Positions 1-64,000 of a stretch of DNA of 64,000 nt are shown piece by piece; positions within the stretch are counted from its first letter, which is position 1; the number at the start of each line of letters is the position of its first letter. Location of the stretch: NCBI GenBank assembly GCA_023213395.1, contig CM041465.1, forward strand, positions 89,721,741 to 89,785,740, in the 5' to 3' direction. The notes beneath the pieces were generated by a model, which was not told the origin of the DNA, did no database searches, and was given only the letters and a program-made list of their open reading frames with translations. Origin of the DNA: Cycas panzhihuaensis. Lineage: Eukaryota > Plantae > Cycadophyta. A program made the position numbers and the translations under genes.

Positions 1-698
1 TCTGCCACCTGTGGACCATCGAGGCCCACTCTGTGATGGGGTGTGGTCCCCCTGCTGGTGCCACCGTCGTGAAATGATAAAAAAACTAACACTGTAGCAG
101 TGTGCTATATGACAACCTGCCTCTACCGGTCATCCTGATAGTGTCTAGCTAGGCGACGAGGTTCGCCGCTATCAGGGTCGCCTAGTCCATCCTCTCACTG
201 GCTTCATAGCGATGAACTGCATCTAACCATCCACCTAGTATCTCCCTATAGTTCTGCTTCTGGGAAATCCAGAATAGAACACATAGTATAACCAGCTTCC
301 TCACCCGAGGAATCCCTGACATCAAGATGCCCTGAGGGGGCTCCCCTCTGCTCCCATTTATCAGCTCCTATGAAGAACAGGCTGCCTCCCCTGGCCGCCT
401 CGGTGCTAAGCGGCCCCGATCTCACTGCCTCCCTCGCCAGTAACTCCCAAGATTCTGCCGTATATCTCTTGGCGTGACCATCACATCACCTACCTGTGGT
501 AGGTAGAACACATGTCTCCTCCTATCCCAATGAGATACTATGTCAACCAGCAACCTCTAATCTGATGCATACTGAGGTGTCTTGAGGGCCTTGTATAGGC
601 TACACCTCTGCAGGATCTCCCTGTCCTCCTGTGACGCCATCTCCATGTAGCTCAACATGGCCATACCCACGTTCTCAAGTATTCACCGCGATGACAGC
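1..698 (-). pseudogene. Plant Mobile Domain (PMD, PF10536-like) ORF remnant
   Basis: Minus-strand translation gives RLLVDIVSHWDRRRHVFYLPQVGDVMVTPRDI..ILGV and MD*ATLIAANLVA*LD...STLLQC*FFYHF. These match the PMD motifs LL..LV..W....H.F.LP.GE..ITL.DV..ILG and W....LA.LY..L...LLQ.W. Contains stops and a frameshift. Confidence 0.7.
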
Positions 699-1369
699 CT
701 GTTCACACCAAAAAATAATTCAAGTTAGCTTCACATCAGTTACTATCATCCCTCACTCTCTCAAAACTCTCTCTGCCTGAGATTTGGGGCTCTTTTGGCC
801 CTTGTATCTATTTTCCTCCTTTTCTGCCTTCGTACCACGCCAAACTTAGTGGTACCGCTAAGTTTGACACGGGTCCTGCGGTGATCGGGTCCCGCGGTAA
901 TGATCGCGGCACCGCGATCATTACCGTGGTACGAACGGTGATCCCCCAAAAGGGGGGATTTCTGCCCTGAAAAATAAAAAAATTCTTCTGGTGGACCCCG
1001 TGGGGCCCACCGGGACCAGGGCTCCTTAATGCCCAGGTCCCCGCCTCTTTCTGGGTCCGATTCGGACTCCGAGGGGCCTCTGATTGCCCATAAGGGGCAC
1101 TAAAAACCACATGAAACTACGAAAAAGCAATGAATTTCAAACTTTGAAATATGTTGGGTTTAGTGATATCCACTCACTGGATCTGGTCTCGCTATTGCCA
1201 TGCCGTCTTGTCGATCGCACTGACCCTCTCCGCTCTCCGATCTAACAGTCTGATCTCTCTCTGCGTGCCTCCAAAGTTGGGCGACGCTCCGCTGTGTAAG
1301 GGAATGGCTCTGGTTTCGTACGAGAGCCGGTTAAAATAAATCCATTTTACCGTTTGATTTCCTTATATA
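699..1369 (-). promoter_or_regulatory. Putative TATA box and 5' intron of the PMD transcription unit
   Basis: On the minus strand: CTATATAAGG at about 1361-1370, donor GTGAGT at 1177, branch-like CTAAC at about 724-728, and T-rich tract plus AG acceptor at 699-700. Confidence 0.4.
841..929. repeat. Two adjacent near-perfect palindromes
   Basis: 841-866 CAAACTTAGTGGTACCGCTAAGTTTG (one mismatched pair). 895-926 CGGTAATGATCGCGG-CA-CCGCGATCATTACCG (15-bp perfect stem, extendable to 892-929). Confidence 0.9.
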
Positions 1370-1885
1370 GGCGGGGGGCCCAACGGGCACTTCCTCCGTT
1401 TTTGACCTCACGGCAGCCGTTGGGACCATCCCGTCCCCCTATTTACCTTTGCCTTCTGGCCTTATCACCCATTGTGCTCTATTGATGCCCTTTCTACCCT
1501 CCCTTGCAAGGGCATTTATGGTGCCTCATTATCGCACTTTTGTTAGGGCCCTTCTGCATCATTTTGCGTGTTACTCTCGTGCATGCCCTAGTTTATACTC
1601 ATTTGGCTCGTTCCATCACCCTGGACTCGTTTCTGCGGCCCTTTCTCACTCTTGGAGTCCCCAAAGGGAATGCTCCCCCTCCTGGGGGCATGTTTCACTT
1701 TCCGAAGTGACCTTTTGGCGCCCCAAGAGGCTTTTTCTTCCGACCACTCTCTACCGGTGATCAGATTGCTTGCTCTCGCCCTAGGTAACCTCATTGCTAG
1801 GTCCTCCTACCAGTGATCGGATTGATCGCTTGCCTTTCAAGTGTTGCTTTCATTATCTATTGACTACCAGGATTTTGTGTCACCT

Positions 1886-2098
1886 ATGTCCATCTACATC
1901 TTTACCGACGGCGGAAGCCACGGTAATCCTGGACCTTCCGCCGCTGCATGGATTCTCCGTAGCCCCTCTGGACACGATCTCCTCCACTCTGGGATCTTCC
2001 TTCCAGAGGCTACTAACAATGAAGTCGAATATATAGCTATTATTGAGGCCCTTACTAATGCCCTTTATTTCCATTGCGGATCCATCGTTTTGCTTTGC
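1886..2098 (+). pseudogene. Archaeal-type RNase HI (aRH), N-terminal half, interrupted by insertion
   Basis: MSIYIFTDGGSHGNPGPSAAAWIL...ATNNEVEYIAIIEAL contains the first two catalytic residues. The frame continues at 7935 once the insertion and one TSD copy are removed. Confidence 0.9.
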
Positions 2099-2217
2099 TG
2101 ATGGAAAAAATATGGAGCCAAAGTGCTCTGATACCAAATGATGGAAAAATATGGAGCCAAAGTGCTCTGATACCAAATGATGGAAAAAATATGGAGCCAA
2201 AGTGCTCTGATACCAAA
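2099..2217 (-). repeat. 3 tandem copies of a 40-bp unit containing the tRNA-iMet PBS
   Basis: TGATGGAAAAAATATGGAGCCAAAGTGCTCTGATACCAAA at 2099-2138, 2139-2177 (one A fewer) and 2178-2217. Confidence 0.97.
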
Positions 2218-2623
2218 TGTAGGAAAATATGCTTACAAACTAACAGGTTAGAACATATATCAAATAAGTATAAACTAGTATTGCATCAATACAGCAGTGT
2301 ATCACCATTACAATGGCATAAACACCTGAGAGCCTTGTTGTTCAATCCATTGTAGTAGAATGAGTATTACAAATCTTCCTCAAAAGTAGGTAGTGTCTAA
2401 AGACATCAGGGTTGTACACCCCTTAACATTTATAGTTTGGGGGAGGAGGGAAACTCCTCAACCCCTGAATTCAAATTAATAATAAAATAATACTAACTTA
2501 ACTCAAATGGAACTAACTCAACTTACCTTAACTTACCTTGACATGTTGAGCATCACATGTCTAAATTGAGGTGCACAATCTCGGTAGGTAAGAGGGAGTT
2601 GAGTGATGACATTACACCCAACA
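2099..2623 (-). repeat. 3' LTR (includes three PBS-containing units at the U5 end)
   Basis: Core 2218-2623 matches 7525-7929 with 7 substitutions and 1 indel by manual count. PPT lies immediately inside. Confidence 0.95.
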
Positions 2624-2634
2624 TTCTCCCCCTT
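2624..2634 (-). promoter_or_regulatory. Polypurine tract
   Basis: Minus strand AAGGGGGAGAA immediately precedes TGTTGGG of the 3' LTR. Confidence 0.9.
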
Positions 2635-2703
2635 AATGTCAGTACGAACACTTGTATCTTTTCCTTGAACTTGTGGGCGGTACTTGAAAAAAACTTTAAA
2701 ATT

Positions 2704-3324
2704 CTAATCTTGATCTTTGTCAATGCTTCTCACCCTTATAGTCACATATATCTCTTTATTATAGAATGATGTAGGAAGACTATAGGTAGATGAAACTTGA
2801 TGCAAAAGTAGATGAATAGCTATAATTTGGACTTGAACTTTTGTACACTTTATGCTTTGAACAGTTGTCATATCATCAGGTTCATTCTTCGTTATGTCAT
2901 AAGATTCGTCTTCATGATGCTCCCCCTCAAATGGAGGATCAAATCCTTGTGCAACAAGGTGGTCCTGCATTTGATCTGAATCTTCATTGGTGTTGCCGTT
3001 ATGATCTACCTGTTCTGTCACCTGTCTCACATGCTCATCAAAAGTTTCATCAAATACATTGGGGGTATCTCCCCCATAAATAGAAATCAATAAATCCCAA
3101 ACAGGCTTAGATGTTGTCAGTTCAGAAACCAGTGAAAAAATATCATCAGTAATAGTGCAAAATAATAAACCTAAAATTTCATTATCTTTTCTAAAGTTTT
3201 CTTTAATGCTAAGGTCAAATTCATGTTGTAAATACTTTAAAAGATCATGTTCAATAAAATAAGTTTGCATGGTGTCATACCATAGTGAAAAGTTATGGCC
3301 ATCGAAAATGGGGAATTGTGCCAT
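2704..3324 (-). CDS. Truncated Ty1/copia-type Gag (open 206-aa ORF)
   Basis: N-terminus PIFDGHNFSLW..M..Y....DL...L and KD...L..L...I.DDIF........K.VWD.L...Y are typical of the copia Gag N-terminal/UBN2 region. An acidic tail follows, with no zinc knuckle. Confidence 0.8.
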   Translation of the reverse strand: MAQFPIFDGHNFSLWYDTMQTYFIEHDLLKYLQHEFDLSIKENFRKDNEILGLLFCTITDDIFSLVSELTTSKPVWDLLISIYGGDTPNVFDETFDEHVRQVTEQVDHNGNTNEDSDQMQDHLVAQGFDPPFEGEHHEDESYDITKNEPDDMTTVQSIKCTKVQVQIIAIHLLLHQVSSTYSLPTSFYNKEIYVTIRVRSIDKDQD

Positions 3325-5402
3325 TTTGAAAGTAATTTAATCAATAAGAAAATGATGATAAGATCAAGTAGAAATCTTGAGTAAACAATGAGATATAAAC
3401 TAGAATTTTCTTTAAAATTTTGAAAGAAGACAAGCTTTTTAGGATGTATATATATGCTCAACTTTAACAGATTGAAAACTATATTGAATGAGGTCAGAAT
3501 AGCTTAAAATTTTATCAATATGTAGATTGCTGAGATGTGAATCCAATAAAATAAACGGTTTTGAAAATGGATACCAATAAATCACGTTTTGAATGAGGCA
3601 AAGGTATGAACCTCCTTGTGGAGCCTAACAGGAGCAAGGTAGGCAAAAATTGCATAAAAATACTAATTAACCCTTAGAAAAGATGAACAAATGATCAAAT
3701 ATTATTGATGAAGTAATTAATATTCTGCCAATTGAAAATTTTGAAAAATATATTAAACAGTTGTAAAAAATAACAGATTTAGGCCAATAGAATACCTCAA
3801 TTTTGACCGATTTGAAATATAAGAAAAATGTGTCAAAATATATGGAAAAATATATCACAATGAAGAGAATCACCACTTCCCAACGGTTTGACGGAAATGA
3901 AATCTGATAAAAATTGTAAAAGTTATAGTGAAAAATGTAACAAGTGTCTTTATGAAGGATGTTCAAGAAATAGGCAAAAACAACTAAATTTCTTATTTTA
4001 GCGATTAAAATATTAGTGAAGATGAACTCAAAAAATTAAAGTAGAAAATGGGTATTAAAGTTTATATGACGTAGATCACTATAGAGAAAATTTGGGCACA
4101 AAACAGTTTACCAGAAATAAATGACAGCCAGTTCTAAAACTGATTTTGTTAAAAATGTAAAAAATGCTGAAATTTTGAAAGTCCAATGTTAAAAAGGTCG
4201 AAACAAGGTCAAATGGGCACCAAATTGGTCTTATGACCAGTTGAAATCAGAGTACAAAAAATTTCTGATCTATTGGCGTAGGTTTCGTCTGAAACCGATG
4301 AGCCAACAGGAAGTTATGGCCACAAAAGCGCCAATAACCCTATGAAAAATAAAAATTTGAAAAAAAATAAAAGGAAAACGTTTAAAAACCTTTTTAAAAA
4401 TGGGTAGCAGTCACGTGATGGTGAAATAGAACTGAGGGCTGAGAGTTTAAACCCTTAAAATCGGATTTGAAAAAATCATATAATAAATCTTAATTTTTTA
4501 AACTTTATATTATTAAAACAATAGAAAATGATATTCCAGACGCGAATTATAAATCGAAATCTGCACACTTAAAGGGGCTGCACAAATGTAAATAAGAAAC
4601 GACTAATATATAAGAAAAGAGCTATCAATATATTAATGAAGTCGGCTGCCAATATATTAATGGTTGTGCTGTCCGCCGATATAATATATATGTAATATAA
4701 AAGCTGAAAACATTCAAGCGCCTTGTCATACCAACGGGAAAGGACAGATATATAATATAAAAGTCTGAAATGGGAAGATGAAACACAGAGCTGTTAATGC
4801 TGAAAATTTCAGACGCCAATGATAAGAAGTTGTGCCGCTCCCAACGCAGACGAGCGCCGAATGCAGACGCAAACGCCAATGCCAATGATAATCGAGAATC
4901 GCCGACGCCAGTGAAGTACTAGCCGTCTGGCGGGCAAACACGAGCAATACACTAGTTGCGCCAATTCAGGGTTCGAAGCAGAGTGCTGAACGTAATTATC
5001 AATGCAACAAACACGATTGCAATTATTAATGCAACAAACACGATTATTAATGAAGAGTGCGAATGCGATTATTAATGAAGAGTGCGCTGTTATCAAGTGC
5101 TGGACCGTAGGGCACCAGAACAAAACCACCGCGCATTTAAGATGCTAGAAAAGAAACCACCATGCACAAAAATGTGAGAGACGCTGGAAGAGAGACGCTG
5201 CGCAACGCGCCAATAATGAAGCCACTGCGGGCGTCGAGGATGCCAAACGCCATTATTAATGACCACCGCGGGCTGCGCGACGGGAGGAAAATGGGAAGAA
5301 CATTGTCAGTTAAATAGAAGACGAGAGGCACTGCACAGATTGCGCAGATCTGCAAACAATCCGTTGTCGTTGTACCAGAGGAGAGGAGGTTGTGTCACTC
5401 GC

Positions 5403-5846
5403 AACTGTGAGATTAAGAAAATTATATACGCCAAAGCGAATGAAAAGGTCACAAGCGATGTGGATCCTAATTTTTATCTTAAGTATACAGATATACATGT
5501 GAGCGTGCCTTGCGTGGAGCAAGACTTCATGCTAGAGCAGTTCACGCTGCACCAATGCTGGTTGAGGGATATTACATATGGTGCCCCAATCATTGTTGAT
5601 GTTGAATACACAAGAGGGAAAGAGATTATTTGAACGAAAAGAGAAAGAAGGGTAGGGAGCTCTTATAATTGGAAGAATGCCTATCATGCTACGAAGTTGC
5701 CGTTGTGTGCTCAAAAAAAAAAAAAAAAAGGTCTAAACTTGCAAAGTTTTGTAAATGTCCTCTTGATCCAGGAGGCTATTTTGTTGGTAAGGGGACTGAG
5801 AAGGTTATTTTAATCCAGGAATAGCTCTCCAAAAAATCGAATAATA
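5403..5846 (+). pseudogene. NRPC2: Captured fragment of RNA polymerase III second-largest subunit
   Basis: [28 protein letters not shown]...[23 protein letters not shown]...[16 protein letters not shown]...[38 protein letters not shown] and QEQLSKNR are RPC2-type rather than RPB2-type. Contains stops and frameshifts; no intron visible. Confidence 0.9.
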
Positions 5847-5891
5847 TTTTATAGTGTTTTTAACCTGAAGAGCCCTATGGTTGTTTTGTCA

Positions 5892-6060
5892 GATGAAGTG
5901 CAGGTCTTAAAGCATAAGATCTTATGGCTTGAAGCTAACAATGCAGCCCCAAGAAGAGCTACAGGAATGCCGTGATGGCTCTCAACTTCTCGTGGATCGT
6001 GCAATAGATCTATGGTTCAAAGAAGATGAACTTTGTCAATGGATACAAGAACTGAGTGGT
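5892..6060 (+). pseudogene. Captured fragment resembling the plant kinesin-4 (KIN4C/FRA1-like) post-motor coiled coil
   Basis: DEVQVLKHKILWLEANNAA/frameshift/QEELQECRDGSQLLVDRAIDLWFKEDELCQWIQEL resembles the remembered kinesin-4 stalk motif E.Q.LK.KI..LE..N.EL..ELQE.R......RA.D....KD.L...IE. Confidence 0.65.
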
Positions 6061-6077
6061 CAAGTTATATCCTTTAT

Positions 6078-6214
6078 CCAGAGGTCACAAAAGATGTTGT
6101 CACTATTGCAAAAAAATTGAGTTCAAAGACCAAGCAAAGAATGTTGGTGCAAGTCTTGTTAAGCAAGTTGCTAATGCAACCAATGATGCAACTGGAAATG
6201 GGACAACATGTGCT
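6078..6214 (+). pseudogene. HSP60: Captured fragment of mitochondrial chaperonin-60
   Basis: PEVTKDVVTIAKK/frameshift/EFKDQAKNVGASLVKQVANATNDATGNGTTCA matches plant mitochondrial PKVTKDGVTVAKSIEFKDK.KNVGASLVKQVANATNDVAGDGTTCA. Confidence 0.9.
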
Positions 6215-7470
6215 AATAACCTTGCATAATGAAGGACTTCTGGAAAACTATTGGCATATTAGTATGTGTATTTTATTTGTATTTTATAGAAATCGAAGTA
6301 TGCCCTTATTAGCTGAGGATGCAAAGAGGAGATGAAACTCTTCTCATATGCCTATCCTAAATCTATGATGAGCCTAATAATGGCTTCTACTTCCTGATAG
6401 AAAGTAGGAGGAAATGCCCAAAAAATGCAGGGATGTAATAGGAAAGCAGCAGAATGTAGAAAGCAGAATACAGAAACAATATGCCTTCTTTGGCCTTCAA
6501 GATAAACTATCAATAAAATTTTGAGAATTTTGTTGTATTCTTTTGTAAAGAATAAAGTAATTGATAGTTTTTGCACTCCTTTTTAGTCACAAATAAAAAT
6601 GCTTATGTGCATGAGATGTTAAAAAAATATGTAATGTAAAACATATGAGAAATGAAATATCAATGTGAGGAGCATACATTTTTCAAATATCTTGAAGAAG
6701 TATATCAAATAAATGAAATGCACATGTATTTGTATATGAAATATTTCTAAATCTGTGTATATATCAGAAATATGAGTTTAGATATGAAAATGTAATGAAA
6801 AACACAGTAAACGAATGTAATAGATTTATAGCTGAAAATAGGCTTCAAAAACTTCCAATATACAGATCTGCAATGTAATCTTCTCCAAAAATATTGAATA
6901 TGCTCCAGAAACTGTAGATCTGTAAAAAACTTGAAAATATAGTCAAACAATATAATGAAAAATATAGATCTGAAATGGATGTAGCAAAAAATGCTGAAAA
7001 TTTTTGATAAAATAAGCAGATCTATAATAAAATAGCAGATCTGAAGTAACAAATTACAGATCTTTAAAGAAAACTTGATAACTTTTGTATTCAGTTGATG
7101 CTCTTTTACAAATCTGTAAAAAATATCAAATAAATAGACAAATAACTTGTAAACTGTCAAAATATATGATAAATCTGTAGATCTGAACAGAAAATAACTC
7201 AAATATAAGAATAAACTTAGATGTATATCACTTGCTGCTGAAAATCCTTTGTAGATCTGCACAAATCTGAAAATAGATCTCAGTAATATTTGTTGAACCA
7301 GAAATATAGCTCAATAATAATAAAAAATGCTGAAATAATATATAGAACTTGCTAAAAATTTCAGAAAACCAATCTAGTTAATATATATTGCTTGTGAAAA
7401 AAAATCTGTTGTAGAATGCCAGAAGATCCTGTTGATCTTCTTCAAAACTTCAGCAGGTCAGCAATCGCCT

Positions 7471-7482
7471 GCTCTGATACCA
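7471..7482 (-). promoter_or_regulatory. Primer-binding site (tRNA-iMet)
   Basis: TGGTATCAGAGC on the minus strand, 2 nt after the 5' LTR end. Confidence 0.95.
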
Positions 7483-7484
7483 AA

Positions 7485-7929
7485 TGATGGAAAAAATATG
7501 GAGCCAAAGTGCTCTGATACCAAATGTAGGAAAATATGCTTGCAAACTAACAGGTTAGAACATATATCAAATAAGTATAAACTAGTATTGCATCAATACA
7601 GCAGTGTATCACCATTACAATAGCATAAACACATGAGAGCCTTGTTGTTCAATCCATTGTAGTAGAATGAGTATTACAAATCTTCCTCAAAAGTAGGTGG
7701 TGTCTAAAGACACCAGGGTTGTACACCCCTTAACATTTATAGTTTGGGGAGGAGGGAAACTCCTCAACCCCTGAATTCAAATTAATAATAAAATAATACT
7801 AACTTAACTCAAATGGAACTAACTCAACTTACCTTAACTTACCTTGACATGTTGAGCATCACATGTCTAAATTGAGGTGCACAATCCTGGTAGGTAAGAG
7901 GGAGTTGAGTGATGACATTACACCCAACA
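7485..7929 (-). repeat. 5' LTR (one PBS-containing 40-bp unit at the U5 end, 7485-7524)
   Basis: Direct repeat of 2178-2623, followed on + by the TSD TTTGC. Confidence 0.95.
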
Positions 7930-7934
7930 TTTGC

Positions 7935-8120
7935 GACTCTCAAGTTGTGGTGTCTCATCTCACCTAGGTTTACCAGGTGCGATGCCCTCACTTGAGGACT
8001 CTTGCTTCTGCTGCCAAATCTCTCCTGGCCTGCTTCTCTTCCATCGATATCCAACATATCCCTTAGGCCCTCAACACTGAGGCAGATAGTCTCGTTCGCC
8101 TCATCCTTGAGCGGCGCCTC
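7935..8120 (+). pseudogene. Archaeal-type RNase HI (aRH), C-terminal half
   Basis: DSQVVVSHLT*VYQVRCPHLRTLASAAKSLLACFSSIDIQHIP*ALNTEADSLVRLIL contains the DSQ and N..AD motifs. Two TAG stops at 7965 and 8064. Confidence 0.9.
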
Positions 8121-9027
8121 CCTCTCCTTACTGACTGTCCCTTAGGCTTGTCTGGCCTTCCTGTCGCCCAAGCCCCAGGTCGTCTTACACTTTGCTTTGC
8201 GACCCATTCGCACCTCCAAAACCTAGCTACTAATGAGGTAAAACTATGGTGCCTACCATTTGCTTACTCTTTACTTGATTATGCATGCTCTTTCACATCT
8301 TTTTTGGTGGGGGTAGCCCCCTCACCTTTCTCATTTTTCCAGTCAGTTCCCAGGTGGCTCATAGGCAGCCCTTATGTTGTCTCCACCGCTACTTTTGTAT
8401 CCACGCGTTCTGCCACGACACTTGTCGGCGCCCTTGCCTACTATTATGATCTTGATTGACATATCTATATACACATGTGCTCGATTGTGTTGCCAAAGAT
8501 TCGCCATCGCACTGTGCTTCCAAGCGACGAGGCTCACGCGCGAGGCGGTGTTTCCGGCCTCGGAATGGATACGGAATCACCGACTCAGGTAAGTGCAGGT
8601 ATGTTTCTCACCTTATCATTGCTTTCTTTTGATGAGTGTTTGCTTGCATGTCTGCATATTTGTGGCTTTGTAGGTGACTTTGTCTTCGTCTACACTTATT
8701 TTAGCCTATGACGACTATAGCAGGGGCACACTCCCAGCAAGTGTGGCACCCTGGTGGCCACTCCACTTCCCGCATCTGCCCTTCTCGCTCCAAGATCCAC
8801 TCGGTTTGCGCCACCTCCGCCCGTGTGATGACTCGTCATCGTTTGGTCGACTTGCCACACCGTTTGAGCCCTACTTTTGCTCTTTTGGACCTGTTTATTG
8901 GCTTGTGTACCCCTGGGTGGGTGTCTTAGCCCCCTATTAGCTCTTTTTGTCACCTGGCCCTAGCTTAGGCTGGCTAGTCGGGCCTGCTTTTGCCTCTGGG
9001 TTGATACCACTGAGATTTTCATGGTAC

Positions 9028-9063
9028 CGCCGGAATATCCGCGGTACCGCGGATTTTACGGCG
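9028..9063. repeat. 36-bp imperfect palindrome centred on GGTACC
   Basis: CGCCGGAATATCCGCGGT|ACCGCGGATTTTACGGCG, two mismatched pairs. Confidence 0.85.
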
Positions 9064-11261
9064 ATATGACTGTTCCTACTTGTTTCTTAAAATCTGCCGT
9101 GGCAATTTCGTATTTATTGCGAAGCTACCACGTGTCCCGTGACTTAACTCGCTCCCAACCATGTCCTAATCACTCGCTTTAGGGTTTGGGTTAGGTACTT
9201 AAGGCATGATCTACTCATTTTTAAGAATTTTTTGGCTCACTTTTTGGATTGCTCCTCAAGGAAACCACGCTGTGCTCTGCTCTTCTCTGTTGTCCTACTG
9301 CTACCATAGGACCTGCGTCTCTCCTACAGCATCCAGCTCTCCTTCGGTGTGGCAAGGACATCTTCCCAGCCCTTCACACACCTTAGAGAGGGCCCCTTGG
9401 AGAGATTTCAGTAGATTCTTGCCTCGGGCAGTCTTCAAGTGTTCCAAGTGTAGGTGTTCTCCTTTCAACTTTACTAGCAGGGTCCCAAACCTGCTACACT
9501 ACAGTTCTAGGCTGATTTCTCAGCCTCCCCTTGCCAGCCCTTGGCTGAGGCAAGCACCTTTCCTCCTCCACTCAGGTATTCATTGATTTGAGTTGTTTCT
9601 CTTGTGCTATTGACGCCCTAACTTGCTTGATTCTTTCTTGTCTTTGTGAGGGTTGTTTTCCTCTTTACATTAGGTTGTTCTACCTCTCTTATAGTGCCTC
9701 CTACCTACATTTGTTGCTCAAGGCAACGGTACTAAGGGTTGACATAAGTTTTGGGAAGGAGCTGGGTGGATTCCGCACCACCTTCCACGCTCCTCAAGTG
9801 GCTTTAAGCCCCCCAAATCTTCCCTCTTGCCTCGTGCTGTCCTTGGCACTCAAATGGGGGTTTGTTGGCCCTCTTTTAGCCACTGAAATCAGCGTTGTCA
9901 CAGGTTGCAGTGCTGGTTTGAGGACTTAGGCTTAGGTCCAGGCAACTTACGTAAGTCTCGACCGCTTGTTCTTGTCTAACTCTTTTTCCGGCAGCCCGGT
10001 TTGCTCTCCATAGCACCCCGATTTTTCGTAGGTCTTCTTTGGCTCCTTTTCACCCCCTTGTTACTATTTCCAGCCATCTCTCTTGGCCTTGCCCTCACTG
10101 CCTTATGGATTTTGGGGGGAGGTTAGGGTGTTCTTTGCAGGAGGTGGGCCACTCCGAGGCTTACCGGTTACTTTCCCTTCGCTTCGGTTGTCCTTTTTCA
10201 TATATTATCATCATTGTGTTGGTGCTAACATATACGTGTTTGAATTCATATTTGTATTATATAGACATGTATTATTAAGATCTCGCCATTGCATGTTAGT
10301 ACCCTTTCTCTGGAAAGGGAGAGGTCGTCGTTGCTTGCAGGTGCTTGGAGAGCGTGAAAGGTATTTTCTGCTTGTCCCATTCTTGGTAAGTGCTCCTACG
10401 CATGTTGTACTTTCATACTTCTTTAGTCACTAGTATTTAGTTCTTTTCTTTCCTTGGTATTGTACTTTAGTATTTTTCCAAGGAAGGTAAGGGAGCCCCT
10501 CTTTCCAATCCGCCATGACGCTTCGCACCCAACACACCTTGTAGAGTAGTTTGGTGTCCCTTGGGAGGGCCTTCGTCGCGCACGCCTCCAGTCCAGGTGC
10601 ATGCCTCACTCCACCCTACTACTCTTTTCTTTTGAATTCCTTTTTAGTAATTAACTCATCGGAGATCAAAAGGGAAACTTAACTTTGCTTTCGGTTTACA
10701 CTTTATTTGTTTTATTGCATGCATTTCTGCCACCCATAGGAAAAGGTCATAGGAACTGCTCCTTTTCACCTTTCCTCTCTATCTTAGCCATGCGAGCTTT
10801 TTGCCCTCCGTATTACTCGTATTGCCCAGTTAGTTTGCTTAGGCATACCTTGACCCATCTTCTTGGATCATTCCTCTTGCTTTCATTTGGTTCCCCGCCT
10901 CACCGGATAACCAAAGTGACCCCATCTATAGGCCAGTCGTTTGCCTATCCTTCTCCGTTTCCCGTTGCTTTAGGGAAACCCTTGAAGGCTCCTCCCCTTT
11001 CCCTTCCGGCCATCCAAGGGTGGAAGGATCCTTCCTTTAAGTCAACCCAGGCTAACCCTACGCCTCCTCACCCTTTGTTCGAAGTGGTGGAGAATCACCC
11101 TTTGGTAGCCACATTCCATCAGTGTCCCGAACTCAAGGCCTGTGCATGTGGTGCCCTGCGTGGTAATTACCCTACTTATAGGTCTCTTTCTTGATCACAT
11201 TATCACCCACTCTTACCACACTTATTTAGTTAGGTAGCTATCCCGTAGATGCGTGTCCACA

Positions 11262-14200
11262 TTGGTTAAGCCAAAAGGTATGACTAGGAATTCATAATGG
11301 CCTTCATGGGTGCAAAAAGCTATTTTATAAGCATCAGCAGCCTTGATTCTAATTTGGTAATATCCAGATTTTAAATCTATGGTGGTGAAAAGGGTTGCTC
11401 CATTCAATTCATCTAACAACTCACCAATCACTAGTATGGGAAATTTATCTTTAATAGTAATTTTATTTAATTCCTGATAATCCACACACATATGAAAGGA
11501 TCTATCCTTCTTTTTAACCAATATTACTGGTGCCAAAAATGTGCTTTTACTTTCCCTAATGGACCTAGCTTCAAGAAGTTCATGCACCAATTTTTTAATT
11601 TCATTCTTCTACTGATAAGGATATCTATAAGGTTAGATGCTAGGTAGATTGCTACTGGTAATGAGTTCAATGGCATGATCTTGTTCCCTTTTTGGAGGAA
11701 GCCCCTTAGGAATTCCTTCGAAAACCTTGCTATGTTTGACTAACACTTCTTTCAATTTAGGTGTTAGATTATTGTCCTTATGAAGATCTTCCTTTGCTAC
11801 TAACTCATGCCCTTCTAATGCATAACATCTAGCTATAAGTCTTATTCCTCCTTTTCTTAGAAGCTTATCCATCCTATGTGAACTAATGACCTATGATGGA
11901 GGTGGGCTAATTCCATTAAGTTGGTATTGTTGCCCTCCTGAGTTAAAACAGATGAATAATTCCTCCAAGTTAAGTTGAAAAGTACCTAATGTTTTCAGCC
12001 ATTGTACTCCCAAAATCACATTGTCCCTCCTACTAGAATGACATACATTAAGGAAGCCAATTGGTAATCTCCTATAGTCATTTTAATATTATGGCATTTA
12101 CCTCCACAGGCTAATGTACCACCATTGGCAACCATAACTTGAAAATTCTTAACTGGATAAGGAAAACAATTTAGTTCTTCTGCAAGTTTTGTATTGATAA
12201 AATTATGGGTGCTTCTTGAATCAATTAAGACGACTACCATTTTCTTTTTTAATGTATCCTATAATCTTGAACGTTTGTGGAGCTATAATCCCTACTAAAA
12301 TATGGGTAGATATTGTCACTGCGTTCTCTTCTTCAATGCCTAGTGGTTTGGGAGTAATATCATCTTCTACAATGGCTTCTTCTAGATCTTCTTCCTATGT
12401 ATCTTCAATGATGAATAGTCATCTTTCTGAACATTTATGATCTTTATTCCACTTCTCATTACATCAAAAATAAATACCCTTTAGCCTTTTCTCATCCATT
12501 TCTTTAGTTGTCATCCTTTGTGTTGTAGGAATGTATGGGCTTTTCTTTTCCTCCCCCCATCCTATTATATTTTCAGGTAGCCCTATTTTTAGCTTCAATT
12601 TGTCGAGCTACTATGATTGCTTCTGTTAGGATACTCGGTTTCAACAAGCACAATTCATATCATATATCTTCTTTTAAACCCCTAATGTAGAGTTCAAGCA
12701 ATTTTTCATTACTGAGATCATCAACTAAGGTGGCCAGTTTTTGGTGTTCTATAGTGTATTCTGATATTGTTCCTTCTTGTTTTAGTTTAACCAACTGACT
12801 AAAGTAGTCATCATTCTAAATATTAACAAATTACACTGAAAGATCCTCCACAAAAGTTTCCCACTTGTATGATATTCCTTCACACTTCTTCTTTATCCAT
12901 TGGTACCACTGGAAGGGTTCTGATTCCATATGTAAAGAAGCTAAGATGATTTTTTTATCAAATGGTACTTAGTGAAGACTAAAAAATTGTTCCATTTGGC
13001 TGACCCAAGTCCTCACATCTTTCCCATTAAATTTCCTAATTTCCACTTTAGGGAGATAACGGGATCATAGCCCTCCTTGGTCATGGTGATCACATTCACT
13101 CCCTATCTTATCCTTCCCCTTCTAAGATCCTTCATTATATTTTTGTAATCTTAATTGACTTGTAATCTTTCAAAGGTTTTCGCTAAAATTTTTCAATATT
13201 ATCTTTAACCTTACCCATCCTTAAGCTCAATTCTTCTATTACATTGGTATTTTCATCCTTCGTTGGGTCATTTTTTAGGGCCATTGTTACAAACCTGATC
13301 GAAGTTGAATGTTTGCTTTATAAAAGGTATATAGAAAAATGTATTTACCAAAGGTAACCCAACTAGGGTTTAGTCACTGGAGTCAAACTAATGAAGACTA
13401 ATAACACAGGGCTTTCTAAGTCTAGGATTATCTAGTTTGTAGGCCCTCTGATATACTGATCCCAGTCGTAAATAGTATCGACTTGTAGAGGCTAACTCTC
13501 TACTCTACAATCGTATAACCCCGTCTCTAGGGTACATGGAGAGTAACTTCTTGGGGCTAACTGCTTATCAATGTACTACAAATTACAGACGACTGACAAG
13601 TCTCCTATGGTTACCTATACTAGGAATGCCTATCAAGGGGGGTTCTCCCATATACTCGTAGGTACGTAGGGGCTTAATTCTGTAGCTGAGTTCTGTCTAA
13701 GGCTTAGTTTAGGAGTCCTTCACACAAGGGCAAAAAAATTAGCCATAATATGCTTATCCAAAAATGACAGTTCCTCATGATATTTATAGACCCCCGGTAC
13801 AGGTTCTCTAGCCTAGATCAACAAAAAAGATTATGAACAAAAAGTAAACTACTGTAAATTATTAAGAGAAAATGACAAAACTATTTCTCTCTAAAAAACA
13901 TATAGTTGAAAAATACATAAAATATGGATTAAAATGATGGCCTCTAAAAATATAATTCTAATAGTTCAGATGAAATTGAATTCTGATATCTAGATCATAA
14001 GTTATGACTCTTTCAAGAATTTCATTGTTAAGGTTTCTAAGGACTACAATAGTACCTACTAGTTAAATATAAATAACCTTTTGTTATGAGCTCCTATCAA
14101 CTCAAAACTACTTCCATCAGAAAGTAAATTAGATAACACACATAATCAAAAAATAATTTGAGGTCATTTGGATACCTATAGCCAAAGTTATGGTTCTTTG

Positions 14201-14779
14201 AAGTTGGGGTTACAGATTTGTCCTAAAAATATGGTGATAGAAAAGAAGTAGGCCGAAATTAATTTTGTTGTAATTTTTGCACTTTCACCCCAAAATCTAT
14301 AGTGCAACCACTCAAAATTTATAGGGCGAGTAATTTCGTATCAAATTCACCCTCCAAGAACCCTTAATGGCACCTCCTAGGTCACTACTCTGATACCACT
14401 TGTAATGAACCATTACACCAATTGTAATGAACCTGAATCAAAAGAGAAAAATCTAATTACATATGGTAACACAAAAGTCAAAATTAAATATAAGAGTATA
14501 AAGCATCCATAATCACATGTATCAATGGGCCTCTTTAAGGGGGCAACCTCCAATACATAAGATAACAATACTTCCAGATGATTCTCTCTCCTACATTACA
14601 TACATATATATAGGGCTATTAAGACTGCCCATCTCTTGGACTTATGAATATGGGATAATTACAAGAATAGAAATATAAGATTTGAGAAGAAAAGAGATAA
14701 GGGTTGGGTTCTTAACAGTCCATCTCTAATGCTGACCATAACTATTGATAATAGATACTTGCTAGCTCCCACTATCACA
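11262..14779 (-). mobile_element. 5' half of a chromovirus-like (Reina/CRM-type) Ty3/gypsy element: LTR, PBS, gag, protease and start of RT
   Basis: PBS TGGTATCAGAGT at 14387-14398 and LTR inner end at 14401 (outer end about 14779, uncertain). Gag from about 13284 (PKVEIRKFNGKDVRTWVSQMEQFF), protease [34 protein letters not shown]...[11 protein letters not shown]...[13 protein letters not shown]. Cut at 11262 by the left-hand element. Confidence 0.85.
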
Positions 14780-15671
14780 TTAATAATACCCTACTCTTGG
14801 GGACTTATAAGTCTATTTTAGATGTCGACACTTCTTGTAACCTATCCATCTCTAATTATCAAAAGAATATGGAACTAAGTAAGTATAAATGACTCACTAG
14901 GAAAATTAGTAAAAGGGATACATAATAAGTTTGAACTATGGCTTTAGAATTACCCAATATTCATCAAAATCCTCCCTTGCCATGTATTCATCATCTATCT
15001 CTAGCTTGTTCCCACTCGATAATCAAACCATATCATTTACCATTATTTTTAATAAATGTTTGTGTCATTCATTGGAGTTCAAACCTCACCTCCAAATGGA
15101 ACTTAAATATTATTATAATTCACCCAAAAACAAAAGTTTTCCAATGTCATTCTCATGCCCAACATATGGCATCTTTAGATCATTGAGTAATCACCTCCAT
15201 AAGTCCCTCTCTACTACTATGCTCATCACTATCCCCATGCATACTACTTGCATTATCCATCACCCATTTATCACCCTATGTAATCCCCCTCATCGTGTCT
15301 TCTTCACCCTTCCTTATTTGCCTCCATTTATCTTTCTTTTCCTCCCCCTTTCCTCTTGTTCCTCTTCCTTTATATCTATTTTTCCTCTCCCCTTCACCTA
15401 ATATCTTTCTTCCTACCTTCTTATTTTTTTCCCTTTCTCCTAACTACCCCTATGTCACCATAATCATCCTCTTAGTCATGTCCCCTTTGCCTTCATGGTG
15501 ATGCCCCCTATTCTCACCTACCTCGAACACTTACCATCAAGGTAAGGTTAGTTGTGCATGGGCATTCATGCCTATTTATTATTCAATGTATGGAATATTT
15601 CCCACCTACTATTTTATTTTTCTTTTTACTTTATGTTTTGTGTTTTTTTTTTGTGTTAAAGAGGGGGGTAT

Positions 15672-18600
15672 TAAAAGAGAATAAAGAGTACAGAGAGAAA
15701 TTAATACAAAAACTAAACATCAAGATCCACAAGAATAATATTTCTTTAATTAGTTTGTAAAACTCAACATATATCTCAATCATATATTTCATGAGACCAC
15801 CACCCATTGACTTCATCAAGGTACATAACGAATCAATAAATAAAATGTAAGTTCCAATAACCTATGACAAGGAATTACATAAGGTTAAATTAATAACTCT
15901 TTTAACACTCCTTCATAATTTATTGTCTCTTATAATAAGAAGCTTTATAACAGTTTTAAAATTTTCATGACCTAATGCTTTAGTAAGAATATTAGCAACC
16001 TCATCTTCAATTAAACAATAAACCAACTCTATTATTCTATTTTGTACTTATTCTCAAACAAAGTGACGTGAATTTTAATGTACTTTATTCTTACATAAAA
16101 AATAGGATTTTTGATAGTTTAATTATGCTTTCACTATTATAAAATAATGGTGTAGAATAAGTTTTCTCTAGTCCAAAATGGTTAAGAAGTCTTCTAAGCC
16201 AAATTACTTATGAAGTAGTTGAAACAATTGCTTTGTATTCAACTTTAATTGATGATAGATAAATAGTAGCTTGTTTCTTACTACACCATAAAACTATGTT
16301 AGAACTAAGAGTGAGTGCATACCTCAATGTAGATTTTCTATCATCTACATATCTATCCCAATCAAAGTCAATGAAACCTGTAGCTTGAACTTATTAGATT
16401 TAAAAAACACAAGTCCAAACTTAATAGTTCCTCTAATATACCTCAATATATGCTTTGTCACTTGCCAATGAGAAATACTTGGAGAACTTATAAATTAAGA
16501 TACAACTCCAACAACATAGCAAATATTAGGTCTTATGTAGATAAGACTACACACTAATTACCTATACAAAGTTGCATCAATAGTATTGTTGCCATCTTAT
16601 TTGGAGAGTTTGTAACCAACTTCAAAAGGAGTTACCACTAGCTTGGATTCTTCCAAATGAAAATGTCTTATAAATTATGAGCACACTTTGATTTTGAAAC
16701 AAAGATGCTATTATTTTTTTTCCAAATTCCTAGAACAAGATAATAGTGCAGGAAACCAAGATCTTCCATCTTGAACACTTTTCAAAGCTATCATTTTAGA
16801 TTTTTAATGTTTAACATATCACATCCTATAATGACAAGTTCATCAACATAAAGAAGAACTGTGACTATTTCTTCATTCTCAATCTTCATAGATAAACTAT
16901 GATCAGATTCATATCTGATCCAAGTGATAGTAAGCAATCACCAATGCATGAATACCATACTCTTGGTGGTTATTTAAGCTTATAAAGAACATTCTTCAAT
17001 TTGTAGATAAGATGCTCTTTTCTAAATTGCACAAAGCCTTTAGGTTGATCTATATATACTTCTTCATCAAGAATGCCATTAAGAAAAGTAGTCTTAATAT
17101 CCATCCAGTGTAGCTCTCAACCAAAATAAGATGTAAAATAAATGAGTATTCAAAATTAGGAGTAAATATTTCATTGAAATTATCTTGTATAGTTTGTGTA
17201 TAATCTTTGGCCAGAGAATGAACTTTATACTTGTCAATCACATAATTAGATTGATACTTCAACCTGTAAATCCATTTACAACCAATAATCATTTCATATT
17301 TAAGAAGTTCAACAAAATCCCAAGTTTCACTTTTAAGGATAGACTTATACTTGTCCTTCATATCATTTTTTAATGAGTAGAATCTTTTGATTTATTATAT
17401 GACTGAGGTTTATTAGTTCTTAAGATATTAGACATTAGAGAAAAAATTACTTTACTTCCTATCTTAATATCTTCATCAATATTTAAGTCTTCCACATAAG
17501 AGTCCTTTACAATTTATAAATAACATTTTGGTAATTTCCTTTCAAAAGAAGAAAGAGAAGAAGAGGGTTGTTGTGCCCCTTGTATAATTTCAAAAGTAAG
17601 AAGATCTTTTGTAGTTTTGTTGTTGTCTTTAGGGGTCATGTTGTTAATGGGTTCTAATACATCAAAGGGGACATCTCTATTAATTACAACCTTCCTTTCT
17701 ACTAGATTCCATAGTCTATATGCTTTAGATGTTTCATAATATTTAATAAATATGCATTTTAGGCTTTTATCATATAACTTATGCCTTTTTGGATCATGAA
17801 TATAAGCACAAGTTGTACATCTAAATACTTGAAGATTACAAATAGTGGGCTTCTTACTAGTTTAGTATTCTTAGGAGTTTTGTTCTAAACTACCTTTGTG
17901 AGACTTTTGTTTAGAATATATATAGTTGTTTACATTGCTTCTCCCCAAAAGGCATTTATAGCATTTTTACCCTTAAGCAATGAATAAACCATTTTTGCAA
18001 TTGTGATTTCTTTCTTTTAGAAACTCTATTTTGTTATGGAGTATATGATACTAAAAATTATTGTTGAATGCCATAATTCTTATAAAATCTAATAAAGTCA
18101 TTTGATAAATATTCACCTCTACCATCACTTCTTAAAATTTTGAGCTTCTTGAAAAGGTTTTCTACTTCAAATTTGAATTCTTTGAACCTAGAAAATACTT
18201 TTTCCATTGAGTTTAATAAGTAGACCGAAGTCTTTCTTGAGAAATCATTAATAAAGGTCATAAAAATTTTTGATCCTCTAAGTGAAGCTAGTGTGATTGG
18301 TCTATGAAGATTAAAATGAACCAATTCTAGTTTGTCACTTGCTCACTAAGTGGACTTAACAAATTTATCTCTATGTTATTTTCCTAATGTACAAACTTCA
18401 CAAACCTTTTTACTTTTCTTAATAAAATGGAAATCATGTATCATATTCAACTTACTTAATAACTAGAGACTATGGTAATTCAAATGACCAAAACAATCAT
18501 GCCATAAACTATTAAAAGAAATTCTAATTATAAGTCCAAGCCCACATATTCTAGAGAATTTATACATACCATTCTCATGGATAACTTGAGAAATTAGATG

Positions 18601-21566
18601 ACCATCTTTTTCAATAAAATATGAAGATTTGTCAAGCACGATTCTCATTTCATTTGATATAATATGACTTACAAAAAGTAGGTTAAATCTCTTTGAAGGT
18701 ATATAAAGGACATTAGTGATCTTAAAAATAAAATCATACTAGTGAATTATAATCAAACCTCATCTAATAGTAACATGTTGACTTTTGTCATCCAAAAAAC
18801 TAATTGGTAAACATCTTTGTAAAAATCATTGGACCACTCTTCACGATGAGAAATGTGGTTAGAATAACCAGAATCAACATACCATGTGACTTACTCTTTA
18901 GTTAAAGTATAAAGCACAAATGTTTTATCCTTATTAACATATAAGGTAGTGGTCTTACAAGCCTTTTTAATAGTTACCTTATTTTTCCAACACATCTTTT
19001 CAAGATGTCCTTGTCACTCATAGTAATTATAGATAAAATCTTTTATAGGCTCAGGTTTGGATTGGCTTAAACTTTAAACCTAAGAAGTTTGAGTACTAGT
19101 TTGAACTAAACCAAGACTTACTTTCTTTTTAAACTTTGATGCCAATGCCATGTTGTTTCAACTGCTACCATCAACATAGCCACCAATTCATTATTCTTCA
19201 TATAAGAGAGCCCATGTAAGCTCCTTAAAAGTACGAGGATTAGTTCTTTATGTTAATCATAAACTAGTCACAAAAATGTGAAATCCTTCATGCAAACTAT
19301 TCAACATGATACTCATTAGTTCTTTATCACTTATTTCCTTATTAATATCTAATAACTTATCCTTGATTTCTTTTAGTATCTACAAATGCATTGAAATTGA
19401 ATCACTAACCACCATCAAATGCAATTAATTTCTTAGGTATAATACCCTAGTTTCATTCTTGATCTCATACAAGTCCATTAGGGTTTACCATGCTTCAAAT
19501 GAAGACCTTTTTCCTTGAAGATAAACAATGAGATAATCTATAATAGATAAACCAATAATCACAAGGGCTTCACGATCATAATCTTTCCATTCTATAAGTT
19601 GTTTTAGGAATGCTAGTGGTTTTTTTCTGCTTGTTAGAAGTTGAAGGTTTCTTCTTATCTCCATCATCAGGCTTCCTAACATCACTCTTTTCATTGTCTT
19701 AATCAAGACGAGGTTTCTTTTCCTCTCTAGCTATAATCTTTAATAATTTCTTTAAAGCTAGAATATTAGAAATTTTAAATTTCCAAATATTGTAGTTCTT
19801 TCTATTTGGTTTACTTGATTAAGATAAAATATAACCAACAATGTTGATGTTAATATATTAAAAAGATGTACTAATCAACAAATTTAATGGCCTAGTTTAG
19901 TTGTGCTTAAGGTTTGGTATCAACTTGCTATACTAGAACTTAAAGGAAAAATTCTTATGTAGTCAAAAAGAACAACTTCAAAATGAAATAATTGTAATAG
20001 ATTATTGAAACTTAGCTAATTTTAAAATAATTAATGGTTTCCCTTATCTTCAAATCAATAATTCTTTGGAAAAGAGAGAATTGCAACTGGTGATTGTCCT
20101 AGCTTTAACAAAACTCAAAAAAACTTCCTTAAAGATTAGAAATATTCTCTACGCTAAATTTGGTATCAATAGAAAATTGTAAAAGAAGACTTTCTCCAAA
20201 TTTGATAGTAATACACAACTCCAAAAATCTATGATATCCCTCTATAAATTGTATGGATAGATAAGAATTTTCACAAGACACCCTCCAAATTTTGAAAATT
20301 CCAAGAAACTTCTAACATCCCACTACAACTTTTATGTTGGAGAAGAGAGATGCTAAGAGTAAGAGGTTCATATCACTAGTTAATAACTCCAAATCTGGTT
20401 GTAGGATAGACACTTATGGTTCTATCAATCCCTTAGATAAGAGAAGAATATCTCATGCAAAATCCTAATGGAATCATTGTCATAATTTCTTTCCATAAAA
20501 AAGACCTCTAGTAAATTTATTTGGCAATATCTATGGTAAGAGAAAAATGTCACATGTAAGCATTCCTTAGTGACTAGAGAAATTCAAAACATCTAGAACA
20601 AAATAACTAGATATTTGACAAACATATAATGTCATACAAACTTGTTAATCCCTCCTTAGTGGTTATAAATCATCAAGTTAATAATTTCACTAAATACCAA
20701 ACTTCAAACTAGTAGAAATAAAGAAAAATCCCAGGATAATAGACTTTGAACTAGTAGAAATGAAGAAAGATCCCATCCTCAGTGACTATGGACAAATTCC
20801 ACTATACAAATGGATAGGATCCAAACAAATTTGATAGGAAATCTAGTCAAATCATCTTCAAACTTATGTGTGTCAAATTTATAAGTAACTTCAAACCTAC
20901 AATTTGCTTCCAAATCTATGGGTCTCTTCAACTGGCAGGCATCTTCAACTGCAGATGAGTTTGTGGAAATAAAAAATCTCACATGTAGGGCATAAAACCC
21001 TTAACTAGAGTGCTAAGAAGAAATCTTGAATATGAAAAACACCATAAATAATTTAGGCACAAAACCCTACAATCAATATTAGATGAAAAGAAATGGAACT
21101 TTTGTTGGAACAAATAATTGCTACTATATTTGACGAAGAAAATGAAAAAGAAGTTATAAATGGAGAAACACTAAATATTTCATTATTTTATGAAAGAGAA
21201 AATAATGATAAAGGAATCCATGAATGAAATACAAAATTTACAATGAAGAAGATTTTTTAATCTACCTTATTATGACCATACAATATGAAGAAAGCACAAA
21301 GACTATTGACTTTATTTAGGCTCTAATACCATGAAAGAGAACCAAAAGTATAAATAGAAATCAATACAAAAATTATATACAAAGATCGACAAGAATAATA
21401 TTGCTTTAATTAGTTTGTAAAAATCAATGTACATCTCAATCATATGCTTCATGAGACCACCACCTATTGACTTAATAAGGGTGCATGAAGAATTAAGAAA
21501 CAAAATCTAAGTTACAATGACCTATGACAAGGAATTACATAAGAATAAATTAATAACTCTTTAATA
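15672..21566 (-). mobile_element. Degenerate full-length Ty1/copia element
   Basis: LTRs 15672-15907 and 21332-21566 (about 235 bp), PBS 21320-21331. Remnants of gag (about 19750-19000), GAG-pre-integrase (LWHDCFGHLN), integrase (FINDFSRKT..Y, LKILRSDGRGEY), RT (TWDFV, IGCKWIYRLK) and RNase H down to about 15950. Many stops. Confidence 0.9.
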
Positions 21567-23643
21567 AGAATCCCCCCACTTAAAACTTTGTTTGTTTTGA
21601 TTGTTAAGGGAGGGTGGAAGAAGGGGTGAATACCTCCTATTCTCATGGGGTTTTGGGGGTAAAATAGGGGGTAAAACAACTAGTCCTTTGCCTACCCCCC
21701 CACCTAGCTTTTTTTTATACATATTTTTTAATATTTTCATCACTAGGGGACAAACTAAACACTCAAAATCCTTGGCATACTGAATAATAAGATGATGGCT
21801 TAAATGAGATATTTTTAATTATAAAATTCCCTTGATCATATTGGATCATAAGCATAAGTACCAAACAAAAACATGAGGTAGATAAGGGTAAAAATGACAC
21901 ATTTTGCATTGTTATTTTTCTCAAATTGGGACATGAAATTAAGGTCATAATTACAAATTATAGGGCACATTTTATAGGAGATTTGAGTTTCAAAGCAATG
22001 CATTAGTCAACTTGTCTATCATGTATTATATTCTAATTGGCCTACATCATTAGTTTGTTGATAATATATTACAAACATAAATGGGCATACATAAATTATA
22101 ATAGCATCAATCATTAACAACTTTAAATTAAATATAAAACAAAGAGGCATACCAAACTATGTCGAGGAGCCCAAAAGTAAACAAACAAGGTAACATACCC
22201 TTTTAACTTGAGCATGTTTAGTAACATGACAATTTTAGTCACAACCTAAAGTGATATTTATTATACAAACCTATACATTCTCCATTATATATTTAACCAT
22301 CTCCTCTTTTTTTCTTCTTCTTCTTACAATTCTTCTACAACCTCTTTTGCACCCATTTCTTATTCATTATCCCTTACATAAATTTTTCTTTAGATAATAA
22401 TGATCTTTCCTCAAGTTTCCTCCATATTCAAAGCAAGTCCCTATTTCTATATATTCATAATATGTAGGCCCTATAAACATGTTGTCAGCCTAATTTTCTT
22501 CCTTTGGTGTAGGTGTTCTTACTATCCTATATGGATATCTCATATTTATTCCTTTATTTATTGCCACCTTAATGGATTAAATAAGAAGTTATTGTTCTCC
22601 TTTCTTACCTAGCCTTACCTTCTTACCATACAAAATTTATCCTTTACACTCCTTTTAAGAGTTATTAGTTATCTTAAATTCTCTACCTAGTATGTTTTAA
22701 GCTTGTATTAAATTTATTCTCTAAGTCCCCTTAAACATGCATTTAATAAGAGCCTATTTCTTAGTAGAACTAAGAATATTTTAGAGGGATTAAAATGTGT
22801 TAGCATACTTTTCTATTAAGCCTCTCTATTGGAATTAAGTTAAATATGCAAAGTAATTTTTATTCCAAGTCTCTTTATACTATTCATACATTGTTATTTA
22901 GCAAAATAAACACTTAAAATTAGTAGTATGCTTATAGTCCTGACACCATAACATAAACTAGTTTAGAGCCTTATTACTTAGTTGGAGAGAAATAAATAAT
23001 ATTTTCCCTCTTGTTAAACATGGGTGAATGTCAAAATAAACTTCCATTTTGTAATCCATCTCCTTATATCATTACTTTTGTAAGGTTTAGAAATCTCTAT
23101 TTAGACTTCCATATTCATGAGCACAACACCTCATCGTTGAGTATTCTTGGATGGATCATTTAATTCATCATAGCCTTACCTTCTTTTTCCTTTATTTCTC
23201 CTTTAATCTTGAACTTTCATAAATCCATGAGTACTAAATTTATATCCCTTAAAATTTTATCTATTTTCTTCTTGAGTTATATGATATCTTTATCCACACT
23301 ACTAAGGTATTATTTTGACTTTACTTTGAAGGTAATCAATTGCTCAATAAGGATCAAAGGAGATATTCATTAATTTCTATAATAACCTCTAAATAGGATG
23401 GTAGAATAGTGAGATATAATAAGATGGGAATAGAGGGAGTGGTGGAATTAGGGAAATAGAGGGCATGGAAATGAGACTAACATCAATGATGATCTTCACT
23501 TATTATAAAACCATAGTCTTAGATCCATTAAGAAGAAAATCATAGGACTCAAATTTTTAATAACTTAGCTTTATATCATATTATTACTAGGTAGTATTAG
23601 GGATGGATTAGGAATATTAGGAATGATAATACTGTTAGCATAA

Positions 23644-24478
23644 TGTTTATTTACGTTTGTTAAAAGTGTGCAAAAAGAGCTTTGGGAACCTACAGGCCAC
23701 CACCATCCATCTAAGTTGTCCACGAGCTGACACTCTTCAAGGTACATATATTTTATTGTTATATTTTATTATTATTTTAATTTTTTTAATTCTTGGTTGA
23801 GACAAGCTCTACCCACCTCCCAAACTATATATATAAGGGGCTGAGTACCCCGATGTTTAACACCACCTTCAAAGCTCAAGATTATGTTGATTTTTAGTAT
23901 GGATTAATGTTATTTACTACTTTGCTCTATCTCTAGATCTCTCATTTGGTATTAGATCAAGTGTATATGATGTACAACAAGTTTATTATTGTATATTTAC
24001 TTAGTTTATAAAGTTTTATCAATATTTCTTATATAGTTTTTATTAAATATTTGATTATTCTAACTTGTACACTCTATTTTAAGCATTATTCTCTAGATTT
24101 TTATAGCCACAACTGGAGTAGATAGCCTAGCATTCATTTGGAGATTTTATATCTGTATTTCATCAAAATTTTTATAAGTTTTTAAATCCTTTTTCATCAT
24201 TTTGTGAGGTTGCTACCCCTTACCTAGCCTTCATCAGGCTAGCGCTCTCTCCATAGTAAATGAAACTGCTTCAAGTCACTGCTCCTTGGAATCCTCTATG
24301 AGTTAGCTTCACAACATAACTGATAGTTTAAGAAATTGTTACTTTTGCATAAAGATCTCCCTCCTGAAAGCCCAATCACTCATTCTAGTCATTGAAACCC
24401 CTACTACTCCTCTTATAATCTACTTGTTTTTCTTTCATTTCTCTTCAGATCACTTTGTAATAGGGTAGTAGACCTAAT
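23644..24478 (+). mobile_element. Older relative of the 24479 copia family: LTR (23644-23862) plus leader fragment
   Basis: Shares LTR motifs (GGCCACCACC, CAAGGTA, T-rich block, GAGTACC, TTTAACA) and the following CCACCTTC with 24479-24728. The downstream leader is loosely similar. Confidence 0.65.
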
Positions 24479-27400
24479 TATTAGAATAATATCCATTATA
24501 TAGAAACATGTGTGAGAGGTACCTTGGGAAGCTGCGGGCCATCACCAACTGACCTTGAGCCATCTCAAGCTAACCTTAAGCCACCTGCTAACTAACAAGG
24601 TAAGTTTTATGTTTTAATTTATTATTTTTTTTATTTTTTACTAATGTTAAGTTGAGGCGGTCTCCTACCTCCCCAAAATCTCTTTATATATTGAGAGTAC
24701 CTCCTTGGTGTTTTTTAACACCACCTTCCTTTCTTGGAGATTTGATTAATTTTTTTAAGTTATGGTTTAGTATGTAAACGATTTACTCTATCCTCACTCC
24801 AACATTTAATATCACCACTCGATTTGATAAGTCTATGTGAAGCAATCAATACTATTTGATAATATAAAGGTTATTATATAGTTTTGATTTAATTTTATTA
24901 AGAGCTTTTGGATCTACAACTTTGTATAAAGCATGTGTACATCCACATTATTGTATGAATTTCTACAACTCCCATGATTAAAATGAGCTTATTTCTTATA
25001 GGATTCTCAGCCTTAATTATCCTATCATGATCTAGAGTAGCTTTGTTAAGTTCTTTTTAAGATTTCTATTGTTTTTTCATCATTTTTTAAAGTTTTCAAG
25101 TTGATATAGCTTATCTTATCTTTAACAATCTACTACTCATTTATATTATGACTACTTGAATTGATCTTGGCTGAGTCTTCTCTTTAATAGTGAAGACAGT
25201 TTGAAATTTTATCAAGCCTTTGCCAAGATATTACTCTTGGAAGCTTAGTGTCCTCACAGTTTTTATAAAACCTCACTAATTGTCCCTCTATTTTTTTGCC
25301 TATTTATTCATTTTTTCTTTAATTTTTTGTCATATCCTTGTATGTCCAGGTCCTACACCCTCCTCAAATCTATTCATCAAATTCTTTAGCTCTCCCATAG
25401 ATTGATTTGATCGATTCTATAGGTAAAAAGCATATTCTAATTGATTTAAGGCCATTACATTTGAAAGTTTGAAGGTGCATTATAGTGCATAACTATAAGT
25501 TTATTTTTGGCTCTTTTAAGTATCTCAAGGTGTGTTTCATTACATAACTACATGATTACTTCATAAGCCTTTATTTTTAGATTCATATAAATATTATCTT
25601 TTGAAAGGATCATTGTTTGAATATTATTTTTATTCCAAAATGATATATGCGTTACAATTTTTAAGGAATTATTTAGCTATTTTGATTAAAAAGGAATTTG
25701 ATGTACTTTTTACAATATGGATTGAATACAATATTTGAATGTGTATTTATAATATGGCTTGAATACATGTGTTCATCTGCTCCACTCTCATCTCCAATGA
25801 GCCTATAAACCTTCTTAGGGACTAGGACACTTATCAAACTTTATTTTAGATAACTATAACTTTAAGGACATTTTATTAAAAAGATATTTATCAAGACTTT
25901 AGTTAAGATACAATGGTAGCTAATTTTGACAACATGATTATTCCTAAGTTTGATGAATCTAATTTCTTAAAATAAAGTAGGAAGATGAGACCCATCCTCA
26001 TCACTAAAGACATGTGGGATATTGTGAGAGTAGGATACATAAAACTAAGACAAAATACAATCGATCCAGAGAAACTAGCATTCAAAGAAAATGCAAAGAA
26101 GGATAATAAGACCCTTGCATTAATATTTTGTGACCTAGAGGATCACATATTTCTTAGGATAAGTAAGGTAACAAAATCTAAGGAAGCTTAGAACACCTTA
26201 CAACTAATTTATAAAGGGGTAGCTTCATCCAAGTTACAAACTTTGGAAAGTAGGTTTGAGATCTTAAGGATGATGCCTAACGAATCAATTATAAAATTCA
26301 TGACCAAGGTTCAAGTCCTTATTAATCGGATGAGATTCCTTGGAGAAACATTAACTAAACAAAGGGTTGTTAAGAGAATTATAAGATGTGTTAGTGAAGT
26401 AAAAAGATTTGAAATGGTGGCAACTGATATAGAGGTGTCAAAGGATTTGAGTATCTTGAAAACTAAATAACTAAGTGCCATGTTAATGGAAGTTGAGGAG
26501 AAGAAGAATATAAATGAGTCACATGAGTATGCCTTTGTAACCAAGACAAGGATATAATCAAACTCACAAGCTAGAACCTCTAAATCTAAGGACTAATCCC
26601 CAAGGGGGAGAGAAGGAAACCCTAAACAAGAAATATGTTAAGAAAAGCAAGCAATATATCAAGCTCTACATCAAAGACATCAAGGAGAAAACTAAAGGAA
26701 TCCTAGCCATAATCGATATCAAAGTCAATAAAGACACCATAGGGTAAATCAATGTTGCCATAATTGCCAAGGGCACATGCATTCTTAAAAGACCAACTTT
26801 AACTATCCTAATAATAGATAGAGGGATAACCAAGCTCTATATTTAGAAAGAGAAAAACCATATAATATTGATAGAACTAATCCTCATAGTAGGAGTCTTA
26901 GTTATGGGAGAAGGGACTCACTTCACTACTCATTTTACAATAGAGTTGGTCACATAGAAGATAAATATTTTGCCAAGAATGGTCCACCCACTAAGGGAAG
27001 TGCCAACACATTTGTAGAAATAAAGGAGAATGATCAACTATTCTTATCAAGTTTTATTAGTCATGAGGAAGAAGATGACAGTTGGTATATTGATTCCAGT
27101 TATTCCACCCATGACCCACAAATAAGATATATTTTAACCCATGGATAGAACTAGAAAAAGGTCTATTATATTTGGAGATGACACCTCTCATAAATCTATT
27201 GGTAGAGGTAATATTATCCTAAAGACTAAAGTAGGTGAATATTGACATCTTAATGATGTACTCTATGTTCCAACCTTGAAAAAGAATATTTTATTAGTAA
27301 CACAAATGATGGATCAAGATTACAAAATTATATTTGGCAATGGTGAATGCACCATTAAGGATAAAAGAAAGAATAAGGTGGTAGTTGTTAAAGGTGAAAT

Positions 27401-30396
27401 GACCAAAGATAGACTCTTTAAGCTAGTTCTCACCCCATTCAGATAACTATTCTTTAAGAATTATAATCAAACTTGACAGTGATATATGGCATAAGAGATT
27501 TGGTTATTTAAACTATAATAATTTGGCACTTATAAAGAAAATAGACATGGTTGATGGGTTACCTCACATTGAAGTGGATAATAATATTTGTGAAGGGTGT
27601 CTCCTAGGAAAAAAACATAGAGAAATTTTTTCGAATGGTAGTTATAGAGCAAAAGGGTCACTCCATCTAGTCTATATAGATCTTAATGGTCCCATGGATG
27701 TTCCTTCACTAGTAGGTGCTAAACATTTTCTTATATTCATTGATGACTATACAAGGAAAACTTGGGTCTACTTCTTAAAGTTTAAGTTTGATGCTTTCCA
27801 ACACTTTGTTGATTTTAAAACCTTTGTGGAGACACAAAGTATACATAAGATACTCCTCTTAAGATTATACAATTGGAGATAGTTTATCTTAAATGAGTTT
27901 AAGACCTACTGTACACATCATGGCATTAGGAGACAACTCACAAATCCTTATACCCCTCAACAAAATAGGGTGGCTAATAGAAAGAATCAAATCATAGTTG
28001 AGATAGATAAGTGCATGTTGAAAGATAAAAGATTAGGACATGAATTCTAGGATGAGGCTATCCACACAACTATTTATTTACTCAATAGATGTACCACCAA
28101 AGCCCTTAGGTGGATGACACCTGAAGAATCATGGACTAGATATAAACCTAGTATCCACCATTTAAGAGTTTTTGGTTGCCTATCTTATGTCCATTTCCTT
28201 GAACAAAAGATGACTAAGCTAGATGATAACAGTAACAAATATGTATTTATTAGCTACAATGATGCTTCCAAATCCTATAAAGTTTATGATCCAAAAACAT
28301 GAAAATTCATAGTGAGTAGGGATATTACATTCTAAGAAAATGATTGTTATCACATTGATTATGATTAAGACAAAGGAAAAAGTGTTATGATAAACCTTGA
28401 TTCAACCACTAGGTCCACATATATACCACCTAAGTAGGACCCAAGACAAACTATTGATGTACCAAGTAGGGAGGGAACCTCCTCTCAACCTCTACCATAA
28501 AGATTTCCTAGATGATTTCAAAGGAACCATAATATGCTATTTTAGACAATGATTATACTAAAAGATCCATTCATTCCCATAGGATGAATTTTTCCATTAT
28601 GAGTCAAGTCATGGAGACTCATGAGCCTCATGCCTTTGACGAGGCTAACACACATGATGATTTGAGAAAATCCATGGAAGAGGAATATAATTCCATAGTG
28701 AAAAATGATACATGGGAACTGATTGACCTTCCTCCCAACAAAAAAGCTATTAGTACCAAATGGATCTATAAGACTAAATTATGATCTAATGGATCAATTG
28801 ATAAATATAAGGCTAGACTCATAGCCAAAGATTATGCCTAAAGGGAGGGCGTAGACTATAGCTAAACCTTTGCTCCTATCACACACATAAAAATTGTTCG
28901 CATGATGTTGAGTTTGGTTGCACAAGAGGGATAAGATGTTCACCAAATGGATGTCAAAAGTGCATTTCTTAATGGGTATATTGAATAAGATATTTGTGTC
29001 TATTAACCCAAAGGTTTTAAAGTTAGGGCGGAAGAAGACAAAGTGTACAAGCTAAAAAAGTCACGTTGTGGACTAAAACAAGCACCCAAGGCATGGTACT
29101 CCTAAATCGATAAATACTTTAGAGACTAAGGATTTGAAAGAACCCAATTGGATCCAAATTTATACATCAAGATCAAAGGAGACTCCATCCTAATAGTGAG
29201 ACTTTATGTAGATGATCTTATCTACATAGAAAATGACTTCCATCTTTCACAAAAATTTAAGGATAATATGTGTAAGGAGTTTGAAACGATAGATTTGGGC
29301 TTGATGCATTACATCTTAGGTTTGGAAGTGTGGCAAGACAAAGACGACATTTTCATTTCCTAAAGAAAGTATACCTTGGACTTACTCCAAAAGTTCAAGA
29401 TGAATGATTACAAAGCCCTAACCATACATGCTAAAGTTGGTATCAATTTATCTAAACTTGATGATTCTGCACTAGTGGTTCCTACTCTCTATAGATAATT
29501 AATTGGTAGCCTGATTTATCTAATATTAATATGACCTGGCATTATGTAGGCAATCAATGTAGTTTTAAGATTCATGCAAGATCCTAAGTCCACACATTGG
29601 CAAGCAGCTAAGAGGATCTTATGATACTTAAAGGGTATAATAGAATATGGGTTATACTATAAATCTTTACCAAACCTTAGGTTGATGGGATATACAGACT
29701 CTAATTAGGCAAGATATATTGATGATAGGAAATCTAGTTTAAGATATACATTTAGGTTAGGTTCAGCATCTATAGCATGGAGCACAATGAAACATAATAT
29801 CATTTTCCTATCTACAGTAGAAGTAGAGTACGAATCAATAATTTTACGAGTATATGAGATAATATGGTTATGACGACTCCTCTAAGATCTTTAGATGGAA
29901 TAGAAAGGCCTAACTAAGATTTAGTATGATAATTAAAGCACCATTTAGATGACTTAGAATCTAGTTTTTCATGGTAGAACTAAGTACATTAAAACTCAGC
30001 ATCACTTCATTCAAGAATTAGTCCAAGTAGGTGAAATTGAGTTGGTATATTATAGTACAGAAGACCAAATAACAAATATCTTCACAAAGTTATTGGGAAG
30101 AATCAAGTTCCATAAATTTAGAGATAAACTTGGAGTTTTACACAATAGACATTATTAGGGAGAATATTAGAATAATGTTCATTATATAGAAACATGTGCA
30201 AGAGGTGCTTCGAGAAGCTGTGGGCCACCACCAACTAACCTTGAGCCCCCTTAAGTTACCCACTAGCTGACAAGGTAAGTTTTGTAATTTTAATTTATTA
30301 TTTTTAAAAATTTTTACTAACCTTGGGTTGAGGCTGTCTCCTGCCTCCCCAAAATATATTTATACATGGGGAGTACCTCCCTGGTATTTTTTAACA
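24479..30396 (+). mobile_element. Degenerate full-length Ty1/copia element with non-canonical PBS
   Basis: LTRs 24479-24720 and 30165-30396, PPT AGGGAGAA before 30165. Gag from 25913 (IPKFDESNF), protease WYIDSS.STH, integrase CEGCLLGK..FIDDYTRKTWVYF, RT LYVDDL, RNase H to about 30145. Confidence 0.92.
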
Positions 30397-31299
30397 CTAG
30401 GCTTTATAGTGCCTTTAACTACTCTTCCATAACTTCTACATTCATTGGCATAGCTTAAAAGAGATTTATTAGGTTCTTATTCGCTTTATAATCTTTAAAT
30501 AAACTTTAAATAGTGAAAAAAAAAAGGCCTCACATAGGTTCTAATCATCTTTCAACTTTCTCCACATCAACATTCAATGACTTTGGAGTATTTCTCTTGT
30601 TACCTCATGATCTTTAAATGACCTTTAAATGGCTTAAAAAAATGTCTCACATAGCCTTTTATTCAATTCAACTCTAAACCTACTCTAGCTCAGTTACATA
30701 TCTCCATCAACTATGATATAATATGAAGAAACATTCATACATATTTTCTTAACTACAAGATCTTGATTATACACAATAAGTATTTAGAAAATAGTGCATA
30801 GGTATTTATATGGGAAACCTTTATGGGAGAAAATCCATAGTCAAACTCATAATAAATTCATTATATTAAAATATTGCATGGACTTGTGACCTATTAGGAT
30901 CACTCAACCTTGGTGGTTAAGCTTATTAGGGCCTGATGCATCTTAGTATGTCATACATCATTCATGTTCAATATTTGATAACCTATATAGGATTCATATT
31001 TATAATATCCTAAGAGGTACATCTAACTAATGTTTGTGACTCATAATTATGTCCTATGACCTTTTGTCATGTCTCATAACTCTTTATTATGTCTAGTTGA
31101 ATCCTCAATACCCATATCTCTTTGTATTTAGTTAATCCACATAAGTCATTAACCTAATATAAAATTAGCTTCAACTAAGTTTCCTAATATATCATGTGAT
31201 TATAATCCTAAAATCTATGTACCAAATATTTATCTCACCAAAAGATAATGTTGATACTAAAAATAATAAATACTCATCTAATTTATCACTTAAATCATT

Positions 31300-33283
31300 A
31301 ATATTTTATGCACTACCTTACATTATATTACCTTAGAGTCGTTATTTTTTCCTTGCAAATCAAATTAGACATAACCACCAAGGATTATATTGCTTTTGAA
31401 AGTTTCATCTTTTGAAGTTCCTTTTTGTTATTATTATTATTGTCATTGTTATTAAATAGATTTAAGAGTATGCTTGTTTCTCCTTAGTGCATGTCTTCTT
31501 ATCTTCAACATTAGAGAAACATCTTCTGAATCCCTTTCTAGAAACATCATTCTTCTTAGTTCTTCTGAAAGAAATTTTTTATATAATTAAAGTAGGTAAA
31601 GTTACCCTAGCTATAATTCTTGATAAATATCCTATGGTTTTTTAAAAAACCATTCAAGATAATGAGAAGAAGATCTTTATTAGGAATATGATCATCAATT
31701 TCATGCAATTAATTTCTAATGTCTCTAATCTTGTTAATATAAGAAAAGATACTCTCACCATCCATTATCCTGATCATCTTAAAATTAAATCTTAATAACA
31801 TCATCCTAGATGTGTTGGTGGATTGACATAAAGACTTAAGTTTGTCCCATAATTAATTAGAAATATCTAATAATTTTGCATGCATAATAAGATGAGATCT
31901 AGGATTGATAGAAATGATCATTCTTATAAGGTTATCCTTCTTTTCCTAATCTACAATGTCTACATGATGAGCAAGTCTTTGTTTAGTACCATTAATATAT
32001 TTAAAAAGCTCTTTTCCCTTTAATAGCATATACATGAAAAAACATAATTATAAAAGCAAGAACTATCTTCCAACTTATCATAATCAAATAATTTATACAA
32101 GGGATCCATATCCTAAGAGAAGAAAGTGATCAAAATAATAAAATAATTTTAATAGCATAAATTAGTTTAGAGTTTTGACCAAATATTATGATTAGTAAAA
32201 TATTTATAACTTTTTTTATAGATGTTAAATTGAGATGAAGTTTTAGGAGGTGATAAAGGATTCCAAGATGCTCCTCTATAAAATTATGGGTTAACACATT
32301 GATTATGCAACTTGTATGAACTCTCTCAATATTTAATAATATCCTTCACTAAAATACTTATATTTTTCTCCCTATATGTCATATTGAGATGAAATTTTAG
32401 GAGTGTTTAAGGACTCAACAACACTTCTCCTTATAAAATTTTAGGTCAATTTGTTAACTATATGGCTTATATGATCTCCTTCAATTTAACCCTATCAAAA
32501 CCAACCATAAATTTATATGTAAAGATAAAATCTATATCTATGAAACTAATCAAGTTTTAGTTTATCAATCTCATAAAATAAGAGTGGCTAAACTCTAATA
32601 CATTAAAGTAATAGTAGCCTAACTTTTATACCATGCTAAACAATTGATAGATTTCATAGAAAATTAAATATTCTTTCTCTATCCATTCCCTAATTTAAGA
32701 ACACAAATAAAATCAACTATAATTAACACTTAATATTATAGATTTAAATAAGATCTTAAATATTAGGCAATAACTTAAATAAAATTACTTTGAATTTACT
32801 CAAAACTAATATTCACCTAATAGAGAAATTTTAAAAAAATCATAAACTTAAAATTTCTCTCTAAAATTTAATTCCATTCTCTTATATTTAAACTCATTAA
32901 ACTATTTAGTACAATTGTATATATAAGAAGCTCTCCTAACTCTAGCTAAAATCCTCTCCTTATCCTTTTGCATGTAAGATATAAATACATAATAAGGAAC
33001 TTAGTCTCAACATAAATTCAAACGTGGGAGGAAGATATGAGATTTATTAGAAATAGTATGTATGCACGTGCGTGTGTTTAAAAAATGAATTAGTTATCAT
33101 GACAACTAGTTAAACATAACTAAAAGCCGTATCTAACTACTAGCTTAAGCTCTAGTGAACTTTATAATTTAAGTCCCTTAGAGATTATATAAAATTTTAA
33201 ATTTAGTGAATGAAAAAATATAAGAAAATATAAATGATAAAATATGAAGTACTAAAATGTATAAGGATCACCTCATTCCAACA
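31300..33283 (-). mobile_element. 5' fragment of a copia-like element (LTR about 32603-33283, doubled PBS, leader, gag remnant)
   Basis: Minus strand starts TGTTGGAATGAGG at 33283. PBS remnants at 32622-32633 and 32592-32602. Gag from about 32109 (MDPLYKLFDYDKLE...MLLKGKELFKYINGT...EKKDNL). Two ~100-bp leader repeats at about 32230 and 32383. Confidence 0.65.
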
Positions 33284-33289
33284 ATAAAT

Positions 33290-34576
33290 ACTAGAGAATT
33301 TTTTTAATTCTTATAGGTTCCCTTTTAGGTTTGGTACCTCATTAACTAAAATATAGGCTTATAACATTAATAAAGTGAAAAAGAAATAACATAGCCAACT
33401 AGGTTTCTATAATTAGTAGGAAGATATTATATTTGCTCTAAAATATAGATAGCCATGTATATTTGCTACTCCTCATGTTGGGTTCTATTTGTTGCTATCT
33501 ATGAGAGACTAACTAAGGTACTTTATTCCTTCTTATAACTCCTAAGAGAAGGGAGAAAAGGCTTTAATAAAGTAAGCTAGTAGACCTACTACATGTCTAA
33601 GGAGGATGGTGGGATGAGAATCTTTAATATTTAGCACCAAAGTAAGCTCCATATGTAATATGGATATTCAAAGCAAGAGAAGGTAATAAACATTAGAAAT
33701 CCCTTCTCAAACAAAATCTTAATAAAGTTAGCCTAACTAGCTTTTGTAATTTTATATTAAATTTCCATATAACATTTATCTCCTTAGTTTTTATAAGGTG
33801 CATATCTCTTCCATCTTCAAAACTCTATGGAAAACCTGGGAGAGTTATAAGAAATAGTTTATATGAGAGGTGAGGAGCCTAAGAAAGGGTTCTCATTCAT
33901 CCAACACTCCATATAATGGTTATTATTGATTTAGAAAGATTAAAAGTTCTTATGCTAGTCACTATGGTTCAAAGCCCATCATCTCTATGAGAAGAGGCTA
34001 CTAATGATTAAAAATATGTTTGACAAGGGATATGACTACTAAAGATATAAAGTATACTAAAACATGATTTTTGCCTAAATAACTCTGATAATTTCATTAT
34101 AAAAGAAGTCCAGTAGTATTGTCTAATTGTCTAGATCATTAATTTAGCCAATAATGGTAATAAAAGGTGGTGTAAGGAATGTTCATTAGATGCCTCTAGA
34201 CTATTCACTAAATTTACTGCCTTGTATATGCATAAGTTGATGAAATCATGTAATAAGGTGTTTATTAGGATCAATAATATCTATATCATAGCAAGTATTA
34301 GATTTAATATAGGTAGTTTTGGTAGTTGTAGAAAGCCCTTATAAAGCCCAAGAAAGAGTTCTTTGCCTAGTCACTAACGAAAAATGACCTACTTATTAAA
34401 GTTAAGTTGGTCAAACTAAGATAGTTAGACCTCTCTTATACATTATATGGTAACTAGGAAATACCTCTACACATTTTTAGGCAATGCCTACTAGTTAAGT
34501 AAGCATGGGTTTAGGTGAGCAATTTTACTAAATTAGTTATATATAATTGGATCATCTTGACCAATGTCATAAAAGG
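33290..34576 (+). mobile_element. Degenerate L1-like LINE ORF2 3' region (continues at about 52085-52190)
   Basis: KVS*...MSKEDGGMRIFNI resembles the post-RT motif W..vC.PK..GGLG. An eroded E...H.F..C......W zinc-finger motif lies at about 34440-34510, and an eroded LW.IWK.RN..IF-like motif appears after 52085. Confidence 0.55.
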
Positions 34577-34994
34577 CATTTCCTTAATTTTAGGCCTTTA
34601 TTCAAAATCTAGGAATCGTAGATATGAATTATTTCCTTGCTCATTAGATATGTATTTTCTACTTCTCATTTTGTTAATGTTGTATTTGATTACTTGCATT
34701 TACTTGTCATCTTGTCTTATGTAGTATTATGATTAAGTATTTATTTAGTTTACTTATGAATATTATATTTTTCTCATAATGATAATGTCTCTAGTTGTAA
34801 GAATTTAGAATTTAACTCTAATACTATATTGGAACATACTCATTATGTGTAATAGAAGTATATCGAATATATATAATGTATCAATCATATCATGAGGAAT
34901 GGATGCAATTCATGTATGTGAAATCAATATATCAAGCAATAACATGAATATAAAGTATAAATATCAGAAAGCATGCATACACCACAAGAGAGAT

Positions 34995-35022
34995 TATATA
35001 TATATATATATATATATATATA
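34995..35022. repeat. (TA)14 microsatellite inside an LTR
   Basis: Read directly; the sister LTR has only a short TATATAT at about 44736-44742. Confidence 0.95.
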
Positions 35023-37581
35023 ACCCAGTGTGGAAAAATCTATGGGAGAAAATTGGAGTTAGGAGCTCCTTTTTATGATGAATGAATTATATCCCCAAGT
35101 CAATCTTCTTTTCTCTACCTTTCTCAAGTTCTCAAGTGGTGTGTGTATATTTTTATATGAATAGTTACCTCATGAATAGCCTATAATATCTTTTGAACTA
35201 TTTTATTATCCAATAAGATATTTACATAAATAAGTGTACATATCACTTCTCTTAATGCTTTTGTATAAGTAGGATTTTATGTGAGTCCACTATTATTTAT
35301 ATTAAATATTAGATATATGAATAATTATATATTCCAACACTTCCCCTTAATGATTAATATCTTTAAGTCTTCATCTTCAACCTTGGTCTTTATTCTTTCC
35401 CTATATGCTAGATTCTATAACTTATAGAATGTATCAATTTGTATCAAGTTGTATCACATGTAACCTATAATCAAGCCATTCTATAATTAGTTGTGATCAT
35501 TAGTGACTAGCTATGACCTTCCACTTGTAAAACCTATAAATCAATCATCAATCAACCAAACAACTAATCTCAATTTCATGACTTCTACTTGTTATATTTA
35601 TATGAAGTTTTCTTCTTAATAACTTTATATATTTACCTATAAAGTTATTGTAAAAGATAAACATTTTCAACCTACTATCTCAATAATAAAACTAATTACT
35701 AATGTCTATATAAAATAATAACCATCTACCAAAATATAAGGGTAACCAGTTATTATAAATGCCAATTCTCTAAGATATGTTTCTTATATGTAGTTCATTA
35801 ACAAACAAAAATAATACTAATTATTAGAAAAAATACTATTACAAGAGTAGCATAAAATCTTGTACCTCTTGTATATAAGAATAACAACACAATTTGTGTA
35901 TTGTACAAGAGTAGTCTCATTCATTTCACCTTTTATGTATGAGTAAATAACTTGCATATTGCCTTCATTCATACTTCTACACATACCTTCTGCAACTTTC
36001 TTTTAATAACTAATAAATAACTCATCAATAGTATTCAATTATCTAAACATACTAACTCCAGGAATAAGGCATATTGCTTGACAAAGTTAAGTTAGTTATA
36101 ATAAGGTAATATAAATAATATATTCTTGTACCTCTTATTATTTATAGTAAGTTAGATTTTTCACTAATAAACACATATCTAATATGAATTGTACTTCTTA
36201 TCAGTTGAATTTGGTATGCCAATTCAATAATATATGAGACTTCTTCTCCATGTCTTATAAACAAGTGTAAATAACAAATCAACTTATCTCTTTAATATTA
36301 AACAAACATCAATCAATGAGCCCTTCATTAATATTAAGTATTGTCATCAATCATAATTCATCAATAAACCAAATGATCATTGCATTTGATTAGTAGATCT
36401 CTTCACTAAATTACATGTAATAAATACCAAGTGGAATTTTCATCATGTCTAGTATAACTGAGATTTCCATATTAAATTATTCATCAAATGTGTCCAACAT
36501 CATGAATCTTTCATTAATTTTGAGCCATAAACTATTATAAATGAGCCTTTAATGTGTTATTTTAAACTAAACTTACTTTTTCTTTCTTTAATTATCATTA
36601 ATATCATCATTATGCAATTGAGAGCCTTTAAATACATTAAAAAATGCCAAAATAGATTTTAAAAGCCTAAAAAAATATGTCTTTTATGATGTCAAAACTA
36701 TTTCTATCAATTCTTCCTATTAAAATCTCTATCTTCTAATTTTTGAAATATGCCTTGTGACTACTCATTTCAGCTACTTCAAAATTCTCTTTCCAACACA
36801 ATTAATAATTCAAAAATTAGACTCCTTGATGAAAAATTATAATCAAAATAATCACAGTATATCATAAAAAATTAAACATTCCTTAAGAAAATGAATTTAG
36901 CTTCTTTGACTAGGCTTCTAGCCACATTAACTCCTTTATGTGATTGATTACTAATGGCTTAAGGGCTTATTGATGGACTTTATAAAAGATTTAATTTGAT
37001 TAAATGTATCAAAATATCACATCTATTTAATAGCATATATGTATTCATTTTGTTTCATATCAATTGGTATAAGTTTATTACATATTTCACATCAATCATT
37101 TACTAATAGAATAAGGTCTCATGATGCTTAACATGCCTTTAACTAAGTATGTTTTCTACTACTAATTATAAAATCAGGTGAGAGGGGTAGTCTCATAGAA
37201 TTTTAATCATTTCTATAAGAGGGTAGCCTGTATTGGTGAGTGCAACTAGTAACAGTTCTCCTCATTACATAATCTTGGTGGAATTGATTCATACCTACAT
37301 GGTCTATAGAATATGAATTAACATGTTAAAAATAAATGTCCATATAAATCAATAAATAACATATCATTAATTTGTATTATTCATCATGTAGCTTCATCAT
37401 CTATATGTAACTTTAAATCATCTTCATCTTGCCCCAGAATCTCAATCATATATTAATAGCATAATTAGCTTTTGGATTATCAAAACACATCTTAAATTTA
37501 CTGTGATACTAGCTTTATCATTAGTTCTATACTAGATTTGTACTTACATACTATTGTCTCAACTAACTTATGTATAGGCTT

Positions 37582-40500
37582 TATTAAATAATGTCTAATG
37601 TTCTCTTTTAATATTACTTTATGTAACTCTATTATTGTAAGAATTGTTAAGAAGAGCAGTTATCTTTTCAATGAACCTCTCCACCTATTTATTCTCCTAG
37701 ATTCTAGGAAGAAAGAAAGGAAAATAAAGAGCAAAATGTAATAATTTGGTCAAGGTTACATGGAGACGATTATGAGGCTGCAGACATTGACAACTGTGCA
37801 TATTCTCAATTTTAGAGAGAGAGGATGAGATCCTTCTCTATATGTAATATATAATCTATTTATTTATTAATATATTTATATTTTGAGGTGGTTTTTTTAA
37901 ATCCCCATTAGGGGTTTTTTTTCACCTGTTTAATATCTATAAGTATTTGTATGATTATTATTTTTTATTTAAAGCAAATTACTTATTCTATTAACATTTA
38001 ATCAAATATTCCATCTCTCCATCATGGTATTAGAACAAGGTAGTTAACAAATTTAAAATAACATACAAAATTGTAATAAAATTTAAAACAACAAGATTTA
38101 CAAAATTTATACGAACAAAAATTTATTATTTTTTATTACATAGCTAACATCAATTTTTTTTTTTTTACATCTATCTTTTAGGTTTGGCCTACTAAGATTA
38201 CATAATGTCGAATACAAAATATATGTAAGGATATTATACAAAAACAGGTTGATAAACCCTCTCTCAAACATATTCTATGAAGACTACTGACATGAAACCT
38301 TAGTAAAGGGGAAATCCTTCATTTAGCATAGAAATTTACCTAAAACCACCTGCTACAACCTAGAGGAGATCTTTGCAGGACAAGCCATCTATGTGAAGTA
38401 GAAACCTCCAATATAACTTCATACTAAAAGGACACTAGAAATCATCCAAGTTTTGTGATGAGACAAAACCCTGACTAAAACCAAAGAGTGCCATTAATTA
38501 ATGCCAAGAGCATAAGTAAGATGCTGAGAACGTAGATGAGACATCAAGAGTGCAGATGAGATGCTAAGACATCAAGACCATTGATAAAGATGCCAAGAAG
38601 CACCTATGAAGACGCAAAGAATGATCCAGTCACTAATAAGTAATCAATACCCTCCTCAAACTTGCACAAGCTACATAGGAGTTTAGCATATGCCAAATCA
38701 GTTGATGCCTCCTCAAATCTTCACAAACTACATGAACGAGAGACTAGCATATGTCATATTAGTCGTTGCCTCCTCAAATCTGTGCAAATTACATGAACGG
38801 GAGCCAAGAATTCGCCATCATCTTTATGAATGAGTGAAACAAACCCTAGGGAATACTCCAATGAATGGTATTAAACACTTGTTTAATTCTTGGTTGGATC
38901 TGACTCCTTTGTTAAATCATAATAACATCATTATTACTTTAATAATAATTTTGAACCGCCTCCTTTAATAGATTATACTATTCTCGAACCCCTTTTAATC
39001 TTTAATAAATCTAACTTCTTCCTCAATTACATTTTAAGTAATTTTTTTTTTCCTTGTTTAAACATAAGAACCCACTTAATCCTTCATAATCATGCTTTAG
39101 TCAATTGATAAATCTAATTACATCCTAGTTACCCTTCCTTAATCATATTTTAATTTAGAAGGGTAGAACTTAAGATAGTTAAAGTTTTTCATATTTTCTG
39201 ATGTCTGATCTAACCTAAGTTATTATTAATATGTAAGCCCCCCCTATTGACCCTCACCCTGATCACTTAGGCCTCCTACATGACTCAGTCCAAGTAAACA
39301 AAGGGGTTAAACCCTTATTCAATTTTTTTATTTTTTCTTTCAAAGGGGGTACCTATGTTCTTTCAATTGTAACTTTCTTATACAAAGTCAGAATTTCATT
39401 CTGAAAGAAACATTAGATTCCTGACTCAGAAATAAACCTTTTTTTGTTGGTCTTTTAAATTCTTTTAACATCATTTTGAGCTAAAGATATTCGCTCCAAG
39501 ACTAGTCTTCTAATCAACCTAGTAAGATGAGGTACATGCTCTAAATTTATAATTTTTTCTCTTATACTTACTTAAAATACTTATCATAATGTTATTATGT
39601 CATTTTATGCAAACACTCAAATTAATAATTTAATACTTAAAATTATTTAATCACAATTATTATTATGATTTAATTATTAATTGATTAATGATTTTATGTG
39701 TTGAGCTAGTATTGTAATCTACTTTATCTTCACATATTGCCCAAATCTCTTTCTTTAAGAAGTTTTAAATTATTGGGTTTTCAACATGGATCTTATACCA
39801 AGAACAACCTCATGTGTACTAATTCTAGTGTTAATTGGCTCTAATTATGTCGACTAGAAAAATAGAATATCCCATCAACTTAAATAGTAGAAGATATGGC
39901 GATATATCACAAGTGAGTTTCCAAAACCTAAAGACAAAACATCAGAAGTGTATATAGTCTATCTGATGAACTGTGATGGAGCCCTATATAACATATTATC
40001 ATCCCTCTATCCAGACATTAGTAGGTAGTTCTCTGAAATAGATGATCTAGCCACTGTCTAGAAAACTCTTAAGGAAAAGTACGATAGGGTTGATACACAA
40101 TAATTAGTTGCTTTAGAATAATAAATGTATGATTTAAATTATGATTTTTTTTTTAAAGTTGAATATTTTTTGTCTAAACTTTAACTTATTAATAAAGACC
40201 TAATAAATTGTATCAAATCTTCTACAAAAGTAGGTGACAAAGAAGTTATTGTAACATGTGCAAAAGATGACGATACACTTGTCCATCTTGCAATTAACAT
40301 TTTACCAAAATAGTTTAATCTCTTCAAAACCGCTAGACAATAGGTAGGGCATCCACTAATTACTTTTGATCAATTAATGAATCAACTTATCGAACATCAA
40401 AACATGTTGATTCAGACTAAAAAATTAAAAGATCCTTCACAGACTCTTTTTTTTAAGTCACAATCATTTACTAAGTCTAAACATCAAAATAACTATCTAA

Positions 40501-43500
40501 ACAGTCATCATTGTCATCCCAAATTCTAAAAACCACACAAAGGTTCATTTACTCAAAATATTTCTTATCATAACACTAAGTATTATGGATTTTCTAAATA
40601 TTAGAATACCTATAAACAAACATTTCTGAAAAGGAATACTATGAATACTAATCCTAATTAGAACATCAGTTGTGCCCTACTATCATAAAAAAGGATACAC
40701 CATTAATGTTTGTAGAAATAGAATTGCCTCTAAAGCCTGGAAAGCTTCTAAAGGGGTCCAATCTTGATCCAACAATTCTCATAACTTTCTAACTACTTCT
40801 GTAACAACCTTTTTTAGCACCAACTACTCAACCACCCTTGTGGATTCTCGATTCAGGTGCTTCCCATCACATGACAGGATACTAAGAATATCTCAATCTA
40901 TATCAACTTGATTCAAACTCCAAAGAAAATATTTCTTTTGGGAGTGGAACCCAACTCAAAGTCAAAGGATTAGATGATGTTATTTTGAAAGATGGTTAAA
41001 TTAACAATGTATTCTACATTCCTAACTTATTACCTAATCTTCTTTCAGTATATCAAATCTGCTAGAAAGATCTTGTTGTAGAATTCTATAAAGATAAGTT
41101 TATTATCAAACAACCAATAAACAAGTTTAAATTAATTATCTTGGGACTTATTTATAGCTTAACAAGCTTCCAACATTCTAAAACCAAAATTTTTAGTGCC
41201 TTTATAGCAAAATGTGACCCTGTCAATAAGCTTTGGCATGCAAGATTTGGTCATACGAGTTACAGAAAACCCCAATATCTAAGTAAGAATGACATGGTTC
41301 ATGGCTTACCTACACTAAAAACTGTCTATGGTGTTTGTGAAGCCTGTGTAATAAGCAAATAACACATGGATCCTTTCCCAAATAACACTATCTTTTGAGA
41401 AAAATCTCTATTTGAACTTATTCATTCTGATATCTACGGTCCATTTTAAGTTCCTTCATACTCTGTAAGTAGATATTTTATCACGTTTATTGATGACTTT
41501 TTAAGAAAATACTAGGTATAAATGTTTAAAATGAGAAGTAAAGTATTTGGCATATTTGTTGAATACAAAACCTTAGTAAAAAATTAAGCAAATTCTAAAA
41601 TCAAAATCTTTAGAACAGATAATGCTAAGGAATACTTAAGTAATAATTTTACTAAGTACTTTAAAAAGCATGGAATATAATTTCAGCATTCAGTAGCATA
41701 TACTCCTTAACAAAATAGTGTTATTGAACATAAAAATCATACACTTGTTGAAATGACTAGATGTATGTTACATGCAAAAGGTCTTGACTTAAAGTTATGA
41801 GCAAAAGCTATTGCTTGCTCCAACTATTTATTAAATCATTTACCATACAAATCCTTACAAAATATTACGCCAGAATAAAAATGATCTAGATGTAAACCTT
41901 CTGTTAAACACTTAAGAATCTTTAGCAGCATTTCTTGAGGACATGTTCCGAAAGAGAAATACTAGAAACTTAATCCTAAAAGTTTCAAATATATCTTTGT
42001 TGGTTACAGTGAAGAAATCAAAGCTTACAAACTTTTAAATCCAACCATGCATAAGATTTCAATACTTCGTAATGTTATATTTGATGACAAAGGCTCTTCA
42101 TCAAAAACTTCTTATATGAAACTTCTAGTTGAAAATCTATTAACTAATACTTATCTAATTAATCCCAATGACATTCAAGCTGACCCTGAATCAATCAAAT
42201 CCTTATCTACTCAAGTTCAAAACTGGACTTTAAAAGAATCTAATACTTCTACTACACCTAGTTAGTCCACTTCACCAAAGCAATAAATTAACAATATAAA
42301 CAATCTATTTGGGCTTAGAAAACTCTTTTTGATGTTGGTTCTAATGCTGTTAATCGTTTGGATACCAGACAAACTTGTTCACAAAAACTTCAAGCTAATT
42401 TTTCTCTAATGGCCAAAATCATGGCCAGTGATGATCTTAAAACTTTTAAGCAAGCACGTAATAATCATATATGACAACAAGCCATACAAGCTGAAATAGC
42501 TGCTCTTAAAAAGAACTCAACTTGGGATTTAGTTACTCTATCTCTTAAAAATAATATAGTTGATTATAAATGAGTTTATAGAACTAAGTTTAACTCTAAA
42601 GGAGCAATTGAGAAACACAAAGCTCGTTTAGTCACAAAAGGCTTCTCACAAATTGATGGTATTGATTATAATAAAACCTTTGCTCCAGTAGCTAAAATGA
42701 ACACTATTAAGACTATTATAGCTCTAGCAACTAAATTTAGTTAGGAAATCCATCAGATGGATGTAAAGAGCACCTTCTTAAATGGTGATCTTAAAGAAAA
42801 AATTTAAATAGATCAACCTCCTAGATTTGTTTGTAATCCTAACCTTGTTTGTAAATTATGAAAATCTATCTATGGCTTAAAACAAGCTCCTTAAGCTTAG
42901 TATACAAAAATAGATGATTATCTTATATAAAATGGATATATTAAATGTATTAGTGATACTAATCTTTATTTTAGATGTGAAAATAATAATATTACTATCT
43001 TAATTCTCTATATAGATGATATAATCATCACTGGATCCTTACTCTCTAGTATTCATCAATTAAAATTAATCTTGATGAACAAATTTGAAATGTCTGACTT
43101 AGGTCTTTTACACTATTTTCTAGGATTACAAATTTTTTAAACTGATTCTGAAATAAAGATATCTCAATCTACATATATGTTAGATTTAATCAAATGATTT
43201 AATATGGAAAATACTAAATCCACTCTAAATCCTTTATAATCAGGTATTAAACTATCTACTGATTATTCTACACCACTTTATGATCCAATAACATATCGAT
43301 AACTCATAGGTAGTCTCATTTATCTAACTCATACTCATCTTGATACCTCCTATAATGTTGTCTTATGCTCTAGATATATGTAAAATCCTCATGAATCTCA
43401 CTGGAAAGTTGCTAAATAGATTTTAAGATACCTACAAGGTATAATATATTATGGCTTAACCTATAACTCTTACAAGAATAACCTAAAATTAATAGATTAC

Positions 43501-44479
43501 ATAGATTTAGATTGGGCAAGAGACTCTGATGATCATAAATCTACTGCTACTTATGTTTTCTTTTTAGACTCTTTACCAATTACTTAGTCCATTAAAAATA
43601 TGCAAGCCTTAACTTTATCCATAATTGCAGTCGAATATCAAGCTCTTGTTGAAGCCAACAAAGAATCACTCTGGATCAAATATCTTTTAAATGAGTTTGG
43701 TTTATTTTCTAACTCACCCATTAAACATAATGTTGATAATCAAGGAGCCATATCTATTGCTACTAATCCAATTGCTCATTCAAGTACAAAACATATAGAA
43801 TTACATCAACATTTTATATGTAACTTTGTAAATGATAAAACTATTCACTTGTCTTATTGTCCTACAGATATACTGATTGTAAATATTCTTACAAATTTAT
43901 TGAATGAAGTAAAAATTTTAAAGCTCAGAGATTTGTTGCAGATAAAAGAAGTCTTCATCAAAGTGGGATCAACATGCTAAAGGCTTCTTCATCTTGTCCT
44001 TTGTTTTTTTAATTAAAAGATAACATTAAAGGGGGATGTTAAATAATGTCTAATGTTCTCTTTTAATATTACTTTATGTAACTCTATTATTAGAAGAATC
44101 ATTAAAAAGAGCAGTTATCTTTTCAACGAACCTCTCCACATATTTATTCTCCTAGATTCTAGGAAGAAAGAAAGGAAAATAAAAAACAAAATGTAATACT
44201 TTGGTTAAGGCTGCATGGAGACGATTATGAGGCCGCAGACGTGGTCAACTGTGTATATTCTCAATTTTGGAGAGAGAGGATGAGATCCTTCTCTATCTGT
44301 AATGTATAATCTATTTATTTATTAATATATTTATATTTTGAGGTGGCTTTTTTTAATCCCCATTAAGGGGTTTTTTCCACCTGTCCAATATCTGTAAGCA
44401 TTTGTATGATTATTATTTTTTATTTAAAGCAAATTACTTATTCTATTAACATTTAATCAAATATTCCCTCTCTCCATCA
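37582..44479 (+). mobile_element. Degenerate full-length Ty1/copia element
   Basis: LTRs 37582-38024 and 44037-44479, PBS TGGTATTAGAAC 38025-38036, PPT AAAGGGGGA 44028-44036, TSD GGCTT/GGCCC. Gag from about 39786, protease WILDSGASHHMTG, LWHARFGH, CEACV, RT LYIDDI, RNase H VDNQGAI..H..TKHI to 43980. Confidence 0.93.
38640..38810 (+). repeat. Three ~60-bp degenerate tandem repeats in the copia leader
   Basis: CCTCCTCAAA..T...CAA..TACAT recurs at about 38651, 38708 and 38769. Confidence 0.8.
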
Positions 44480-47400
44480 GGCCCGTTACTTATCTCTACA
44501 AGATCTTTTATGATATGCCTTTGATACCATATAAGAATTTAGAATCTAACTTTGATACCATATTGAAATATAATGATCATATGTAGCAAAAGTATATCAA
44601 ACATGTATAATATACCAACTATATCATGCAGAATGTATATAATTTATGTATATATAATTAACATATTAAGTAATAACATGAACATAAAGTATAAATATCA
44701 TAAAGTATGCATGTACCATAAGAGAGATAATAGATTTATATATGGAAAATCCCATATGGAAAAAACTATAGGAGAAGGTTGGGGTTGGGAGCTCCTTTTT
44801 ATGATATCAAATGAATTACATATCTAAGTCAATCTTCCTTTCTCTACCTTTCTCAAATTCTTGAGTTGTGTGCATATATATTTATATGAATAATCACCTC
44901 ACGAATAACTTGTAATATCTCTTAGTTTGTTTCATCATCTAATAGGATGTTTACATGAATAAATATGCATAAAGCATCTCTTAATACTTTTGTGTAAGTG
45001 GGATTTTATATAGGTCTACTATCATTTATATTAAATGTTAAATATATCAATATATATTCCAATACTAGCAACATCTCCTGTATATTTTGAAGCTATAATA
45101 AAATTGAGTTAATATATTAAAATAGGCATCTATTCTTCCATTATAACATCACTCTCTTCTATTATTTTTTTTATTCTTTACATTTTTTACCTTTATTTTA
45201 AATGCAATTATTGATTCTACATAGCTTATTATATAGATCTTTTTAAGTAAATATGATTTGAGTACTCATAGGTCTAAGCCAGATTTTATATAAAAAAGTT
45301 ATACTTCTTTTAGAATTCTACCTTCTTCCATAGCCTTGTTTCCCACTTTCTAAGGTTAATTTCATAATAAATCTTTAAAAAATAACATTTTTCTCAAAAA
45401 GAAAAACCAACTTTAATTTAATTTAGATAAACATTTCTCTAAATTAACTCACTATAAATGTTGATTCCTTAGGTTTGTTTTATATTAAGCCTCATTTTGG
45501 TTCTAAACCTTAAGATTTCTCCTATTTTTTATTTACTTCCACTAAAAAAAACATAATTTATTTGATTCTTAATCTAATTTTACCCTTACCTAGAGGATTA
45601 CATCCTAGAAATTATCATCATATTTATAAAGTTCTTTTATTATTTGGTTTGTAAATTTCTAATTAATTTTGTCACCTACCTAAATCACATTTATTTTATA
45701 TAATTCAAGAAGTACATTATTGATGTCTTAATAATAAATATAGTATAATATTATAGATATCTTAATAATAAAACCAGTATTATATATTTTATGTAACATA
45801 TTTATTATTCATATACTATGATATTTCCATGACATTTTCTATAGTATTTTATGTTTTGATGATAGTCCTTTTAGTTTTATGAACTCTTATTTCTCTCTTT
45901 TATTTATTTTTTCATTTCTTCACTCATAATTACTTGATTTTTTATTTCATTGTTCCTCACCTATAATAACCTTGCATGATTGATTATCTCTCTCACTTGT
46001 TTGATTTTCTCTTATTGATCATCACTTTGGAATAACTCTCATAGTAACTTATTCCCGTGACTCATGCATTTTTTTATTTTTAATGAAGCCATTTTTTATT
46101 CTTTCTTAGATAGATCTAATTTGAGATTTAGATTTTTTTCTAATACATAACAAGTGCCTTAGTATTTTTTTTCTCTAGTATGTTAAGAGGAAGAAGAAGA
46201 TTAAATAAAGAGAAAATGTACACTAGTTCATTATCAAATAAAAGAGTTTCTTAAGTAAACAGATTAAATAACAACCTATATATCTTGTTTATCTTATTTT
46301 ATGTCTTTAATTTGATTGATTGTTACAAAGAAAATAATAGTAAGAACTTAATTTATCTATTTTTAAAATATATATAAAATAAATTGATGTGGTAAAAGAA
46401 CCTAGAAACCCTCATGAAAGATACTTTATTTACTCTCTATAAATATCATCACTTTATCATATTTTGATATAATTTATAACCATATACTTATAAAATTATC
46501 TTTTATTACTCATAAGGATAATATCTCTTGTGTGTTTTATTCATTTCTTTTAGGGTCTTCTCTTGGCTCTAGATATTTCCTTAGATTACAAGAATAAGGT
46601 CCATACCAAGAAAATATTTTAGGGATCATACTAGGAAAATCACTTCTCATATAGATTTATGGGTCTTGCTCATAAGTTTCATACAATGGAGGATAACCCT
46701 CATTTTTTTTGTACCCCTTAGGAGAATACCTTTATAACACCTAACTCCTCATAAACTAGCATTTTCTCCACTTATATCTTTGGAAGTAGATATAGACTTT
46801 CCATAATTTGATGCTTCTATAGAAGAATATCCTTAAATCATATTAGTTTCTCTATTTACCACACAAAATCCCACTTGTACTTTAAGTTATAATGCAATTA
46901 TATCTAAATTCTTAGGTTCTATAAGAACATGTACCTTTTTATTTAGTTGGACTATGTTGTAAGCCTTAGGAGTACCTTCACAATCTAGTTTATCTCATAA
47001 TATTTTTTTCATTTTAAATCCATGGCATTAAACCCCATATGAGCATTCATATCTACTTTAGGTTTTAATCCTCTTACATAAGGAGTTTAACTTAGTTAGT
47101 ATTATATAAGTGGGCCACAACCTACTCATGCTTACCAACCCCCATTATCACAATATCATATGAGCTCTAGTTAATATGTTCAACCTCTTATACAAGTTAC
47201 TTATCATATAATTTCATAACTACTTGTTCAACAAGGACCATATAAAGTTTCCACTACTCCATCTATTGATTTAGCTCAAGTTAATATTGCTTTGTTAAAT
47301 CAAGGATCTCACAATCAAACTATTACTTCAAGGTATTAAAACCCTTAAGTTAACTATGATCCACTTCTTTAATGAATGTTAACATCACTTAATAATACCT

Positions 47401-49392
47401 CTTTCTAAGTAGATAATCCTCCTAATTTGACTTACATCCTATACCTTAACCTCCTACATCTCATGGTGTTTTCTCACAAAGCCCCATGGAGGTACCTTCT
47501 CTCAATTTTATAATTTTTTCACTTGCTAAACCATTTTTTAGTTCCACTTTTCTATCTTTATAGTCTATGCAATTTTAGAATCCTCTTACATAAGATTTTC
47601 AATATGCTTAGCCTACTATGAATGTTTCATAACCCTTATTTACATTATAACACTCTCTTTCCCTATAGAACTAATCCAATAGTGCCCAATTCTTGTTATC
47701 CCACTAAGGGTATGAACCCTTTTACTCAAAACATTCATAGGTCTCATATAAATTACATGAATATCCATCTCATTACCCATATTCAAATGATACCTCTTTT
47801 TGATTTTATTTCTCCCTTACCTTAATTTAAGGGCACTCAATAAGAAGACCAACAAACCAATATTTATGCTTTTTATTTGGCATACTCACAATGGTAACTA
47901 GATAGTAATTTACTTTACCTTCTCTTTACATATATATTGTTTAATAATGCTCTTAAATGGTTTTATCAATTACCTCCCTAATTAATATATATTTTATAGT
48001 AACTTGTTAAATAACTTATTACCTATTTTGATCTAGAGAAATCTTTCAATTTAGGTGTCAAAGTCCTTATATGTTCCAAATAAGGCCTTGATGAGTCTTA
48101 TAAATTTGCTAAATAATTCTAAGATATAGTCCTTGCCTCAAACTTTTATTACCCCAATCGTCTTCTCATTAAAGTGTTCATGAATTCTCATATATCATAA
48201 TTCCATCTCAAAGTGTTAAAGATGAGCCCTACTTCTTACCAAGATGCCCTTATGAAGGCACTTGTATATGACACTTTTGAAATTCAAGTTGATATTAAAC
48301 CACTCTCAAACATTTAAACTATAAATAATAAACATGAACCTTCAAAGGACCCCAAACCTATTACGCAAGAAAAGTTATATGAGCATCTTATATATATGCT
48401 ATGTAGGTTAGACTATAAGTTAGGAGGTAATATTTAAAATGTTCCAAATTAAGAAGAGGAATCTCCCAAAACCATTTCTCTTATTGAAACACACATCCTT
48501 TTGCCTAAATATTATATAGGAAGGTAGTACTCTTTTCATACAATGAAGTATTATTTTAATGATAAATGTTATACTCTTTATAAGATCAAGTTCCAAGATC
48601 ATCATTGCACTCAAAATCTATCCAAATCTAATTTGGATCAACATATTTTTAAAAATCCTCTCCTTAATTATAATAAGAAATGATGAAAATAATAATAACA
48701 AAGATAGGATAATAATAATAATTTATTCAAATCTGACATTCCTTCTACATCCTCTTAGTCTTTTTAGAAGAGAATACTTTCCCAATAATATATAAATTGT
48801 TCCTTCTAAAGAAGATATCTCACTTAATAATAAAAGAAAAATAAGAATTAACTTTATTTGTCCCTCTATATCTTCTCAAAAAGTGAATAATTTACTTAAT
48901 TGTAAGAAGATTTACCTTATATTACTATAAGAAAAATATTTAATTATATAAAATTTACTTTGCAATGAGCATAAACTATGGCACACATTATATTTCTTAC
49001 TCTCACTACATATACCAATGTGATCTCTTATAATCCCTATAATATATGTTTACCTAGAGTACTCAACCATATCCTAATACACACATATATATAAGTACCC
49101 TTCACCCAAATTAGAAATTAGAATCTAATTAATACTCCAAAAAATTTCTAGGGTTTCGTCTAAAAGGATAACACTTTGGTCATGTTAGGCTTTATGTCTT
49201 ATTAAATGCCCATATATCTAGGTTAACATCATTGAACCGATTGATTTCGCTTCACTTATACTTGAAGTTAACTCTTATATCTTGAGCCCCTTATGCTAGA
49301 ACAAATGATATTATCATCCCATCTATGGATTTACTAGTGGCCTGGTTTTCTATGAGTCCCATGTAGCCATTTGTTAGTTCATAGATTTGTTT

Positions 49393-49395
<3 letters not shown>

Positions 49396-49465
<70 letters not shown>
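49396..49465. repeat. (AT)~35 microsatellite
   Basis: Read directly. Confidence 0.97.
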
Positions 49466-49470
<5 letters not shown>

Positions 49471-52400
49471 TATTTGATATAGAAAAAAAAATCTCACACT
49501 TATATTTTTAACATATTGATGCGTTTATCAGTGATTTGTTTATTAATTTCTCTTAATAATTTGTTGAACGACTAGCATTTGTTTGTTCATATCATCAAGT
49601 TCTCTATGGGTTCAATAGTGATTGGTTCTATCAATCTTATAGTGTTATCTATTTAACCATAGACTTGTATGATCATATATATAATCTTAAAATATGGGTT
49701 TAGTGGTGGCTAGTTTACACTAACTTCACATTGTCATTAATTAGACCATATACTAGATTAATTCACAAAGAGATGTTATAGCTAAATGGAATGAAATACT
49801 TGAATCATTATTCTTGGATGTCACATCCCATGTTGATTCTTATTAGAACATAATAATTTTACATTATGGCATTATTCTCCTTGCTAATTAATTACTACAC
49901 TCTCCTATGTCCATCATATTATTCTTTTTAATATAAGTCTTAGATTACCAATCTTATTTTTATTATACTATTCACTCATACATATAGGGGAAAACTAAGA
50001 AAATACTAGTCTTTTTATACTTACTTAGATTACTTGAGATCACACTAGTAATTTTGTATTAGTATAGCGTTATTTATATCTTTCTTACTCTTACATAGTC
50101 TCTATAATAGTGAATATTTTAATGATTATTTTATTGCTCATTCATAACACTAAATATTCTAGATCTAATCCCTAATATGTCATACTTATACAAAGCCTTA
50201 GGAAAATATTGATAAAACTTTGGAAATATTATATATACAAATATAAGATACAATGTTAACAACATTCTTCATTTATTATATGACTTCTATCAAGGTTCAT
50301 TATTAAGAGGATAAATTATTTCCTCATTTTTGGCATTTCCCCAAAATCTAGAAATGTTAGATATAATTTACTTTCTCTCTAATTAGATATATTTAGATAT
50401 GTTTTTACTACTTGTCATTTGCTTGATGTTATATTTGATTATATGAATTTACTAATCATCTTAGCTCACATGGTATTATGATTAATTATTCATTTAATTT
50501 ACTTATGCATATTATATTTTTCTCACAATCATGATGTATTTAATAACATCTCTCATATGTTTCAGAGCTATAGTAAAGTTCAGTTAACATAAAACAAACA
50601 TCTATTCTTCCATTGTAATGTCACTTTCTTTTAATTTTATTCATTATTTTTACATTTTTAACCACGACTTTAAATACAATTGTTGATTTTGCATAACCTA
50701 TTATGTAGATCTCTGAGTACGTATGAATAAAGTATTCCTGGTTAAAACTAACTCTATATTAGGAAGTTATACTCCTTTTATAATTTATCCTTCTTTGATA
50801 GTCATATTTCCCACTTCTCAAGGCCAACTTCATAATTAATCTCTACAAAATAGTATTTTACAGTAAAAAATTAACTTATATATTAATTTAGATGGTCTAT
50901 TCTCTAAATTGACTTATTATAAATACATATTCCTTAGATTAATTTTGTCTTAAACCTCCTTTAGGTTCTAAACCCTAAGATCACTTCCATTTTTTATTTA
51001 TTTCCACTTAAACAAGGCATAATATATTTGAATATTTATCTAATTTTACCCTTAACTAAAGGATTTTTGCATGTCCTAGCCATTATCATTGCATTTATGG
51101 AGTTTATTAATTATTTAGTTTATAAATTTCTTCTTAATTTTGTTATGCCATCATTTTTTTCCTATATCACATTTATTATATAGAATTCAAATAGTATATT
51201 TCATATGTCTTAATAATAAAATTGCTATCATATATTCTATGTTATCTATCTATCATTCATGTCTTACAGTATCACTATGAATTTTTCACTAATTTTTTAG
51301 AGCATTTTGTGTTTTTTTTAATGTTCCCTTTAGTAGTATAAACTCTTATATCTTCCTTTTGTTTGATTTTTTCTTTGTTTTTAACTTATAATTACTTAAT
51401 TTTTTATTTTATTATATTTTATTCATAATAATTTCTTACATGATTGATTATTTATCCCATTTGTTTAATATTCTTCTCTTTTTTATCATCACTTTAAAAG
51501 AATTTTCATAATGACCTATTCTCATGACTCATATATTTCTTTATCTTTGATGATGCTCTCTTTACTTCTTTTCTAGATAGATTTTATTTGAGATTTAGAT
51601 TTTTTCTAATATATAATGGATGCTTTAATAAATTTTCTCTAGTATTAATTTGTATGAATAAGAAGATTAGATAAGGAGCAATTGCACACTCACTCATCAT
51701 CAAATAGATGAGTCTCTTAAGTAAATAAACTAGAAAGAGTCTTTACACCTTTTTTTTTGTCTTCCATTTGATTGATTATTGCAAAAAAAAAAAATAGAAA
51801 GAATTGAATTGACTTATTTTGAAAAAATATATAAAATAAATTGATGTGGTAAAAGAATCTAAAAACTTTCACGAAAGATGTTTTGTTTTCTCTCTATAAA
51901 TATCCTTACTTTATTATATTTTAATATAATTAGTAACCATACACATATAAAAACATATTTCAATACTTATAGGGATAATATTCCTTGTATAGTGTATTTT
52001 ATTCTTTTCTTTTATGGTTTTATTTTAGCTTTAGGTATTTCTTTAAATCAAAAGAATAAGTTCCATACCTAAGAAAATAGAAGGAGATATAAAACCTACT
52101 TTGTGGACCTTTAGCAAAGCTCGGGATCTAGTCTACATAAAAGTCTTACATTATATCTATAAATATAAGGATGATGTGATACTTAGTGATAAATCTCCTC
52201 TTTTATATTTTTCCTCTTATATAATTTCTTACATGTTAACTTCATGCTCTATACAAATTAGTACACAAGTATGAATGATATAGTTAGAGCTCTCTCATCT
52301 CCTTGAGTTGATTGATCATTGGGACTTAACCCCCTTATACTATAATTAGAGCACCTTTAGAGGAGATAAGCTTAAAATAACCTTATAACCATGGATCACA

Positions 52401-53849
52401 TCAAAGTAAATCTCAAGTCTATAGTCAAACTAGAAGCCATCAACTAGGTGTAATTCAAGTATCTCTCCCTTACACAAATCACTCTATCCTTACTTAAGGA
52501 TGGGAATCTTTGATAGGTAGACAAGGTAAGACTATGTAGGGAATGGTGTTGATTAATGTTGATCCCACACAATGTAAGGGCTAAAAGTTAAATGAGAACT
52601 ACATCAATAAGGGGGATGAGGTCTGGTGAGGGTAAGGAGGATATGAATTTGGAGTGTGTATAGGAAATGATACATATTGGAGAGTTAATAGAAGGCAAGG
52701 GTAATGATAATGTAGCCTATGAAATAAATTAAAAGGTGGAGATAAAGGGAAGGAAGAAAATTAAGCATGATGAAAAGGATAGATGTTAGGTAATTTTGAA
52801 GATAATGGAAGTTGGGAATTAATGAGATAAATAGGAACAACATAATGACAAGAAGGATGTATATTAAATATGGACTCTTGGTAGGTAAGGCTTAGCATAG
52901 CCCACCAATAACTAACTAAAAAATAGTAAAAATAAGTAATAGATAAATTTATATAATACTTATATAATGATAATAATAGTAATTTCATTTGGGTCAAAAA
53001 TAAATAACAAGTGAAATATGATAAAATACCCAATAAATAATAATTTAGATATGTATGATAATTAGTTCATAATAATAAATGTCTAATCCTCTTAGAGGTA
53101 AGGTAAGATTTAGGCACTATAGTACCATAACAACATTAATATATTATCCAATAATAATATTCTAAGGATGTCTTTGACTATTATAGTTTCTTTTATATAA
53201 CTACCATGATAGGGTTTATTGGAACTAACTTCCATTAAGATAATTATTATGCTCATAATAATTCCCTTCTTCTTAAGATACTTTACCCTCAAAGTATAGT
53301 TATACTAATGATGAGTCTCATGTAGCTTGCTTAAGATGCTTGGTCCACAAATTATGTCTTCTATCACCCACATAGATTCAATCTATCTTTATGTCATCTT
53401 CGAGTAAGAACCCATATGTTTCCTTTCTAAGTTTATAATTATGCCCTACACTAGTATGCAAGACCCTACTTATAAATGATCGTAGGACCTATGGGTTGCA
53501 AACTTTACCTATTTAAGGTTTTATATCTTATTGTCATATTTTGTTCATGGGAAGTTATCTTCAAAATGGAGAATTTGCTTAGGCATAGTAAGATGATATT
53601 GGTATGAATAAGGGGAAATTTTTAGAGGTATAATTAAGGTGTCTTAGTTATATAATGGCTAAGAAGAGATACAAGGATCAAGGGAGTAAGTAAAGAGGTT
53701 TAAATTATTAATAAGGGTTGATTTTATATTGATATAAGGTTTAGTAGGGGACATAAGTGAAAGGTATATCAAGGGTTGGAATGAAATATAAGTATTTATA
53801 ACGAGGTAATAGAGTGAGGAGGGATGTAAAGTTTGGTATTCATAAATAG

Positions 53850-54990
53850 GATTATATTCAACAAAATATAGAAAAATAAGAACAATCGAAAGAAAATTAA
53901 TTTTAAAAAGTGTTTTTATTCATCCCCCATATCTTTTACAATGCATCAAATGTAAATATATACAGTATAAAAAATACAACATACATTATAAGAAATATAA
54001 TCACTTACATGTGGTCCTAATAAGTATGTGGATAATTGAGTAAACCCCACCACTCATTACTCATACATTAGTTTAAAATATTAAAAATATAATACATAAA
54101 AGATAAAGGTGAGGATTATAATATTAAGATATAAGCCTATACATTCATAAATATTAATTATTATAACACTTCCCCTTAATGTTTACATCCTTTACTTGAC
54201 ACTTAGACCATACTTGGACATCTAAAACTTATCTTGAGAAAGTAGTTTGGTAAAGATGTTAGCTAGTTATTTTTTTATAAGCGTATGTTCCATTTCAATC
54301 TCTCCATTCTGGATTAGTTCTCTAATATAATGATAGTATAGCTTGATATGTTTGGTATGAACATAGAACACAAAGTTTTTGGTGATTTTTAGTGTACTCT
54401 AAGTATTAGAGTAAAACTTATTTACTTCTTGTTGATGTTGACCCATGTCCCTAAGAATCTATGTGACCAAATGGCTTTAGCAGTTACTAAAACTATAGCC
54501 CTAAACTCTACTTTAATCAAGGACATAATAATACTAGATTACTTCTTACTTCTTCAAGTCATTGTAATTGATCCCAAACTAAAATAATAGCTAAAAGTCA
54601 ACTTTATATTATCTATATATTTGGCCCAATTAGAATATATAAATCTCTCTAACCTAAAGTTATTATTATGAACAAATTCAAGTCTATATTACAACATGCC
54701 CTTTAAGTATTTAAGGGTCCTCTTGATAGCCTTCTAGTTACTTTACTTTGGCGATGCCATAGACCTAGATACCATTCCAATTTCAAATGAAACATTAGGC
54801 CTATTAGTACTAAAGTAGATAAGGCTACCAACTAGTTGCTTATACAAAGTACCATCAACATCTACTCCAACATCTTCTATTATCAATTTGGAATATGTCT
54901 CCATGGGGATAGGCACAAGCTTGCAATCTTCTATTCTACATTTCTTCACAATCTCCCAAATGTATTTTACTTGTGAGATAAAGATGTTTC
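53850..54990 (-). mobile_element. 3' fragment of a Ty1/copia element (RT end, RNase H, PPT, 3' LTR)
   Basis: ISQVKY...CK....PME...DGTLYKQLVGSLIY...RPNVSF..GMVSR.M..PK and TKHIKL motifs. PPT AAGGGGAAG at about 54169-54177 and LTR edge TGTTATAA at 54168. The far LTR boundary is uncertain. Confidence 0.75.
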
Positions 54991-57900
54991 ACTACTAGCC
55001 CTCTTAGTATGGTTAAGCTCATGTCTTGGTTTATTTTCTCAAGCCACTTGGTAGTTATGATTTCTATTCATGTAATGGATATCACTTAGTTAGTATTTTA
55101 GTTATGGGATTCTTTTAATCGATCATTTGTTGATGTAGACTTTGATTAGGACATGATTGAACATACATCATTTGATTTTAAATCATGTAAGCTGAAGGAT
55201 TACTAATTGGATAATTGAATATATTATTGTGAGAATTTTCTTTTTCCATTAATTGATATTATGACATAATTCAGTGCTCCTATCTAACATAGCTTATAAA
55301 CTGCTCTAAATTTTCCCTTTTTGATTAGTTTCTCTTTTAAGCTTGTTAAGCATTACTATCAATTCTAGCCTTATTTTTATCACATTTTAGTCTTTTCTCT
55401 TCATGTTATACTCCCCATTAAAGTTAATAATATCTTTAAAAGACCCTACCAAGTTAGTTTTGTTGAAATTTATATTTTGTTCCTATCTTTTTGGCCTTTC
55501 TAACTTGCTTCATTTTTTACAATATCAGAAACTTGACATCCCAAATAAATTATGACAACCTTTATATTTTTTTTTTATTTGTAAAATTATATTTTTAGTT
55601 ATTTATCATATTTTTTACTATCATACCTATAATTCAAGAAAAAATCCATTGATTTCTCATCTTTATCGTTATGATTTCTACCTAGACTTAAAGTTTAGCA
55701 CTAGCCCCCCTACTCTAGCTGATTCATGATAGTCTGACCTTCCTCCATGCAAGATTTGGTTAAGGAAAATTAGCCAAACCATGGGCAAGAACCATAGTTT
55801 TTGCACCTCTCCTTACCCATGTGATTTTCTATAAATCCTTGTATGTTTTTAGAGGGTACAAGAGAGTTTTTATGGTAACAAAGTGCTACTAAATTTTTAA
55901 CAACCCGCTTTGCTAGTGACTTGTTGTTATTTGAAATGGATTGAAGCTTACCTTATTAGATGATTATGAAGTCTATTAGAGAGATTAGAGGTCTATCTTA
56001 CCTCAATTATTGCCTAATTCTTATATTCATCCTTCCACCTACTTGTTGGATTCTTCCTCCTATAATTTTCACTAGTTTATTCATGCATTTTCCTCTCTTA
56101 TAACACTCGTTACTATCAAGTTTACTATCCTTATGGTGCTTAGAGCTTCTTTATAACTTATTAGACAATAGTACAATATTAATCTGAGACATACAAAATA
56201 GATCTTTATAAGGTTTAGAGTAACTTTATTAAGGTTTAATATTTATTTCAATAATTAGATTAGTTTCATGTGGATTAATTTTTAAAAAATGAGTTCTCTT
56301 CATTCTTATTTCCCTCATTATTAGTCAAAGCTTATTTATTCCTTCTAGCTTATTAGGTGATTTGACTTGGAATCAAACCAGTTTTAATTTCTAATTCCTC
56401 ATCACATTGTTTAAATCAATAAAACTAGTTATTTTGGGTGATTGAACTAGTTTCAATCCTCAATTGTAACCTCCATTAAGCAAGAATATTTATTCACTCC
56501 CTTCCTTTATTCCTATTCTTAATTCACAAGGAGGTTGGTCCCACTAAAGTGTTAAAGAAACCAACACAATCCTTTGTAAAGGGATGAATGGTAAGGAGGG
56601 GCAACTTTTAAGTAGTAGAGTGTTTTAACTTTTTTCCATATGGTTATGGATAGCTCAAATCATTTATTTAGCATTAAAATTCCTCGTATATAGTAAAAAT
56701 ATTGTCAAAATTTTGACAAATTTTCAAAGTTATATTTAAAAGTTTCTCTTTTAAAAGTCATAGTTTTAATATTTATGTTATTCCTTACTAGATCAATGTG
56801 TTATATCCTAAAGTGAAAGTAATCAAAGATAGTGGAACTATTACTTCTTAGTTTCATTACAAGGTACTTATCTTATTCCCTATCTCTTACAACTTTCTTT
56901 TTGTCTTTAAGTTTCCATAAACTAAGAAAAGAAATAAAAATAAAAAGGAATTAGTGATCTCTTGCATTATTGGTAGGTTGTTGAATGATTCTCTTCCCTT
57001 GCTTCCTCACAGAAAAGAAAGATAGGAAATCAATGTTTGGGTTTAGGATTAAAAAGTTGTGATTAGGTGTTTCTTACATCCTCATATTCTCTTATTTACT
57101 ACTAAGTAGATCTTAAAAGACTGAAAAAGAAGTGAAAAAATAATAGATAAGATAATCATAAGTGCAATGAAAGATATTAGAATTATTTTTTTAGTATATA
57201 CTTGATTCTTCTTTCTTTTACTATCTATTTAAGAAGCATAAATAAAAGAAAGGAAAGGAGATGCATCTATGTATGTATGATTTGAGTGTTTGGTTGTATG
57301 CATGATTGCTCATTACTATTTATATTTAACTTAAAATTGCATGCAATACTTGCACGTAGGTGTTATTTGACATTGTGTTGTCCCCCTAAGATAGGTTCTA
57401 TCTCTTTGTTGAACACTTGCTTAATCACTTAGGACTTGGCATCCCTAGTGTATAAGCTTGTCCTCTCTTAGAGATAAATACTTCTCATGATTAAGAGTTT
57501 TTTTATTAACCAAGACTTAACATCCCTAGTGTATAAACTACTCCTTTAAGATTACTTTCTTTCCAATCATATTCTAAATAATAAAGGAAGTGGCTTGCCA
57601 TTTTCCTTTAGGATGACAATAGCTTCTTCTTTCTTCATTCACCTCTAAGTGTAGGAACTTATTAGAGTCAAACATGAGTATTCCTAGGCCATTCATCCTC
57701 ATGGATGGATTATCACTAGGTGGGGGAGTCCCTAGTGGTTGACCCCCAATGAGGTTGTTAATCTAGGGTCTGATCTCTCCTGGGTTCTTACACTCATCAT
57801 TCCTCCTTTTTTATAGCTAGTTGACATATATTACTCATATTTATGTGGGAATATAGGGATAGGTTATAATTTCATCCTTAAGAGGGCTTTCTAAATAGTA

Positions 57901-59749
57901 ATAAGGTAAACCTAGAATGTTTATTTCAAAGTAAGAGCCCCTAATAGTCCCTTCACTTGTTAGAAAATCACTTGTCACCTCCCTAAAGTAAAAGTTCTTT
58001 TTTTTTTTTTTGAGTACTTGTACTTAATTAAATTTTGGTTTGATTTTATTATACATGTATGAAGTAGGTCAATTTGCAAGATAGTTTTAGTTTTCTTATC
58101 TTCATTCAAGTAGACAAGTAAAGAGACCTTTTCTTATACCCAATAAAGCTAATAGGTGGTTGGGCCCAAGATGAGGAACCATTTTTAATAACCATACTAG
58201 GAAATTGCTAAAGCTTCTAAGTTGCATGATTTAGACCTAAATCTTTCACACTCGTCCAAGATCTTTTACAAGGCATTTTTGCCTAGTTGGTTTGACACCT
58301 CCCTCTTTGCTTCTTTGATTGGATAAAGCCCTTCATTCTCATTTAGGATTCGTATCCTTTCCTTAAGCTTTTATTATTAGCTTTGTATCCTTTATTCTAA
58401 TGGAGATTCCCTCTCACCCTACTCAGTCAAGGAGATCAAGGAAGTAGCAAGGCCTCCCTCCTTAAGACTCTAAGTGTTACTACTATGAAGATTGTAAGGC
58501 CCAATAAGGCTATGCATCTCATGAAAGCTACCCTAGTCATGAGGACTACAAGACATATGTATACACTATAGAGGTCTCTGACAACTTATATAAAGTCGTC
58601 ATGGAGTAAGGTTATTCTAAATACACCAAACCACATTTAAGGGATCTATCTTTAGTAGCCTCTACTTTGATTTAGGATGAGGCTCATGTCAATTAATTTA
58701 CTCATCTATTCTTAGAATCTTTGCTCATTAGGGTTTATTCTACTATCCCCATTCTAAGGTATCAAGATCCTTTTTATCAAGACACTTATACCATGACATT
58801 GCGCGCTCATCTACTTCTTAACTAGCATAAAAAATAATATGATCCTCCTCCTCAGGAGCATCCACACCTTTATGTTAACCATCCTTACACATTCATATAT
58901 TCCACCCTCCCATTATCCTTCTCATCCTCCTACCCTAAAGACACCTTGTGTTCCACCTAACAAAATGGAAGATGCTAGGTTAGTCCACTCCCAAGCTTAA
59001 GTACTAGCTGACACCCTGTAAGGAGGAGCCTGCATTCCTTACATGCCCCCTATTTCATATGATATTCCACTTAATATTACTAATTAGAACTAGATGCTTA
59101 CCTTAGGGTATACATATCAAACATCCATGGCATACAAATTCCCTCATTCAAGACCTAGCAGAGGACTATCTCTTATGTATAAGTATAGGTTTTCTCACAC
59201 CACTTCACAAGTTCCACCCCCTTATCCCTTCTCATGGTGTCTCTCACCCTAGTCAAAGGAATCCTTATCCCCTACCTTATCAAATCACAAGACATAATAT
59301 AAGACCACCTCCCTTGTAGTCCTATAAAGTGGCTACACCATTTACTCATCCATAACCTACATATGATACCTATGTTGGAGCCTAAGCCTCATTAGAGGGC
59401 TCTCATACTCATATTCCTCTTATTGATTATCATATTCACTAGTAATAGGCGCCTAGATTCATTAAAGAGCCCACATTGTCTTATGGTCCCAGATCTATTT
59501 ACCCTTAATAATCCTATCCTTAACTCATAGTTACCCCTCTCCAAAATAGTTTTGCATCCTAAAAACATCTTATCCCATAGACAAGAATGCATCTCAACCC
59601 TATCATATAGTTCACTCCTTCCCATCCTCTACCTTGTCATCCACAACATTATAACCAACCAATGTATAGAACTTCCATTCATTACCAACAGCCTCCCCCT
59701 TAACCCTCTTTTACATTGAGGCTTAGGAGGCCATTTATAGACTACATGA

Positions 59750-62700
59750 GGACCCCCTTTCCATAAGAGATCCTCCTTTCATTCATTCTTTTATTTATCC
59801 CTAAGTGACCTAAGTTCTTAGGGGAATGCTTATGAGATCATGTTAAGCATGTGCAAGCTTTTACACTTACATGTGCTAACTTTCTCTCTTATGACTATGT
59901 CATCGTGAGGTTATTTCTAAAATCACTTAAAGGTGATGCTTTGAAGTAGTTTTAGCACTTCCCATACACTTCTATTTTCATCTTTTAGGAGTTGGTTGAT
60001 GTTTTGTTCAACTACTTTGATATCATTAAGTCATTTAAAATTGGCATTAAGTCCCTCTTATCTGATAAGCAAAATAATGATGAATCATCTCATGATTTCA
60101 TAAGGTGATTTCAAGACTTAATTCATGCCTATCACTCCCATCTTGAATCAAGAGACCTATTTAACATTTTTACAAATACTTTAAGACCTCATATTCATTT
60201 AGAGATTCTAAAACATAGTCCACAAACCTATAAAGAAGTCATTGACAAATGCTTGGATCTTAAAGCTTTTGAGATTCAAGAAAGAATTAAGAAGATAGGT
60301 AAACTTGCTTTAATGAAAGACTTAATGTAAGGACCTAACCCCAATCAAGATGACCATACATATGATCATATTACATCTTTTATCAAGGCCCATTAGTGTA
60401 CTATCAACATTAAGTTATGTGTTGAAAATCCTCCTACTTCTAAGTAGAAACAAAAAACTAAAGTCATTCATCATATTAAGGGAAAGAAATATTAATATCC
60501 CCCTACTCCTCTAGTAAATAAAGCTCCTTGGCGTTCTTATCATCAAACTAATACTTATGATCAAGATAAGTGTTGTGTAGTTCAGGCCATGGGTCACAAG
60601 ACTTAAACTGTTAATAATCCTACATGTAAGCCAAACTAAAACCAATTAATCTATAAGGATCCTTTGCATGATTATGATCAAAAGAACACTAAGGGCAAGA
60701 GAAAAGGAAAGGAAAAATAGGATGATACAAGTGATGATGAGAGTATAGGCTTTGAACTGAGTAATAAATATACCACCTCACCTAATGGAGGTGGAAAACA
60801 AACTAACAACCAAAACTGGCCACCTCTTAAAGGTGGTAACACTAAGAGAATAATCAACATGGTCAAGCTAACAAAGAATCCAAGCGTGTTTAAATCCCTT
60901 AACAATTTGTTGACCAAAAACCCTAACTCCTTGCCTCTCATCCTACCTAAACCTATTCATCTTAGGTCCATTCCATCTACTACAAAGGATAAATATTTCT
61001 CTTTAATCGATGAGTTGAAGTCCATTCCTACTAGGATTTTGATTATGGACTTGTTAAAGAGTTGCCTAAACATCAACTCCAACTTGACTTCCTAGGGGTT
61101 GCTTACCCTAGCTCCCCAATAGTTCTTACTCTCTCTTTTGATCCCTTCATCTTACCTAGTGAAAAGAGAAGGAACCCCAATGATATCCCTCCATCTTATA
61201 TTAAGATTTATAAAGAGGATATCAACATTTAACATGTTATTATTGATGAAGACTCAATAGTAAATATAATCCCTCTTCTCCTTATAGAAGATATAGAGAT
61301 TACTTCATATGAACCTTGCAAATAGATTTGCTAAGGGTATGATAAGAACTAAAAGGTATCACTAGGGAAAAACCCTCCCCCTCACTTTATAAGGGAAAAT
61401 AGTTATGGTTGATCTCACCATAATAGACATGAACTTAAAATACAATATTCTCTTAGAGAGACCTTGGATTAATTAAATTTTCATTATTTATTCCTAGATT
61501 TTTAGTGAGCTTAAATTCATTTATGAGGGAGAGTTAAAGGTTGCCAAGTGAAACAATAGACCAATTAAGTAATCTATTCTATTTGTTAAAATTATTATAT
61601 AAATGGGAGAGCCCATTAATTCTTTTGAATACTTTTTTCAATCTTTGATTCATAGTTAATACTTTGCCATTAGTCTCTTTTAACATTGGATCAAGAAGTT
61701 AATGGTCTTAGCATGATTAATATTATTCCCTTAGGAGAAAGCTCTTCATCAAGTCAATCATATATAGAAATATTTTTAAGCACTTTGGAGCCTTTTCTAA
61801 TATGCACTCTTACCTCCATAGAAGAGACTTTGCCTCTTCACTCTATAAGATATGCATTCAATCCTACTCAAATGGTATAATGCCTAATTCATCATGCCCC
61901 TTTATCTTTATATCAAGCTAATGATAATGATGGAATGTTGCAAGATAGTCCCCTTCATCTCAAGAAACTATTTCATTAGGCTCATCTTTCAGTGAGCTAG
62001 ATATTACATGTGTCCTTTACTTACATTGTGTAAAGGATGTCTTAAACATGTTATGCTTATTTCTTATTTTTCTAGATGAATATACTTATCTTAGGTCACT
62101 ACTTCCTTATCCCATTGAGGTAACTTATTATGAGTCTCCCTTTCAAATCACTTGGTTCAATCAGCATAACGAGAAACTTCTATGCATATGCCTTTAAACC
62201 CCTTACCTTTAAAAGGTGAGATGTCCCCCTTTAGATACCTCACCCATATTGAATCCAACATAAAGGAGAGAAATTAGAGAGATTAACATGATTACTATAA
62301 CCTCTCTCCCAACCAAGACAACCATTTAGAGGATATTGCACCATCTCTCATTCATATGTCCCCTCCTACAAACCTTCCCCCAACTGATGAGTCTAGTTTT
62401 CATCAAATTATATAATCATATTAGGAATTCCCCAAGTAACTTGGTCCATCCTTGAATATTCCTATGATTATAAATATCCCTATAAAATCAAGACCACATC
62501 CTTCCTTTAAAGACAACTTCCCTAGATTTACCTTGTCATTCTCCTTCTCAGCTTGAAGGCTCTATCTTTAAAGACCTCCTTTATCTTGATCATTCTAAGA
62601 ATGATGAGGTAATTCTAGAGCATTTAGCTAAAGCCTCACATAATATCCTATCTAATCATCATAAACTTGGTTTTAACAAGTACTTGTACCCTGATTTACC

Positions 62701-64000
62701 TTTGGCTAGTTTGAATTAGCCTTCATAATATCCTCTATCTTTTACAAGTCCTACCCCTCCTCACTTCGAGGAAGGGAATGTCATGCTTGTCAAGGAAATA
62801 ATAGACATTGATTTATAGATTGGTGACACTCTAAGAATCATTAAAGTTTGAGTAAATTACTCCCCAAAGGAAGCAAAATAACTTAAAGAGCTCTTCCAAT
62901 ATCTCACATCAATCTTTACCTAGGATTATAGTCATATGTAGGGCTTTCACCCTAATGTTGTAGTCCACAACATCACTACAATCCCATGATCCAAACCTAA
63001 AAGGCAAAAGAAAAGACCCATTCACCCTCATTTATCTATGATCATTAATCAAGAAGTTAAGAAACTGATAAAAGTGGGCTTTATTGAAAGTATCAACTAT
63101 TTTTAATGGGTGTTTAACATCATTCCCATTACTAAAAAGAATAGATCAATTTGAATATGCATTAGTTTTTATGATATCTATGATATTTGACTAAAGGATA
63201 ATTTCCCTCTCCTATTACTAGATCAAACTTATGACCAAACCACTAGATTTAAGGTTATGTCACTCATGGATAATTTTTTAGGATATAATTAAATTCTTAT
63301 CTACCCTAAAGACTATCATAGGACTATTTTTACAACCCTATGGGCGACATTCACATACAAGGTCATGTTATTTGGATTGAAAAATATTGGAACCACTTAC
63401 CAATAGGAAATGGTTTTCATATTCCATGACCAAATTAGAGTCATAATAGCCATCTACCTAGATGACATGCTTTCCCTATCCTATTATAGGAAAGATCACA
63501 TTTAGGATTTGAGGACCATCTTTAGGTAATATGACAAATATCATTTATGTCTTAATCTAACCAAATATATATTTGTTATCAATTCAGGTAAAATGTTGGG
63601 AAACATAATTTCTCGAGATGGTATTAGAGTGGATCCTAAAAAAATAAGGACCATCATTGAGATGCCCCTCCCATAAAATCAAAATTAATTAAAGTTATTT
63701 CTTGTTAAGTTGGATTTTCTATGACAGTTCATTATAGACTTTGTATTAAATGTCAAGCCTCTCATTGGTCTTCTTAAGAAAGGGGCTTCCTTAAATTGGA
63801 CTATACCTATCTAAAAATCTTTCAAAAGATTAAAGCAACCCTTAGTTTCCAATCTTGTACTTACTCTTCCCCTCTTCAATAAGCCCTTCATCTTATATAC
63901 ATCTTCCATGGAATAATCCCTTGGGAGCATGCTTTCAGAAGAAGATGAATTTGGTAAGGAGTGGGCCATTTACTTTATAAATAAAACTCTCATTGTTATT
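59750..64000 (+). mobile_element. Degenerate Tat/Ogre-like gypsy gag-protease-RT-RNase H, truncated by the window end; LTR/leader probably extends left to about 56-58 kb
   Basis: Gag RLFLKSLKGDALK*F..P, protease VIIDEDSIVNII (about 61240), RT IFT*DYSHM*GFHP..V.H, KDNFPL, YKVMLFGLKNIGTTYQ and YLDD (about 63455), RNase H KPFILY...LGSML (about 63880). Confidence 0.88.

Follow-up and report, generated by a model that had tools for sequence, protein, structure and literature searches.

Primer-site units inside the LTRs of a non-autonomous Copia-type element of Cycas panzhihuaensis, and similar arrays in unrelated retroelements

In tRNA-Met-primed Ty1/copia elements, the primer-binding site (PBS) is placed only downstream of the 5′ LTR, at least in the parts of the published descriptions that we draw on (PMC6317226, 10.64898/2026.03.01.708851). 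An element found in a 64,000-nt stretch of Cycas panzhihuaensis DNA (hereafter the window) departs from the known non-autonomous Ty1/copia elements of those accounts, as it carries PBS copies inside both LTRs, and in unequal numbers. How can a primer site become LTR sequence, and when did the two LTRs of this element come to differ?

The answer depends first on where the element ends. It is a non-autonomous element of Copia type that occupies positions 2099 to 7929 on the minus strand (5,831 nt), between two plus-strand copies of the target site duplication (TSD) TTTGC, at 2094-2098 on the left and 7930-7934 on the right. Its insertion target was an older retroelement's RNase H frame, the left part of which (1889-2098, plus strand) matches positions 2 to 57 of the RVT_3 model, and the right part (7932-8084, plus strand, with stops) positions 67 to 116. 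Because the insertion splits this frame, the ends at 2099 and 7929 are independently supported. Short-read contigs also contain uninterrupted copies of the RNase H host family, in which letters like those of the left flank are joined to 7930 and the 5-mer is present once, as judged by eye from the majority letters. On the minus strand, the 3′ LTR (2099-2623, 525 nt) consists of a 406-nt core with TG...CA ends (2218-2623) followed by three units, and the 5′ LTR has a core of 405 nt (7525-7929). The two cores are 7 substitutions and 1 indel apart (K2P 0.0176), a divergence of 1.7% with a 95% confidence interval of 0.7 to 3.6%. A polypurine tract (PPT; 2624-2634, minus strand) adjoins the 3′ LTR, and the working PBS (7471-7482, minus strand), a 12-nt match to the 3′ end of tRNA-Met, lies 2 nt past the 5′ LTR. 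The complement of this PBS agrees with the tRNA-Met entry given in the relevant part of PMC5846777.

The element has direct TG...CA LTRs, a 5-bp TSD, a Met PBS at a distance of 2 nt and a PPT, the structural marks of a non-autonomous LTR retrotransposon. It further resembles the non-autonomous Ty1/copia elements of LARD size, as far as the accounts cited above describe them, in its length of 5.8 kb, its gag remnant and its lack of pol. The remnant is an open frame of 210 codons (2707-3336, minus strand) that matches Retrotran_gag_2 with an E value of 5e-06 and 26.5 bits, just below the curated cut-off of 27. The list of open reading frames contains no further long coding frame and no pol frame in the element. 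Two captured fragments of host genes lie antisense to it on the plus strand: one of the second-largest subunit of RNA polymerase (5223-5728), which has a terminal A-run of about 17 and is possibly a retrocopy, and a frameshifted one of chaperonin-60 (6030-6225). The element is of LARD size and non-autonomous, and its Copia descent is probable. Elsewhere in the window, a second PBS-like site (14387-14430, minus strand) follows a duplicated LTR-end-like motif of 11 to 12 nt, with a TGGT start lying between its two occurrences; it is possibly a decayed unit of another family, and no partner LTR was found for it within the window. A further pair of 441-nt repeats, 93% alike (37584-38024 and 44039-44479), probably represents the LTRs of another element.

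Each unit consists of 2 nt (TT), the PBS, a 10-nt spacer and 16 nt that resemble an LTR end and finish in CA. In the 3′ LTR, unit 1 (2178-2217, 40 nt; PBS at 2204-2215) is followed by unit 2 (2139-2177, 39 nt, with a T-run one T shorter; PBS at 2164-2175) and by the terminal unit 3 (2099-2138, 40 nt; PBS at 2125-2136), the CA of which is the integrated end. After the only unit of the 5′ LTR (7485-7524, 40 nt; PBS at 7511-7522), which like the others reads on the minus strand, come TT and then the working PBS. The four units are alike except for that one T in a homopolymer run. The exact 12-nt PBS occurs five times in the element, and the window contains 7 matches when up to one mismatch is allowed, where 0.12 would be expected. 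Taken together, the TSD and the split RNase H frame place three PBS copies inside the integrated 3′ LTR, as assembled. Four PBS copies thus lie within TSD-bounded LTRs, contrary to the rule that a PBS is found only outside the LTR, and the unit count at the locus as assembled is 3 in the 3′ LTR versus 1 in the 5′ LTR. The first-pass annotation, made from the letters alone, had described precisely this arrangement, with three integrated units in the 3′ LTR and one in the 5′ LTR ahead of the working PBS, and these boundaries bear it out for the locus as assembled. A structural role for the RNA of the unit or junctions found no support, as its predicted folding was no better than that of shuffled sequences (z from 0.02 to -1.07).

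The course of reverse transcription suggests how such units may enter the LTR. [quoted passage not shown] If synthesis is primed at the last PBS of an array, the units upstream of it would consequently be turned into LTR sequence. Minus-strand synthesis would start at the most downstream PBS, the upstream units would be copied as U5, and integrase is predicted to use the last CA of the array. A unit would persist in the LTR only if a CA end stood at the right spacing. We consider it likely that the extra units, each a primer site plus an LTR end, came to lie in the LTRs in this manner, with priming at the last PBS sweeping the earlier ones into U5 and the last CA being integrated.

We looked for the unit in the element's own family by comparing positions 7380-8000 with short-read contigs from four runs with three organism labels (8,000 to 10,700 pieces each). 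A zero-unit form is present as a joint of 7494 to 7533 (run X6, one contig, depth 115). Its LTR ends like the unit, so that the 16-nt end of the unit is probably an LTR-end variant of the family and not merely a look-alike of the element's own core end. Among the 12 joints listed out of 37, six that go back onto the PBS carry spacers unlike that of the element, and therefore other unit types exist in the family. One go-back joint has part of the element's spacer in common and carries the final 25 nt of the LTR in duplicate; by eye, the unit of our element looks like a shortened version of it.

A query spanning the unit region (2072-2166) gave summed contig depths of about 7e4 to 2.5e5 in all four runs, which came from four organism labels and four studies. 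It matched 32 pieces that were listed and 2,271 others beyond them. Unit-PBS-unit pieces account for 4 of the 32 listed (X1 record 1, X4 record 16, X8 records 31 and 32); all four fall short of the 31 letters on each side required for a bridge and hold 2 to 4 other letters, and contigs of this kind are unable to count as far as three units. Seven of the 32 are low-depth contigs (4.6 to 13.7) that stop matching at 2098-2099 and continue for 63 to 858 nt, and are probably other insertions that terminate with a unit. In none of the four runs was the left flank of the present locus covered, with about 46% of the three large runs read, which is no evidence of absence. By these contigs, the unit is a trait of the family, with zero-unit and other-spacer variants.

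The contigs also bear on the source of the primer-site letters. Eighteen nucleotides is the length of tRNA that is copied before the modified A58. In two of the seven listed joints that abut the PBS, the PBS is lengthened to the full 18-nt tRNA-fragment sequence, as given in Table 3 of PMC5846777, and a third reaches that sequence with one mismatch. These joints are single contigs with depths of 4.9 to 17.5. They hint that a copy of the tRNA can become joined to an LTR end, and an ancestral 18-nt PBS would explain the same contigs.

To find such arrays in other elements, we scanned metagenomes for two exact PBS 12-mers 16 to 44 nt apart, which returned at least 112 loci, and viewed second LTRs within 3-kb flanks. 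The 112 loci listed form 43 sequence clusters with tandem PBSs; in 18 of them a CA lies at most 3 nt before both sites. None of the 112 resembles the Cycas element at the DNA level, and viral contigs gave no match. The CA before the second site, present in 18 of the 21 clusters that have the first one (background 0.25), was rejected as a sign of selection because any duplication that spans the junction necessarily takes the CA along, and because two PBSs were already a requirement of the pattern. A domain scan of 34 of the 50 listed frames, from 25 loci, found retroelement domains at six (L006, L007, L020, L038, which is weak, L044 and L059), a marginal match at L066, metabolic genes at L010 and L016 and nothing at the other 16. 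Some of the 43 clusters are therefore not retroelements.

Several loci show how arrays are transmitted. In L053/L054, an unrelated element with the TSD CAAGT, a PPT and LTRs 98.0% alike, both LTRs have two units and share a private variant of unit 2. Each LTR of L097/L096 likewise holds two units; ungapped mismatches number 3 and 3 in register versus 11 and 9 out of register, and unit 2 is longer by 1 nt in both LTRs. L058 is a solo LTR with two units and the TSD TGTCC. It has its right flank in common with L070 and L073, where the element keeps its internal region, and this common flank identifies a polymorphism between full-length and solo forms with a two-unit end. The full-length insertion (L070/L073/L087/L105/L109) has two 3′ units, and no 5′ partner appears among the matches listed. 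These three cases, L053/L054, L097/L096 and L058, show arrays being copied as U5 and the CA of the last unit serving for integration. As read from these alignments, arrays replicate as part of the LTR, and two-unit arrays have been inherited in register in two unrelated families.

Two further pairs have units in both LTRs. L059 has one unit in each, with LTRs 86% alike and an LTR start beyond the locus. L002 has two in each, with two unit variants in swapped order and arrays of 21-nt period at 300-353 and 1248-1290; neither a TSD nor a PPT was found there, and hence it is not a clean LTR pair. None of these four other pairs (L053/L054, L097/L096, L059 and L002) is asymmetric, which makes symmetric copying the norm; the sample is small, and the search pattern biases it. 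The count leaves out L048 (irregular junction) and L007; L007 has a duplication of PBS and leader without a CA end, and its 3′ LTR has no unit.

The remaining loci vary in form. L017, L033, L030 and other clusters are plain junction duplications, with the U5 end and the start of the leader both repeated. L001, L102 and L110 have up to five or six PBS units of 56 to 69 nt, with variable spacers after the CA end and an order of units that differs from contig to contig. In a Copia family (L005, L006, L008, L029, L071, L078, L093, L096, L097 and L111, with gag in L006), the CA stands directly before the PBS without a spacer, the units close with a short inverted repeat, and one to two units are seen. 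Longer minisatellites of 21 to 30 nt built on the PBS 12-mer occur in L021, in L004, L050 and L055, and in L072 and L074. Overall, the unit is a genuine LTR variant that is found across its family and recurs elsewhere, and the way in which it is inherited is well supported. The idea, also put forward in the first-pass annotation, that the array grows and shrinks and offers alternative ends agrees with the variation of unit number and spacer in the family and with the use of a unit end for integration here, in L053/L054 and in L058; for priming at inner sites there are just a few single contigs.

What, then, made the LTRs of the Cycas element unequal? A one-unit 3′ LTR would contain only 8 nt of internal homology, and slippage there would yield a unit with a core-type end; all three 3′ units have the unit-type end. 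On the 5′ side, the unit and the working PBS form a perfect 17-nt repeat. Given these different lengths of homology, the parent probably had three units, and the 3:1 ratio probably reflects the loss of two units from the 5′ array. We tentatively favour a loss during reverse transcription, by one of three routes. Slippage could occur in plus-strand strong-stop synthesis, or transfer could take place between two co-packaged RNAs that differ in unit number; as to a two-template origin of the LTR cores, one of the seven substitutions and the indel coincide with family variants among those listed. The third route would be an out-of-register second strand transfer. Each of the three routes would alter the 5′ LTR alone, in agreement with the polarity observed here. 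The first-pass annotation had singled out the third route; it stands as one possibility of three, with the drawback that it would leave an unpaired 3′ flap in need of trimming. Its broader proposal, that unequal numbers could arise within one replication round, is plausible, but the four other LTR pairs all have equal numbers and a deletion after insertion is about as likely.

Such a deletion is a serious possibility. The element would have integrated with three units in each LTR, and the 5′ array would have shrunk later, its perfect 40-nt repeats allowing genomic slippage or single-strand annealing. The LTR divergence of 1.7% implies an age sufficient for slippage after insertion, the 5′ array offers perfect repeats of 17 nt and longer, and the four other pairs are symmetric at the level of integration. 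That the four units differ by no substitution is uninformative here (P = 0.25, given an age equal to that of the core). However, two old pairs, 91% and 86% alike, keep equal numbers, although their units are non-identical and less slippery. Moreover, later shrinkage predicts no preferred direction, and the change is seen in the LTR that the reverse-transcription routes alter.

An assembly artefact, by collapse of the 5′ array or over-expansion of the 3′ array, appears unlikely. The locus itself was not seen in the short-read contigs, and unit 2 differs by homopolymer length alone, a typical sequencing error. Nevertheless, the unit and the unit-PBS-unit pieces occur in independent short-read contigs, and multi-unit arrays with private variants are present in other families, so that an artefact could affect the count at this locus alone. 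Least probable of all is integration with one unit in each LTR followed by expansion of the 3′ array to three, for although the units are identical but for one T and one-unit forms are the commonest in an unrelated family, the one-unit 3′ LTR has no long repeat, its best homology of 8 nt leads to core-type ends, and the expansion would need a 2-nt slip or else conversion from a paralogue. The order given to these four origins is a matter of judgement and was not computed.

In its working, the Cycas element is comparable to a standard tRNA-primed element of Copia type with several primer sites on its RNA, and other systems offer parallels. Voronin and Pathak reportedly described in 2004 engineered retroviral vectors with two PBSs on one RNA, either of which can initiate; those sites are said to have been artificial and widely spaced. 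The sites of the Cycas element, by contrast, occur naturally at a spacing of 40 nt; an attachment end is restored by each of them, and the array can be inherited. LTRs can also differ at integration in HIV-1, where 26 of 88 proviruses had asymmetric LTRs and an intermolecular plus-strand strong-stop transfer between two templates was proposed; those cases, in the part of the report we rely on, are mostly deletions into the 3′ LTR and not changes in the copy number of a primer-site unit (PMC9278108). Two-template switching is described for the plant Copia element Tnt1, in the section of that study used here (PMC2923131). The multiple PPTs of Sireviruses are likewise repeated priming signals at the LTR junction of plant Copia elements, and constitute a mirror-image case: they are plus-strand signals outside the LTR that, in the account as we have it, never become LTR sequence (PMC2829016). 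In Cassandra TRIMs (PMC7215508) and Tf1/Tf2 tandems (PMC11042837), the PBS is tandemly repeated and its homology can drive recombination, but what is repeated in the relevant passages is the whole LTR plus internal domain, whereas here it is a 40-nt junction. A tandem-array TRIM of the Cassandra type, which needs that larger repeat, was accordingly rejected for the present element with its units of 39 to 40 nt. We found no title or abstract on natural tandem PBS arrays in LTRs, in a literature where 'PBS' is a noisy search term and older or subscription descriptions may exist.

Of two working rules of LTR annotation, these observations break the one that puts the PBS outside the LTR and, depending on the timing of the 3:1 difference as weighed above, may also break the one that expects both LTRs to be alike at birth. 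In families with arrays, boundary calls, LTR-based dating and PBS-primed assays would be affected; ALE-seq, as outlined in its description, relies on PBS-specific primers (10.1101/2020.01.24.919167). PBS-directed small RNAs, for example miR845 or 3′ tRNA fragments, could, by inference, find additional targets or decoys in the extra PBS copies. Arrays also mark the strand-transfer register in a natural and countable way, readable in any long-read genome. That they recur in unrelated families points to a general side effect of tRNA priming and not to a curiosity of one locus. More speculatively, many families of LTR retrotransposons may grow the end of their U5 by taking on spent primer-site junctions: each unit could prime and could end integration, reverse transcription could add or drop 5′ units, some units might be renewed from a tRNA copy, and insertions might be born unequal.

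What the first reader, a model, noticed from the sequence alone, without database searches (positions are those of the whole stretch)
5403..6214. Young gag-only LTR element carries a chimeric cassette of three host-gene fragments, antisense to its own transcript
Seen: fragments of NRPC2 (5403-5846), a kinesin-4-like stalk (5892-6060) and mitochondrial HSP60 (6078-6214) lie almost end to end on the + strand. They sit between the PBS and gag of a minus-strand element with a perfect TSD and about 98% identical LTRs. No intron is visible in ~440 bp of NRPC2. Known: LTR elements can capture spliced mRNA pieces (maize Bs1 carries three), and template switching between co-packaged RNAs is expected to give sense orientation. 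Inference: all three pieces are antisense and broken by stops and frameshifts that seem too many for the LTR age, so the cassette probably moved as non-coding cargo. Element transcripts would be antisense to three housekeeping mRNAs, giving a possible siRNA source or a shield against silencing. One target is a subunit of Pol III, which makes the element's tRNA primer.
Basis: partly seen in the sequence, partly recalled or inferred. Interest (0 to 1): 0.8.

Follow-up and report, generated by a model that had tools for sequence, protein, structure and literature searches.

The report
Gag-only retrotransposon carrying dead gene scraps
A young plant jumping gene that encodes only a short coat protein carries broken, backwards pieces of the host genes for RNA polymerase III and the chaperone HSP60 (plus a third piece of unconfirmed origin), and these are likely old, passive hitch-hikers of a kind already known to be common in large plant genomes.

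Summary
The element is real: 2099-7929, minus strand, 5-bp TSD, LTRs 1.6% apart, Met-type PBS, PPT, a short copia gag and no pol (TR-GAG-like). NRPC2 (5403-5846, three frameshifts, two stops) and HSP60 (6078-6214) are confirmed and antisense to the element. The kinesin-4 label for the middle piece was not confirmed by any search. Genomic contigs of four organisms cover the cassette region at 2.6-13% divergence, and in two of them contigs bridge cassette junctions. The regulatory idea has little support. Contig depth (a hint, not a copy number) puts cassette-bearing copies at about 1% or less of a huge family; antisense capture is unbiased in maize copia elements; and published surveys found no amplification gain for capturing elements. 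Intron loss, transcription and siRNAs were not tested. One unexpected hint: depth falls stepwise from the PBS to the cassette and returns abruptly at 4403, beside the element's best-folding RNA stretch. This suggests stepwise capture at one site. New member of a known kind.

The parts
2094..2098 (.). Left target-site duplication (5 bp)
   Evidence: Identical to 7930-7934
1886..2098 (+). RNase H frame of an older retroelement, interrupted by this insertion
   Evidence: PF00075 E 6.7e-8; the frame reads on for a short stretch after 7934 (by eye)
2099..2623 (-). 3' LTR (525 nt), ending in three 39-40-nt [PBS copy + LTR-end] units at 2099-2217
2624..2634 (-). Polypurine tract
   Evidence: sequence
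2704..3324 (-). Short copia-type gag (about 206 aa, UBN2 / Retrotran_gag_2), no pol
   Evidence: PF14223 E 5e-6; a 205-aa relative at 55% identity, P0112
4150..4403 (-). 5' edge of the family-wide pre-gag block; best-folding stretch of the internal RNA (predicted; candidate packaging or dimerisation element)
   Evidence: z -3.5; the two lowest z of 47 windows, -3.26 and -2.55; depth changes 93-234-fold at 4403/4404 in 4 of 4 runs
4404..5402 (.). Low-depth non-coding segment with short internal repeats and one copy of the element's own leader motif (4796)
5403..5846 (+). NRPC2 (Pol III second subunit) fragment, about residues 48-193 of the Diphasiastrum protein, no intron; frameshifts near 5628, in the A-run 5713-5729 and near 5833; stops at 5653 and 5822
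5847..5891 (.). 45-nt spacer of unknown origin
   Evidence: sequence; also present in X4 record 15
5892..6066 (+). Middle piece, frameshifted; kinesin-4-like by recall only, with a weak alternative match to an NDP kinase C-terminus
   Evidence: negative; E 0.034
6078..6214 (+). HSP60/chaperonin fragment, one frameshift near 6110
   Evidence: E 1.2e-7 over 6107-6217
6215..7470 (-). AT-rich leader with degenerate repeats; depth rises stepwise towards the PBS
7471..7482 (-). Primer-binding site (initiator-Met type; the type is recalled)
   Evidence: sequence
7485..7929 (-). 5' LTR (445 nt, TG...CA), with one [PBS copy + LTR-end] unit
7930..7934 (.). Right target-site duplication

Best explanation
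This is a young insertion of a gag-only, copia-type LTR element whose long leader holds broken antisense pieces of NRPC2, HSP60 and a third gene, likely picked up one at a time by ancestors of a rare sublineage and since copied passively as neutral cargo. Shown: the element's anatomy, the identity and broken state of two pieces, their antisense orientation, and diverged copies of the junctions in other organisms. Inferred: the element borrows pol from an autonomous partner. Captures would happen during reverse transcription, by template switches at or near the folded block that begins at 4403, so new cargo lands next to it and older cargo is pushed towards the PBS (HSP60 first, NRPC2 later). 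The antisense orientation likely reflects the templates, namely read-through RNAs that cross processed pseudogenes or genes on the opposite strand. Repair of a genomic copy with filler DNA would give the same picture. No function for the host or the element is needed.
For: Anatomy. Age: LTRs differ by 1.6%, while 17 listed contigs over the cassette and its near flank differ from the window by 2.6-13.3%, median 8.3% (4 further listed records left of 4801 were left out). Junctions in other organisms: flank/NRPC2 is bridged by 4 listed records in 2 studies (X4 records 11, 12; X5 records 19, 20); NRPC2/spacer/middle by X4 record 15; and X7 records 29-31 form a chain overlapping by 30 nt over 5844-6239. 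X4 record 13 and X5 record 22 are 6 nt shorter than the window over 5604-5780, which still leaves them out of frame against intact NRPC2 (inferred from lengths), so the frame was lost before the copies split. Rarity: summed contig depth over NRPC2 is 0.04-0.09% and over the non-genic right flank 0.7-1.7% of the pre-gag block in 4 of 4 runs (a hint only). Order: depth rises monotonically from 5294 to 7429 (Spearman 0.98-1.0, 4 of 4 runs). Literature: multi-gene LTR chimeras that are re-copied (Bs1; PMC5131818 section 10); 13.68% of capturing TEs hold two or more fragments (PMC13477047 section 12); no orientation bias in Sireviruses and no amplification after capture (10.1101/777037 passages); RNA hairpins promote strand transfer in retroviruses (PMC3187697 passages).
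Against: Donor genes were never seen, so intron loss and junction microhomology are untested. X5 record 21 starts exactly at the NRPC2 edge (5402), is 13% diverged and runs 226 nt without a break; if it is the donor gene, that half has no intron. Simple minus-strand switching onto mRNA predicts sense pieces, and a review says transduced sequences are usually sense (PMC7264820 part 1). Summed contig depth is not a copy number, the tool drops human-like records in conserved genes, and only 32 of about 76,800 laid records were listed. The staircase could also come from rising constraint near the PBS or from repeated AT-rich motifs. No single listed record bridges the middle/HSP60 junction by the 31-letter rule. 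LTR gene conversion could make the insertion look younger than it is. The fold is a prediction on one sequence.
Confidence: 0.65

Rival explanations
1. The three pieces were joined elsewhere (a chimeric processed pseudogene, or a Pack-type or Helitron cargo) and entered the leader in one event, then travelled as neutral cargo.
For: One capture explains the shared orientation without needing three antisense events; the pieces lie within 45 and about 11 nt of each other.
Against: Depth differs between the pieces (the HSP60 bin is 4-14 times the NRPC2 bins in 4 of 4 runs). That fits stepwise gain, though donor paralogues and pseudogenes could inflate it. No TIR or TSD flanks the cassette.
Confidence: 0.22
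2. The antisense cassette is kept because it makes siRNAs against housekeeping genes or shields the element from silencing.
For: The orientation would give RNA complementary to the mRNAs. Cross-talk siRNAs and raised donor methylation are documented. Maize TEs with captures were older and mapped fewer siRNAs.
Against: Depth hints that carriers are about 1% or less of the family. Copies differ by a median of 8% with indels, which shows no sign of constraint to match the mRNA. No amplification gain in maize and no methylation gain in Platycladus. Three of three antisense has p = 0.125.
Confidence: 0.08
3. The cassette is a later insertion unique to this copy.
For: No listed contig over the cassette region matches the window at 99% or more.
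Against: Junction-bridging contigs at 6-11% divergence in two other organisms; no flanking TSD or TIR, and the element's own leader motif lies on both sides (4159, 4796, 6986, 7322).
Confidence: 0.03

Closest known systems
TR-GAG non-autonomous LTR retrotransposons (Chaparro et al. 2015, PMC4350172; parts 2-3 of 6 read)
   Same: TG...CA LTRs, 5-bp TSD, PBS, PPT, a single copia UBN2 (PF14223) gag and no pol.
   Different: 5.8 kb against under 4 kb; gag of about 206 aa against 433 aa in TR-GAG1; a 4.1-kb leader with host cargo; PBS copies inside the LTR ends.
Maize Bs1 and LTR-mediated retrocopies (PMC5131818 passages and section 10; PMC13317346 parts 1-2 of 6; the Bs1 papers themselves were not read)
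   Same: Partial copies of several host genes inside an LTR element, low copy number, re-copied with shared junctions.
   Different: Bs1's pieces form a transcribed and translated chimeric gene; here the pieces are antisense to the element, out of frame and upstream of gag.
Gene fragments captured by maize Sirevirus copia elements (bioRxiv 10.1101/777037, passages) and by gymnosperm TEs (PMC13477047, abstract, passages and section 12)
   Same: Decayed exon fragments in LTR elements, in either orientation, sometimes several per element, with no clear gain for the element.
   Different: I saw no positional order or capture hotspot in the passages read. The host here is a non-flowering land plant by best hits, but its clade was not resolved.
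Antisense additional ORFs of Grande, RIRE2 and Retand (PMC7264820, part 1 of 3)
   Same: Antisense coding-like sequence inside an LTR element.
   Different: Those are conserved in most copies, lie after pol and have no host counterpart; these are broken, host-derived and likely rare.

Membership tests
TR-GAG | LTRs with TG...CA ends, 5-bp TSD, PBS and PPT | tested here: met
TR-GAG | Gag domain only, no protease, integrase, RT or RNase H | tested here: met
   PF14223 E 5e-6, 26.5 bits against a cut-off of 27; no pol domain in 84 of 84 segments
TR-GAG | Length under 4 kb (1-6 kb in the paper's second search) | tested here: not met
   5831 nt: fails the 4-kb rule and fits the 1-6-kb window. Single-contig joints suggest that some relatives lack about 2.9-3.3 kb of the leader. 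Filed as TR-GAG-like, not as a strict member.
TR-GAG | Two or more dispersed copies with the same gag-only layout | tested here: inconclusive
   Very high contig depth from PPT through gag in 4 of 4 runs and a 205-aa gag relative, but no second full-length copy was seen
LTR-mediated retrocopy (Bs1 type) | Partial host-gene copies flanked on both sides by element sequence | tested here: met
LTR-mediated retrocopy (Bs1 type) | Intron loss relative to the donor gene | not testable with these tools
   No genome held; no intron map found in papers. That plant NRPC2 is intron-rich is recalled only.
LTR-mediated retrocopy (Bs1 type) | Microsimilarity at the switch points | not testable with these tools
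   Donor DNA and a cassette-free copy were not available
LTR-mediated retrocopy (Bs1 type) | Secondary retroposition with shared junctions | tested here: met
   5 listed contigs in 2 studies bridge cassette junctions at 6-11% divergence, against 1.6% between the LTRs; their insertion sites were not seen
LTR-mediated retrocopy (Bs1 type) | Co-transcription from the LTR, often sense and in frame | tested here: not met
   Orientation and frame only: the pieces are antisense and broken. Transcription itself was not tested.
Kinesin-4 (middle piece) | Significant sequence match to a kinesin-4 protein | tested here: inconclusive
   No hit; a chance repeat hit; weak NDP kinase match; the pieces are 22-38 aa, near or below detection
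Nested Pack-type DNA transposon or Helitron | Own TIRs and TSD, or Helitron ends, around the cassette | tested here: not met
   No inverted repeat of 11 nt or more across the flanks, and the direct repeats found are leader motifs. Helitron ends were only screened for the short end motif.

The most novel reading that the evidence does not exclude
The family has a polar capture hotspot. Reverse transcriptase would switch templates at the edge of a folded packaging or dimerisation element at about 4403, so that each new piece of foreign RNA is written next to it and older pieces move towards the PBS. The leaders of this very large family would then be ordered records of past captures, here all antisense, readable across several species.
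Probability: 0.25. Interest if true: 0.65.

Novelty: new member of a known kind. Interest (0 to 1): 0.32.

Why it matters
As cargo it is one more case of a common process; a conifer genome holds on average about 480,000 capturing TEs. It would matter more if the stepwise pattern held. How plant LTR elements capture gene pieces, and why copia captures show no sense bias, is open, and a huge multi-species family with one capture site beside a folded RNA element would make that directly testable from assembled copies.

Tried and rejected
No genome is held, so family copies and donor genes could not be collected. Read-level tests of donor exons and transcripts remain open. Kinesin label: word search, representative search (the one hit is a tandem-repeat artefact at 31% identity), PDB, Pfam, Atlas (no answer), and motif searches in kinesin-paper supplements (no occurrence; file unreadable, and it may hold the sequences). 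Intron map of NRPC2: two searches and passages 66, 68, 71, 73 gave none; the maize NRPC2 paper is not held. Further captured pieces in 3334-7484: none in Pfam beyond NRPC2 (4 weak hits below cut-off among 84 segments), though Pfam also missed HSP60, so small pieces can hide. Rfam: 3 matches, all below gathering score. Host clade: a 17-row tree of one 76-aa piece gave no supported placement. Acceptor-like sequences before the middle and HSP60 pieces were considered; the HSP60 one overlaps coding codons and was dropped, the other is undecided. Look-alikes in earlier scan notes: none. Novelty searches listed no TR-GAG with antisense multi-gene cargo and no polar capture site, judged from titles and abstract starts for most rows; the library lacks most subscription papers.

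Full report
Element. The window is retroelement-rich DNA; no genome is held. An element spans 2099-7929 on the minus strand, between identical 5-bp target duplications that interrupt an older RNase H frame. The LTR cores match at 438 of 445 positions with one gap, 1.6%. A Met-type PBS (type recalled) lies at 7471-7482 and a PPT at 2624-2634. The only coding region is a copia gag of about 206 aa (PF14223, E 5e-6, just under cut-off), with one 205-aa relative at 55% among 37 candidates. No pol domain appeared in 84 six-frame segments. This fits TR-GAG (PMC4350172, parts 2-3 of 6) except for the 4-kb limit.

Cassette. 5403-5846 is NRPC2: the only PDB hits are RPC2, and the best relatives are liverwort, lycophyte, conifer and fern proteins at 72-79%. 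It is colinear over 148 against 146 codons, in four frame pieces with two stops. 6108-6214 matches chaperonins (48 hits, best E 1.2e-7). The middle piece resembles a kinesin-4 stalk by my recall, but no call confirmed this, and the one weak signal pointed to NDP kinase (E 0.034). All pieces read on the plus strand, antisense to the element. The host is probably a non-flowering land plant with a large genome; the tree did not place it.

Other copies. Twenty listed runs from 12 studies and nine organism labels hold part of the element, none half or more. I laid four genomic runs from four organisms and four studies (about half of each large run was read, and 32 of about 76,800 records were listed). 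Of the 21 listed records in 4350-6300 I scored the 17 from 4761 onwards: 2.6-13.3% different from the window, median 8.3%. Four records in two studies bridge the flank/NRPC2 junction and one bridges NRPC2 to the middle piece. Three X7 records chain across 5844-6239, though none bridges the middle/HSP60 junction by 31 letters on each side. Copies descended from this insertion should differ by no more than about the LTR divergence, so these are likely other insertions. Two records are 6 nt shorter over 5604-5780 and by length still out of frame. The cassette therefore predates this insertion and was likely already dead. No TIR or TSD flanks it, and the element's own leader motif lies on both sides.

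How common. Summed contig depth is about 1e5 over LTR and gag in the three large runs, but 3-45 over NRPC2 and 54-733 over the non-genic right flank: 0.04-0.09% and 0.7-1.7% of the pre-gag block in 4 of 4 runs. The tool warns that depth is no copy number and that human-like records in conserved genes are dropped. The non-genic flanks show the same contrast, so I read it as an order-of-magnitude hint that carriers are a small sublineage.

Pattern. Depth rises monotonically from 5294 to the PBS (Spearman 0.98-1.0, 4 of 4 runs) and jumps 93-234-fold at 4403/4404. The stretch just downstream of that edge in the element's RNA folds best of 47 windows (z -3.26 and -2.55; z -3.5). Hairpins promote strand transfer in retroviruses (PMC3187697 passages). 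The simplest reading is repeated template switching near this element, with older cargo nearer the PBS: HSP60, then the middle piece, then NRPC2. This is inference; graded constraint, or repeat motifs that attract contigs, could give a similar slope.

Orientation and function. Switching onto mRNA during minus-strand synthesis gives sense pieces, and transduced sequences are said to be usually sense (PMC7264820 part 1). But maize Sirevirus captures show no orientation bias, and capturing TEs did not amplify (10.1101/777037 passages); three of three antisense has p = 0.125. In Platycladus, capturing TEs were not less methylated, and across 23 vascular plants 13.68% of capturing TEs held two or more fragments (PMC13477047 section 12). 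Against my reading, donor genes in both studies are more methylated, so passive cross-talk is possible. I favour antisense-read templates such as read-through RNAs over processed pseudogenes; filler-DNA repair cannot be excluded. Intron loss is untested: no intron map was found, and one 13%-diverged contig starts at the NRPC2 edge and runs 226 nt unbroken. Transcription and small RNAs were not tested.

Verdict. Real, mostly as described, and best explained as neutral Bs1-like cargo (PMC5131818 section 10) in a TR-GAG-like family. Similar gag-only families are known in sugar beet (PMC13570524 passages). New member of a known kind, interest 0.32. The polar-capture reading is the part worth following up.

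Noticed in passing
window 2099-2217 and 7485-7524: The LTR's U5 end carries 39-40-nt units, each a PBS copy plus a copy of the LTR end: three in the 3' LTR and one in the 5' LTR. The TSD abuts the third unit. This would arise if a parent with several units primed at a downstream PBS and the plus-strand transfer annealed at an upstream one (inferred). Contigs with back-joints at 7549 to 7511 or 7470 show other unit variants (table 5c). One search listed no paper.
   Followed up: partly
window 4150-4403 (minus strand): Predicted folded RNA domain at the exact edge of the family-wide pre-gag block; candidate packaging or dimerisation signal lying 3 kb from the PBS.
   Followed up: partly
window 1886-2098 and 7935 onwards: The insertion site is an archaeal/bacterial-like RNase H frame (PF00075, PF13456) in a GC-rich older retroelement.
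   Followed up: no
window 15674-21562, 24479-30397, 37584-44338: Three older copia elements with LTR pairs 85-93% alike and decayed gag, integrase or RT domains; a Ty3/gypsy-type RT fragment lies at 11222-11605.
   Followed up: no
window 34644-52008: Long direct repeats 75-82% alike at spacings of about 5.46, 9.7 and 15.7 kb, probably the large LTRs of old nested elements.
   Followed up: no
window 4870-5270: GC- and CpG-rich segment with short repeats (27-nt and 21-nt units) that has no Pfam or Rfam match; possibly a further captured piece.
   Followed up: no

What the first reader, a model, noticed from the sequence alone, without database searches (positions are those of the whole stretch)
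44518..44560. U5 extension equal to an 18-nt tRNA-iMet copy plus 13 nt: possible fossil of aberrant plus-strand strong-stop transfer
Seen: both LTRs of the 34796-45064 element end in a 31-nt extension (34796-34826 and 44530-44560). In element sense they read TGGTATCAAAGTTAGATT-CTAAATTCTTATA and TAGTATTAGAGTTAAATT-CTAAATTCTTACA. The first 18 nt differ from TGGTATCAGAGCCAGGTT only by C>T/G>A changes (14/18 and 12/18), whereas the working PBS matches about 11 nt. The inner, older end (TTCCAA[C/T]A) is the better inverted repeat of the LTR start TGTTGGAA, which gives the direction of change. Known: RT copies 18 nt of primer tRNA up to m1A58 (tRNA sequence quoted from memory of plant tRNA-iMet). 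Inference: plus-strand strong-stop DNA with its full tRNA copy jumped 13 nt upstream of a U5 end, creating a longer LTR that then replicated.
Basis: partly seen in the sequence, partly recalled or inferred. Interest (0 to 1): 0.75.

Follow-up and report, generated by a model that had tools for sequence, protein, structure and literature searches.

The report
Old primer site captured inside LTR
Both terminal repeats of this plant jumping gene end in an extra 31 bases that hold a second, decayed primer-binding site, most likely a duplicate of the element's own long primer site and leader rather than a fresh 18-base copy of the tRNA, and the same layout recurs in many other retrotransposon families.

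Summary
The 31-nt extension is real: it lies on both LTRs, inside the target-site duplication, and is the normal LTR end of an abundant family. It starts with a PBS-like 18-mer directly behind a former LTR end. The 18-nt tRNA-copy reading is not supported. The working PBS is not an 11-nt site: it matches 13/18 here and up to 17/18 in relatives, so a long natural PBS explains the likeness. In relatives the captured site has G or A at nt 13 in 28-77% of depth, so the changes are not only C>T/G>A. Ty1/Ty3 plus-strand strong-stop DNA stops after 12 tRNA nucleotides. A metagenome scan found tandem PBS units at 111 loci; 0 of 134 units match tRNA nt 13-18 fully, and many copy the element's own leader or U5 end. 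A young element in this window has 1 unit on one LTR and 3 on the other. Best reading: PBS plus leader was duplicated, likely by RT template switching, and priming from the second copy pulled the first into both LTRs.

The parts
44530..45064 (-). 5' LTR of element B (535 bp), extension included
   Evidence: 429 matches, 83 transitions, 20 transversions to the 3' LTR, K2P 0.23
34796..35339 (-). 3' LTR of element B (544 bp), extension included
44543..44560 (-). captured, decayed PBS-like 18-mer in the 5' LTR (14/18 to the tRNAi-Met complement)
44530..44542 (-). 13-nt tail that forms the present LTR end (CA in many relatives); resembles the leader behind the working PBS with a 2-nt gap
34809..34826 (-). 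captured PBS-like 18-mer in the 3' LTR (12/18)
34796..34808 (-). 13-nt tail of the 3' LTR, ending CA
44561..44568 (-). inner, former LTR end of the 5' LTR (7/8 inverted repeat of the LTR start), directly followed by the captured PBS
34827..34834 (-). inner, former LTR end of the 3' LTR
44512..44529 (-). working PBS, 13/18 here, up to 17/18 in relatives (nt 15 stays T)
44480..44511 (-). leader behind the working PBS, up to the nested element C
35340..35349 (-). polypurine tract before the 3' LTR
   Evidence: sequence
34791..34795 (.). target-site duplication, left copy (right copy 45065-45069, 4/5 identical)
7483..7522 (-). comparison: the single 40-nt PBS unit at the 5' LTR end of young element D (12-nt tRNA match only)
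2099..2217 (-). comparison: three PBS units at the 3' LTR end of element D, inside its GCAAA target-site duplication

Best explanation
The extension is a second PBS-like site plus 13 nt sitting behind a former LTR end on both LTRs, and it is most likely a decayed duplicate of the element's own long PBS and first leader bases, likely made by reverse-transcriptase template switching and likely drawn into both LTRs once priming moved to the downstream copy. Shown: the anatomy, its presence at the LTR end across the family, a natural near-18-nt working PBS in the family, and the same anatomy in many other families. Inferred: (1) a short minus-strand or post-transfer plus-strand product re-annealed across the U5/PBS/leader junction and repeated PBS plus about 20 nt; (2) tRNAi-Met priming at the second PBS made minus-strand strong-stop DNA that includes the first PBS, so both LTRs inherit it; (3) the new end read, or came to read, CA and was accepted by integrase; (4) the inner PBS, no longer needed for pairing, drifted in the active lineage (nt 15 is A in 96-98% of depth, nt 13 is three-way polymorphic).
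For: Working PBS in relatives agrees with the tRNA complement at nt 12, 13, 14, 16, 18; a group of 24-30 clipped contigs per run at 44524 shows the agreeing letter at nt 9 as well. Extension nt 13-31 aligns to the own leader with one 2-nt gap, 11 and 9 of 19 identical, p 0.020 and 0.042 against random window sites; nt 19-31 alone p 0.030 and 0.055. Nt 15 of the working PBS shows no variant at 5% or more, which fits a PBS inherited from the genome, as reported for Ty1/Ty3. Metagenome scan: 111 loci, 50 clusters, 48 analysed; captured PBS matches tRNA nt 13-18 at mean 1.67/6 (cross-family control 1.57), 0 of 48 at 6/6; unit ends copy own U5 by 5 nt or more in 21 of 48 (control 2.3%) and unit starts copy own downstream sequence in 14 of 48 (control 0.2%). 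L092/L093: two 655-bp, 98% identical LTRs of one contig both carry two 42-nt PBS units. L043 has a 31-nt PBS-plus-leader unit upstream of a copia gag. Element D in this window: 1 vs 3 units, 12-nt match.
Against: The leader likeness is weak, the scoring scheme was chosen after seeing it, and the sequence is AT-rich. Nt 15 of the extension is A or G while the working PBS has T, so the copy must predate the T or need a transversion. No relative lacking the extension was seen (no joint; none among 15 of 45 joints shown), so the pre-duplication state is not observed. The 14 of 48 leader-type count is inflated because some last copies are themselves repeat units at 3' LTR ends. Only 10 of 28 downstream ORFs tested in the survey hit a retrotransposon family (one below cut-off). 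Nothing here separates an RT event from a DNA-level duplication. B's superfamily could not be determined.
Confidence: 0.55

Rival explanations
1. One reading: plus-strand strong-stop DNA read 18 nt of tRNAi-Met (to m1A58) and jumped onto a U5 13 nt before its end; nt 1-18 are a decayed tRNA copy and nt 19-31 a donor U5 end.
For: Both window copies differ from the 18-mer only by C>T/G>A. Nt 15 is a purine like the tRNA complement, unlike the working PBS. The tail ends like an LTR and is nearly as good an inverted repeat of the LTR start as the inner end.
Against: Ty1/Ty3 plus-strand DNA ends after 12 tRNA nt and the PBS is not inherited from tRNA (PMC5371799 section 2.2; PMC7472051 passage). 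Nt 13 from the 3' end is position 64, which carries a bulky ribosyl-phosphate in eukaryotic initiator tRNA (PMC7694415 passage; that this causes the stop, and that plant tRNAi-Met has it, is recalled; coconut has an annotated Rit1 gene). 0 of 134 surveyed units match nt 13-18 at 6/6, one at 5/6. Natural long PBSs exist in this family, in element C (14/18) and in print. Nt 13 is often G or A in relatives. No donor U5 in the window (best 9/13 among 8 ends; background 2.1% per test).
Confidence: 0.15
2. Same jump, but with the ordinary 12-nt tRNA copy: nt 13-31 came as one block from the U5 end (or a ready-made PBS unit) of a co-packaged sister family.
For: In 6 of 29 surveyed clusters with a clear U5-like suffix, that part starts at nt 12-14. 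Element D's unit is a 12-nt core plus a variant of its U5 end. L118 has the same six letters at nt 13-18 as the 5' extension and a similar AT-rich tail ending in CA.
Against: The 19 nt do not match B's own U5 (9-10 of 19), no donor is known, and the model leaves the tRNA-like and leader-like character of nt 13-23 to chance (about 0.4%).
Confidence: 0.15
3. A DNA-level tandem duplication (replication slippage or break repair) of PBS plus leader in one integrated master copy, later spread by normal retrotransposition from the second PBS.
For: It gives the same anatomy as the best explanation and needs no RT error; this genome has many short tandem duplications (32 rows).
Against: Duplications centred on the PBS recur in about 50 clusters with boundaries at the PBS start, and element D differs in unit number between 98% identical LTRs, which points to events during reverse transcription.
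Confidence: 0.12

Closest known systems
Ty1/Ty3 plus-strand strong-stop synthesis on initiator tRNA-Met (PMC5371799 section 2.2, read; PMC7472051, passage)
   Same: Same primer tRNA class; the 12-nt core of plant PBSs and of the surveyed units equals the 12 nt copied; dead-end strong-stop DNAs with a tRNA tail exist and could re-anneal.
   Different: No PBS fixed inside the LTR is described there; the reported copy is 12 nt, not 18.
Retroviral plus-strand transfer with an inherited tRNA copy (HIV-1, Moloney MLV; PMC7472051 passage; the 18-nt/m1A58 stop is recalled)
   Different: Other primer tRNAs; in this family a fixed mismatch at nt 15 of the working PBS argues against routine correction from tRNA.
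Direct-repeat gain and loss by RT template switching, and engineered two-PBS retroviral vectors (recalled, Voronin and Pathak; not read) ; recombination during reverse transcription in plant LTR elements (PMC6894440, passages)
   Same: Priming at a downstream PBS copies the upstream PBS and spacer into the LTR; repeats can collapse at strand transfer, as in element D (1 vs 3).
   Different: Here natural, fixed in a high-copy plant family and recurrent across families.
Drosophila Gypsy second tRNA-binding site (PMC1635307, passages) and Cassandra tandem arrays (PMC7215508, search listing only)
   Same: More than one primer-tRNA site per element; tandem structure ascribed to retroelement replication.
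   Different: Gypsy's second site is near the 3' end and pairs with another part of the tRNA; Cassandra arrays repeat whole elements, not a 31-nt junction.

Membership tests
LTR retrotransposon | two direct LTRs with TG...CA ends | tested here: met
   535/544-bp LTRs; TG start and CA end intact in the 3' LTR, decayed to TA in the 5' LTR
LTR retrotransposon | 5-bp target-site duplication, PBS and PPT | tested here: met
   CTAGT/CTAGC; PBS 44512-44529; purine tract 35340-35349
Ty1/copia superfamily | copia-type gag, integrase, RT or RNase H remains | tested here: inconclusive
   no Pfam hit in frames read with X at stops, no tblastx hit; 2.2-kb internal part is too decayed or non-coding
Fossil of an 18-nt tRNA copy | captured site matches tRNA better than the working PBS does | tested here: not met
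   14 and 12 vs 13 of 18 here; relatives' working PBS up to 17/18
Fossil of an 18-nt tRNA copy | only deamination-type departures from tRNA at nt 13-18 across the family | tested here: not met
   nt 13 is G in 10-45% and A in 18-38% of depth
Fossil of an 18-nt tRNA copy | last 13 nt are the U5 end of a donor family | tested here: inconclusive
   best of 8 LTR or unit ends in the window 9/13; host genome not held
Fossil of an 18-nt tRNA copy | RT reads plant tRNAi-Met past position 64 | not testable with these tools
   literature for Ty1/Ty3 gives 12 nt; no plant data seen
Tandem PBS units at LTR ends (duplication across the U5/PBS junction) | former LTR end directly followed by a PBS-like site inside both LTRs, then a working PBS | tested here: met
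Tandem PBS units at LTR ends (duplication across the U5/PBS junction) | spacer derived from own leader or own U5 end | tested here: inconclusive
   leader p 0.02-0.055; own U5 7/13, background 21%

The most novel reading that the evidence does not exclude
Plant LTR retrotransposons routinely lengthen their LTRs by a ratchet at the PBS: reverse transcription repeats the U5/PBS/leader junction, priming shifts downstream, and old primer sites become U5. The units record where RT jumps, most after 12 tRNA nucleotides, and this family may keep a rare read-through of the position-64 block to nt 18.
Probability: 0.3. Interest if true: 0.65.

Novelty: new variant of a known kind. Interest (0 to 1): 0.4.

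Why it matters
If general, PBS capture is an overlooked way for LTR ends to move and grow, and it makes annotation tools misplace LTR boundaries and PBSs. The units give a genomic read-out of where plant RT stops on initiator tRNA (12 vs 18 nt), a point settled for yeast Ty elements but for which I saw no plant data. Extra PBS copies in both LTRs would also add targets for tRNA-fragment silencing. For this locus alone the finding is an old, decayed example and less informative than young ones such as element D.

Tried and rejected
Host genome: none held, so no copy-by-copy family table. Family-specific pattern in metagenome contigs: 0 hits. Search for a tRNAi-Met gene to check the 18-mer: 36 viral loci with the 15-nt motif, 0 tRNA genes; none in the window; the 18-mer was checked instead against a paper's small-RNA table. 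Tandem-PBS pattern in viral contigs: 1 locus, not examined. Donor search for the 13-nt tail in the window: six 11/13 matches, none at a known LTR end. RNA folding of the junctions of B and D: not better than shuffles (z -1.07 and 0.02), so no support for a structural role. My by-eye reading of B as copia was dropped. One search listed variants only for 44514-44542 and one search showed 40 of 180 rows, so family letters at nt 9, 12 and 16 of the extension are unknown. Laid contigs must be 80% alike to this old copy, come from about half of each run and from related samples holding 24-25% of the words; depth shares are not copy numbers. Literature: searches for tandem or duplicated PBS at LTR ends showed no description of this layout in plants among the listed titles; the exact 18-mer was in no paper; four primary yeast papers or ids tried were not held. 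Passages of PMC10275265 and PMC2956550 gave nothing on plant position 64; PMC5372741 states it for yeast only; PMC6317226 gives primer types per lineage, not PBS length. No supplements were read.

Full report
Observation. Element B lies on the minus strand at 34796-45064. Its LTRs (535 and 544 bp) differ by 83 transitions and 20 transversions (K2P 0.23), and the 5-bp target-site duplication lies outside the 31-nt extension on both sides. Element C (37582-44479, plus strand) is nested 45 nt behind B's 5' LTR PBS start region. It follows a former LTR end directly, just as the working PBS follows the present end directly. The inner end is the better inverted repeat of the LTR start over 8 and 10 nt, but ties or nearly ties over 14 nt. 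B's 2.2-kb internal part gave no protein hit, so its superfamily is open.

The extension belongs to the family. Contigs of four public runs (three species labels, each holding 24-25% of the words of this stretch) were laid on the junction at 80% likeness. 1643-2838 records per run were laid; 37-59 contigs per group run off into unrelated flanks exactly at 44530-44532 (agreement 0.42-0.46), the mark of many independent insertions that end at the outer end. No contig skipped the 31 nt, and none did among the 15 of 45 joints shown.

The working PBS is long. The contrast between an 18-nt inner site and an 11-nt working site does not hold. Over 18 nt the working PBS scores 13/18 in this copy. In relatives it has the tRNA-complementary letter at nt 12 in 73-80% of depth, nt 16 in 45-56%, nt 18 in 94-96% and nt 9 in 26-34%; nt 13 departs in about 20% only, nt 14 and 15 show no variant at 5%, and a clipped group of 24-30 contigs per run also agrees at nt 9. 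That is up to 17/18 with one fixed mismatch, T at nt 15. Element C's PBS scores 14/18 with nt 14-17 intact, a caulimovirid has a 16-nt site (bioRxiv 10.1101/2025.07.25.666790, passage), and the 18-nt small RNA maps to copia repeats in Cryptomeria (PMC5846777, passages). In the extension, relatives move away from the tRNA: nt 15 is A in 96-98% of depth and nt 13 is G in 10-45% and A in 18-38%. The window's G at nt 15 is a minority state. Against my reading: A or G at nt 15 is closer to the tRNA complement than to the working PBS's T.

Mechanistic premise. For Ty1 and Ty3, primed by initiator tRNA-Met, plus-strand DNA ends after 12 nt of tRNA and the PBS is not inherited from the tRNA (PMC5371799 section 2.2; PMC7472051 passage). 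The 13th nucleotide from the 3' end is position 64, where Rit1 adds a ribosyl-phosphate to A or G of eukaryotic initiator tRNA (PMC7694415 passage); coconut has an annotated Rit1 gene (PMC10298058 passages). That this base causes the stop, and that plant tRNAi-Met carries it, I recall and did not read. A mismatch fixed at nt 15 of a high-copy family's working PBS fits inheritance from the genome.

Origin of the tail. Extension nt 13-31 align to the leader behind the working PBS with one 2-nt gap (p 0.020 and 0.042 against 20000 random window sites; nt 19-31 alone 0.030 and 0.055). This is weak and the scoring was chosen afterwards. Against 8 LTR or unit ends in the window the best match of the last 13 nt is 9/13 (element D; background 2.1% per test) and B's own inner end gives 7/13 (background 21%).

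Comparison set. In the first unit, nt 13-18 match the tRNA at a mean of 1.67 of 6 (cross-family control 1.57); 0 of 48 reach 6/6 and 1 reaches 5/6. Over all 134 units, 0 reach 6/6, 1 reaches 5/6, and 1 (L118) is deamination-compatible; in L118 the same letters follow the next PBS copy too. Unit ends copy the element's own U5 end by 5 nt or more in 21 of 48 (control 2.3%); unit starts copy the sequence behind the last PBS in 14 of 48 (control 0.2%; inflated by arrays at 3' LTR ends); 21 of 48 show neither. Among 29 clusters with a clear U5-like suffix it begins at nt 12-14 in 6 and at nt 19-20 in 3; in those 3 (L047, L050, L128) nt 13-18 match the own downstream sequence 6/6 and the tRNA 1-2/6. 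10 of 28 downstream ORFs tested hit retrotransposon families, copia and gypsy (one below cut-off), 1 hit PPR, 17 nothing, so not every locus is shown to be a retrotransposon. L092/L093 are two 98% identical LTRs of one contig that both hold two 42-nt units. In this window the young element D (2099-7929, LTR cores 400/408 identical, GCAAA duplication outside all units) has one 40-nt unit on its 5' LTR and three on its 3' LTR, each a 12-nt core plus a variant of its U5 end.

Model. Most likely (0.55) RT repeated the PBS and the first leader bases by template switching across the U5/PBS/leader junction; tRNA priming at the second copy then put the first copy into minus-strand strong-stop DNA and so into both LTRs; the inner site drifted. 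Rivals: 18-nt tRNA read-through (0.15), 12-nt tRNA copy plus a sister family's U5 (0.15), DNA-level duplication in a master copy (0.12). The anatomy and family distribution are shown; every step of the mechanism is inferred.

Novelty. Repeat gain and loss by RT template switching is a known kind of event. Five searches listed no paper describing PBS units fixed in plant LTR ends, but the library lacks most subscription journals. Earlier notes of this scan report like modules in other genomes; these are unchecked leads.

Noticed in passing
window 2099-7929 (minus strand): Young element D with 1 PBS unit on the 5' LTR and 3 on the 3' LTR inside one target-site duplication; a copia gag remnant sits near its 3' LTR (2704-3333, just below cut-off), with about 4 kb without Pfam hit upstream. 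A better test case than element B.
   Followed up: partly
window 37582-44479 (plus strand): Element C, LTRs 93% identical, inserted in B's leader just behind the PBS; its own PBS at 38025 matches the tRNA complement 14/18 with nt 14-17 intact.
   Followed up: partly
window 34578-34795 plus 45065-46616 and 50318-52079: B is itself inserted into one copy of a 1.8-kb direct repeat (74-76% identical), likely the LTR of an older element: three nested levels.
   Followed up: no
L055, L064, L065, L092, L093, L097, L117 and others: One family (24 arrays in its cluster) with a 42-nt PBS unit in one or two copies, present at both LTR ends.
   Followed up: partly
L041, L042, L118, L124, L141, L145, L146: Copia-like family group with several diverged PBS units in a row, each ending in a U5-like CA; L118 shares nt 13-18 with the 5' extension studied here.
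   Followed up: partly
L108 and L059, L121: Units whose U5-like part overlaps the end of the 12-nt core, a microhomology that fits a jump of 12-nt-tailed plus-strand DNA onto U5.
   Followed up: partly
L040, L089, L094, L148: Arrays of five or more identical 21-nt PBS units (L148, from the viral collection, has the same spacing but was not examined).
   Followed up: no
window 14387-14398 (minus strand): A further PBS-like site behind a CA end, partner LTR not identified.
   Followed up: no
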